The notes beneath the pieces are model-generated. The model was not told the origin of the DNA and did not search any database. It saw only the letters and a list, made by a program, of their open reading frames with translations. From the NCBI RefSeq assembly GCF_000012905.2, contig NC_007493.2, positions 630,001 to 662,000 of the forward strand: a stretch of 32,000 nt of DNA, written 5' to 3'. This document shows, piece after piece, positions 1 through 32,000 of this stretch (position 1 is the first letter of the stretch; each line of letters opens with the position of its first letter). A program made the translations under genes and the position numbers. The DNA is from Cereibacter sphaeroides 2.4.1. Lineage in GTDB: Bacteria > Pseudomonadota > Alphaproteobacteria > Rhodobacterales > Rhodobacteraceae.

Positions 1-270
1 ATCAAGGGCTACAACGCGGTGCAGTACAGTCTCGGCGTCAAGGCAGGCCAGAAGATGAGCGTGCAGCTCGATTCCGGCAATGCGAGCCTCTACTTCAACA
101 TTACGGCTCCGGGCGCCAGCGAGGCGCTCTACAACAGCTCCATCGATGGCAACGGCACGTCGGTCACCATCCCGTCCAGCGGCACCTATGTGATCGACGT
201 CTATCTGATGCGCAATGCCGCAAGGCGGGGTGAAACCGCCAACTACTCCCTGACGCTCTACGTCGAATGA
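1..270 (+). CDS. PliG-like (g-type lysozyme inhibitor family) periplasmic protein, C-terminal part; 5' end lies outside the window
   Basis: The frame is open from the window edge to TGA 268-270. The tail IKGYNAVQYSLGVKAGQKMSVQL...GTYVIDVYLMRNAARRGETANYSLTLYVE parallels, from memory, E. coli PliG/YcgK (IKGYDYDTYTFYAKKGQKVHVSI...GKYELRVLQTRNDARKNKTKKYNVDIQIK). GC3 is high. Confidence 0.5.
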   Translation: MKGYNAVQYSLGVKAGQKMSVQLDSGNASLYFNITAPGASEALYNSSIDGNGTSVTIPSSGTYVIDVYLMRNAARRGETANYSLTLYVE

Positions 271-290
271 CCCTCAGGAAAGGACAAGCC

Positions 291-569
291 ATGAAACATG
301 CCGCATTGCTGGCCGGCGCGCTGACATTGTCTGCCTGCGCCGAGGCGGGAGGAACGAGCCCCTCCGACTTTCCCGAGGATGTGAAGGCCTGCAAGCAGGC
401 GATGGCCTATCGCTCGATGACCACGCCGACCTTCATCGAGGTCGTCAGCGCCGCCCCGCTTCGGGACGGGTCCGGTATCCAGATGTTCCTGACCCATAAC
501 GGCCAGAACATGACGATCTGCCGCACGAACAACAGCCACGAGGTGAAGGAGCTTTTCGCCTACGGCTGA
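291..569 (+). CDS. small lipoprotein, unknown function
   Basis: ATG 291 is preceded by AGGAAAGGA. The N-terminus MKHAALLAGALTLSAC has a lipobox (LSAC). The ORF track starts earlier, at 267. Confidence 0.55.
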   Translation: MKHAALLAGALTLSACAEAGGTSPSDFPEDVKACKQAMAYRSMTTPTFIEVVSAAPLRDGSGIQMFLTHNGQNMTICRTNNSHEVKELFAYG

Positions 570-641
570 AGGCCGGACGGTCGAGGGCTTCGGCGCTGCG
601 TCCTGCGCGCACCGCAGCGACCGGGCAAGGGCAGTTCCATC

Positions 642-1376
642 ATGACGGCGAAACCGGATTTCCCCTTCTACAATGGTCGGCCGATCCCGTTCGAGGGCCG
701 GGACTGGCTGCTGCTGATGGGCTCTCTGGCAGTGGCTCTGGCAGTCCTCACGCTGCTGCCGCTGCGCCATTTCCCGCAAGACATCGTCCCGGCGCTGCTC
801 TTCCTCGCGATCCCGCTTCTGGCGCTGCGCCATGTCGCCGGGCCGCACTGGACGGCGCTGTTCCGTCCGGTGGGCCTCCGTGAGATCGGCCTGATGCTGC
901 TCTTCGGGCTGCTCACCCTGGGGGGATCGATCCTTGCGGGGCTGATCCTCTCCCAATTTCTCACCTTCAGCGGCAATCCGGTGGCCGAGAGTTTCGACGG
1001 CATGACCGGCATCGCGCTGGTAGCCCGGCTTCTCCCGACCGTCCCGCAACTCATCGGCGAGGAGCTGCTCGGCATTCTGCCGTTTCTGGCCGTGCTCTGG
1101 TTCTGTGTCACCCGGATGCGCCTCTCGCGTCCGGCTGGGGTCCTTATCGGGCTTCTGGTCTCGGCGCTGGTCTTCGGCGCGGCGCATCTGCCGACCTATG
1201 ACTGGAACTGGGGGCAGGCGCTGCTCGGAATCGGATCGGCAAGGGTCTTCCTGACCCTGGCCTATGTCGCCACGCGCAATCTCTGGGTTTCGGCGGGGGC
1301 GCATGTGCTGAACGACTGGATCGGTTTCATCTTCGCCTTCGCTGCGGGCCATGCGCCCATCGGCTCCGACCCCTGA
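642..1376 (+). CDS. CPBP-family (CAAX-like) intramembrane glutamic endopeptidase
   Basis: 244-aa polytopic protein carrying the three CPBP motif positions: IGEELLG (EExxx), LVFGAAHL (FxxxH) and GAHVLNDW (HxxxN/D). Confidence 0.7.
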   Translation: MTAKPDFPFYNGRPIPFEGRDWLLLMGSLAVALAVLTLLPLRHFPQDIVPALLFLAIPLLALRHVAGPHWTALFRPVGLREIGLMLLFGLLTLGGSILAGLILSQFLTFSGNPVAESFDGMTGIALVARLLPTVPQLIGEELLGILPFLAVLWFCVTRMRLSRPAGVLIGLLVSALVFGAAHLPTYDWNWGQALLGIGSARVFLTLAYVATRNLWVSAGAHVLNDWIGFIFAFAAGHAPIGSDP

Positions 1377-1391
1377 GCCGGAGGGTAGATC

Positions 1392-1688
1392 ATGGCCCTG
1401 TCGCATGATGCTGTTGTTCGCCTCACGACCCTGGGCTGGGCGCTGCTCCTGATTCTGTTCGTGATCGGTGCGCTGCTGCTCTGGGCGGCCTCGCCGCTGC
1501 TCTTTGCCGGGGTGGTCCTTGTCGGAGCGCTGCTCGGCCTTTTGATCCACGCCGCCCGGCGCCTGACGCGCCGCGACGGATGGCCCCCGGGCCGGACGCG
1601 GGCCGGCCTGATCGGCGCGGGGCTGCTGACCTGCCTTGTCGCTGCCCCGGTCTGGTGGCTGGGCCAACTGCGACTCGCCCCGCCCTGA
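1392..1688 (+). CDS. small membrane protein, unknown function
   Basis: ATG 1392 follows GAGGG. The 98-aa product has 2-3 hydrophobic helices and high GC3. The gene starts 16 nt after the CPBP stop. Confidence 0.45.
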   Translation: MALSHDAVVRLTTLGWALLLILFVIGALLLWAASPLLFAGVVLVGALLGLLIHAARRLTRRDGWPPGRTRAGLIGAGLLTCLVAAPVWWLGQLRLAPP

Positions 1689-1694
1689 GCGGGG

Positions 1695-2372
1695 TCACGA
1701 TCCGATCGTCACCGGGCCGCTCAGCAGAGACAGCGCGAAGACGCCGAAGAAGCAGAGTGCACCGATGACGAGGGCCAGCGCGGTCTGGCCCATGGCCTGA
1801 CGAAGGCGCGTGTTGCGGTGGATCATGAAACCGCGCGTCAGCGCCACTGCGTACCAGCCGAGCCCGAGCAGGAAGATCGCCAGCGCCGTCGGCCCGGTCC
1901 AGACGGGCTCGAGAGTGCCTAGCATCATCGCGAGGTCCAGCATCAGCACGAAGGGCACCGTCACGTAGCATTGGGCGTAGAACATCGGGCGCAGCGTCTT
2001 GCGGCTGAGGACCTGACCGGAGAGCCGCACATGCTGGATGCCGAGGAGCAGCGGGAACAGACTGAAGGCCACCGCCCGCAGGATCAGGAGGTTGCGCTGA
2101 TCGGACAGCACGCCCTCGAAGGCCGCGTCATTGTGCAAGACGCCGCGCTGCACCATGTGAGCGATCATCAGCGTCAGGAACAGGAAGATCGGCGGGCTGA
2201 GCGCCTCGGAGAACTGCTCCTCCGGCGGCCGGGTCAGCTCCTGTTCGGCGTAGGCGATCATCGCCATCGGGTGCCGCAGGCATCGCCACAGCGTCAGCGG
2301 GAAGAAGACCAGCCAGCTCACCACCTCGTAGAGCAACAACTCCGCCGAGCGGAGGAGATTCATGAAATCCAT
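1695..2372 (-). CDS. polytopic membrane protein, unknown function
   Basis: Within ORF 1695..2780 only the part from MDFMNLLRSAELLLYEVVSWLVFFPL (ATG 2372) looks like a protein, with several TM helices. The upstream 136 aa are Arg/Pro/Gly-rich junk. Confidence 0.55.
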   Translation of the reverse strand: MDFMNLLRSAELLLYEVVSWLVFFPLTLWRCLRHPMAMIAYAEQELTRPPEEQFSEALSPPIFLFLTLMIAHMVQRGVLHNDAAFEGVLSDQRNLLILRAVAFSLFPLLLGIQHVRLSGQVLSRKTLRPMFYAQCYVTVPFVLMLDLAMMLGTLEPVWTGPTALAIFLLGLGWYAVALTRGFMIHRNTRLRQAMGQTALALVIGALCFFGVFALSLLSGPVTIGS

Positions 2373-2805
2373 GGCGGGCCTGTGATCCGGGTCGGACAAT
2401 CCTAGCGCCCTCGAACCGGGTAAGTCATCCGGGCATCTTCCGCCCGCCCAGTGCGGCAGAGGAGAAGTTCGAGACGCAGCGCCCCCTGTTGCCGCCTCTT
2501 GCAGGTCGCACGGATGCTCCTCGGTCTGTCGCGGAAGAGGGGAGAGGAGATGGACTGTCTGCAGGTCGCGATGATCGACGGCCTTCCGGGGGTCATCTGC
2601 CGCATGGGCCGCGAGCTTCAGGCCACGGCTCTCGAGCTGGAGGCCGGTGGGATCGCCCGCATCAACTTCACGCGGAATCCTGACAAGCTGACCAGGGGGA
2701 GGTTGAACTGAGCTGCGGCATCTGCCCGCGTGGTCCATCCGGCCATCGGAAACCGCCCGCCGCAATCCGTCGTTGAGCAAGGGTCGCTACACAAGGAACA
2801 CCGGA

Positions 2806-3459
2806 ATGCTGAAGCCTCTCGCTGCCACCCTCCTTCTTGCGGGTCCCGCCTTCGCGTCGAGCGACGATGCCTGGGCCGAGTTTGCCGCCGAGGTCGAGAG
2901 CGCCTGTCTTGCCGCGGCCGGCGACACGCTGTCCGATGCGTTGGCGGTCGTCGATCCGTTCGGCAGTGAGAGCTACGGGCTGGCGATCGTCAGCGGGCGC
3001 ACGGCGAACGATGCTCCCGCGAGCATGATCTGCGTCCTGAACAAGCAGAGCCGTGCGGTCGAGATCGGCGGTGAGCTGGCGATCCGGGTCTCGGATCGGG
3101 GGCCAGAGCCTCTGACCGCCGAAGATACGGACAAGGCGGCCCTGACGGGCGAGCTCTTCTGCAGCTTCGAGGCCGAGGCGCGGACGCTCCTTTTCGCCGC
3201 GGGCAACGTGGCCTCGGACCAGCCGGCGGAGGCGGCCGTCAAGCTCTCGGGCCAGCCGGTGAAGCTGAGCGTCGACGGCGGGTTCGATGCCATCACCCGG
3301 GGCGCCGTGTTCACAGACCACGCCGCTACGGCGGAGGTGGCGGTGACCGGCGAGGCGACCGAAGGCGGCGAATCTCCCGCCTATCCGGCGACCCTGACCG
3401 TCCGGCCCGAAGAGGGTCCCGAGATGGCCGCCGAGGGGCTCTGGCGCTGCGGCCCGTAA
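2806..3459 (+). CDS. exported protein, unknown function
   Basis: ATG 2806 has AAGGAA about 8 nt upstream. The signal peptide is MLKPLAATLLLAGPAFA/SS. GC3 is high. Confidence 0.55.
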   Translation: MLKPLAATLLLAGPAFASSDDAWAEFAAEVESACLAAAGDTLSDALAVVDPFGSESYGLAIVSGRTANDAPASMICVLNKQSRAVEIGGELAIRVSDRGPEPLTAEDTDKAALTGELFCSFEAEARTLLFAAGNVASDQPAEAAVKLSGQPVKLSVDGGFDAITRGAVFTDHAATAEVAVTGEATEGGESPAYPATLTVRPEEGPEMAAEGLWRCGP

Positions 3460-3927
3460 GATGTCGCGTGACGGGCGGCACCTCGCGCCCGCCCTCGCTG
3501 CTGCCGCGCAGGCGCGGCCGGGGCGGTGGGGCCACGCCGCCCGCGGGGGCCCGGAAGCCGGCGCGGGTCTCGATGCGGTCGGCCGGGCCGGGCCGCATGG
3601 CCTCGGGAGCGCGGAGGGTGGCCGCCCTCCGTCGGATCGTCGGAAGCGCCAGATCGGGGCCATCTTCCCCTGCCGTTCCTTCCGCCGGACGGCCATCCGT
3701 CGCGGAGCGCCTTCCCTGTCTTCCGGGATGCGGGTGAGCGCTTCAGGGACTCGAAACAATGTCCGATCCGAGCGTCATGGCCGCTGTTGAAGCAGATCCT
3801 CTGCAACGCTATAAGAGCGGCACCACAGAAGGAGGTTGATGCACAGAGGACTCGATTGAACCGCATCCGGCGGTATCGCCCGGCAACTGAGTGCCGATCC
3901 TTTTTGCATATCTTCGTGGGAGTTCTC

Positions 3928-4380
3928 ATGGGAACCCTGAACATCCTGATCCGGCCGTATGATGCGGCAACGGATCTCAAGCGCCTGTCCGATATCTGGT
4001 TCGATGCCTCGATGGCGGCGCATCCCTTCATCGGCGAGGCGAGACTGGTGGAGCAGCGCCAGCTGATCGAGGAGGACTATCTCCCGACGGCCGAGACCTG
4101 GGTTGCCTGCCATGAGCGGGAAGCCGTCGGCTTCATCAGCCTGCTGGGCAGTTTCATCGGCGGGCTCTTCGTCGCCCCTGACCGGCAGGGCATGGGTGTC
4201 GGGCGCAAGCTCGTTTCCCATGCCCTCGCCCGGCACGGGGAACTGTCCCTTGAGGTCTATACCGCCAACGAGCAGGCGGTGCGCTTCTACAGCTCGCTCG
4301 GCTTTCGCGAGCTGTCCCGGCGCGATGTCGACGACTTCGGTTTTCCGTTCCCGAACGCGTCCCTGCACCTGAAGGTCTGA
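3928..4380 (+). CDS. GNAT-family N-acetyltransferase
   Basis: ATG 3928 lies inside the longer ORF 3526..4380. The product has the acetyl-CoA motif RQGMGVGRKL (Q/RxxGxG/A) and the ending YTANEQAVRFYSSLGF, typical of GNAT motifs A and B. Confidence 0.8.
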   Translation: MGTLNILIRPYDAATDLKRLSDIWFDASMAAHPFIGEARLVEQRQLIEEDYLPTAETWVACHEREAVGFISLLGSFIGGLFVAPDRQGMGVGRKLVSHALARHGELSLEVYTANEQAVRFYSSLGFRELSRRDVDDFGFPFPNASLHLKV

Positions 4381-4385
4381 GAGGT

Positions 4386-4410
4386 GACCGGGCAGAGGGT
4401 CTGCCCGGTC
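4386..4410 (+). terminator. perfect 10-bp GC-rich hairpin just after the GNAT stop (possible intrinsic terminator)
   Basis: GACCGGGCAG (4386-4395), loop AGGGT, CTGCCCGGTC (4401-4410), starting 6 nt after TGA 4378-4380. There is no clear U-tract (CATAAAG follows). Confidence 0.4.
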
Positions 4411-4618
4411 CATAAAGTCCCACACGGCGGGAGCATCGCTTCCGTGATGCTGGAGAGCGAAATGCAAGGCCCGCTCCGAGACCGGCGTTGCAGGCGCTGC
4501 CTCCGGGACGAACGGCGGCTCTGCATCCGGCATGGAGGATGTTTGCGCATGAAACGGGTCGGTCTCACGGCAGGGTCTGATTAGGACTCCTTCGACAGTT
4601 CATCGAAGGAAAATCGGC

Positions 4619-5371
4619 ATGCTTCTGAACGGAAAGACGATCATCATTTCTGGCGCAAGCAGCGGCATCGGGGCCGCAGCGGCGAGGCTTTTTGCGGCGG
4701 AGGGGGCGCGCCTGATCCTCGGCGCGCGTCGTGCCGCGCTGCTGGAGGAGATCACGAACGAGATCCTGGCCGGAGGTGGCGAAGCGGATTTCGTCGTCGG
4801 AGACGTCGAGGACAGCGGTTTCGCGGCAGAGCTGGTTCAAAGAGCCGAAGACCGCTTCGGCGGACTTGACGGTGCCTTCAACAATGCCGGGGTGACCGGG
4901 GAGATGTGTCCCATCCCCGACATGCCCGAAAGCAACTGGCACAAGGTGATCGCGGTGAATCTCAGCAGCGGATTTTACGCGGCAAAGCATCAGATACCTG
5001 CCATGCGCAAACGCGGCGGTGGCTCGATTGTTTTCACCTCCTCCTTCGTGGGACACACGATCGGGCTCCCCGGCATGGGCGCCTATGCCGCAGCGAAGGC
5101 GGGCCTGATCGGCATGACTCAGGTTCTGGCCGCGGAACATGGACCCGAGAAGATCCGCGTCAACGCGCTCCTCCCGGGCGGGACCATGACGCCGATGGCC
5201 GGAGAGGACGCCGGCTTTCATGAGGTCGTGCGGGGTTTCCACGCGCTGAAACGCATGGCGGATCCATCCGAGATCGCGCAGGCGGCGCTTTTCCTGCTCT
5301 CCGATCAGGCGTCATTCGTGACCGGGACCGCACTGATCGCGGACGGGGGAAATTCGATCAGCAAGCTCTAG
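4619..5371 (+). CDS. short-chain dehydrogenase/reductase (SDR) family oxidoreductase
   Basis: GASSGIGAAAA (TGxxxGxG), NNAG, a catalytic YAAAK, and the C-terminal GGNS typical of classical SDRs. AAGGAA lies upstream of ATG 4619. Confidence 0.85.
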   Translation: MLLNGKTIIISGASSGIGAAAARLFAAEGARLILGARRAALLEEITNEILAGGGEADFVVGDVEDSGFAAELVQRAEDRFGGLDGAFNNAGVTGEMCPIPDMPESNWHKVIAVNLSSGFYAAKHQIPAMRKRGGGSIVFTSSFVGHTIGLPGMGAYAAAKAGLIGMTQVLAAEHGPEKIRVNALLPGGTMTPMAGEDAGFHEVVRGFHALKRMADPSEIAQAALFLLSDQASFVTGTALIADGGNSISKL

Positions 5372-5411
5372 GGTCAAGACCCATCGATCTGCTTGAGACT
5401 TTCCCGCTTGC

Positions 5412-5612
5412 GTGATGCAGATCCCCCGAACGGACGGGGTGGTGAGGAGCGACCCTTGCCGGCTGACGGACGAGCGGATGGAGCGGCTGACGCCGTTCTT
5501 TCCGAAAAGCCATGGCAAGCCGCGCGTTGATGACCGGCGGGCGTTGAGCGGGATGATTTTCATCAATCGCGATGGCTTGCGGTGGTGCGATGCCCCGCGG
5601 GAGCAGGCGTAG
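5412..5612 (+). pseudogene. IS5-family (IS427/IS5-like) transposase, N-terminal about 60 aa only
   Basis: RLTDERMERLTPFFPKSHGKPRVDDRRALSGMIFINRDGLRWCDAP matches the conserved N-terminal block of IS5-group transposases (LtDeqWerieP.lPk..GrPRvDDRrvLsGI.f..R.G..WrDaP). The frame stops right after, where EYGP... is expected. Confidence 0.65.
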
Positions 5613-5770
5613 GGCGCGACGCCGTTCAGCCGGCAGGTTCCGATGACTGAGGCGAAGCGCGCTTGGGACTGGCTGCGCTCGTCGTGGCCGGCGAGGAGCG
5701 CGTTCCTTCGCCCGAGGGTCGGCGGCCGGATGCGGTTCTCGACGGGTTCGAGGCCGTCTCGATCCGGCCG
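5606..5770 (-). pseudogene. IS66-family transposase (TnpC), C-terminal fragment
   Basis: The minus-strand translation DGLEPVENRIRPPTLGRRNALLAGHDERSQSQARFASVIGTCRLNGVAPYA matches the conserved IS66 block (..NN.aE..iRp.alGRKNwLFaGs..G......sLi.TaKLNgvdP.aYL). It has no start codon and is cut off at about 5606, where the antisense of the IS5 fragment begins. Confidence 0.55.
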
Positions 5771-5876
5771 CCGTCGGGGACAGCCGCATCGCCCCGTCCT
5801 GCACCCGAGCGCTCCGCGCGTTCATCCCTTCGATCCGTCTACGGGACGGATCGATCCCTTCGGGACCGGTCTTCAC

Positions 5877-6140
5877 CTAAACAAAGCTGCCGCTCTTCAG
5901 CCGCTTGTCGATCAGCACGAGCCCGCTGCCGTTCCGGACCTGGTCGCCCTTCGCGCCCTCATCCAGCGCCTGAGCTACACCCTGACGGTCAGTTCGGGGT
6001 CGAGCCTCTACAACCGCGATGTCGTCCTCACCGTGCCGGACGAGGATCCGGCGCTGCGGGGTGCCGGCCTGCCGTCGCCGGAGGCGGATCTTCCCGGCAA
6101 CGATCTTGGGGATGAACCCGGCCGCGGCGTTGCCCGGGGT
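5877..6140 (-). pseudogene. IS66 Orf2 (TnpB)-like fragment, decayed
   Basis: The minus-strand frame has no start codon: ...RRILVRHGEDDIA...GAKGDQVRNGSGLVLIDKRLKSGSFV* (stop 5877-5879). The tail resembles the IS66 TnpB core (..rGD..K.L.wDG.GlcL..KRLe.G.F.W) with deletions. It is on the same strand as, and just upstream of, the TnpC fragment. Confidence 0.4.
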
Positions 6141-6584
6141 TTGTCACGCCGGCTCTCGGCGCCGCAATGCCTCCACGCGCTGCGGCTCGCCGCCACTTTC
6201 GGCACCCGCGAGACCTTTCGGCAATGTCTCGCGCCGGGCGCGGTGACCGTGATCGGAGACCTGCGTCCCGACGAGGTCAGGCCGCCCTCGGACCTGCTGC
6301 GGCTCGGGCTGCTGCCGCCGGGCTACTGGATCCACTCCCGGGCGGACCAGAAGATCGAGGGTGAGTCCCTCCTGCTGCTGTCGCCGGTGGCCGACGGCGA
6401 CTTGATCGCTCCGGCCAAGCGCCGCAGCTTCCACGAGCGTCTCCCCCAAGCCTTCGACGCGCTCCTTCTGGTGCTGATCCTCTGTCCCGAGGAAGCCAAG
6501 CCTCCGGCAGACCTCTTGCGCTCCTTGCCGGCGCTGCTGATGCTGGCGCGGGTCGATCGCTCGATGATGCTGCACTGGGGCTGA
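6141..6584 (+). pseudogene. GC-rich hypothetical gene fragment, probably 5'-truncated by the IS debris
   Basis: The 3' part of ORF 5643..6584 (…AVTVIGDLRPDEVRPPSDLLRLGLLPPGYWIHSRADQKIEGESLLLLSPVADGD…LMLARVDRSMMLHWG) has near-saturated GC3, unlike the other five frames. I recognise no family, and the true start is unknown. Confidence 0.3.
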
Positions 6585-7279
6585 CCCATGCGATCCCCGA
6601 CGACGCCGATATGGCCGACGTTCATTCCGCGCTTCCAGCCTTGAGCCGAACAAGCTGATCCTGAGGGCCAGACCGGATCCGAAGCCTAAGGAATTACACG
6701 CCGACGGCCGTTTGTGCCAGCCGAGCGAGCGGATCACAGAACCCAGATCTTAGTCAATGGCGTGGCGCTTAGAGCAGACATCACGCGATTTTGTCTTGAT
6801 GCAGGGAGCGCAGAAAAATCCCCGAAACGTAAATCTTTATGCCTCTCTGGCAGCCACTTGCGTGGCACTTGGCGGGCCCAGAAGGTGTGCGGAAAGCAAG
6901 CGCAGCCAGAGGCTTGCTCAGTAAACACCGCCTCAGCGCGCTCCTTGCAGATCAATCACTTAGACATCTACGTGTAAACGTGCTGTGCGAAGATGATGGC
7001 GATGAATTATGCCGTTCAGTGGACCCATCTGGGACGCAGGACAGGTCGATGAAGCGCCCTCCGTCACGTCGCGATGCAGACCGAAGTTCAGGCCGAAGCG
7101 GCCCATCCGGGCCGCCGGCAGCGAACGTCTGGAACCAGCCCATTGCCGTCGGTCGTGCGGAGCGCTGCAGGCCGGTGGCCCCACCGTACAGGGCGGTGAA
7201 CCGCCCGTGAGGCTGCGGCATCGCGTCCGCGGCAATCGGCGAAAGCGGCCATTCGCGACTCGCCCGTGGCGCAACGCAG

Positions 7280-7293
7280 TGCGCAGGAAGCGG
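7280..7293 (-). repeat. repeat core copy A1 (inverted): CCGCTTCCTGCGCA
   Basis: Plus strand TGCGCAGGAAGCGG is the reverse complement of 14 nt of the core found at 14781-14794. Confidence 0.8.
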
Positions 7294-7325
7294 ACCCGAG
7301 CGCCTGCAGCCTGATCGGCAGCCGA

Positions 7326-7340
7326 GCGCAGGAAGCGGCC
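7326..7340 (-). repeat. repeat core copy A2 (inverted): GGCCGCTTCCTGCGC
   Basis: Plus strand GCGCAGGAAGCGGCC is the exact reverse complement of 14779-14793. It lies 45 nt from copy A1. Confidence 0.85.
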
Positions 7341-7560
7341 GGAGGTGGCCCAAGCCAAATACACTAAAGCAATACGGCTGCCTGCTGTTGCGCATCCACC
7401 AATTCATGCACCTGCTATGTGGGGCGAACGAACAGTCGACATACTACTGAAATCTGTTTACTTACGTCTTCAAGTGAAGCGCATTGCTGGGTACTAGCCA
7501 CGTGGTCGATCACGTCAAGCCAATAAAGCGCCTCTCGAAGAAGCTGAAAAGGGGTTCTCC

Positions 7561-9057
7561 ATGACGATTCCGACATTCAAAGATATTGATTTTGGAGAAA
7601 TAGATGCGAATGCGGAGCACCTCATGGCGCTGCTTAGAAGAGGCATTCCAATGTTTGAGCGGGCCTTCGTGCCTCCGCCAATGCAGAACCTTGATCGCTT
7701 TAAGCAACATGAGAAATTTTTGATCTATGGCCAGAAGGGAACTGGGAAGTCGGCAGTTCTCAGACATCTTGAGGCGCATTCAGTTAAGGCGGGATATCGA
7801 ACGGACTATATAATTTTCAAGGACAATGTCTCAGAAGAATCGGATTTGTTTGAAAGCGGAATTCTAAGCCCCGTATCCGAGCAGGATGTCTTAAAAATAC
7901 GACATTATCTTCACATTATGAAAAGAATGCTGCTCCTTAAGTTTCTCTACTTAATGATTGCGGAGAAGGGTGAGAGAGTTGCTGGAGAGTTGGATGCGGC
8001 GGCTCCCTTCTTGGGCAAGGTCATGGAGTGGTTCAAGAATTCAACGCTTTCGGACGTATCATCTTACGCAATCCGAACAGCATTTGATTTAGCTTCATCG
8101 GTAAAGAAAGACGAACAAGAAGGATTGAGGTCGATTGACTTTGGCAAGCTCTTAAAGGGTCAAAACGATACGCTGCTGAAATCTCTCGTCGCTCAGGCTA
8201 AGAAGGAGAGCTTCAAGGCTGTAATTTTCGTTGATGAAATCCACTTCTCATTTAAGGATAACGAATCTTATAGACAAGATGCGATGTTGGTTCGCGATTG
8301 CATCGCTGCGGCTTTGAACCTTAACGAGACATTCATTCGAAACGGCGTAACCTGCTTTGTCCAAGTGGCCGTTCGGTCGGAATTTCTTGAGCACCCCGTT
8401 ATTGCACAGGCGGAAATACAAAATCAAATTCATTCATTTGGCGAGCCTATAGATTGGTCGAGTGAGAAATATGATGAAAAATCTAGGCTTTGGGGTTTTG
8501 TTTTGGCGAGAGTTAAACTCGAAGATAGCCGAGTCACCTCAAGGCAATTCTTCGATAATTATGTAGGGAATGGAAGAGCAACGTCGCTTCTTGAACATAC
8601 CTGGTCTAAGCCTCGAGATTTGATTCGCTTCTTCAACGTTGCAAAACGCCGTTATCCAAAAAAAACTAATCTCGACAAGGCTGATTTTGATAGCGTCATC
8701 AAGGAATATAGTATCGAGGCATGGCGGGAACTTAGGACAGCACTCTCATCCTTCCTAAACGAGTCCGCTCTGCTCAGGCTGGAAGAGTTCTTAGGAGAGA
8801 ATGCGCACAGAAATTATAACCATACCCCCTTCAAGAAAGAAGATCTTGTGGATTTCCTGATGGGCGTAAAGTCGGAGTTTGATAATAATTTGGATGTGGG
8901 ACTGGTTTTGGGCTTGCTATATATATTGGGCGTCCTGCAGATGCGTAGTGAGATGGCTGGCGGGACGATATTCAACGCCTACCATCGCGCAAATCTTCAG
9001 CCGAAATGGGATTGGGAGATTTATATGCACCCCGCTGTTGCGAAAAGATTTTCATAG
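7561..9057 (+). CDS. orphan P-loop NTPase of unassigned family (candidate defence/Abi protein)
   Basis: 498-aa ORF, ATG 7561 with AAAAGGGG upstream, about 40% GC. Walker A is GQKGTGKS (7729-7752) and Walker B is VIFVDEIH (8221-8244). No effector domain is recognisable. Confidence 0.85.
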   Translation: MTIPTFKDIDFGEIDANAEHLMALLRRGIPMFERAFVPPPMQNLDRFKQHEKFLIYGQKGTGKSAVLRHLEAHSVKAGYRTDYIIFKDNVSEESDLFESGILSPVSEQDVLKIRHYLHIMKRMLLLKFLYLMIAEKGERVAGELDAAAPFLGKVMEWFKNSTLSDVSSYAIRTAFDLASSVKKDEQEGLRSIDFGKLLKGQNDTLLKSLVAQAKKESFKAVIFVDEIHFSFKDNESYRQDAMLVRDCIAAALNLNETFIRNGVTCFVQVAVRSEFLEHPVIAQAEIQNQIHSFGEPIDWSSEKYDEKSRLWGFVLARVKLEDSRVTSRQFFDNYVGNGRATSLLEHTWSKPRDLIRFFNVAKRRYPKKTNLDKADFDSVIKEYSIEAWRELRTALSSFLNESALLRLEEFLGENAHRNYNHTPFKKEDLVDFLMGVKSEFDNNLDVGLVLGLLYILGVLQMRSEMAGGTIFNAYHRANLQPKWDWEIYMHPAVAKRFS

Positions 9058-9092
9058 TGGGATTGGGGGCGGCACCACGCCGTTCCTGCCAT

Positions 9093-9286
9093 GAACGGTA
9101 GCTATGGGCTGTGAGCGCCTATCGCTGCGGCTTGCCCGAGTGACCGCTTCGGCGGCAGACACCGGGAGTTCCGACCGTCGGCTGTGGGCCGCAATGGGCG
9201 GGGCTGAACAGGTCGTGCCAAGCGTTCCTTCCTGTGCGCTACGGCCGCTTCCCTGCGCATCGCCGCCATCCGAGCGTGGCGCGGCG
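9093..9286 (+). repeat. cassette 3' element, copy B (after the NTPase gene)
   Basis: GAACGGTAGCTATGGGCT (9093-9110) matches GAATGGTAGCTCAGGGCC (14720-14737) at 14 of 18 positions. The core GGCCGCTTCCCTGCGCAT (9243-9260) differs from 14779-14795 by a 1-nt indel. The next about 24 nt are roughly two-thirds identical. Copy B carries about 90 extra nt between the blocks. Confidence 0.65.
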
Positions 9287-9533
9287 AAAGACCGCAGGCA
9301 GCCCTTTACCGCCACTCATGCGAAGCGGAGCATGACGCCCAGCGTCTTCGCTGAGGGCGGAAAGCCGTCAGTCGTCAATGCAGCGTGGCAACTGTAGCAG
9401 CTGTGGGGAAGCAGTCTTTCGCGCTGTGCAGAACGAGAACCCGACAAATCGACGGGTGTGCCGCTACCTATTGACTAGGCTTCGAAATTACTGAACTTCA
9501 GGTGCGTTGGAGTAGCATGTCGGGAGAAGAACG

Positions 9534-11048
9534 ATGGCAGATCCGAGTGCGCGGTGGCACGGAGACGACTATCAGTCACGCCATTTCTGGATACATGCCG
9601 CTTCCCTCCTGGACGAGCATTCCACTCATGTAGCTGAAGTCACATTCGAAGCACACGGTCCCAAATCATTTGACGATGTCGTTGTCCGGTACGATCCCGG
9701 CCGGCCCGATCGGAGGAGCCCGGAACCAGTTCATCAGGATCACTATCAGATCAAGTGGCACACTGATCACTCGGGGCACTTCGGCTACGAGCAGCTAATG
9801 GATCCAAGGTTCATTTCGGGAACTGCCGTATCGTTGCTCGAAAGGTTGCGCAATGCGAAGCTGACTGCCCCCCCGAACTCAGCCTTCCATTTTGTCACCA
9901 CCCATGACTTGACGCAGGGCGACCCGCTGCGGGAACTTGTCTCCAATGTGGACCATTCAATCCGCCTGAAGATCCTTAAAGAGGGTAAAACCGCTAGAAG
10001 CACGATGGGAAAGGTCCGGAAAGCTTGGTGCAAACATCTCAAGGTGACGGACGAAGAGCTTTTCGACATTCTGACCGGCTTCCACATAGAGACCCGTGCC
10101 CGAAGCCTAGAGTCTTTGCGAACCGAAGTGGCCATGCGTTTCCGGACGGTTGGCCTGAACGGCCACGAGACCGATACGATTTTCCCCTATGATGGGTTCG
10201 CAAGGGAGCTCGTCGTCAAGCAAATCCGAAGTCTGGACCGCGCCAAGTTTCGGTCCCTTTGTGAGCGAGAGGGCTGGTATCTTCAGAAGCGCGCGCCCTC
10301 CAAACGCGGGGTTGCAATCCAGACATACGCGCCCCGTGCAACGCCTGCCGATCTCCTACTTGCCGCGCCGGAGAATACCTTGGTCCTGGCTGATCACTTC
10401 AACGACCGGAAATTGAAGGAGGGGCATAGCTGGGATCAGATCAGAGATGAAGTTAGAAGCTTCTTGGACGCCAAGCTACGTGAGACCGTCGATTTCCGGC
10501 TTTTCCTCGATGCACCGTCTTCGTTGGCATTCCTGTCCGGCTCCTGTCTAGGTCTGAAATCTGGAGCATCCGTCGAGCTAGTCCAGATGGGTTACGGCAA
10601 CCCGAACCGGATCTGGGATACCGCTGACGGGCGAGGTGGTCCGCTTCCCGACATAGAGACGCTTAGAGTTGGAGACGGGCAAGACATCGGCCTCGTTATA
10701 AGCCTTGCCCGCAACGCACTTTACAAAGTGCGAGAGTATCTCCAGAGAGAATTGCCGGAGGTGGGAACCGTAATACACGTCACGCCGCCCGGGGGCGCTG
10801 CGCAGGGGTCTGTGTCGGGCGGAGAGCATGCTCTTGCCATTGCGGGTCAGGCAGGTCAAGTGGTGTCGGATCTTTCTCGGCCAGGCGGTCGTACGCATAT
10901 ATTTATTGCTGCCCCGAATGCCGTAGCGTTCTTTCTTGGTCAGCAGGCTGACTCCATGGGCGTCTGCATCCCATACGAGTTCGACTTCAAAAAGGAAGTC
11001 GACGCCTCCTATCGTCCCTCCTTCGAGATTGGACTTCAGCGGCCTTGA
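9534..11048 (+). CDS. cap4: CBASS effector, Cap4-like: DUF4297 PD-(D/E)xK nuclease fused to a SAVED sensor domain
   Basis: The N-terminus WHGDDYQSRHFWIHAASLL...VTFEA...FDDVVVRY...YQIKWH fits the DUF4297 pattern. The C-terminal half has two CARF-like pseudo-repeats ending RLFLDAPSSLAFLSGSCLG and HIFIAAPNAVAFFLGQQ, as in SAVED. The gene lies directly upstream of a CD-NTase. Confidence 0.75.
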   Translation: MADPSARWHGDDYQSRHFWIHAASLLDEHSTHVAEVTFEAHGPKSFDDVVVRYDPGRPDRRSPEPVHQDHYQIKWHTDHSGHFGYEQLMDPRFISGTAVSLLERLRNAKLTAPPNSAFHFVTTHDLTQGDPLRELVSNVDHSIRLKILKEGKTARSTMGKVRKAWCKHLKVTDEELFDILTGFHIETRARSLESLRTEVAMRFRTVGLNGHETDTIFPYDGFARELVVKQIRSLDRAKFRSLCEREGWYLQKRAPSKRGVAIQTYAPRATPADLLLAAPENTLVLADHFNDRKLKEGHSWDQIRDEVRSFLDAKLRETVDFRLFLDAPSSLAFLSGSCLGLKSGASVELVQMGYGNPNRIWDTADGRGGPLPDIETLRVGDGQDIGLVISLARNALYKVREYLQRELPEVGTVIHVTPPGGAAQGSVSGGEHALAIAGQAGQVVSDLSRPGGRTHIFIAAPNAVAFFLGQQADSMGVCIPYEFDFKKEVDASYRPSFEIGLQRP

Positions 11049-11166
11049 AAGGTCGTCAGGCGACGCCCTATGCTTAGGCGATTCGCCCCCGTGCACGCTG
11101 GATAAGGTGCTTGAGGGACGGATCTGACGTATCCTATTGTTACCATTTTGGCCGGAGGAGCTCCTC

Positions 11167-12378
11167 GTGAAGCTCGAGTCGCAGTTTAGGGATTTTCTTC
11201 GTGAGATCCGCCCCACCGAAACTCAGCAAGAGGACTGGAAGGCTGGGGCGAAAACTCTGAGAACGAGGTTGGCTCAGGATCCCGACCTGAAAGACATCTT
11301 GGAAGAAACCTTCCTTCAAGGCAGCATTCGCAGATCGACCGCAATCCGTCCCAGCGGCAACAAGCGACCGGATGTGGACATTGTGGTGGTGACGAATATC
11401 GACTACACCCAGACCACACCTCAGCAGGCCATGGATCTGTTCAAGCCGTTTCTGGACAAGCACTACGGCGGTAAGTGGCGTCCGCAGGGCCGATCCTTTG
11501 GAATTGAGCTTTCATATGTCGATATGGACTTGGTGATCACCGCACTGCCCAGAACCGTGCAACTGCTCGATGAGCGTCAGGTTGCACGTTTTGCAGACAA
11601 GGACGCTCTCACCAGTATCTACAAGTCCGATGCGGCAACCTCCCTCTCGACACTGGAGGAGGACACCAGCTGGCGCCTCAACACGCGCTGGCAAGACAGC
11701 CGATCCTTCAGTGATCTTGACGGGCTGAACCGTGAGCTCGGCTCGGCTGTCAATGAAAGCCTCAAGGACGAGGTTACCGAAGAGTGGAAGTCGGAACCCT
11801 TGTGGCTCCCAGACCGAGACACCAAAAAATGGGGGCGCACACATCCCCTTCTTCAGATTTCGTGGACGGCCGAGAAAAACCGAAGGACGAACAAGACTTA
11901 TCTCCACATTGTTCGGGCCATCAAATGGTGGCGTCTGGAGATTGCGGAAAAGCTGCCCAAGTACCCCAAGGGCTACCCTCTCGAGCACATGGTTGGGCAT
12001 CTCCTCGAGGACGGGGCGGACCTGTCCACCGCTCAGGGCATCGTCCAAGTATTCGAGAGCTTCCGCGACAAGTGGCTTCTTGTAGCAAGGAACCATCAGG
12101 TCCCTGTGCTTTGTGACCACGGCGTGGCCGAGCACAATGTACTTGCCCGCCTGAGCGCCGAAGACTTCGTGGGGTTTGTCGAGGTAGTATCTAAGTTTGC
12201 AGCCCTAGCGCGCCAAGCATTCAACTCGACTGATCCTGTCGAATCCGGCAAGCTTTGGCAACAAATCTTCGGGTCTAAATTTCCACTACCCGGCCCCAAC
12301 GGCGGAGATCGAACTGGCAGCCACTTTGTCAAGCCGACCGTTGCCGCTGTGCCCCCGACCAGCGACCGCTTCGCTTGA
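11167..12378 (+). CDS. CD-NTase (SMODS-family cGAS/DncV-like nucleotidyltransferase)
   Basis: Pol-beta triad: GS 11320-11325, DVD 11371-11379, DMD 11521-11529 (QGSIRRSTAIRPSGNKRPDVDIVVV ... VDMDLVI). I prefer GTG 11167, which has GGAGGAG (11154-11160) 6 nt upstream, over the track's TTG 11137. Confidence 0.8.
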   Translation: MKLESQFRDFLREIRPTETQQEDWKAGAKTLRTRLAQDPDLKDILEETFLQGSIRRSTAIRPSGNKRPDVDIVVVTNIDYTQTTPQQAMDLFKPFLDKHYGGKWRPQGRSFGIELSYVDMDLVITALPRTVQLLDERQVARFADKDALTSIYKSDAATSLSTLEEDTSWRLNTRWQDSRSFSDLDGLNRELGSAVNESLKDEVTEEWKSEPLWLPDRDTKKWGRTHPLLQISWTAEKNRRTNKTYLHIVRAIKWWRLEIAEKLPKYPKGYPLEHMVGHLLEDGADLSTAQGIVQVFESFRDKWLLVARNHQVPVLCDHGVAEHNVLARLSAEDFVGFVEVVSKFAALARQAFNSTDPVESGKLWQQIFGSKFPLPGPNGGDRTGSHFVKPTVAAVPPTSDRFA

Positions 12379-14180
12379 AGTCGCCAAACGATGAGGAGAT
12401 CCCGGATGTTCTGCATCCGGTTACCTCCTTGCTGCGTATTGGCGTTGGTCCCGTGACTGCGCTGGAAGGTTGGAAAGAGTGGCGAAGGGGGTTTTTCTCT
12501 CTTCCGCTTGTTGCTCGTGTCACAATTTCGCCCGGCCAGAGCTTTCCTGCCGAAAGCAGATGGCACCTTGTCGTGTCCTCTGGGTCCTACCCGGCAGATA
12601 TCTTCATCTTGCCCGACAAGGTGGCAGGTCCGAACTTGACCTTTCCCCACCAGGCCGCAGTCTATTCTCGCGATGGCAAAGAACCGTGGTTGAACGGTGA
12701 GCCCTGCCTGACAGATCCGACGGCCGCGTTCGGTGATCGCCACGGATCCCGACCGGAACCCATCGCCCTTGCGGACCGGCTGATCTGGAAGGTCGAACGC
12801 TTTTCTCGCTGGTGCGAGCTAGCCGCCGCGGGTCGTCTCCATAATCCCGGTGATCACTTCGAACTCCCGCCCCTTAGCGGACATACCAATCCGATGACCA
12901 TCGGGTTCCATGAGACAGAGGGGGATCTCGTCAGATGGACCCAAGGCGCCGCTAGAGCAGGTATTGTGCACTTGGTCAGTGTATCTTCCTCTAGTAAAGT
13001 CCTTGCAGCGCAAAGTTGGCGGACAACTGAGGATGATCTCCTCCATATGCCAGATTGGGGTCTCCTGATAAAGAATCAGTCGCCGGGACAGATACCAGCG
13101 ATATGGTTCTTGCTCGAAGAGATCCCCATCATCGGTGCTTGGCAGTTGCCCCGGACATATCGGGAGCTCAGCGAGAGACTTGCAGGAGAAACGATTGACC
13201 TAGCCAAATCTTTAGCGGTGTTGGGCCAAAGCATGAGGAAAAGGAACATTAGCCGACCGGCCGTAATCATGTTCGGCTTTCCTATTCCACGGTTCTTTGG
13301 AGATGCCCCTTCGCGCATTCACTGGCTCGCAATATGTGACGTCCGCTTGACCCGAAAAAACAGCGCAAGGAATGGTTTCCGCTCCTCCGAGGCGAACCGA
13401 CAACGGTTTGATCGTGACCTCGCACGGTCAGCCAAAGCCCTTTCTTGGGCTACATGTGAAAACTGGGCACCTGATCAGATAAGGACGCGCCTGCGTAGCG
13501 CGCCGGGCTCGCAGCCGAAGATGCTGCTGATCGGTGCTGGTGCGCTTGGCAGCCAAGTTGCCGAGACGCTCATGCGTACGGGTGTGCGTGACATTGATGT
13601 GCGTGACCGAGATGAACTCGCGGCGGGAAACCTCTGCCGACACGCTCTCGATCTCACCATGATCGCTGTGAACAAGGCCGCAGCCCTAGCCGCGCAACTC
13701 AATCGCCTTCAACCTGACGGAAGAGCCCGAGGCGATGATCGGGCCTTCCCAACTGTCGGACCGGACGGGCCTGAGAATGCCGATGACTATGATGTCATCC
13801 TCGATTGCACCGGCGAGAACAAGCTGTTGCGCAGCCTTTCGATGATACCCTGGAAGTCCGAAAAACTGTTCATCTCCCTCTCTGTAAACTGGGGCGCGCG
13901 GGGTCTCATGTTCTGGTCATCTCGGGGCGCATCATTTCCGGCAGTTGATGCAACGGAACGTCTCGAGGCGCTTGCAAGAAAGTTCAGGCCCGAGGGAATC
14001 GATGAGCGGTTTGAGGGGATCGGCTGCTGGCATCCGGTCTTCCCAGCTGATGCAGCAGACATCCGAATCTGGGCCGGAATGGGGGCAAGATATGTGCTGG
14101 ACCAGATCGAGGGCGGCCCAGAGGGGTGCGGCATCTATTTCTTCAACGACGATCGGACCATCGGACTTGAGCATGGATAG
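12375..14180 (+). CDS. cap2: Cap2: E2-like / E1 (ThiF-like) fusion, CD-NTase-conjugating enzyme
   Basis: E2-like motif FPHQAAVY..DGKEPWLNGEPCL (Cys111, 12705-12707). ThiF Rossmann LLIGAGALGSQVAETLMRTGV...AAGNLCRH starts at 13521. The TTG start overlaps the CD-NTase stop (cTTGAag), and the exact start is uncertain. Confidence 0.8.
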   Translation: MKSPNDEEIPDVLHPVTSLLRIGVGPVTALEGWKEWRRGFFSLPLVARVTISPGQSFPAESRWHLVVSSGSYPADIFILPDKVAGPNLTFPHQAAVYSRDGKEPWLNGEPCLTDPTAAFGDRHGSRPEPIALADRLIWKVERFSRWCELAAAGRLHNPGDHFELPPLSGHTNPMTIGFHETEGDLVRWTQGAARAGIVHLVSVSSSSKVLAAQSWRTTEDDLLHMPDWGLLIKNQSPGQIPAIWFLLEEIPIIGAWQLPRTYRELSERLAGETIDLAKSLAVLGQSMRKRNISRPAVIMFGFPIPRFFGDAPSRIHWLAICDVRLTRKNSARNGFRSSEANRQRFDRDLARSAKALSWATCENWAPDQIRTRLRSAPGSQPKMLLIGAGALGSQVAETLMRTGVRDIDVRDRDELAAGNLCRHALDLTMIAVNKAAALAAQLNRLQPDGRARGDDRAFPTVGPDGPENADDYDVILDCTGENKLLRSLSMIPWKSEKLFISLSVNWGARGLMFWSSRGASFPAVDATERLEALARKFRPEGIDERFEGIGCWHPVFPADAADIRIWAGMGARYVLDQIEGGPEGCGIYFFNDDRTIGLEHG

Positions 14181-14691
14181 GTCTGACCGGCATTTCACAT
14201 CCGATTCTGGGGCGACGGTTACTTTAACTGCCAGAGCATTCGCGAAAATGGCCGAGTTCGCTGCCAAACGATCTCAACGCGAGACCGGAGGTATACTCAT
14301 TGGTCATTATTCAGAGGATCTGACGATCGCCAGAATAGAAGCCGCGAGTGACGAGCCGCCAGACTCGCGTGCAGGTCGGACTTGGTTCGTGCGTGGCCAA
14401 GTAGGGCTCGCCGAGATATTGCAACGGGCTTGGCGTGAGGGGCGCTACTATTTGGGTGAATGGCATTCTCACCCCGGAGCCAGCCCTGCACCGAGCGGCC
14501 CGGACTTGTCCGCCATTGCAAAGATGGCGCGTCACCCGACCTTCATTTGCCACCGTCCAATTCTGGTTATCATCGGTGGCAATTTCCATCAACAACCGCT
14601 CTTGTCCGCCACTTTGGCTGCCAAAACAGGCGTTACAACTCAGCTGCGTGCGGAACTGTACTCCAATGAGCATGAACGACTGCTTCGGTGA
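14173..14691 (+). CDS. cap3: Cap3: JAB/JAMM metallopeptidase (deconjugase)
   Basis: ATG 14173 overlaps the Cap2 stop (ATGGATAG). The JAMM motif is EWHSHPGASPAPSGPD (14458-14505), with an upstream Glu in RETGGILIG. The track's start at 13945 would overlap cap2 by 236 nt. Confidence 0.88.
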   Translation: MDRSDRHFTSDSGATVTLTARAFAKMAEFAAKRSQRETGGILIGHYSEDLTIARIEAASDEPPDSRAGRTWFVRGQVGLAEILQRAWREGRYYLGEWHSHPGASPAPSGPDLSAIAKMARHPTFICHRPILVIIGGNFHQQPLLSATLAAKTGVTTQLRAELYSNEHERLLR

Positions 14692-14719
14692 AGTTTAAGG
14701 ACACAGACGGAGGAGTATC

Positions 14720-14830
14720 GAATGGTAGCTCAGGGCCGGGCGCGCAATCTTGCTGCGCTCGGCCAAGCAGCAGCGGGGGGCCGCTTCCTGCGCATAGCGG
14801 TCATAGGAGCGCGGCCGGTTGCCGCGCGCC
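14720..14830 (+). repeat. cassette 3' element, copy C (after cap3): an imperfect palindrome containing the repeat core
   Basis: The core GGCCGCTTCCTGCGCAT is at 14779-14795. The outer arms 14739-14760 and 14807-14830 pair (GGCGCGC/GCGCGCC, AA/TT, GCGCTC/GAGCGC). An inner hairpin pairs 14767-14776 with 14781-14791. The element lies in the convergent gap between cap3 and the phage membrane-protein gene. Confidence 0.65.
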
Positions 14831-14845
14831 ATGCAGACTAGGTGT

Positions 14846-15343
14846 TCAGAGTTCGGCGGCTTGGGCCAGCCTGGACCGGACCAGCGCATCTAGCGTGTCC
14901 GTCGGCGGGCCGAGCTCCTTCAGCGCATCCGGCACCGATTTCTGAACATAGCTTGAGACAAACTCGGACGCCGCATCGGGGGCAAGCTTCCGGGCCACCG
15001 CAAGGCGTGCGGCCGTCATGACAGCCGAATGCAAGGCCTCGCGATGGCGAGCTTCGATCTGGATCCCGGTCCAGTGCTGGAACCGAACGGTTGCGAAGCC
15101 GATCAACGCGGTCAGTGCCACGCCCGCGAGATCAAGGAGGCTCGGCGCCAGGGCGGTCAGGAGGTCGCTGCCGGTCGATGCGGCGGCCGGTAGGGCGAGC
15201 ATGGCGACGATGGGGACCGAGATCGCGATGCGCGCCAGAGCGGCCAGCAGCGGCAAGCCTACCAGCTGGATGAAGGCGGACGCACAGAGAGCGAGCATGA
15301 GCACGAGGAGCGCCGGGGGCGCGAGGATGAAGATCGTGGACAT
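14846..15343 (-). CDS. membrane protein at the end of the lysis module (holin/antiholin/spanin-like role possible)
   Basis: ATG 15343 is preceded by AAGGAGAG. The product has 3-4 N-terminal TM helices and a soluble C-terminus. It starts 13 nt downstream of the endolysin gene. Confidence 0.55.
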   Translation of the reverse strand: MSTIFILAPPALLVLMLALCASAFIQLVGLPLLAALARIAISVPIVAMLALPAAASTGSDLLTALAPSLLDLAGVALTALIGFATVRFQHWTGIQIEARHREALHSAVMTAARLAVARKLAPDAASEFVSSYVQKSVPDALKELGPPTDTLDALVRSRLAQAAEL

Positions 15344-15355
15344 GGGGTCTCTCCT

Positions 15356-16165
15356 TCACAGGCGGGCGAACTGGAAGTGCATCCAGTCGCGGTTGCAGGC
15401 GCGGCCGAGGCTCGTGGCGCCGGCGGTTTCGACGATGGTCCAGAAGGGCTCGTAGGCGGGCGCGGCGAAGCTCGCGCGGTCGCGGCCCCAGCGGAGCGGG
15501 TTGCGCTCGGGGTCGAGGTCGACGGCGATGCCCCAAGCGTGCATCGAGAGGGCCGAGCCGCCGCGCATGGGCCGGTGGTTGAAGCAGCCCCCGAAGAAGT
15601 TCAGCCGCAGGCTCTCGAACTGGTCGGCGCCGTAGTGCGCCACCGCCTCGCGGAAGATCCGCGTCATGGGGGCCGCCACCAGCTTGTGGCAGCGGAAGCT
15701 CGTGATGCTCGTGTTGAGATCCCAGGCGAGCCGGAACGGGATCGGCAGCTCGACGATCCCGGCGGTGCAGTCGGGGCCGCCGGCGACGCCATAGAAGGTC
15801 GCGACAGACTCCTGCCGCGGATAGGCGCCCTGGGCATCGGCCACGGCATGGCCCGGCAGCGGCACCCGGTCGACGGCGGCCCGCACCGGCCCGGAGGCCC
15901 ACGCGGTCAGCGCCTCGCGGGTGTTCGGCCCGAGGAGCCCGTCGATCCGGCCCGGCGCATGGCCGAGCCGCGCCAGCACCGCCTGGCCGGCCGCGATCCG
16001 CTGCCGGCGGGAGGGCCAGGTGCGCCAGGGCACCGCCTCTCGCTCCAGCGCGGCCAGCGCGGCCGCCTGGGTCAGCGGCCCCGCATCGCCGTCGATGGCG
16101 CCGCGGTAGAGCCCCGCGGCCGCGAGCAGCCGCTGGATGTCGGATGTCGTCACGTCTTTCTCCAT
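15356..16165 (-). CDS. endolysin: peptidoglycan-binding domain plus M15-type (D-Ala-D-Ala carboxypeptidase-like) peptidase
   Basis: The N-terminal LLAAAGLYRGAIDGDAGPLTQAAL looks like PG_binding_1. The C-terminal SMHAWGIAVDLD...DWMHFQF gives the H..D..H zinc ligands of the M15 family. I prefer ATG 16165 to the track's TTG 16171. Confidence 0.75.
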   Translation of the reverse strand: MEKDVTTSDIQRLLAAAGLYRGAIDGDAGPLTQAAALAALEREAVPWRTWPSRRQRIAAGQAVLARLGHAPGRIDGLLGPNTREALTAWASGPVRAAVDRVPLPGHAVADAQGAYPRQESVATFYGVAGGPDCTAGIVELPIPFRLAWDLNTSITSFRCHKLVAAPMTRIFREAVAHYGADQFESLRLNFFGGCFNHRPMRGGSALSMHAWGIAVDLDPERNPLRWGRDRASFAAPAYEPFWTIVETAGATSLGRACNRDWMHFQFARL

Positions 16166-16168
16166 ATG

Positions 16169-16193
16169 CAAAAGCCCCGCACAAAGGCGGGGC
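16169..16193 (-). terminator. intrinsic terminator downstream of the methyltransferase gene
   Basis: The minus strand reads GCCCCGC-CTTTGT-GCGGGGC-TTTTG, a 7-bp GC stem (16174-16180 / 16187-16193) followed by a T-run. It starts 27 nt after the stop at 16220-16222. Confidence 0.6.
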
Positions 16194-16219
16194 GTGGTGG
16201 GTCGGACTGGTGGGATTTT

Positions 16220-17026
16220 TCAGAGGAGGGTCGCGATCCGCTCGCGGTTCGAGACGAGGAGCTCCTGCGCCTCGGTGCCGCCCGCCGCAGAGACCGAGTA
16301 ATTCAGCCGCACCGGCTCGAGGTGGAACCGGCCGAAGAGCGCCCGGATCTCCGACGTGTCATTGATCGACAGGAGGAAGGCGCCCTTCAGGCTGCCGAGG
16401 ATCTCGGCGATCCGCGCGAACTGCGCCCGGTCGAAGATCCCGCGGCCGTAGTCGTTCTCGCCGCCGAAGTAGGGTGGGTCGAGATAGAACAGCGTCTCGG
16501 CCGTGTCGTAACGCGGGATCAGGTCGGCCCAGTCGAGGCTCTCGAAGACCACGCCGTCGAGCCGCTCGTGGGCGGCATCGAGGACCGGCTCGAGACGCGC
16601 CAACGAGAAGCGGGGCCCGTGCCCGGCCGAGACGCCGAAGACCCCGTCGAGCTTGCCGCCGAAGCTGAGCCGCTGGAGGTAGAGGAACCGCGCGGCGCGC
16701 TCGAGGTCGGTGAGCGTGGCCGGGTCAGTCACGCGCAGCCGGTCGAACTCGCGCCGGCTGCAGATCTGGAAGCGCATGATCTCGAGGAGCTGCGGGTAAT
16801 GCCGCTGCAGGATCCGGAAGAGGTTGATGATCTCGCCGTTGCGGTCGTTCATGACCTCGAGGCGCGGCCGGAAGCGGCGGCGGAGGAAGATCCCGCCCAT
16901 GCCGACGAAGGGCTCGACATAGGCGCGGTGGGGGATGGCCTCGATCCGCTCGAGGATGAGCGGGTGGAGACGTTTCTTGCCGCCGAGCCACGGAGCAACC
17001 GGGGCGGCGGGAGGTACTTGTTTCAT
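16220..17026 (-). CDS. Dam-like N6-adenine DNA methyltransferase (D12 class), orphan
   Basis: 268 aa from ATG 17026. It has EPFVGMGG (FxGxG SAM motif) and DPPY (catalytic motif IV). The rest of ORF 16220..17872 is an antisense artefact over the EamA gene. Confidence 0.85.
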   Translation of the reverse strand: MKQVPPAAPVAPWLGGKKRLHPLILERIEAIPHRAYVEPFVGMGGIFLRRRFRPRLEVMNDRNGEIINLFRILQRHYPQLLEIMRFQICSRREFDRLRVTDPATLTDLERAARFLYLQRLSFGGKLDGVFGVSAGHGPRFSLARLEPVLDAAHERLDGVVFESLDWADLIPRYDTAETLFYLDPPYFGGENDYGRGIFDRAQFARIAEILGSLKGAFLLSINDTSEIRALFGRFHLEPVRLNYSVSAAGGTEAQELLVSNRERIATLL

Positions 17027-17329
17027 AAGGTGATTCGGCCTCACAAGGCGCCTGCCCTCGCGAGGGGTGGCAGGCAGTCTGAAAGGCGACGGACAGGCTG
17101 GCGCGGTCGCTGGTGACACATTGGCCGCGTGGTTCGGGCTGTTTGCGCAGCCCGGCCCCTGCCAGAGGGGCGTTACGGGCGCCCCGAGGAAGGGCGCGCC
17201 GGATCGGATGATCCATGATCGGGAATGGGCATCAGGGCGGCCGAGGTGCGCTCCCGGCGCGAGCTTCAGGGTGAGGTTGTGCCCCGCGTTGTGTTCCCCT
17301 AAAGTTCCCTCTCGTGGCAGGGAGGTTTC

Positions 17330-18235
17330 ATGTCGGCATCTGCAAGAAGCTCCTCCGAGGACCGCATCCCCCTTGCCGTCACGTCGATCATTCTGACGGT
17401 TCTTGCGCTGTCGCTCGGGGATGCGCTGGTCAAGATGACCAGCGGCAGCTTCGTCATCTGGCAGATCTTCGTGGTTCGGTCGCTGATCCTGCTCCCGATC
17501 CTGATGGGTGTGGCCCTGTCGCTCGGCTGCCTGCGCGTGCCGCAGGCAGGGATATGGATCGCGGTGCGGAGCCTCATGCTGATCGCGATGTGGATCTGCT
17601 ACTACTTGGCGCTGCCGAACCTGTCCCTGTCGGCCGCAGCGGCGGCCTACTACACGCTGCCCATCTTCATCACCCTGTTCTCCGCGGTGTTCGTTGGCGA
17701 CAGCATCACGGCGAAGGGCTGGGCCGCCGTTGTGCTGGGGTTCGTCGGCGTCCTGTTCATCCTTCGCCCGAGCGCGGGAGACTTCAATCTCTATGCGCTC
17801 CTGCCGTTGCTGGCGGCGATGCTCTACGCCGGGGCCATGATCTTGACGCGGACGCGTTGCCAGTCCGAGCATCCGGTCATCCTGTCGCTGGCGCTGAACC
17901 TCGGCTTCATCATCGCCGGCGGCATTGCCGCCTGCCTGATCTGGCAGCTGCCGGCAGACATGAGGCAGGGTTTCCTGCTGTCGGAATGGACGGCCATGGG
18001 GTGGAGCGAATGGGTGTCGATGGGGCTTCTGGCGGCCTCCATCCTGATCGGCAGCATCGGGGCGGCCATCGCGTACCAGAATGGCCCGCCAGCCATGATC
18101 GGCGCCTTCGACTTCGCATATGTCGGCTTTGCCGTCCTCTGGGGCATCGTGTTCTTTAACGAAACTCCCGATCTGATCGCGTCCATCGGCATGATCATGA
18201 TCGTGGGTGGCGGGATCCTGTCCCTCCGCCAGTGA
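17330..18235 (+). CDS. DMT-superfamily (EamA-like) transporter
   Basis: ATG 17330 with GGAGG at 17321-17325. The 301-aa product has about 10 TM helices with a duplicated EamA-like pattern. It is on the opposite strand to all surrounding phage genes. Confidence 0.75.
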   Translation: MSASARSSSEDRIPLAVTSIILTVLALSLGDALVKMTSGSFVIWQIFVVRSLILLPILMGVALSLGCLRVPQAGIWIAVRSLMLIAMWICYYLALPNLSLSAAAAAYYTLPIFITLFSAVFVGDSITAKGWAAVVLGFVGVLFILRPSAGDFNLYALLPLLAAMLYAGAMILTRTRCQSEHPVILSLALNLGFIIAGGIAACLIWQLPADMRQGFLLSEWTAMGWSEWVSMGLLAASILIGSIGAAIAYQNGPPAMIGAFDFAYVGFAVLWGIVFFNETPDLIASIGMIMIVGGGILSLRQ

Positions 18236-18305
18236 GCGGCAGCCTCGCTCGCCTCCTCCACTATGCGTGTGGGTGCAGATGGCCGCCGGTGGCGCTGCTC
18301 CCGTT

Positions 18306-18623
18306 CTACCCCGCGCTCCTTCCCCGCCAGAGCCGCTCCAGCATCGCCGTGGTGCCGCGCGGCCCGAGATAGGCCAGCATCGCGACGAGGCCCATCGCCG
18401 CCCGGCCGTCGAGGTCGAGGTACGAGCTCAGGGCCTCGCCGATGAAGGCCATGGCGACGAGGGCGGGGATCTCCCAGAGGAGCTCGCGGCCGAAGAAGGC
18501 GCGGCGGCGGGCGCGCACCTCGCCGGTGTGATACATGAGCCGCCCCATGGCGGCGGCGATCAGCGTGGCGATGGCCCCGCCCCAGAGCGCCGTGATGGTG
18601 TCGATCAGTCCCTTTTCCGGCAT
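18306..18623 (-). CDS. lambda S-like (class I, 3-TMD) holin
   Basis: MPEKGLIDTITALWGGAIATLIAAAMGRL... parallels, from memory, lambda S ([34 protein letters not shown]...). The 105-aa product has 3 hydrophobic segments and a basic C-terminus. AGGAG lies upstream of ATG 18623. Confidence 0.6.
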   Translation of the reverse strand: MPEKGLIDTITALWGGAIATLIAAAMGRLMYHTGEVRARRRAFFGRELLWEIPALVAMAFIGEALSSYLDLDGRAAMGLVAMLAYLGPRGTTAMLERLWRGRSAG

Positions 18624-18759
18624 CGCGCCGCTCCTGTTGTGTGCGCTCCGCGCGTCTGTCGGCCCGGCCGGAGGCGGCCGGGTCTTGTCATGATGATCGG
18701 GAAGGCGGGGGCGCCTCAGTCTGCCGGTGGCTCGGGGAAGCCCGACTGATCGATCAGGC

Positions 18760-19098
18760 TCAGAGCCTCACCTCTGCGGCTTCGACGAACAGCCGATCCG
18801 TCTCCTCCGGCGAGAGGCCGAGGAGGAAGGCCAGCGTGTCCGTCGTCTCCGATCCGCGGACGAGCATCGTCGCGCCGCGCAGCGCGGCCCGCATCGCCCA
18901 GGGGTAGGAGGCGTCCTCCGCGATGGCCATGGCCTCGGCCCACTTCTCCTCGCCGATCACGATCATGGCCTGCAGGACAGAGACCTGGGCCGGCCCCCGC
19001 GCGCGAGCCTCGGCCTGCGCCCTGATGTCCGCGGCCTTCACGAGCCTGCTGTAATCGATGGTCGCGGTCGTCATCATTGCTGCTTTCTTCCTGGTCAT
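18760..19098 (-). CDS. phage hypothetical protein
   Basis: 112-aa ORF with high GC3, packed tightly (3-nt gap) behind the preceding phage gene. I recognise no family. Confidence 0.5.
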   Translation of the reverse strand: MTRKKAAMMTTATIDYSRLVKAADIRAQAEARARGPAQVSVLQAMIVIGEEKWAEAMAIAEDASYPWAMRAALRGATMLVRGSETTDTLAFLLGLSPEETDRLFVEAAEVRL

Positions 19099-19101
19099 GG
19101 A

Positions 19102-19419
19102 TCAGCCTTCCGCGGACGGCGGGAGGTAGGGCGGGATCGGGATATCCTGATCCTCGACCTCGACAGTGCCGGGGTTCGGCAGCGGATTGTCCCCGTAATA
19201 GCCGTGGGGGAAGACCACCTCGAACTCGAGGACACCGTCGATCCGGGTGACGTTGCTCGTGACCCAGGTGTTGTCCATGGCGTCCCAGGGCAGCACGTCG
19301 CCCTCCCCGACGCCGCTGAAGTCGTAGACCATGTCATTGCAGGTCAGGGTGTCCCCCTCGGCCCGGAAGACGGTCAGCTCATACATCCGCCGAAGCGGGA
19401 CCATGCGAATGCGCATCAT
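19102..19419 (-). CDS. phage hypothetical protein (tail-fibre accessory by position)
   Basis: 105-aa ORF. GGAGG lies upstream of ATG 19419, immediately after the tail-fibre stop. Confidence 0.5.
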   Translation of the reverse strand: MMRIRMVPLRRMYELTVFRAEGDTLTCNDMVYDFSGVGEGDVLPWDAMDNTWVTSNVTRIDGVLEFEVVFPHGYYGDNPLPNPGTVEVEDQDIPIPPYLPPSAEG

Positions 19420-19425
19420 GGCGGA

Positions 19426-20910
19426 TTACCTCCAGCGGCCGGTGACGAGAAGATCGACGACCTGCGTGCCTCCGTAGGACGTCGGAGCCAGCAGCATGTA
19501 AGCGGCGACGTTCGAGGCCCCCGGCCGGCAGAGGAGCGAGATCACCGAACCGCCCCGGCAGCCGCCGGTCACGCAATGGCCGTTCAGGGCCGCGCTCACG
19601 AACTCGACCGGAAGCGTCACCGTCTGCCATTCGGTGCGATAGAGCGAGCCCTGCGCGATGGTCGGACCCGGAACCCCGGTCTGGACCAGGCGGCAAAGCT
19701 GTGTCCCATCCGCAAAGCGCACATATTCGGCGCCGGCCGTCTCGCCCTTTTCGATGATGCCGCCGCGGGGGAAGCCGGAGGACCAGCTGACAGCGCCCAC
19801 GATGTTGCGCTGGTCGTAGGTCAGGAACCAGTCGCCCCAGGTCGTATCCTTCTGCCGGCACCAGCGCCCGGTATCGGTGGCCGTCTGCGGATAGGCGATC
19901 TGGATGGCGCGCGCCGCCCCGTGCTGGATGTGCTGCAGGGTGCCGACGCCCATGCCGGCGGGACGGTTCAGCGTGGCGCCCGTGACCTGATAGAAGCCCG
20001 TCGTCCCGATCTGGTCCGCATCGTTGCCCGGGATCGGGCGCGCGGTGCCGCCGAGGCCGTAGTCCCCGACCTTCAGGAGGCGGCCGGGCGTGGTGTCGAG
20101 ATCGCTCTGGGTCACGGCGGTGCCGGAGAGAAGCCCCTGCAGCTCCATGCCGGACGGCGTGAACCGCGCCCGTTCCGTCCCCTGGCAGGTGACGCCGATC
20201 TCGTTCTCGGCCGCGAGGAAGAAGCCGGTGTTCGAGCCCACCTCCCCGTTGAAGGTGAGGCCGGGGAAGGTCGGCGTCCCGTCCGGAACGCTGAAGGGAA
20301 CCAGCGCCGCCGCGCGGCCGGAGCCGACGCGGAACCGTTCCTCTCCCCCGGCCGCGATCCCGAGCAGGTCCGCCGCCGCCCGGAAGATCCCGGTGTCGAG
20401 GTCGCCCGCGAAGGTGAGGCCGGGGGCGGCCGCCGCCCCGACGGGCACCACGGCCGGGAGGGTGGACTGGAAGTGGGTGGTGGAGAAGAAGCCGCGCGTG
20501 GCGCCGCCGGTGACGAAGTGCAGCACGTCCGCCCCGTCGCTGCGGATCCCGGTGTTCGGATCGGCCTCGAACGCGATCCCCGGCGCGGCCGCCGTCCCGA
20601 GCGGCGCCCGGAGCGGCACGGTCGAGGTCAGCGCGAGGGCGGAGACCGTGAGCCGGAGGACGCCGCCGGCCGCGATCCCCAGCGCGTTGCTGCCCGGCCG
20701 GAAGAGCCCGGTGTCGGGATCGCCCTTCCAGACGAGGCCCGGCGCGGCCGCGGTGCCGTCGGAGAAGCCCGCGCCGGTGAGATAGGGCAGCAGCGCGTTC
20801 AGCTCGGCCACGAAGGCCGGGAACCAGCCGAGGAAGGCGTCGGCATCGTCGTTGAAGGTGCCGGGGTTGCCGCTGTTCGGCGGCGTCGGCGGGGGAGAGA
20901 AGAAGTCCAT
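19426..20910 (-). CDS. tail fibre protein with four 53-aa N-terminal repeats and a distinct C-terminal (receptor-binding?) domain
   Basis: 494 aa. It carries a repeated block G(T/A)AAAPG(L/I)xFxxDxxTG(I/L)FR...GGxxR, typical of phage tail-fibre repeats, and sits after the tape measure and distal tail gene. Confidence 0.7.
   Translation of the reverse strand: MDFFSPPPTPPNSGNPGTFNDDADAFLGWFPAFVAELNALLPYLTGAGFSDGTAAAPGLVWKGDPDTGLFRPGSNALGIAAGGVLRLTVSALALTSTVPLRAPLGTAAAPGIAFEADPNTGIRSDGADVLHFVTGGATRGFFSTTHFQSTLPAVVPVGAAAAPGLTFAGDLDTGIFRAAADLLGIAAGGEERFRVGSGRAAALVPFSVPDGTPTFPGLTFNGEVGSNTGFFLAAENEIGVTCQGTERARFTPSGMELQGLLSGTAVTQSDLDTTPGRLLKVGDYGLGGTARPIPGNDADQIGTTGFYQVTGATLNRPAGMGVGTLQHIQHGAARAIQIAYPQTATDTGRWCRQKDTTWGDWFLTYDQRNIVGAVSWSSGFPRGGIIEKGETAGAEYVRFADGTQLCRLVQTGVPGPTIAQGSLYRTEWQTVTLPVEFVSAALNGHCVTGGCRGGSVISLLCRPGASNVAAYMLLAPTSYGGTQVVDLLVTGRWR
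20125..20760 (-). repeat. 4 x 159-nt (53-aa) tandem coding repeats inside the tail-fibre gene
   Basis: Residues 51-103, 104-156, 157-209 and 210-262 begin DGTAAAPGLVW, LGTAAAPGIAF, VGAAAAPGLTF and DGTPTFPGLTF, with identical periodicity. Confidence 0.75.
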
Positions 20911-20925
20911 GGGATGTCCCTTGCG

Positions 20926-21816
20926 TCAGGCGAGGCTCTCGACCTCGGCGCGGCCGTCGCAGATGGCATGGCCGAGGGTCAGGTCGTAATCGCGGAGGAT
21001 GCCGGCGACGGTGGTGCCCCAGAGGTCGACCCCTTCGCCCGCGTAGAAGACGGCGAGCCGGCTCGAGACCCGCTCCATGATCGACTGGACGCGCGCGGCG
21101 CCCTCGAGCGGGACCTGGAAGGCCAGCGAGACGGTGCGGGTGACGGGGCGCGGCACGATATAGAGCCCGCCCCATTCGTCGCGCTGCTTCACGGAATAGT
21201 CGACGAGGCCGAGGCCGGTGCCGGCGACCGTGGTGCCGACCGGCGTGTCGCGGCCCATGACGATCTCGCCCACGCGGGTGACGGCGCCCCCCGTGACCGT
21301 GATGTCGAGCGTGGCGCCTGCCGGCAGCGGCGCGGCCACGATCACGTTCGGGGTGAAGGCGAACTCGGTGAAGACATATTCCCAGAAGGTGCCCACCGGG
21401 TCGCGCGCCACGAGACCCTCCGTCCGGTCGTGGATCGTCACGCCTGCGGGCGTGGTGACCTTCACCCGGACGGAGGCCGCATCGAGGTTGAAGAAGGCGA
21501 TGCGGTTCAGCGTGCGCGGCAGCCGGATGGAATAGGCGATGGTGGGGCCGCCGACCGTCTGGCCGCCGATCCGCTCGTCGAAGGCGCGCCAGCGGTTGGT
21601 GGCCCCGATCCGGAGCCACCAGCTGCCGAGCGTATCGCCCGCCGGATCGTGGCCCGTGTTGCCGTCGGCCACGCTCTCCCAGACGCCGTGATGGGCCACG
21701 ACGCGGGCGCCGCGGGCGTAGGTCACGCCCGGGCCCCAGGCAGGATGGTCGTCCTCGGGGATGTTGCTCGCGAGGAGCGCCGCCGGCGTGACCGGCGTCG
21801 GCAGGATGATCCGCAT
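20926..21816 (-). CDS. distal tail / baseplate protein with a CBM5/12-like N-terminal motif
   Basis: Its ATG overlaps the tape-measure stop (ATGA). The N-terminus PAWGPGVTYARGARVVAHHGVWESVADGNTGHDPAGD..WW fits the W..G..Y..G..V...G..Y......N.G..P carbohydrate-binding-like pattern common in tail proteins. Confidence 0.55.
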   Translation of the reverse strand: MRIILPTPVTPAALLASNIPEDDHPAWGPGVTYARGARVVAHHGVWESVADGNTGHDPAGDTLGSWWLRIGATNRWRAFDERIGGQTVGGPTIAYSIRLPRTLNRIAFFNLDAASVRVKVTTPAGVTIHDRTEGLVARDPVGTFWEYVFTEFAFTPNVIVAAPLPAGATLDITVTGGAVTRVGEIVMGRDTPVGTTVAGTGLGLVDYSVKQRDEWGGLYIVPRPVTRTVSLAFQVPLEGAARVQSIMERVSSRLAVFYAGEGVDLWGTTVAGILRDYDLTLGHAICDGRAEVESLA

Positions 21817-24800
21817 CAGACGGCCTCCGTCGGGTCGATCCGGACGCCCACCGTTCCGATCCGGCGCAGGTCCTTCGCCGTGGCGGTGGAGGCCTCGGCC
21901 CCCTTGCGGGCCCAGACCTTCATCTCGGCGAGCTCGCGCGCGATCTGGGCATTCTCGGCCCGCAGAGCCACGAGCTCGGCCTGCAGATCGCGCACGGCGC
22001 CGGCCACCTCGGAGGCGCCCATGGCGGCGCCGCCGAGAATGTCCGCGGTCCGCCCCGCACTGTGGATCCGGCTCGGGCCGGTGGCCTCGAGCTCGGGCCC
22101 GAGCTCGCCCACGAGGCGCAGGCCGCCCGCATGCAGGCCGCCCGCGGCGAAGCCCGGGACGTCGAGGCCGATGGCCGACCAGTCGAACACCTCCGGCTTG
22201 AACGGCCGCAGCCCCGCGAGGATCGCCTCACGGCCGTGGTTGCGGTAGTGGATGGTCGGGTCGTAGCCGTACTCGTCCGCGGCCACGTCCGGGTAGAGCC
22301 GCAGATAATCGGCTGTATCGAGCGGGATCCGGCCCTGCCGCTGCTGGAAGAGGCCCCAGAGGTAGTCCTTCAGGCTCCCCGGCAGCCGGCGGATCGTCTC
22401 GATCCCGTCGAGCGGGGAGAAGCCCTCGATGGCCCGCATGACCTGCCCGATGGTCTTGCCGTCGGTCGAGATCCCGGCCTTGGCGGCCATCGCCAGGATC
22501 TGCTTGTCGGTGGCAAGGATGTCGCCGGCCGCGTTCGTCGCGAGGCCCCCGGCGAAGGCCGACAGCGCCGCTCCGCGCTCGCGCTGCCCGGCCGCGCGCC
22601 CTTCCGCGAGGATCGCGTCCCTCAGATCGTCGAGTGCCGTGCGCAGCGCCGTCATCGGCGCCGTGATCGCCCCCCTCGTCGTGGTCTCGAACCAGCTCGA
22701 GAAGCCGGTCGAGGGGTCGAAGGCGAAGCTGCCGCCGAGGGTGATCCGGCCGCCCTGGGCGCCGAGGGCCTTGAGGAGCTCCGCCATGCCGAGATCGGAG
22801 GCGGGCTTGTCCATCACCAGCGCGAGCCGGCGCACCGACTGCGCCACGCGAACGGCGGCGAGCGCGCGCAGATCGTCGGGCAGCGCGTCGGTCTTCGCTA
22901 GATAGCTGATGCGCGCGAGGTGGTCGGAGGAGGCTTTCGCCGCGATCCAGACCAGATCCGGCGTGAGATCCATCCGCCGCAGCACCATGTCGAGCGAGAC
23001 CTCGACGCCGCTCGTGGCATTCTTCAGGATGCGGCGCAGGTCGGCCGGGATGTCCGCCGTCGCCATCAGCCCCACGGTCACGTCGATCCGCTCGCGGAGG
23101 GCGGCGTAGGAGATCTCCTTCGCCGCCGCGATGGCGCCCTCGAGCGAGCCCAGCTGCGCGTTCAGCGCCGCGATCTGCTCGGGCTTCAACGCCTCGCCGC
23201 CGGCGAGGTAATCGCGCACCTCGGTCAGGAGATCGACCTGCTCCCGATAGAGGCTGGCCAGCACATCCTCCTTCGCCCCCTCAAGCCCGGTCACGCCCTG
23301 CAGGAGCTGCAGGTCGGAGAGCACCTGCGCCTGCGCGCGGGCCACATCCACCGCCGACCGGGCCTGCCCGCGCACCGCCTCGATATAGGCCGAGGCCGCG
23401 CCGGAGACGGCTTTGGCCGCCTCCTGATCGCCCGCCATCGCGCTTGCCAGCATCGTCTGATAGCGCGCCTGCGACTGGGCCGCGGCCACCGCGGGCGAGA
23501 TCAGCTCGGAGGCCGCGCTGCGCAGATCGCCGATATAGTCGCGCAGCGCCACGGTGACCTGATACCAGCCCTTCGCCGCCGCGGCCGCCCCCCGCTGCGC
23601 CTCGGCCGCGCCGGAGATCATCCCGTCGAGATCCGTGCTGATCGTGCCCACGAGGCCCGCCAGCTCGGCCGAGAGGCTCGCCACGCTCGGCAGGATCTGA
23701 TCCATGACGCCCGCCATGCCCACGAGGGCCGCGTAAAGCTCGCGCCCCCGCTCGGTGGTGAGATCCTGCGCCTCGACCAGCCGGCGATATTCGGCGCGGG
23801 TCGCGGGCAGCGCCACGCCCAGCTTGGCCAGCGCCTCGGTCGCCTGCCGCGTCGCGGTCTCCATCCGCTCGGCCTCGCTATAGAAGGCCTGGTAATAGGA
23901 GGAGGTGGCGGAGACCATTCCTTCAAGCCCGCCGAAGAGCGCGGCCAGATCCGAGGCCATGCCGGCGGTCACCATGTCCACCGCCCGGAAGCTCATGCCC
24001 AGCGTGTCCATGACGCCGTTGACCCCGGTCATCGCCGCGCTCAGCCGCTGCAGGGCCTCGACGAAGCTCTCGCCCTCCTTCACCAGAGCGGCGAGCTCGG
24101 GGCGGGTCGAGACGAGGCTGTTGCCCGCGATCAGGTCTGCCAGATCGCCCTGCCGCTTCCGGCCGAAGAAGGCGGAGAGAAGCCGGTCGCCGATGGACCC
24201 CTTGAGCCCGCTCACCACCGCATCGGACGTCCCCTCGGCGATCCGCTTCTCGAGATCCTTGATCGCCTGGTCGTTCTTTCCGACATAGCCGAAGGCGCGC
24301 GCGGCGAAGCTGTCGCCGAGCTCGGTCAGCTTCTCCTGCAGCTTCGCGCCGATCTCCTCGTCGGAGAGCCCCTTGGTCGAGAACTTCACAGACGCCGCAA
24401 AGCCCTTGAAGGCCTCGGCGCCGATGCCGAGCGTGTCCGCAACATCCATGACCGAGGCCTGCATCTGGCTCACGGCCTTGACGATGGGGCTCGCCACCGC
24501 CCCGTCTGCGAGGCCATAGCTGGTGCGCCGCGACTTCGAGAGCCCGCCGAACCGGGACTTCTCCACCTTCTTGTAGGTTTCGACCATGGCATTCAGCTCG
24601 CGCACGGTGACGCGCAGCCCTGCATCGAGGAGCTTCGTCTTCGAGCCGAAGAAGGAGACGGCCGCCGCCACGGCGGCGATGGGGCCCAGAATGGCGCCCG
24701 CCGCCTGCGCGAAGCCGACAAGACCGCTCGTCGCCATGCTGAGCGACTGGCCGATATAGGCAAAGCCCCCGGAGAGGCCGCCGGAGAAGAAGTTCCCGAG

Positions 24801-26822
24801 CGAGCCCAGAGCCCCGCTGCCGAAGGCGCTGAAGGCATTGCCGATGCCAAGGACCCCGCCACCGCCGCCACCACCGAAGAGGCTCCCCAGCATCCCGAGG
24901 CCGCCGCCGCCCATGCCCGGCACGCCCGCCGCGGCCGCGGTGCCGGCGACGCCACCGCCGCCGAGCCCCATCCCGATGACGATCCGGTTACGCGCCGCCG
25001 TGGCGATCATCTCGGCCAGCATGCTCTTGAAGCTCCCGAGGACGTTGCTCACGAAGCCCTTGAAGTCCTTGAACCCGCCGGTGACGAACTCGCCCCAGGC
25101 CGTGGCCACATCGCCGATGATCGGAATGCCCTCGCCGAGCTCCCGGTTCAGCTCTCCGATGGCGCGCCGATGCTCGTCGGCCGAGAGCAGGCCCTTCTTC
25201 GAGAGCTCGCCGAGCTTCGCGATCTCCTCGCGGTACTTCTGAACCGGCGTCTTCAGCCGCTCCTTCCACGCCTTCGCGGCCGTGACCAGATCGGAGAGCT
25301 TCTGCTTCGCCCCGCCCGCGGCGGCGCCCAGATCCGACACGTTGTCGCCGAGGTCGGAGACGGGCGCCGCCGCCCCGTCGGCGGCCTCCCCGGTGCCCGT
25401 CACCGCGGAGCGCAGCTCGGCCGCGGCGGCAGCGGCGGCGTCGAAGCCCTCGGAGGCCAGCGCCCGGGCCTCCTCCTTCAGCGCCTGCGCCTCGTCGCGC
25501 GCGCCCCGGGCGGCCGAGGTCAGGGCATGGACCCCGGACCCGGCCAGGATCGCCATGTTGCCCACCTCGAGCGCCGCCTCGCCCATGCCGGGGACGGCCG
25601 CCATGCCCTGCGACAGGTCGCGCAGGAAGTCGGTCCATTTGCGGGCGACGGCGGCGATCATGGTCAGAAAGCCCGCCTCGACCGTCTTCCAGACCGCGTT
25701 CAGCGCCGGGCCGAGAGCGGTGGCGCTGGTCTTCATCCCCTCCCAGACGCCCCTCGCGACCCGGCCCATGATCTCCATGGCATTGCCGAGACCGCCCACC
25801 GCCTTGACCGTGCGCGTCACTTGATAAGCCAGCTCGCCCACCGCGACCACGGCGATGCCGAGGCCGGTGCGGATCAGGGCCGCCCGCGTCGCGACCAATC
25901 CGGCCACGAAGGCCCACGCCGCGCGGGTGGCGACGATCAGGGCCGGGGTCATGGAGACGGCGAGCGCCGCGGCCGCCGTCGCCGTGTAGACCGCGAGCCG
26001 GTCGATGTTGTCCGCCACCGCGCCCGCGACCGAACCGATCCCGTCGATCACGCCGCGCAGCAGCCCGCCCTCGCGCATCGAGGTCGTGAAGGCCACGGCC
26101 ATGGCCTGGACGGCGGGGGCGAGCTCGGCCGCGATCCGGTCGCGGGCGGCCGAGACCGCCGTGGCCATCTGCCCGAGCGCGAGGTGGGCGTCGCGGAGGG
26201 CCGCCACCGCATCGTCGCCGAGGATCGCGCCGAGGTCGGCCGCCTGGTCCCCGAGCCGCTCCATCTCGGCGCCGTTGCTTCGCAGAAGGGGGAGCAGCAG
26301 GGTCGCGTCATTGGCGATGGCCTCCATGTAGAAGGTCATCTCGGCCTGCGAGACGCCGGCCTTCTCGAGGCTCGAGACATAGAGCTGCAGCGCCTGCGGC
26401 CCCGACAGATTGCGGAACTCCTTCGCCGTGACCCCGACCTTCGGGGCGATCTTCTCGAAGAAGTCCTTCATCTCGCCGCCGCCGGTCGAGAGGAAGTCGC
26501 CCACCTTGTCGTTCACATCCTTCAGGATGTCGGCGAGCTTCTCCTGCTCGATGCCCACGCTCTTCGAGGTGGCGGACCAGCGCTGCAGCGTCCCGGGCGT
26601 GGTGTTCGCGACCTGCGCCAGCCGCGAGATCTCGTTCGCCGCGCGGGCGGTCGGCACGACGATGCCCGTCATGGCGGCGCCGACCGTGGCGCCGATGGCC
26701 GAGAGCGCGCCGAAGGCCTTCGCCGCCGCCCCGAGCGAGGACTGCGCCCTCTTCAGGCCCTTCTGGAACTCTGCGCTGTCGAGGCCGAGGTTGACCCGGA
26801 GTGCGCCGATGACTGCCGACAT
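21816..26822 (-). CDS. tail tape measure protein (about 1668 aa)
   Basis: It sits after the chaperone pair, is long and Ala/Gly/Leu-rich with helical segments, has a Gly-rich hydrophobic block (about 24790-24990) and ends ...LVGELGPELEATGPSRIHSAGRT, typical of tape measure proteins. I prefer ATG 26822, with AGGAGG (26829-26834) 6 nt upstream, to the track's ATG 26837. Confidence 0.85.
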   Translation of the reverse strand: MSAVIGALRVNLGLDSAEFQKGLKRAQSSLGAAAKAFGALSAIGATVGAAMTGIVVPTARAANEISRLAQVANTTPGTLQRWSATSKSVGIEQEKLADILKDVNDKVGDFLSTGGGEMKDFFEKIAPKVGVTAKEFRNLSGPQALQLYVSSLEKAGVSQAEMTFYMEAIANDATLLLPLLRSNGAEMERLGDQAADLGAILGDDAVAALRDAHLALGQMATAVSAARDRIAAELAPAVQAMAVAFTTSMREGGLLRGVIDGIGSVAGAVADNIDRLAVYTATAAAALAVSMTPALIVATRAAWAFVAGLVATRAALIRTGLGIAVVAVGELAYQVTRTVKAVGGLGNAMEIMGRVARGVWEGMKTSATALGPALNAVWKTVEAGFLTMIAAVARKWTDFLRDLSQGMAAVPGMGEAALEVGNMAILAGSGVHALTSAARGARDEAQALKEEARALASEGFDAAAAAAAELRSAVTGTGEAADGAAAPVSDLGDNVSDLGAAAGGAKQKLSDLVTAAKAWKERLKTPVQKYREEIAKLGELSKKGLLSADEHRRAIGELNRELGEGIPIIGDVATAWGEFVTGGFKDFKGFVSNVLGSFKSMLAEMIATAARNRIVIGMGLGGGGVAGTAAAAGVPGMGGGGLGMLGSLFGGGGGGGVLGIGNAFSAFGSGALGSLGNFFSGGLSGGFAYIGQSLSMATSGLVGFAQAAGAILGPIAAVAAAVSFFGSKTKLLDAGLRVTVRELNAMVETYKKVEKSRFGGLSKSRRTSYGLADGAVASPIVKAVSQMQASVMDVADTLGIGAEAFKGFAASVKFSTKGLSDEEIGAKLQEKLTELGDSFAARAFGYVGKNDQAIKDLEKRIAEGTSDAVVSGLKGSIGDRLLSAFFGRKRQGDLADLIAGNSLVSTRPELAALVKEGESFVEALQRLSAAMTGVNGVMDTLGMSFRAVDMVTAGMASDLAALFGGLEGMVSATSSYYQAFYSEAERMETATRQATEALAKLGVALPATRAEYRRLVEAQDLTTERGRELYAALVGMAGVMDQILPSVASLSAELAGLVGTISTDLDGMISGAAEAQRGAAAAAKGWYQVTVALRDYIGDLRSAASELISPAVAAAQSQARYQTMLASAMAGDQEAAKAVSGAASAYIEAVRGQARSAVDVARAQAQVLSDLQLLQGVTGLEGAKEDVLASLYREQVDLLTEVRDYLAGGEALKPEQIAALNAQLGSLEGAIAAAKEISYAALRERIDVTVGLMATADIPADLRRILKNATSGVEVSLDMVLRRMDLTPDLVWIAAKASSDHLARISYLAKTDALPDDLRALAAVRVAQSVRRLALVMDKPASDLGMAELLKALGAQGGRITLGGSFAFDPSTGFSSWFETTTRGAITAPMTALRTALDDLRDAILAEGRAAGQRERGAALSAFAGGLATNAAGDILATDKQILAMAAKAGISTDGKTIGQVMRAIEGFSPLDGIETIRRLPGSLKDYLWGLFQQRQGRIPLDTADYLRLYPDVAADEYGYDPTIHYRNHGREAILAGLRPFKPEVFDWSAIGLDVPGFAAGGLHAGGLRLVGELGPELEATGPSRIHSAGRTADILGGAAMGASEVAGAVRDLQAELVALRAENAQIARELAEMKVWARKGAEASTATAKDLRRIGTVGVRIDPTEAV

Positions 26823-26960
26823 GGGAAGCCTCCTCATGGAGAAGGCCGCCCGGAGGCGGCCTGGTCAGTTGCGTTTGTGCGGAGCTGGTCCGGGGACGGC
26901 GGCCGGTTCATGTTGCAAGGGGCGGTCTTGGTCCGGCGGCGGGCCGCGCCCTCACGGGGA

Positions 26961-27332
26961 TTACCCGCGCCCTCTGAGCGCCATGCCGATGAGCAGGCCG
27001 CGCACCCGCTCGTGGTCGGTATCCCAGCCGGCGTCCGCCTTCTGCGCGGGCGGCGCGCCTGCCTCTGCCGGCGGCTTGTAGTCCGGCATCCTGCCCGGCT
27101 GGTGGAAGGCGAAGGCCACGAGGGTCGCGAGCTCGTGCTGCAGCACGCGCCGGTCCTCGATCTCGCGCCGGCGCCGCTTGTAGTCGCCTTCGAGGATCGA
27201 GATCAGCTCGCGCGGAGTGAGCCGCCAGAACAGCTCGTATTCCTGCCCGGCAGCGAGCCACCGGGCGAGGAGGTCCTCGATCAGGCCGCGGCCGGCTTGG
27301 CCTTGGGCTTCGCCGGCGCCGGGGCGTTTCCC
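26961..27332 (-). CDS. tail assembly chaperone -1 frameshift extension (gpT-like); predicted fusion of about 235 aa with 27326-27667
   Basis: The -1 frame is open from the slip site to TAA 26961-26963 and encodes ...LIEDLLARWLAAGQEYELFWRLTPRELISILEGDYKRR..., the FW.LTP.EL motif of GTA g10.1 / phiE125 gp8-type proteins. That conserved part has no ATG, GTG or TTG upstream of it; the first start codon in this frame is GTG 27146. Confidence 0.6.
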   Translation of the reverse strand, partial: GKRPGAGEAQGQAGRGLIEDLLARWLAAGQEYELFWRLTPRELISILEGDYKRRRREIEDRRVLQHELATLVAFAFHQPGRMPDYKPPAEAGAPPAQKADAGWDTDHERVRGLLIGMALRGRG

Positions 27333-27667
27333 CCGGCGTTCTCGACCTCTGCCTCGGCCTTGGCCGACTCGGGGAAGGCGGCGCGGATCGCATCGCCCAG
27401 AAGCCGCGAGGCCTCGGCCAGCCCGATCTCGTCTATCAGGTCGCCCGCCGCATCCTCGCTCAGCCCCTCGTGGCCCATGCCGGCCCAGATCAGCCGCCGG
27501 AGCCGCAGCATGTCGCCCTGCGAGCCTTCGCCCTGCATGGCCACGATGGCATCGACGAGGGTCTCCCCCGCGCGCTCCTGATAGCGGACCTGGGCATTGG
27601 TGGTGAGCCGGATGAAGCGCTCACGCCCCTCGGCCTCGAACGGGATCGCGCCACGGATCATGTTCAT
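27281..27667 (-). CDS. tail assembly chaperone (gpG-like; GTA g10-like)
   Basis: 128 aa. Its ATG overlaps the major tail stop (ATGA). It sits between the major tail and tape measure genes. The acidic/Ala-Pro-Lys tail is ...AEAEVENAGGNAPAPAKPKAKPAAA. Confidence 0.65.
   Translation of the reverse strand: MNMIRGAIPFEAEGRERFIRLTTNAQVRYQERAGETLVDAIVAMQGEGSQGDMLRLRRLIWAGMGHEGLSEDAAGDLIDEIGLAEASRLLGDAIRAAFPESAKAEAEVENAGGNAPAPAKPKAKPAAA
27326..27332 (-). promoter_or_regulatory. candidate -1 programmed ribosomal frameshift slippery heptamer G_GGA_AAC
   Basis: Plus strand GTTTCCC, minus strand GGGAAAC, in the X_XXY_YYZ register of the chaperone frame (GGA is codon 113). The GC-rich palindrome CCGGCGCCGG starts 3 nt downstream. 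Lambda G/GT uses G_GGA_AAG. Confidence 0.55.
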
Positions 27668-28107
27668 GCCTCCGTCCCCCGCGTCCAGGTGGGCGCGCCG
27701 GTCCCGCGGATGTTGAGGTTGATGCCGACCGGGGCGCCGAGGTCGCCCGCTTCGATCTGCGGCACCGGGAAGCCGCGGAACTCGAACACGTCGCCGGTGC
27801 TCTGGTCCGGGGCGGGCTTCATCGTCACGCGGTAGTGGATGGGGTTCGGGGCCTCCTGATCGGCGATCATGGCGGCGTAACCCGCCGAGGTGTAGCCCAT
27901 CGGGATGGTGATCTGGCCGATGTCCTTCAGCCCCTTGATGTAGTCGCGGTAGCCGCCCTCGCTGTCGAGCGAGGTCACATCCTGATAGTCCTGCTCGACG
28001 ACAGGTACGGCGATGCCCTTGGCTTCCGGGATCACGGTCCAGCCGCTGGTCCCATCGGTGGAGCGCTCCACCTTGGCCCCGTAGGCGATGATCTGTTTCG
28101 AGGCCAT
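27664..28107 (-). CDS. major tail (tube) protein
   Basis: 147 aa with AGGAGGG upstream of ATG 28107. It sits between the DUF3168-like gene and the chaperone. The sequence resembles TP901-1/GTA g9-type major tail proteins (recognition from memory). Confidence 0.65.
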   Translation of the reverse strand: MASKQIIAYGAKVERSTDGTSGWTVIPEAKGIAVPVVEQDYQDVTSLDSEGGYRDYIKGLKDIGQITIPMGYTSAGYAAMIADQEAPNPIHYRVTMKPAPDQSTGDVFEFRGFPVPQIEAGDLGAPVGINLNIRGTGAPTWTRGTEA

Positions 28108-28116
28108 GTGGCCCTC

Positions 28117-28497
28117 CTATGCTGAGTAGATGGTGAGGAAGTCGAGCGAGACCCGGAAGGGCCGCCCGGTGTCGTCGCCGGGCTCGCGCAGGTCGCGCGC
28201 GCCGTCGAGGAAGACACCCCGGAACCCGCCGCCGCTGTGGCCGTGGAGCACGGCGCGCACGGCGCGGGAAAGCTGCTTCGCTGCGCCGTAGCTTTCGGCG
28301 TAGCAGTCGATCTGGACGCGGGCCTGCTGCACTCCGTCAGGCCCGCTGACAGTCAGCCCCTCGCGGTCGCTGATGGTGTTGAGCACGAGCGCGGGGAGCG
28401 GGTCGCCCTGGGGGTGGCGGCCGAAGTTGACCCGCCTGCCGGCAAGCGCCGTCACCCCGCTGGAGACCAGCAGGAGCGCGCGGAGAGCTTCTTCCAT
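28117..28497 (-). CDS. DUF3168-like tail completion / terminator protein
   Basis: MEEALRALLLVSSGVTALAGRRVNFGRHPQGDPLPALVL...ARVQIDCYA fits the DUF3168 pattern. Position is conserved upstream of the major tail gene. Confidence 0.6.
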   Translation of the reverse strand: MEEALRALLLVSSGVTALAGRRVNFGRHPQGDPLPALVLNTISDREGLTVSGPDGVQQARVQIDCYAESYGAAKQLSRAVRAVLHGHSGGGFRGVFLDGARDLREPGDDTGRPFRVSLDFLTIYSA

Positions 28498-28500
28498 GGG

Positions 28501-29058
28501 TCAGCCCCCTGCGGCTTTCGCTGCGGCCCGGGCCGCGCGCTTCTCGGCGCGGACGATGGCCTTCCGGATTTCGGCCCAGATCTCGACCTTGAGCCGCCCG
28601 AGCAGGGCCTCTCGATCCTGATCCCATGCGGGCCGCATGTAGGACTGCGGTGCCTGCTTGATGGAGCCGAACTCCTGCACCACCGCCTTGATGGCCGCTC
28701 GCTTCGACGCCTTGATGGGGCCCATGTAGAGCTCGATCGCGCTGAGGTTGCCCGCGTCGGTTGCCGCCCGGCGCGCATCGCGCAGGGCGGCTCGGGCCTC
28801 TCCCACAGAGCCGCCAGCGCGCATCACGGCTCCGAACTCCGCCTTCCCGATCTCGGCGCCGCCGCCCACGGCCTTGGCCGCGACGGTGATGCTCTTCGAC
28901 AACTCCTCTGTGTCTTTCGGGGCGAGACCGCGGGCGATCTCCGCCATCGGCTGCAGGGACTTCACACCGGCGCGGCGCAGGGCGCCCCGAGCGGCCCCCT
29001 TGCTCAGGCGCGCCAGCTGCGCCTCGAGCTCCTTCAGCCCCTCGACCTTGACCCGCAT
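28501..29058 (-). CDS. HK97 gp10-family head-tail joining protein
   Basis: Real start is ATG 29058 (MRVKVEGLKELEAQLARLSKGAARGALRRAG...), overlapping the upstream stop (ATGA). The longer track ORF to 29310 is a junk extension. Confidence 0.6.
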   Translation of the reverse strand: MRVKVEGLKELEAQLARLSKGAARGALRRAGVKSLQPMAEIARGLAPKDTEELSKSITVAAKAVGGGAEIGKAEFGAVMRAGGSVGEARAALRDARRAATDAGNLSAIELYMGPIKASKRAAIKAVVQEFGSIKQAPQSYMRPAWDQDREALLGRLKVEIWAEIRKAIVRAEKRAARAAAKAAGG

Positions 29059-29390
29059 CAGTCGATCCTCGCCGCCGCCGTGATCTCGATCCACTGCCGC
29101 CGGGTCTCCGGCGGCTCCTTGATACCGGTGATGTCGAACTCCCGACCTTCGCAGACGAGACGATCCTTCGGATTGATGGCGGCCGCGAAGGCCGACCACC
29201 GCACCGTGAAGCGGGTCGTGACGCCGGCCGCGACCTCGGCCGCGCGCCAGCGCTCGCCGTCGCTGAGATCCGCGCGGGCGGCCCAGACCGGCGATCCGTG
29301 ATCGGACCACGTCTCAACCTCGGCGAAGCCATCGTCCACCAGGGCAGCCCGGCGGAACTGGATCCTGCGGTCGAGCTTCTCGGCCTTCAT
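29058..29390 (-). CDS. head closure / head-tail adaptor (SPP1 gp16-like family)
   Basis: MKAEKLDRRIQFRRAALVDDGFAEVETWSDHGSPVWAARADLSDGERW...REFDITGI fits the TIGR01563-type pattern. ATG 29390 overlaps the upstream stop. Confidence 0.65.
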   Translation of the reverse strand: MKAEKLDRRIQFRRAALVDDGFAEVETWSDHGSPVWAARADLSDGERWRAAEVAAGVTTRFTVRWSAFAAAINPKDRLVCEGREFDITGIKEPPETRRQWIEITAAARID

Positions 29391-29728
29391 GGCCGCTCCT
29401 CCGGCAGATCCCGCCACGCGCGATAGGGCTCCATCAGGCTCCGCACCGGCCCGGGCAGGTCGGGGGCGGCTTGCGTCCACTCGCCGTCATAGATCATGCC
29501 GACCAGCAGCATCACCGCGACGTGGAAGGCGCGCGGCGCAACAATGGCAAGCGGATCATGGTCGGGGTCACCCGGCGCCGGGATCAGCGCGGCGTCGGCG
29601 TAGACGGGGCGATCCAGGAATGCCGTCAGCCGCTCCTCCACCGCCTCGGCATAGAGAACGATCAGGCCATTCTGGATCTCGGCACTGGCCCGAAGATGCT
29701 CCTTCAGAATGGCCAGATCGGTGATCAT
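29387..29728 (-). CDS. gp6-like head-tail connector protein
   Basis: MITDLAILKEHLRASAEIQNGLIVLYAEAVEERLTAFLDRPV fits the Phage_connect_1 pattern (l.e.K.hLRv....d.li..l..aA). ATGA overlaps occur at both ends. Confidence 0.65.
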   Translation of the reverse strand: MITDLAILKEHLRASAEIQNGLIVLYAEAVEERLTAFLDRPVYADAALIPAPGDPDHDPLAIVAPRAFHVAVMLLVGMIYDGEWTQAAPDLPGPVRSLMEPYRAWRDLPEERP

Positions 29729-30159
29729 TCGGAGCCGCCCCCCTCACCGCCGGCCGCCTTGGCGGCATCGGCTTGGCGCTGCTGCTCGGCCTTCGCCTCC
29801 TGCTCCGCCCGCTCACGAGCAGCTGCCGCGTCCTTCTCGGCCGCGGCTTTCGCCTCCTTCTCGGCCTCCTTCCGCGCGACCTCGGCCTTCTTGCGGGCGG
29901 CTTCCGCCTCGCGCTCGGCCTCCTTCTCGGCCTTCTGGCGCGCGGCCTCGGCCTCACGCGCCGCTGCGGTCTCGGCATCGAGCCGGGCCTTGATGCCGGC
30001 GGCGCGTTTCTTCGCGACATCGGACAAGCCCTCCACGAAGTTGCCGCCCTTCACGAGGCGGGCGCCGAGGTCGGCATCCACCTTGATCGGCACATGCGCA
30101 CGCGCACGCCCGTAATCGCCGACCTGCATGCGCAGCGGCGTGACCGTCATCTTCGACAT
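29725..30159 (-). CDS. Ala/Glu/Lys-rich coiled-coil protein between the capsid and connector genes (decoration or scaffold-like role possible)
   Basis: 144 aa with GGAGAGAG upstream of ATG 30159. Residues about 62-138 are almost pure A/E/K/R/Q (AAREAEAARQKAEKEAEREAEAARKKAEVARKEAEKEAKAAAEKD...). Confidence 0.6.
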   Translation of the reverse strand: MSKMTVTPLRMQVGDYGRARAHVPIKVDADLGARLVKGGNFVEGLSDVAKKRAAGIKARLDAETAAAREAEAARQKAEKEAEREAEAARKKAEVARKEAEKEAKAAAEKDAAAARERAEQEAKAEQQRQADAAKAAGGEGGGSE

Positions 30160-30229
30160 GGTCTCTCTCCAAAGGGGATCGGAACTGAGAGGCGGGCCCG
30201 AAGGCCCGCCCCGGTCACCTGCGCCGCGA

Positions 30230-31531
30230 TCAGGCGACGCGGCCGAAGTCGCCGTAGATCAGCGCGGCCGCACGCTTGATGGCCAGCGCCAGCCGCTTCT
30301 CGGCCCGCACGGTCAGCATGTTCTTCACGAAGTTGTCCCGGTCCTCGGACGAGATCAGCACCTCGGTGTCCATGCGGTCGTAGATCGTGGCGGCCGCGCG
30401 GAAGGCCCCCACGAGGAACTTGTCCTCGTCGATCTCGGTCGTCGGCACCACGGGGCGGCCCCAGAGCACGGGACCGGCCAGCTGCAGCGGGTTCGCAAAG
30501 ATGTAGCGGTTCTCGGAATCCTTGGCCGTCTCGATCAGCGCCCAGTCGATCTCGTTGAGCACCATCCCGTCCGCCGGATAGAGAGCGAGGCTCGCCTCCA
30601 GCAGCGCGAAGCGCAGCTTGTCGATCGCCGTGGCGCCCGCGGGCTCGTAGACGCCGGAATAGGCGCTGGCGTTGGTGATCAGGCCCGACAGGTGCTGACC
30701 CTCGCCGTCGCCCGAGAGGATCTCCGCCTCCTCGGTCAGGTCGAGACCGTAGCGAAGCTCGCCGTCGATCTCGCCCTGCAGCTGGTCGGCATCTTCCAGA
30801 GCCTGCCGCGAAACCGGGATCCAGTGCGCGATGGTTCGCACCGGAGCGTCAGCGGCCTCGTATTCCAGCCCGCTCTCGGGCTTCAGCGCGCCTTCCGCCA
30901 CGACGCCGGCGGCATTGGTGCGGGCCTTCATCCGGGCATACTGGACGAGGTTCGAGTTGGTGGTGGACCGGCTCAGAAGATCGCGGACGAACACCTGCCG
31001 GCGGGGGAGACCCACGATCTCGGTCTCGCGCTGGGGCGCGATCAGCGGGCCGGCCGAGGCCGAACCCGAGGTAATCGCGTTCTGCACGATGAGAGTGATG
31101 GTGCCCTTGCCGTTGAAGGCCTTGACCTGGGCGTCCATCGAGATTGCCTGCCCGAGGGTCTGGCGCGCAGTGCCCCCGCCCCGGCGACCGGACATGCGCT
31201 GCTCGATGTCGAGGTTGCGCGCATCCATGTCCTCCAGCCGCTGCTGCAGCTTGGCGACCGAATCCTGCAGGGCGTTCTGCGCGGTCAGCAGACTGTCGGC
31301 CTTGACCTTGGTCTCGTCCGAGAGCTTGCCCGCGTTCTTCGCCTCCTGGAAGGCGGTGTCGGCCGTCTTGCGGACGTCATTGCCGATGCGGTCGAGCTCC
31401 TGCTTGACCTCCTTCAGCAGGGCTTCGAGGTTGCCCGCGCCACCCTCTGCCCGGGGGGCACAGAGCACGGCATGGGGCTGGGTCGCCGCGAGGAGCGCGG
31501 ACGCCACCAGCGGCATGTTCAGATGTTTCAT
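30230..31531 (-). CDS. HK97-family major capsid protein with an N-terminal delta (scaffolding) domain
   Basis: 433 aa. The N-terminal about 115 aa are coiled coil (LEALLKEVKQELDRIGNDVRK...LQQRLEDMD), followed by an HK97-fold-like body. It lies directly after a ClpP-like protease gene. GGAGA sits upstream of ATG 31531. Confidence 0.8.
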   Translation of the reverse strand: MKHLNMPLVASALLAATQPHAVLCAPRAEGGAGNLEALLKEVKQELDRIGNDVRKTADTAFQEAKNAGKLSDETKVKADSLLTAQNALQDSVAKLQQRLEDMDARNLDIEQRMSGRRGGGTARQTLGQAISMDAQVKAFNGKGTITLIVQNAITSGSASAGPLIAPQRETEIVGLPRRQVFVRDLLSRSTTNSNLVQYARMKARTNAAGVVAEGALKPESGLEYEAADAPVRTIAHWIPVSRQALEDADQLQGEIDGELRYGLDLTEEAEILSGDGEGQHLSGLITNASAYSGVYEPAGATAIDKLRFALLEASLALYPADGMVLNEIDWALIETAKDSENRYIFANPLQLAGPVLWGRPVVPTTEIDEDKFLVGAFRAAATIYDRMDTEVLISSEDRDNFVKNMLTVRAEKRLALAIKRAAALIYGDFGRVA

Positions 31532-31543
31532 GGTGATCTCCGA

Positions 31544-32000
31544 TCAGATGGTTTTCGCGAAGTTCAGGAGGTTCCGCACCTCCGCAGCGACCGCAGCGTC
31601 ATGCATGCTGGCAGGAGCAGCGCCCGGCTTGCTCCCCTTCAGGGCGGCGAGCAGCTCGCGCGCCTCAGAGCGTGAGACCCCCGCCTTGCTGGCGAGGACG
31701 TCGAATTTCCTTTCGGCGCGGGCGGAGGCCCGCCCCTCGTCGGCATCGGACAGGTCCAGCTCGTCCGCCGACAGCAGCCCGTCCGCGAAGCCCTGCTCCA
31801 CCGCCTGGCCGCCCGAGATCCACGTCTCCCGGTCGAGCATGGCCGAGATCTTCTTTGCATCGATCCCGCTGCGTGCCGCGTAGATGTCGGCCGAGACGGC
31901 ATCGAAGGGCTCGAGCCACTGCGCCACCTCGGTCAGCGCGTGGCGGTCGCCGGCCGCGAGCACCCAGGTGTTGTGGATCATCAGGAAGCCCGCCCGGGCG
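31544..32000 (-). CDS. ClpP/S49-like prohead maturation protease, 3' part (5' end beyond the window)
   Basis: The frame stays open to the window edge (…ARAGFLMIHNTWVLAAGD…DIYAARSGIDAKKISAMLDRETWISGGQAVEQGFADGL), typical of ClpP-related head proteases. A C-terminal extension precedes the capsid gene. Confidence 0.7.
   Translation of the reverse strand, partial: ARAGFLMIHNTWVLAAGDRHALTEVAQWLEPFDAVSADIYAARSGIDAKKISAMLDRETWISGGQAVEQGFADGLLSADELDLSDADEGRASARAERKFDVLASKAGVSRSEARELLAALKGSKPGAAPASMHDAAVAAEVRNLLNFAKTI

What the first reader, a model, noticed from the sequence alone, without database searches (positions are those of the whole stretch)
7280..14830. A shared GC-rich element with a 15-18 nt core marks the boundaries of both defence cassettes
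Seen:
- The core GGCCGCTTCCTGCGCAT occurs at 14779-14795, starting 88 nt after the cap3 stop.
- It occurs with a 1-nt insertion at 9243-9260 (GGCCGCTTCCCTGCGCAT), after the NTPase stop.
- As reverse complement it occurs twice upstream of the NTPase gene: 7326-7340 (15 of 15) and 7280-7293 (14 of 14).
- The two direct copies belong to longer diverged elements, each starting about 30-36 nt after the stop codon of its cassette. GAACGGTAGCTATGGGCT (9093-9110) matches GAATGGTAGCTCAGGGCC (14720-14737) at 14 of 18 positions.
- The roughly 24 nt after the core are about two-thirds identical.
- As a result the CBASS operon is flanked by direct copies and the NTPase gene by inverted copies.

Three exact copies of a specific 15-mer at module junctions within 7.5 kb are very unlikely by chance. 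The only other partial match I saw is a 10-mer, GCGCAGGAAG, at 25620-25629 inside the tape-measure gene.

Inference, with several options:
- recombination or att-like sites of a cassette-exchange mechanism;
- relics of serial insertions into one target;
- a shared terminator module;
- a host REP-like element.

No intact integrase or transposase is present in the block.
Basis: partly seen in the sequence, partly recalled or inferred. Interest (0 to 1): 0.66.

Follow-up and report, generated by a model that had tools for sequence, protein, structure and literature searches.

The report
Boundary repeats of prophage defence hotspot
The repeated 15-17-base motif is real: it is the cargo-facing tip of conserved non-coding modules that divide the end of a Cereibacter sphaeroides prophage into slots for swappable anti-phage gene cassettes, and related prophages lose similarity and show reshuffled flanks at this motif.

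Summary
The window is Cereibacter (Rhodobacter) sphaeroides. A prophage sits in the 3' end of tRNA-Arg(TCT); the att repeat is at 6870-6885. The NTPase and CBASS cassettes fill the stretch between that att site and the last late gene (14846-15343, minus strand).

Related prophages carry other cargo at this position: Septu, Shedu, Gabija-like genes, Hachiman, R-M systems and PDC-M60.

The core GCGCAGGAAGCGG is the cargo-facing end of two conserved non-coding modules:
- E: a 10-bp GC hairpin plus the core, just after the last late gene.
- S: a spacer of about 220 nt with the core at both ends in inverted orientation.

Each core is followed by one of two downstream modules, alpha or beta. Backbone homology to 11 relatives ends inside the core in 8 cases. 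All four 5'/3' flank combinations occur. Cargo is bracketed by inverted cores in three loci from three genera.

It is not a known RNA, not a second att site, and not seen outside prophage-end cargo regions. Best reading: recombination boundaries of a defence hotspot. Whether short homology or an unknown recombinase acts there is unresolved. This is a new variant of a known kind.

The parts
6870..6885 (+). att repeat, the 16-nt 3' end of tRNA-Arg(TCT). The integrated element starts at 6886.
   Evidence: Window 1-6885 is 100% identical to the prophage-free strain L188, where the intact tRNA-Arg follows. The same 16-mer flanks the prophage in L209.
6886..7196 (-). Conserved att-proximal non-coding arm of the prophage.
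   Evidence: 91% identical to L209 13765-14114, a different prophage at the same tRNA.
7092..7297 (-). Terminal S module, with a degenerate outer end. Its cargo-facing end is core copy A1.
   Evidence: nhmmer Sright and Sleft hits at window 7118-7220 and 7206-7295. Homology to L144 stops at the core.
7279..7295 (-). Core copy A1. Marks the inner edge of the conserved arm.
   Evidence: 33-nt match to the L145 phage end.
7324..7340 (-). Core copy A2. Marks the first bases of the NTPase cassette unit.
   Evidence: DNA homology to metagenomic contigs L207/L208, which carry a 90%-identical NTPase, starts at 7326.
7326..9191 (+). NTPase cassette unit. The CDS (7561-9057) is a P-loop ATPase named 'Sll1717 family' by its sources. 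The unit has its own upstream region and 45% GC.
   Evidence: 87% identical to L207/L208 over exactly this span. Family matches.
9128..9242 (-). Beta downstream module.
   Evidence: Homologous over about 100 nt to the sequence that follows the E core in L209 and L144.
9243..9260 (+). Core copy B2, with a 1-nt insertion.
9249..9384 (-). Partial S module: the right 140 nt, with no left core.
   Evidence: nhmmer E = 2e-34. 86-93% identical to inter-cassette copies in L191 (two copies), L195, L142, L203 and L209.
9534..14691 (+). Type II CBASS cassette: cap4 9534-11048, CD-NTase 11137-12378, cap2 12375-14180, cap3 about 14173-14691.
   Evidence: Pfam and PADLOC matches.
14716..14778 (-). Alpha downstream module.
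   Evidence: nhmmer E = 3.6e-20. Also follows the core in L209 (after S), L191 (after S), L142, L140 and L144.
14779..14795 (+). Core copy C. It is the last 17 nt of the conserved phage backbone.
   Evidence: Homology to 8 of 11 related prophages ends at 14777-14788.
14796..14845 (-). E module: a conserved GC hairpin (about 14807-14829) between the stop codon of the last late gene and the core.
   Evidence: RNAalifold on 9 prophages predicts a 10-pair stem that is kept in most of them.
14846..15343 (-). Last late-module gene (165 aa, no Pfam match). It is the conserved flank of the hotspot.
   Evidence: Homologues at 59-91% identity in many Cereibacter prophages sit next to variable cargo.

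Best explanation
The core is the cargo-facing tip of conserved non-coding backbone modules. These modules partition a prophage-borne defence hotspot into slots.

Location. The hotspot lies between the last late-module gene of a tRNA-Arg-integrated prophage and its att site.

Module types:
- E: a terminator-like hairpin plus the core, at the end of the late operon.
- S: a spacer of about 220 nt that carries the core at both ends in inverted orientation.
- Alpha and beta: two alternative downstream pieces of about 75-100 nt, one of which follows each core.

Architecture. A slot reads: core, then cargo, then inverted core. Several slots are strung together by S modules.

Mechanism (inferred, not shown). 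Cassettes are gained, lost and reshuffled by recombination whose crossovers fall in the roughly 13-nt centre GCGCAGGAAGCGG.
- The most likely route is short-homology recombination between these repeated modules. Host or phage recombination functions could act on the several related prophages present in one Cereibacter cell, or on co-infecting phages.
- Direct copies, such as C and B2 around CBASS, would allow a cassette to loop out or be inserted.
- Inverted copies, such as A1/A2 against B2 or C, bracket cargo and could allow inversion.
For: Shown directly:
1. Position. An empty site carries the intact tRNA-Arg, and a 16-nt att repeat lies at 6870-6885. Phage late genes lie to the right.
2. 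Hotspot. The same position holds different cargo in relatives:
   - L144: Septu.
   - L209: a trypsin-like gene plus Shedu.
   - L191: an R-M system, Gabija-like genes and a RES-domain gene.
   - L195: a helicase system plus Hachiman.
   - L142: a type I R-M system.
   - L175: PDC-M60.
   - L210: glycosyltransferases.
3. Breakpoints. Backbone homology ends at window 14777-14788 in 8 of 11 relatives. Arm homology to L144 ends at A1. Homology of the NTPase unit starts at A2.
4. Inverted cores bracket cargo in three loci from three genera. These are the window; L144, with an exact 18-nt inverted repeat (E = 4e-6); and L175, where a low-GC block lies exactly between the two cores.
5. An almost empty slot, with two cores facing each other about 43 nt apart, is present in L142.
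6. A complete 222-nt S module with matching inverted ends lies between two cassettes in L209.
7. All four flank combinations occur: E+alpha and S+beta in the window, E+beta and S+alpha in L209.
8. The modules all have the same polarity and occur only in prophage-end cargo regions within about 1 Mb of loci.
Against: - No recombinase is associated with the sites.
- Breakpoints are clustered but not identical; they run from 14732 to 14809.
- E and S share only about 25-30 imperfect nt, with exact runs of 9 + 9 in the window. That is short for RecA-dependent exchange.
- No pair of near-identical prophages that differ by a single cassette was found, so no individual event is documented.
- The genome-wide distribution in a complete Cereibacter genome could not be scanned.
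- Part of the flank 'reassortment' could be divergence of one ancestral module rather than exchange.
Confidence: 0.6

Rival explanations
1. The cores are true site-specific recombination sites. An unidentified phage or host recombinase would insert, excise or invert cassettes there, in the manner of integron attC/attI sites, Xer-dependent pdif modules or shufflon sfx sites.
For: - Crossovers map to a centre of about 13 nt, with all four flank combinations present.
- 5 of 11 breakpoints fall at 14777-14779.
- The two inverted copies within a locus resemble each other more than copies in other loci do.
- The core is conserved in distant genera, L175 and L179, while its surroundings diverge.
Against: - No recombinase gene lies in or next to any hotspot examined.
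- There is no attC-type R''/L''/L'/R' organisation and no GTTRRRY motif, and no XerC/XerD-type 11-6-11 site. Only TGCGCATA resembles a XerC arm; that comparison is by reading the sequence and from memory.
- The remaining breakpoints spread over 77 nt.
Confidence: 0.15
2. S is a MITE-like non-autonomous transposon of about 220 nt whose terminal inverted repeats are the cores. It would have inserted repeatedly into foreign DNA at prophage ends. On this view the 'cargo flanked by inverted cores' is simply DNA lying between neighbouring copies.
For: - The L209 S module is 222 nt with matching inverted ends of 14-16 nt.
- It folds end to end, with z = -3.1.
- There are multiple copies per hotspot.
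Against: - No target-site duplications are visible at the S ends.
- All copies have the same polarity relative to the phage.
- Most internal copies lack the left end.
- No copy lies outside the hotspots.
- The outer half of the core is continuous with the backbone in relatives that lack the inner half.
- No parent IS element with such ends was seen.
Confidence: 0.1
3. The modules exist for transcription, as terminators or insulators (plus promoters) that shield cargo from late-operon read-through. Their recurrence at boundaries would reflect that function rather than any role in recombination.
For: - A strong conserved hairpin follows the last late gene directly.
- A predicted hairpin in the right end of S includes part of the core.
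- The modules always lie between transcription units.
Against: - The core lies outside the E hairpin.
- There are no T-runs, and the consensus terminator scan finds nothing there.
- The S centre has no common fold.
- The hairpin pairs show no covariation.
- An insulator role alone does not explain inverted pairs, or breakpoints and flank reassortment at the core.
Confidence: 0.1
4. The motif is a host REP-type repeat, a relic of tandem integrations at the att site, or chance.
For: - The sequence is GC-rich, intergenic and partly palindromic (contains TGCGCA).
- The 15-mer is common by chance in very large collections.
Against: - Three exact 13-mers against 0.26 expected.
- Extended alignments beat all shuffles.
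- There is no second att-like sequence.
- Host DNA in L188 and the other flanks has no copy.
- The only plasmid hit is a prophage cargo region.
Confidence: 0.04

Closest known systems
Prophage and satellite defence hotspots (P2/P4 hotspots; Rousset et al. 2022, PMC9122126)
   Same: A fixed position in a family of related temperate phages holds highly variable cargo dominated by anti-phage systems, between conserved flanks. Exchange is presumed to be recombinational.
   Different: That paper's text mentions no direct repeats, inverted repeats or terminators, and it only speculates on cos-end-assisted homologous recombination. Here the hotspot is multi-slot. The slots are delimited by repeated non-coding modules with a shared core, in both orientations.
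Linker or boundary sequences at module junctions in lambdoid phages (modular theory of Susskind and Botstein; HK97/HK022/HK620 comparisons). Cited from general knowledge.
   Same: Short conserved sequences at mosaic joints could guide homologous exchange of modules between related phages.
   Different: The boundary units here are repeated several times within one genome, occur in inverted pairs around cargo, and are conserved across genera.
Integron cassette arrays (attI/attC with the IntI integrase)
   Same: An array of independent cassettes, each bounded by an imperfectly conserved recombination element. The junctions are hybrids of two elements. Sedentary integrons are also known to store defence genes.
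   Different: No IntI gene, no attC architecture or GTTRRRY core, cassettes with their own upstream regions and both orientations across loci, and boundary modules of 220-300 nt.
pdif (Xer) modules of Acinetobacter plasmids, and SCC composite islands with repeated att sites (e.g. PMC11470126)
   Same: Discrete cargo modules, including defence genes, are bracketed by short repeated sites in inverted (pdif) or direct (SCC) orientation and are shuffled between replicons.
   Different: No XerC/D-type site structure and no Ccr-type recombinase. The location is inside a prophage.
MITEs and REPINs
   Same: The S module is about 220 nt, has terminal inverted repeats and folds end to end.
   Different: No target duplications, no dispersed copies seen, fixed polarity, and frequent truncation of one end.

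Membership tests
Prophage defence hotspot | The same position in related prophages, between conserved flanks, holds variable cargo. | tested here: met
   The 165-aa gene flank (71-91% identical) and the att arm are conserved, and the cargo differs in at least 8 loci.
Prophage defence hotspot | The cargo is enriched in anti-phage systems. | tested here: met
   CBASS, Septu, Shedu, Gabija-like genes, Hachiman, R-M systems and PDC-M60.
Integron cassette array | An IntI-type tyrosine recombinase with an adjacent attI site. | tested here: not met
   No integrase between 6886 and 14845 or in the hotspots of L144, L191, L195 and L209. The other end of the prophage lies outside the window and was not seen.
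Integron cassette array | attC sites with R''/L''/L'/R' symmetry and a GTTRRRY core. | tested here: not met
   The core is GCGCAGGAAGCGG and has no GTT motif. The modules are 220-300 nt.
REP/REPIN host repeat | Tens to hundreds of copies dispersed in host intergenic regions. | tested here: inconclusive
   No copy outside prophage-end cargo regions in about 1 Mb of loci, and one hit among 72,556 plasmids. No whole Cereibacter genome could be scanned.
REP/REPIN host repeat | An associated RAYT transposase. | not tested
   No genome-wide gene inventory was available.
MITE | Terminal inverted repeats and a small size. | tested here: met
   The L209 S module is 222 nt with matching inverted ends of 14-16 nt.
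MITE | Target-site duplications and dispersed copies. | tested here: not met
   No duplication at the S ends. Copies occur only in hotspots and share one polarity.
Prophage att repeats (tandem integration) | Repeats identical to the att core (tRNA 3' end) at each junction. | tested here: not met
   TGGCGGGCCCAGAAGG occurs once in the window, even with 3 mismatches allowed.
Xer/pdif module | A 28-nt site made of an 11-nt XerC arm, a 6-nt spacer and an 11-nt XerD arm. | tested here: not met
   Only TGCGCATA resembles a XerC arm and there is no TTATG-type XerD arm. This was judged by reading against a consensus recalled from memory.
Intrinsic terminator | A GC-rich hairpin followed by a U-tract. 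| tested here: inconclusive
   A conserved 10-bp hairpin is present in E. There is no T-run and no hit in the consensus scan. The core lies outside the hairpin.
Known structured RNA | A match to an Rfam family, or a conserved fold with covariation. | tested here: not met
   No Rfam hit at the gathering threshold, and only one chance-level hit (E = 4.5, elsewhere in the cassette) at E up to 5. RNAalifold on 14 S copies gives -2.7 kcal/mol.

The most novel reading that the evidence does not exclude
The E, S, alpha and beta modules could form a dedicated, integrase-independent (or still-unidentified-recombinase-dependent) cassette capture and shuffling system of Rhodobacterales prophages. It would be an integron-like 'defence cassette rack', in which the roughly 13-nt core is the crossover site and the S module is a portable slot divider.
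Probability: 0.15. Interest if true: 0.85.

Novelty: new variant of a known kind. Interest (0 to 1): 0.55.

Why it matters
Defence hotspots in prophages are known, but how cassettes get in and out of them is mostly unexplained. This locus offers a concrete, testable handle. A short conserved core sits at every slot boundary. It has defined polarity, forms inverted pairs around cargo, and shows reassorted flanks, and it is conserved from Cereibacter to roseobacters.

C. sphaeroides 2.4.1 is genetically tractable. Excision, inversion and exchange at the cores could therefore be assayed directly, and their dependence on RecA or on phage functions could be tested. The modules could also serve as search markers for new defence cargo in Rhodobacterales prophages.

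Tried and rejected
- Pattern scan of the 15-mer in IMG/VR. It gave more than 119 unrelated single hits, so it is uninformative.
- Longer junction, arm and S patterns in IMG/VR and in JGI metagenomes. These gave nothing, or only a contig already held.
- The phage collection has no match to the element.
- Fetching chromosome 2 (CP015211) by accession to reach the far ends of long hotspots. It is not in the collections.
- Using the spurious 151-aa ORF over the arm (6952-7407) as a protein handle to find more arms. It matched only itself, which supports a non-coding arm.
- tRNA or tRNA-like reading of GGTAGCTCAGGGCC. ARAGORN finds nothing in the window and no cloverleaf can be drawn.
- Structured-RNA reading. 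No meaningful Rfam match, and no consensus fold for the S centre.
- A sigma-54 promoter, a Xer/dif site and an integrase arm-type site were each considered by eye and dropped for poor fit. In addition, prophages integrated at different tRNAs (Arg, Ser, Met) share S.
- The short motif GATGCGCAGG is too common in GC-rich coding DNA to be useful.
Full report
**Observation**

- The 13-mer CCGCTTCCTGCGC is exact at 7281-7293 (-), 7326-7338 (-) and 14781-14793 (+). Dinucleotide shuffles give 0.26 hits even with one mismatch allowed, and none of 100 reaches three.
- The fourth copy, at 9243-9260, has a 1-nt insertion.
- Gapped local alignments of the three intergenic regions beat all 300 shuffles.
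- The genes are as stated: a low-GC (45%) P-loop ATPase, and a type II CBASS of Cap4, CD-NTase, Cap2 and Cap3.

**Where the block sits**

The window comes from Cereibacter (Rhodobacter) sphaeroides. Exact protein matches lie on chromosomes of about 3.19 Mb, and homologues are named Cereibacter.
- A prophage-free strain (L188) is 100% identical to window 1-6885. It then continues into an intact tRNA-Arg(TCT). The window keeps only the last 16 nt of that tRNA at 6870-6885. Everything from 6886 onward is therefore an integrated element.
- To the right of 14846 lie late phage genes on the minus strand: a 165-aa gene, endolysin, methyltransferase, holin, tail genes, and onward to the terminase.
- The NTPase and CBASS cassettes thus fill the segment between the att site and the last late gene.

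**It is a hotspot**

Homologues of the 165-aa gene are abundant in Cereibacter, often several per genome. Directly downstream of that gene, related prophages carry different cargo:

| Locus | Cargo |
|---|---|
| L144 | Septu PtuA/PtuB |
| L209 (same tRNA-Arg site) | trypsin-like gene plus Shedu |
| L191 (chromosome 2 of the 2.4.1 lineage) | Vsr/Dcm R-M, Gabija-like genes, HEPN-RES, DUF4365 |
| L195 | large helicase system plus Hachiman |
| L142 | type I R-M |
| L210 | glycosyltransferases |
| L175 (Antarcticimicrobium genome) | PDC-M60, then a type I R subunit |

**What the core belongs to**

The phage backbone is about 90% identical between these prophages up to the core.
- Against 11 relatives, homology ends at window 14809, 14797, 14788 (twice), 14783, 14779 (four times), 14777 and 14732. 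Eight of the 11 end inside 14777-14788.
- Between the stop codon of the 165-aa gene and the core lies a conserved 10-bp GC hairpin. I call hairpin plus core 'E'.
- On the att side, the arm 6886-7196 is 91% identical to L209. The stretch 7165-7296 is 81% identical to L144, and that homology stops exactly at copy A1.
- A 90%-identical NTPase on metagenomic contigs L207/L208 shares DNA with window 7326-9191. That homology starts at copy A2. The flank to its left in L207 is a diverged arm ending in a single core.

**Inter-cassette copies**

Copy B2 with its flank (9249-9384) belongs to a family found between cassettes in other prophages:
- L191, twice;
- L195;
- L142;
- L209;
- L203, a different kind of prophage on plasmid pORIO5 of C. 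azotoformans.

In L209 the unit is complete. It is 222 nt long, with the core at both ends in inverted orientation. It folds end to end better than all 200 shuffles, with z = -3.1. I call this unit 'S'.
- The arm next to att in the window, in L209, L203, L136 and L140 is a terminal, partly degenerate S.
- S-like sequence beginning with TCCGCTTCCTG also occurs in a Tritonibacter prophage.
- All copies have the same polarity relative to the phage.

**Inverted pairs around cargo**

Cores face each other across cargo in three loci from three genera:
- the window, where A1/A2 face B2 and C;
- L144, with an exact 18-nt inverted repeat around the 2.5-kb Septu cassette (E = 4e-6);
- L175, where the two copies share about 24 nt and enclose exactly the low-GC block at 13.2-18.0 kb.

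L142 has two cores facing each other about 43 nt apart, which is effectively an empty slot.

**Reassortment at the core**

Each core is followed by one of two recognisable downstream modules.
- Alpha is about 75 nt. In the window it is 14716-14778.
- Beta is about 100 nt. In the window it is about 9128-9242.

The window has E+alpha and S+beta. L209 has E+beta and S+alpha. L144 has E+beta and L191 has S+alpha. All four combinations of the 5' and 3' flank types therefore exist. The switch point lies within the conserved centre GCGCAGGAAGCGG. This is the strongest evidence that exchange takes place there.

**What it is not**

- Not a second att site. The tRNA-derived 16-mer occurs only once.
- Not a tRNA.
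- Not a known RNA family.
- Not a structured RNA. Fourteen S copies from four genera give essentially no consensus fold, and the hairpins that are predicted show no covariation.
- Not coding. Copies differ by indels that are not multiples of three, and the ORF over the arm has no homologue.
- Not a ubiquitous repeat, as far as could be tested. HMMs for S and alpha hit only prophage-end cargo regions in about 1 Mb of loci, including some 60 kb of host flanks. BLAST of the element against 72,556 plasmids found one place, itself a prophage cargo region. A whole Cereibacter chromosome could not be scanned, so this point stays open.

**Mechanism**

Shown: the architecture, the clustering of breakpoints, the inverted pairs and the flank reassortment.

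Inferred: cassettes move by recombination at the cores. I favour recombination driven by the short homology shared by the repeated modules, for three reasons.
- No recombinase accompanies the sites.
- Breakpoints are clustered rather than fixed.
- Cereibacter genomes hold several related prophages that could act as partners.

Against this, the shared stretch between E and S is only about 25-30 imperfect nt. That is short for RecA. It keeps open a site-specific enzyme, which I put at about 0.15. A MITE-like origin of S (about 0.1) and a purely transcriptional role (about 0.1) are the other live rivals.

**Comparison and novelty**

Functionally this is a prophage defence hotspot of the kind described for P2/P4 (PMC9122126). 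The text of that paper mentions no repeated boundary elements. The multi-slot arrangement, with repeated, polar, core-tipped spacer modules and inverted pairs around cargo, resembles integron arrays and pdif modules in logic. It fails their defining features.

I rate it a new variant of a known kind. It is of moderate interest, and would be of high interest if a dedicated mechanism were shown.

Noticed in passing
window 6870-6885; L188 12252-12328: The prophage and its cargo are integrated in the 3' end of tRNA-Arg(TCT). An otherwise identical strain (GCA_965138635.1) has the empty site. A different, shorter prophage occupies the same site in CP036419 (L209).
   Followed up: yes
window about 17170-18307: A second variable slot lies inside the lysis module, between the holin and the D12 methyltransferase. 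It holds an EamA transporter gene (17330-18235) in the window. Relatives have unrelated genes there (DUF2971 in L209, small ORFs in L191 and L195), while both flanks stay 90-94% identical. No E or S module was detected at this slot.
   Followed up: partly
window about 5415-5612: A 65-aa DUF4096 fragment (N-terminal domain of an IS5-family transposase) is called between the SDR gene and the 313-aa gene. It lies on the host side of the att site and is also present in the empty-site strain, so it is unrelated to the island.
   Followed up: partly
L009, L012, L014, L187 (near-identical assemblies of the window region): The NTPase, cap2 or cap4 genes are called in pieces in several otherwise identical assemblies (for example Cap2 at 219 aa, NTPase at 369 + 69 aa). 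These could be assembly indels or real pseudogenisation in laboratory lineages. This was not resolved.
   Followed up: no
window about 15080-15095 (240 nt upstream of the stop of the 165-aa gene); L138, L140, L142, L143: A near-copy of the core (GCGCTGGAAGCGGA, one mismatch) lies inside the coding sequence of the 165-aa gene in all relatives. It is probably coincidental, but it would be a further short homology to the core.
   Followed up: no
L199 10498-16321: In one ATCC 17029-like genome, the gene homologous to the 165-aa gene is followed by tail-fibre-like genes, HicB, and the integrase of a second phage. This suggests prophages in tandem or nested.
   Followed up: no
L203 (pORIO5) 9655-15457: S modules also occur in a prophage of different layout. 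There the cargo (a 289-aa gene, and a small ORF plus an 832-aa ATPase) lies between the integrase and a tRNA-Met. The modules are therefore not tied to the lysis end.
   Followed up: partly

Follow-up and report, generated by a model that had tools for sequence, protein, structure and literature searches.

What is the AT-rich gene that lies at the end of a prophage, next to a type II CBASS operon, in Cereibacter sphaeroides 2.4.1, and could the ATPase that it encodes be an anti-phage factor in its own right? An earlier note on this DNA, made from the letters alone, had proposed an orphan P-loop NTPase acting as a single-gene defence factor. Here we examine this proposal in the window, by which we mean the whole stretch of 32,000 nucleotides that was analysed (contig NC_007493.2, positions 630,001 to 662,000), and among the relatives of the protein.

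The gene, its family and its flanks

The 498-aa reading frame is a genuine gene: it had been described with the same start and stop that we obtain on recheck, and homologues with 63-72% identity show purifying selection (pN 0.19-0.24, with pS saturated at 0.86-0.96). Conservation of G12, D15, A16 and E19 near the N-terminus, seen in the family alignments, favours the start at 7561 over the shorter annotated ones that give 468 and 477 aa. The gene and the elements around it are as follows.

7276..7338, + strand: two direct copies of the GC-rich repeat core GCGCAGGAAGCGG, at 7281-7293 and 7326-7338, within the upstream spacer
7400..7560, + strand: AT-rich upstream leader of 47-49% GC, including the ribosome-binding site (GC profile and direct reading)
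7547-7554, + strand: ribosome-binding site AAAAGGGG, 6 nt 5' of the ATG
7561..9057, + strand: coding sequence of the ATPase, 498 aa, ATG at 7561 and TAG at 9055-9057 (open reading frame list, profile match and RefSeq identity)
9245-9258, - strand: degenerate inverted core GCGCAGGGAAGCGG, longer by a single G, in the spacer that separates the ATPase gene from CBASS
14781-14793, - strand: the core GCGCAGGAAGCGG again, exact and inverted, immediately 3' of the CBASS operon

The protein is not an orphan. The NCBIfam model NF047389 (P-loop ATPase, Sll1717 family) matches it with 168.3 bits (E 3.1e-49, cutoff 75); the match extends over aa 11-495 and over profile positions 1-452 of 454. An identical RefSeq protein of Cereibacter sphaeroides, WP_160384101.1, already bears the name of this family. 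PHROG 13260, to which no function is assigned, also matches it over the full length (E 8e-25). By these matches we assign the ATPase to the already named NCBIfam Sll1717 family. At 50% identity the family amounts to 436 representatives, almost all 475-550 aa long, and it is spread over Alphaproteobacteria, Firmicutes, Bacteroidota, Actinomycetota, Spirochaetes and cyanobacteria; a literature search by family name, model and protein accession retrieved no paper on it. Searches with tblastn gave no match to the ATPase in 50,697 phage genomes and a single one, at 23%, among plasmids, while a PDB sequence search with the family profile found only local P-loop matches (zeta toxin, ABC proteins and Cdc6). 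Among the homologues, the gene copy is split in L015, and one distant relative bears an extra S1 nucleic-acid-binding domain (E 1.7e-4). Two readings of additional segments were discarded: a nuclease in the extension of P0043 and P0045, where a PD-(D/E)xK motif was seen by eye only and the extension was unmatched in the PDB sequence search, and a cold-shock domain in the tail of the relative P0116, which was likewise unmatched there.

The statement that the protein could be placed in no named family is correct for the defence families and incorrect overall. Among the models of PADLOC-DB v2.0, only mad8 gave a match, at an unconvincing 17.1 bits (E 7e-4), and the PADLOC models for CBASS, BREX and Ssp did not match at all. 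MADS has mad6 and mad7 as mandatory genes (10.1101/2023.03.30.534895); membership of this system was rejected, the mad8 match being of 17.1 bits and the neighbours in the window being CBASS and prophage genes. The anti-phage models of NCBIfam remained far below their cutoffs, with 21.7 bits against 370 for DS41_1 and 12.4 against 600 for RdrA.

Base composition, which had been taken as the mark of an independent and recent acquisition, has a different meaning. The GC content of the reading frame is 44.7%, and not the roughly 40% counted by hand, compared with 56.9% for CBASS, 63% for the spacers and 69% for the remainder of the window. In 47 of 47 loci the flanks of the family gene are richer in GC than the gene itself, so that low GC characterises the Sll1717 genes as a whole and is no proof of a recent, independent acquisition here. 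In the 100-nt profile, GC falls from 0.64-0.74 to 0.45-0.47 near position ~7400, and the promoter presumably lies within the leader that begins there; a simple scan of the + strand near the gene returned no sigma-70 consensus promoter. There is no convincing terminator, the hairpin 3' of the stop codon being as stable as shuffled sequence (z = -0.29), and scanning the window for tRNAs and Rfam families gave no match.

The spacers on both sides of the gene had been described as carrying the repeat core found 3' of CBASS. This holds for the upstream spacer, with its two copies, and fails for the downstream one, whose core is degenerate through a 1-nt insertion. The exact core occurs 3 times in the window, against 0.24 expected, and only 1 of 100 shuffles gets to 3. 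The region of the copy at 14781 also pairs with 7275-7307 as an inverted repeat of 33 nt (79%), and the repeat in that place could be either a host intergenic repeat or a module boundary.

Predicted fold and active site

The AF2 model of the ATPase (pLDDT 84, pTM 0.84), read together with the family alignments, divides the protein into the following parts, all encoded on the + strand.

7591..7617, + strand: N-terminal motif FGEIDANAE, aa 11-19 (alignments)
7729..7752, + strand: Walker A motif GQKGTGKS, aa 57-64, after the strand 54-57, with K59, G60, G62 and K63 invariant
7816..8205, + strand: all-helical insert of ~130 aa, aa 86-215 (model: strand 80-85, helices 86-215, strand 219-225)
8221..8244, + strand: Walker B motif VIFVDEIH, aa 221-228, on the strand 219-225, with D225 invariant
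8350..8382, + strand: strand 4, VAVRSE, with R272 and then E274 (model strand 264-272)
8485..8652, + strand: helical lid, aa 309-364, in which P351-R352 start the helix 351-364
8608-8631, + strand: lid motif KPRDLIRF, aa 350-357, with invariant P351-R352
8656..9054, + strand: C-terminal domain, aa 366-498, with a helical bundle, a helix-helix unit, a beta-hairpin wing and a last strand and helix

Both Walker motifs and the lid motif had been placed exactly here before. The Walker A and B motifs sit on strands of the core, and the Pfam AAA model matches with 24.5 bits (cutoff 21.2), as expected of an AAA+/P-loop protein. Eight residues (K59, G60, G62, K63, D225, R272, P351, R352) do not vary among 35 diverse family sequences; E226 of Walker B is invariant within the close clade, conservation of G12 and D15 reaches 90% or more throughout the family, and H490 of the C-terminal domain (H125 of alignment A6) is nearly invariant. 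Judged by these residues, the ATPase active site is intact. In the model, R272 would occupy the sensor-1 position, and an arginine at sensor-1 is typical of STAND NTPases. By analogy P351-R352 would take a sensor-2-like position, comparable to that of the GDAR motif of Orc1/Cdc6; the FGEIDANAE motif, in turn, may be the counterpart of the GRExE-type motif located ahead of the P-loop in AAA_16, ORC and STAND proteins.

In the PDB, the best Foldseek matches of the full model are the archaeal Orc1 2v1u (E 2.8e-5) and ORC2 1w5s (E 1.7e-4), both with a probability of 1.0, at TM-scores of only 0.33-0.44 and sequence identities of 12-14%, followed by the lesser matches yeast Orc1, DnaA and IstB; the matches from a viral structure library were all generic (AAA+, RFC and NLR-like). 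The gap of about 160 aa between the Walker motifs, larger than in compact AAA+ modules, had already been remarked upon, and the model accounts for it by the ~130-aa helical insert, which follows strand 2 and precedes the Walker B strand (with low confidence at aa 92-105). A helical insert after strand 2, termed ISM/HEH, is the hallmark of the ORC/Cdc6-clade AAA+ proteins (PMC12839542); the one modelled here has that position and greatly exceeds the canonical length. ORC/Cdc6 proteins also bear an arginine finger near strand 5 (PMC12839542), whereas here no conserved arginine is found at aa 278-300 (EIQNQIHSFGEPI), the invariant ones being R272 and R352, which makes a classical ring or filament assembly less likely. 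The Pfam ORC-CDC6-like model PF24389 stays below its cutoff (19.1 bits, cutoff 27) and matches aa 36-77 only. As modelled, the protein adopts an AAA+ fold of the ORC/Cdc6-STAND type.

The last ~140 aa, previously left unassigned, form a confident domain of helices and a beta-hairpin (pLDDT 92.6 when modelled separately by AF2). With this domain the best Foldseek E value is ~1, below significance, and the matches listed are nearly all winged-helix DNA binders, so that in the model it looks like a winged helix rather than a hidden effector. In agreement with what had been read by eye, Pfam and PADLOC detect no nuclease, TIR, SIR2, protease or transmembrane domain in the protein. The suggestion of a STAND-like sensor with an unrecognisable effector part survives as regards the type of fold, and it is not borne out by the STAND models of Pfam, all of which remain below their cutoffs (nSTAND6, 21.0 against 27.7; nSTAND3, 16.8 against 27.2; nSTAND1, 13.8 against 27.1).

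These same features could describe a minimal NTP-switch transcription regulator, a pared-down version of MalT or AfsR in which a STAND/AAA_16 ATPase joined to a winged helix acts on host or prophage targets. The low-scoring matches of the Pfam models AAA_16, ATPase_2 and nSTAND3/6, the sensor-1 arginine and the winged-helix-like C-terminus would all fit such a protein; however, it has neither a conserved adjoining target nor ligand-sensor repeats, the STAND matches are below cutoff, and a patchy, AT-rich and horizontally scattered distribution is atypical of regulators. We find this explanation improbable.

Genomic neighbourhoods and the CBASS operon

In the window, the ATPase gene lies at the end of the prophage, just beyond the lysis module with its endolysin gene, and a fragment of IS5 is found 2 kb upstream. 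Only the methylase and endolysin genes match other phages, at ~70% identity. Since a megablast of the window against plasmids gave no real match, the locus is either chromosomal or derived from an unknown replicon. On the other side, and on the same strand, the effector gene of the type II CBASS starts 476 bp downstream of the ATPase gene.

This proximity raises the question of whether the ATPase could be an accessory or regulator of CBASS, like Cap6/TRIP13 or CapW. Its favourable points are the distance and strand of the effector gene and the same order of ATPase and CBASS genes in the contig L002. The DNA of L002 is, however, 100% identical, and so represents the same genome and no independent co-occurrence. 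The 59 other family loci lack relatives of all four CBASS proteins, the two neighbours differ by 12 points of GC with a GC-rich spacer between them, and the ATPase has no PADLOC CBASS match. The absence of CBASS proteins from those 59 loci largely rules this role out, and we rate it as very improbable: the ATPase is independent of the adjacent CBASS operon. The CBASS effector itself has no relative in IMG/VR.

No neighbour family recurs across ~45 non-redundant Sll1717 loci, and the ATPase is an autonomous single-gene module. Together with the position of the gene past the lysis module, this bears out the description of a stand-alone, prophage-linked NTPase. The neighbourhoods themselves are of several kinds: (i) Restriction systems. 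One homologue lies next to McrBC and a methylase, distant family members are found inside type I restriction-modification operons (hsdR-hsdM-hsdS, with gaps of 18-33 nt in L064 and L065) and another lies within a DpnII restriction-modification cassette; embedding in restriction operons is repeated and independent, involving type I and type II systems with differing gene orders. (ii) Other conflict or mobile genes. Homologues adjoin a TIR/SEFIR protein, lie near toxin-antitoxin pairs and an IS element, or near integrases; one is on a plasmid, and some are at the ends of IMG/VR viral contigs. (iii) Housekeeping genes. Many close homologues are flanked by acnB, uvrA, uvrB, thyX, gyrB and similar genes, with no defence gene in view, and about half of the close-clade loci have housekeeping neighbours only. 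Many family copies are solitary islets of ~1.6 kb amid such genes, unaccompanied by further genes of an element.

By a qualitative count, made without a background rate, ~18 of ~45 non-redundant loci have restriction-modification, McrBC, CBASS, TIR, toxin-antitoxin, integrase or IS neighbours; the PADLOC scans of these neighbours are partly informative, as redundant methyltransferase and specificity-subunit models dominate them. Because so many close homologues lie beside housekeeping genes, enrichment in defence islands is mixed. The neighbourhood survey that had been suggested as a check thus brings several defence and mobile contexts in favour of the idea and many housekeeping settings of close homologues against it.

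Two further explanations depend on these neighbourhoods. The ATPase could serve the maintenance of a mobile element, as a replication initiator or as an IstB/TniB/TnsC-type ATPase: it has the architecture of an Orc1/Cdc6 initiator, IstB and DnaA are among the weaker structural matches, and some copies lie by integrases, IS elements, prophage ends or on a plasmid, to which the IS5 fragment in the window may be added. Yet genes for transposases, integrases or replication do not recur as neighbours, the copies are often solitary islets and several lie inside restriction operons, and the IS21_help_AAA model reaches only 14.7 bits against a cutoff of 200. We consider this decidedly unlikely. Alternatively, the gene could be a passenger of the accessory genome unrelated to conflict, or a selfish gene, and its defence neighbours would then simply reflect variable regions. 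The close-clade loci with housekeeping neighbours only and the split copy in L015 would agree with this, while the strong purifying selection, the invariant catalytic residues, the independent embedding in type I and type II restriction operons and the TIR neighbour argue against it. Such a passenger seems to us unlikely.

A working model and its relation to known systems

The interpretation that we favour, and that we advance tentatively, is that the protein is a stand-alone ATPase of the Sll1717 family, of the ORC/Cdc6-STAND type, encoded by a mobile, AT-rich single-gene module and operating as a nucleotide switch, with anti-phage activity as the working model. By analogy and context, a role in phage defence is plausible. 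Its presentation as a good new defence candidate was reasonable from the context, less so as a new one, given that the family is already named; the lack of a convincing PADLOC match counts against a defence role.

In this working model, the copy in the window would be cargo at the end of a C. sphaeroides prophage, beside a type II CBASS but separate from it. The ATPase would behave as a nucleotide-dependent switch that may bind nucleic acid through its winged-helix-like C-terminal domain and its helical insert; foreign DNA, or an intermediate of replication or packaging, could trigger an ATP-bound oligomer, and this oligomer might block the replication or packaging of the invader, or else arrest the cell. 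All of this would be achieved without a catalytic effector domain of its own. We know of no demonstrated mechanism by which a solitary, effector-less ATPase confers immunity, and we have counted this against the defence reading. A bolder version, which we regard as unlikely, would make Sll1717 a widespread single-gene immunity module of a novel sort. Its Orc/Cdc6-like ATPase, equipped with a winged helix and a very large helical insert, would stop phages or plasmids by assembling, driven by ATP, on invader DNA or replication intermediates without any enzymatic effector; it would back up restriction where it is embedded in such operons, and its AT-richness would keep the gene silent or poorly translated until it is required.

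Should the family protect against phages, an effector-less, single-protein mechanism of the Orc/Cdc6 type would join the immune strategies of bacteria, and a function would be assigned to a family that extends from Alphaproteobacteria to cyanobacteria. If it does not, adjacency to CBASS and low GC would prove to be weak evidence when used alone. Since C. sphaeroides carries a copy, its model strain 2.4.1 included, the role of the gene is open to direct genetics.

The ATPase shares features with several known systems, and differs from each of them: (i) With Orc1/Cdc6 (2v1u and 1w5s) it would share the AAA+ base, an insert after strand 2, the lid and a winged-helix-like C-terminus, but the insert has one or two helices in those proteins and ~130 aa here, and the ATPase is a scattered bacterial accessory gene and not an origin-linked initiator. 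(ii) The STAND NTPases, such as Avs and bNACHT, resemble it in the predicted core of P-loop, helical domain and winged helix, in the putative sensor-1 arginine and in the near-invariant C-terminal histidine; in contrast to them, it has neither a C-terminal repeat sensor nor an N-terminal effector, and the fold matches in the PDB favour Orc1/Cdc6 above any STAND protein. (iii) PrrC and RloC are second-line genes in restriction operons that carry an anticodon-nuclease effector. Here the likeness is limited to the genomic position of distant family members, whereas the ATPase has no effector domain and the copy in the window is not beside a restriction system. (iv) BrxC and BrxD of BREX, and SspC of the Ssp phosphorothioate system, are ORC/Cdc6-clade ATPases that belong to defence systems (PMC12839542, PMC10853773). 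They act alongside methyltransferases, PglZ or helicases in systems of several genes, whereas Sll1717 has no conserved partner; in BrxC, a wHTH follows the helical bundle. Nevertheless, some Sll1717 members likewise reside inside restriction-modification operons, and BrxD, as is the case with the protein described here, is an ATPase without further domains.

The gene and its family

The gene is real and lies where the earlier note had placed it: an ORF of 498 aa on the plus strand, from the ATG at 7561 to the TAG at 9055-9057, with the ribosome-binding site AAAAGGGG 6 nt before its start codon. The motif positions read at that time proved exact (GQKGTGKS at 7729-7752, VIFVDEIH at 8221-8244 and KPRDLIRF at aa 350-357), and the ATPase site is intact and conserved. 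The 7561 start is favoured over the shorter annotated starts because the N-terminal residues G12, D15, A16 and E19 are conserved, and comparison with homologues of 63-72% identity revealed purifying selection on the gene (pN 0.19-0.24, synonymous sites saturated).

The ATPase is a newly seen member of a family already named, although the name carries no function. It matches NCBIfam NF047389 ("P-loop ATPase, Sll1717 family") over its full length (168 bits vs a cutoff of 75, E 3e-49), as it does PHROG 13260 (unknown function), and exact-sequence look-up identified it as RefSeq WP_160384101.1 of Cereibacter sphaeroides, which already bears the Sll1717 name, and, in strain 2.4.1, as ABA78195 / Q3J4T9. 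That the protein could not be placed therefore holds for the defence families, where a PADLOC profile scan gave mad8 (17 bits) as its sole match, but not in general. The Pfam matches (AAA_16, AAA, AAA_22, nSTAND6, ORC-CDC6-like, ATPase_2) are weak and mostly under cutoff, and a literature search on the family name, models and accessions found no paper. An exhaustive HMMER search retrieved 436 representatives at 50% identity, 233 of them with E <= 1e-10; almost all are 475-550 aa long, and the architecture of the family is stable.

The ORF has a GC content of 44.7%, somewhat above the approximately 40% first counted by hand, against 63% in both spacers and 69% in the rest of the window, and the AT-rich block spans ~7400 to 9060. 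The low GC had been taken as a sign of recent acquisition, a reading that comparison with the family weakens: across 47 loci the family gene without exception had a lower GC than the rest of its locus, the largest gap reaching 31 points (0.385 vs 0.692, in locus L010), and its GC3 was below the neighbour median in 46 of them, in hosts spanning 33% to 70% GC. Because the trait is family-wide, low GC does not suffice to show that this copy was acquired recently; it suggests that the gene is continually transferred or else that AT-rich coding is selected for, perhaps as a means of silencing or slow translation.

Surroundings in the window and in other genomes

Features around the ATPase gene in the window
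5412-5612: fragment of an IS5-family transposase (DUF4096); the next ~1.8 kb is GC-rich
5643-6584: longest ORF of the 5643-7400 stretch, GC3 0.81, no Pfam match
7275-7307, 7321-7338, 9245-9258, 14767-14799: GC-rich repeat GCGCAGG(G)AAGCGG, present in all three spacers
9534-14691, downstream of the ATPase: type II CBASS operon, complete, GC 56.9% (between the ATPase and host values), in the order effector (SAVED + endonuclease, Cap4-like), CD-NTase, Cap2 (E2-E1), Cap3 (JAB)
14846-31531, minus strand, beyond CBASS: prophage late region (major head protein, 1673-aa tape measure, tail fibre, holin, DNA methyltransferase, endolysin)

Since the late region ends at 14846, the ATPase and CBASS occupy a cargo position at the prophage end, which lends support to the description of the gene as prophage-linked. 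The prophage also encodes a 550-aa protein with a D12 adenine methyltransferase in its C-terminal half and ~280 N-terminal aa that received no assignment; no close relative was found among 50,697 phage genomes. On its upstream side the ATPase has the IS5-family fragment as well as a host SDR gene, and the 5643-7400 sequence may be a decayed remnant at a prophage or island boundary. Scans for tRNA and Rfam RNAs across the window found none. The repeat core GCGCAGGAAGCGG occurs in two copies upstream of the ATPase and in one inverted copy after CBASS (3 copies vs 0.24 expected; three were reached in 1 of 100 shuffles). In the ATPase-CBASS spacer the sole copy is degenerate, with a 1-nt insertion. 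Both modules are enclosed by a 33-nt inverted repeat (79%) made up of the outermost copies, and the GC-rich repeat, as seen within the window, may be an intergenic repeat of the host or mark a module boundary.

Adjacency might suggest that the ATPase is an accessory of CBASS, an idea that is scarcely credible: only one other contig, L002, carries both, and its identity to window 7629-14772 is 100%, which makes it the same genome; in the other 59 loci, all four CBASS proteins were without a relative. The ATPase as part of CBASS was accordingly rejected. No relatives of the CBASS effector were found in IMG/VR viral contigs.

The survey covered ~45 non-redundant loci, taken from 35 GTDB genomes, one plasmid, metagenomes and viral contigs. 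Three closely related loci were the most in which any neighbour family recurred, so the gene stands alone, with no conserved partner.

Contexts of family genes in the close clade (>= 30% identity) and in distant members (~20-25% identity)
Close: CBASS and prophage (the window)
Close: McrBC, cytosine methylase, FtsH-like protease, RecD2-like helicase
Close: integrase
Close: MazE-Doc with an IS element
Close: HicB-PIN
Close: caspase-like protein and DUF900 hydrolase (L018 76-4234)
Close: solitary insertions directly after uvrB, uvrA, acnB, thyX or a LysR gene
Distant: type I restriction operon, HsdR-HsdM-HsdS-[ATPase]-DUF3800 (L043 4722-12327)
Distant: type I restriction operon, HsdR-[ATPase]-HsdM-HsdS, gaps of 18-33 nt (L064 3080-9982)
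Distant: DpnII cassette, between endonuclease and second methylase (L041 8031-12258)
Distant: convergent with a TIR/SEFIR gene
Distant: adjoining the integrase of a methylase-rich element
Distant: Paracoccus plasmid, with recombinases and RelE
Distant: polysaccharide gene clusters

The family thus occurs in accessory-genome and restriction-linked contexts, and the gaps in L064 are so short as to imply that the ATPase gene is co-transcribed with hsd. Taken as a raw listing, these contexts are of the kind typically found around accessory genes related to defence. In the close clade, though, about half the loci have nothing defence-like beside the family gene, as would be expected of a passenger with an unrelated function, a reading that we consider unlikely. 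A conflict or defence role is the best-supported reading, a reasonable if tentative proposal, and any specific mechanism is rated lower.

Two local arrangements deserve mention. Upstream of the close homologue in L018, the DUF900 alpha/beta hydrolase is paired with a protein of 872 aa that ends in a caspase domain (Peptidase_C14), in what looks like a conflict-system module of its own. Four genomes, unrelated to one another, have the family gene directly after a housekeeping gene of DNA metabolism: uvrB, with a 4-nt gap (L004 7804-11548); uvrA, where the ATPase copy is split into two ORFs (L015 6810-11503); gyrB, with overlapping ends, in a distant member (L021 7248-11467); and thyX (L017 8961-11473). 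The arrangement may have arisen by chance, or islets may prefer such sites for insertion, or the gene may be functionally linked to the repair or replication of DNA.

Predicted structure and comparison with known systems

No sequence relative of the ATPase was found among solved structures, and a confident AlphaFold2 model was built on 35 diverse homologues (pLDDT 84, pTM 0.84).

Elements of the AlphaFold2 model
aa 54-57: strand, then P-loop
aa 80-85: strand
aa 86-215: all-helical insert
aa 219-225: Walker B strand
aa 264-272: strand ending in invariant R272
aa 294-296: strand
aa 309-364: helical lid, in which invariant P351-R352 open a helix
after the lid: C-terminal domain, the last 133 aa folded separately

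The helical insert accounts for the wide separation of Walker A and Walker B noticed earlier, here measured at 164 residues. The best PDB matches of the model are archaeal Orc1 (2v1u, E 2.8e-5) and ORC2 (1w5s, E 1.7e-4), followed by yeast Orc1, DnaA, IstB and generic AAA+ proteins, with modest TM-scores of 0.33-0.44. The C-terminus, previously left unassigned, is confidently modelled alone (pLDDT 92.6) and is tentatively read as winged-helix-like, with no effector hidden in it; its Foldseek matches are not significant, and almost all those listed are winged-helix DNA binders (including ArsR/SmtB, Fur/PerR, TubR, an ORC WH domain and KAT6A WH). No effector domain was recognised in the protein.

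Some distant relatives carry fusions: in P0186 an S1 RNA-binding domain follows at the C-terminus (~95 aa, matching PNPase S1 at E 1.7e-4), and three other representatives have C-terminal extensions of ~200 aa, which in P0043 and P0045 show by eye a PD-(D/E)xK-like motif (RRDIVAT ... VVIEVKN) and gave no match in a PDB sequence search. Such fusions suggest that the substrate or ligand is nucleic acid.

If the role is one of defence, the ATPase would act as a nucleotide-dependent switch, binding nucleic acid via its winged-helix-like domain and helical insert; an ATP-bound oligomer would form, either on foreign DNA or on intermediates of replication or packaging, and might block the invader or arrest the cell without an enzymatic effector. 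A replication or transposition ATPase of a mobile element would also suit the DnaA and IstB matches and the several IMG/VR copies lying 100-600 nt from a viral-contig end; with no recurring neighbour, we regard it as improbable. The ATPase is worth testing as a defence candidate, especially since its host is a genetic model organism, and none of these findings should come as a strong surprise to specialists.

Measured against the hallmarks of the ORC/Cdc6 clade as listed in PMC12839542, (i) the model of the ATPase shows an insert after strand 2, though a very large one; (ii) it shows a lid and a sensor-2-like arginine; and (iii) in contrast to the clade, no arginine finger is conserved around strand 5. 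The invariant arginine ending strand 4 resembles STAND sensor 1 more, as a minimal STAND-type regulator would; however, all STAND Pfam models fall under cutoff and the protein has neither a repeat sensor nor an effector domain, which makes such a regulator quite improbable. Defence systems are already known to use the fold class assigned to the ATPase, as in BrxC, BrxD and SspC.
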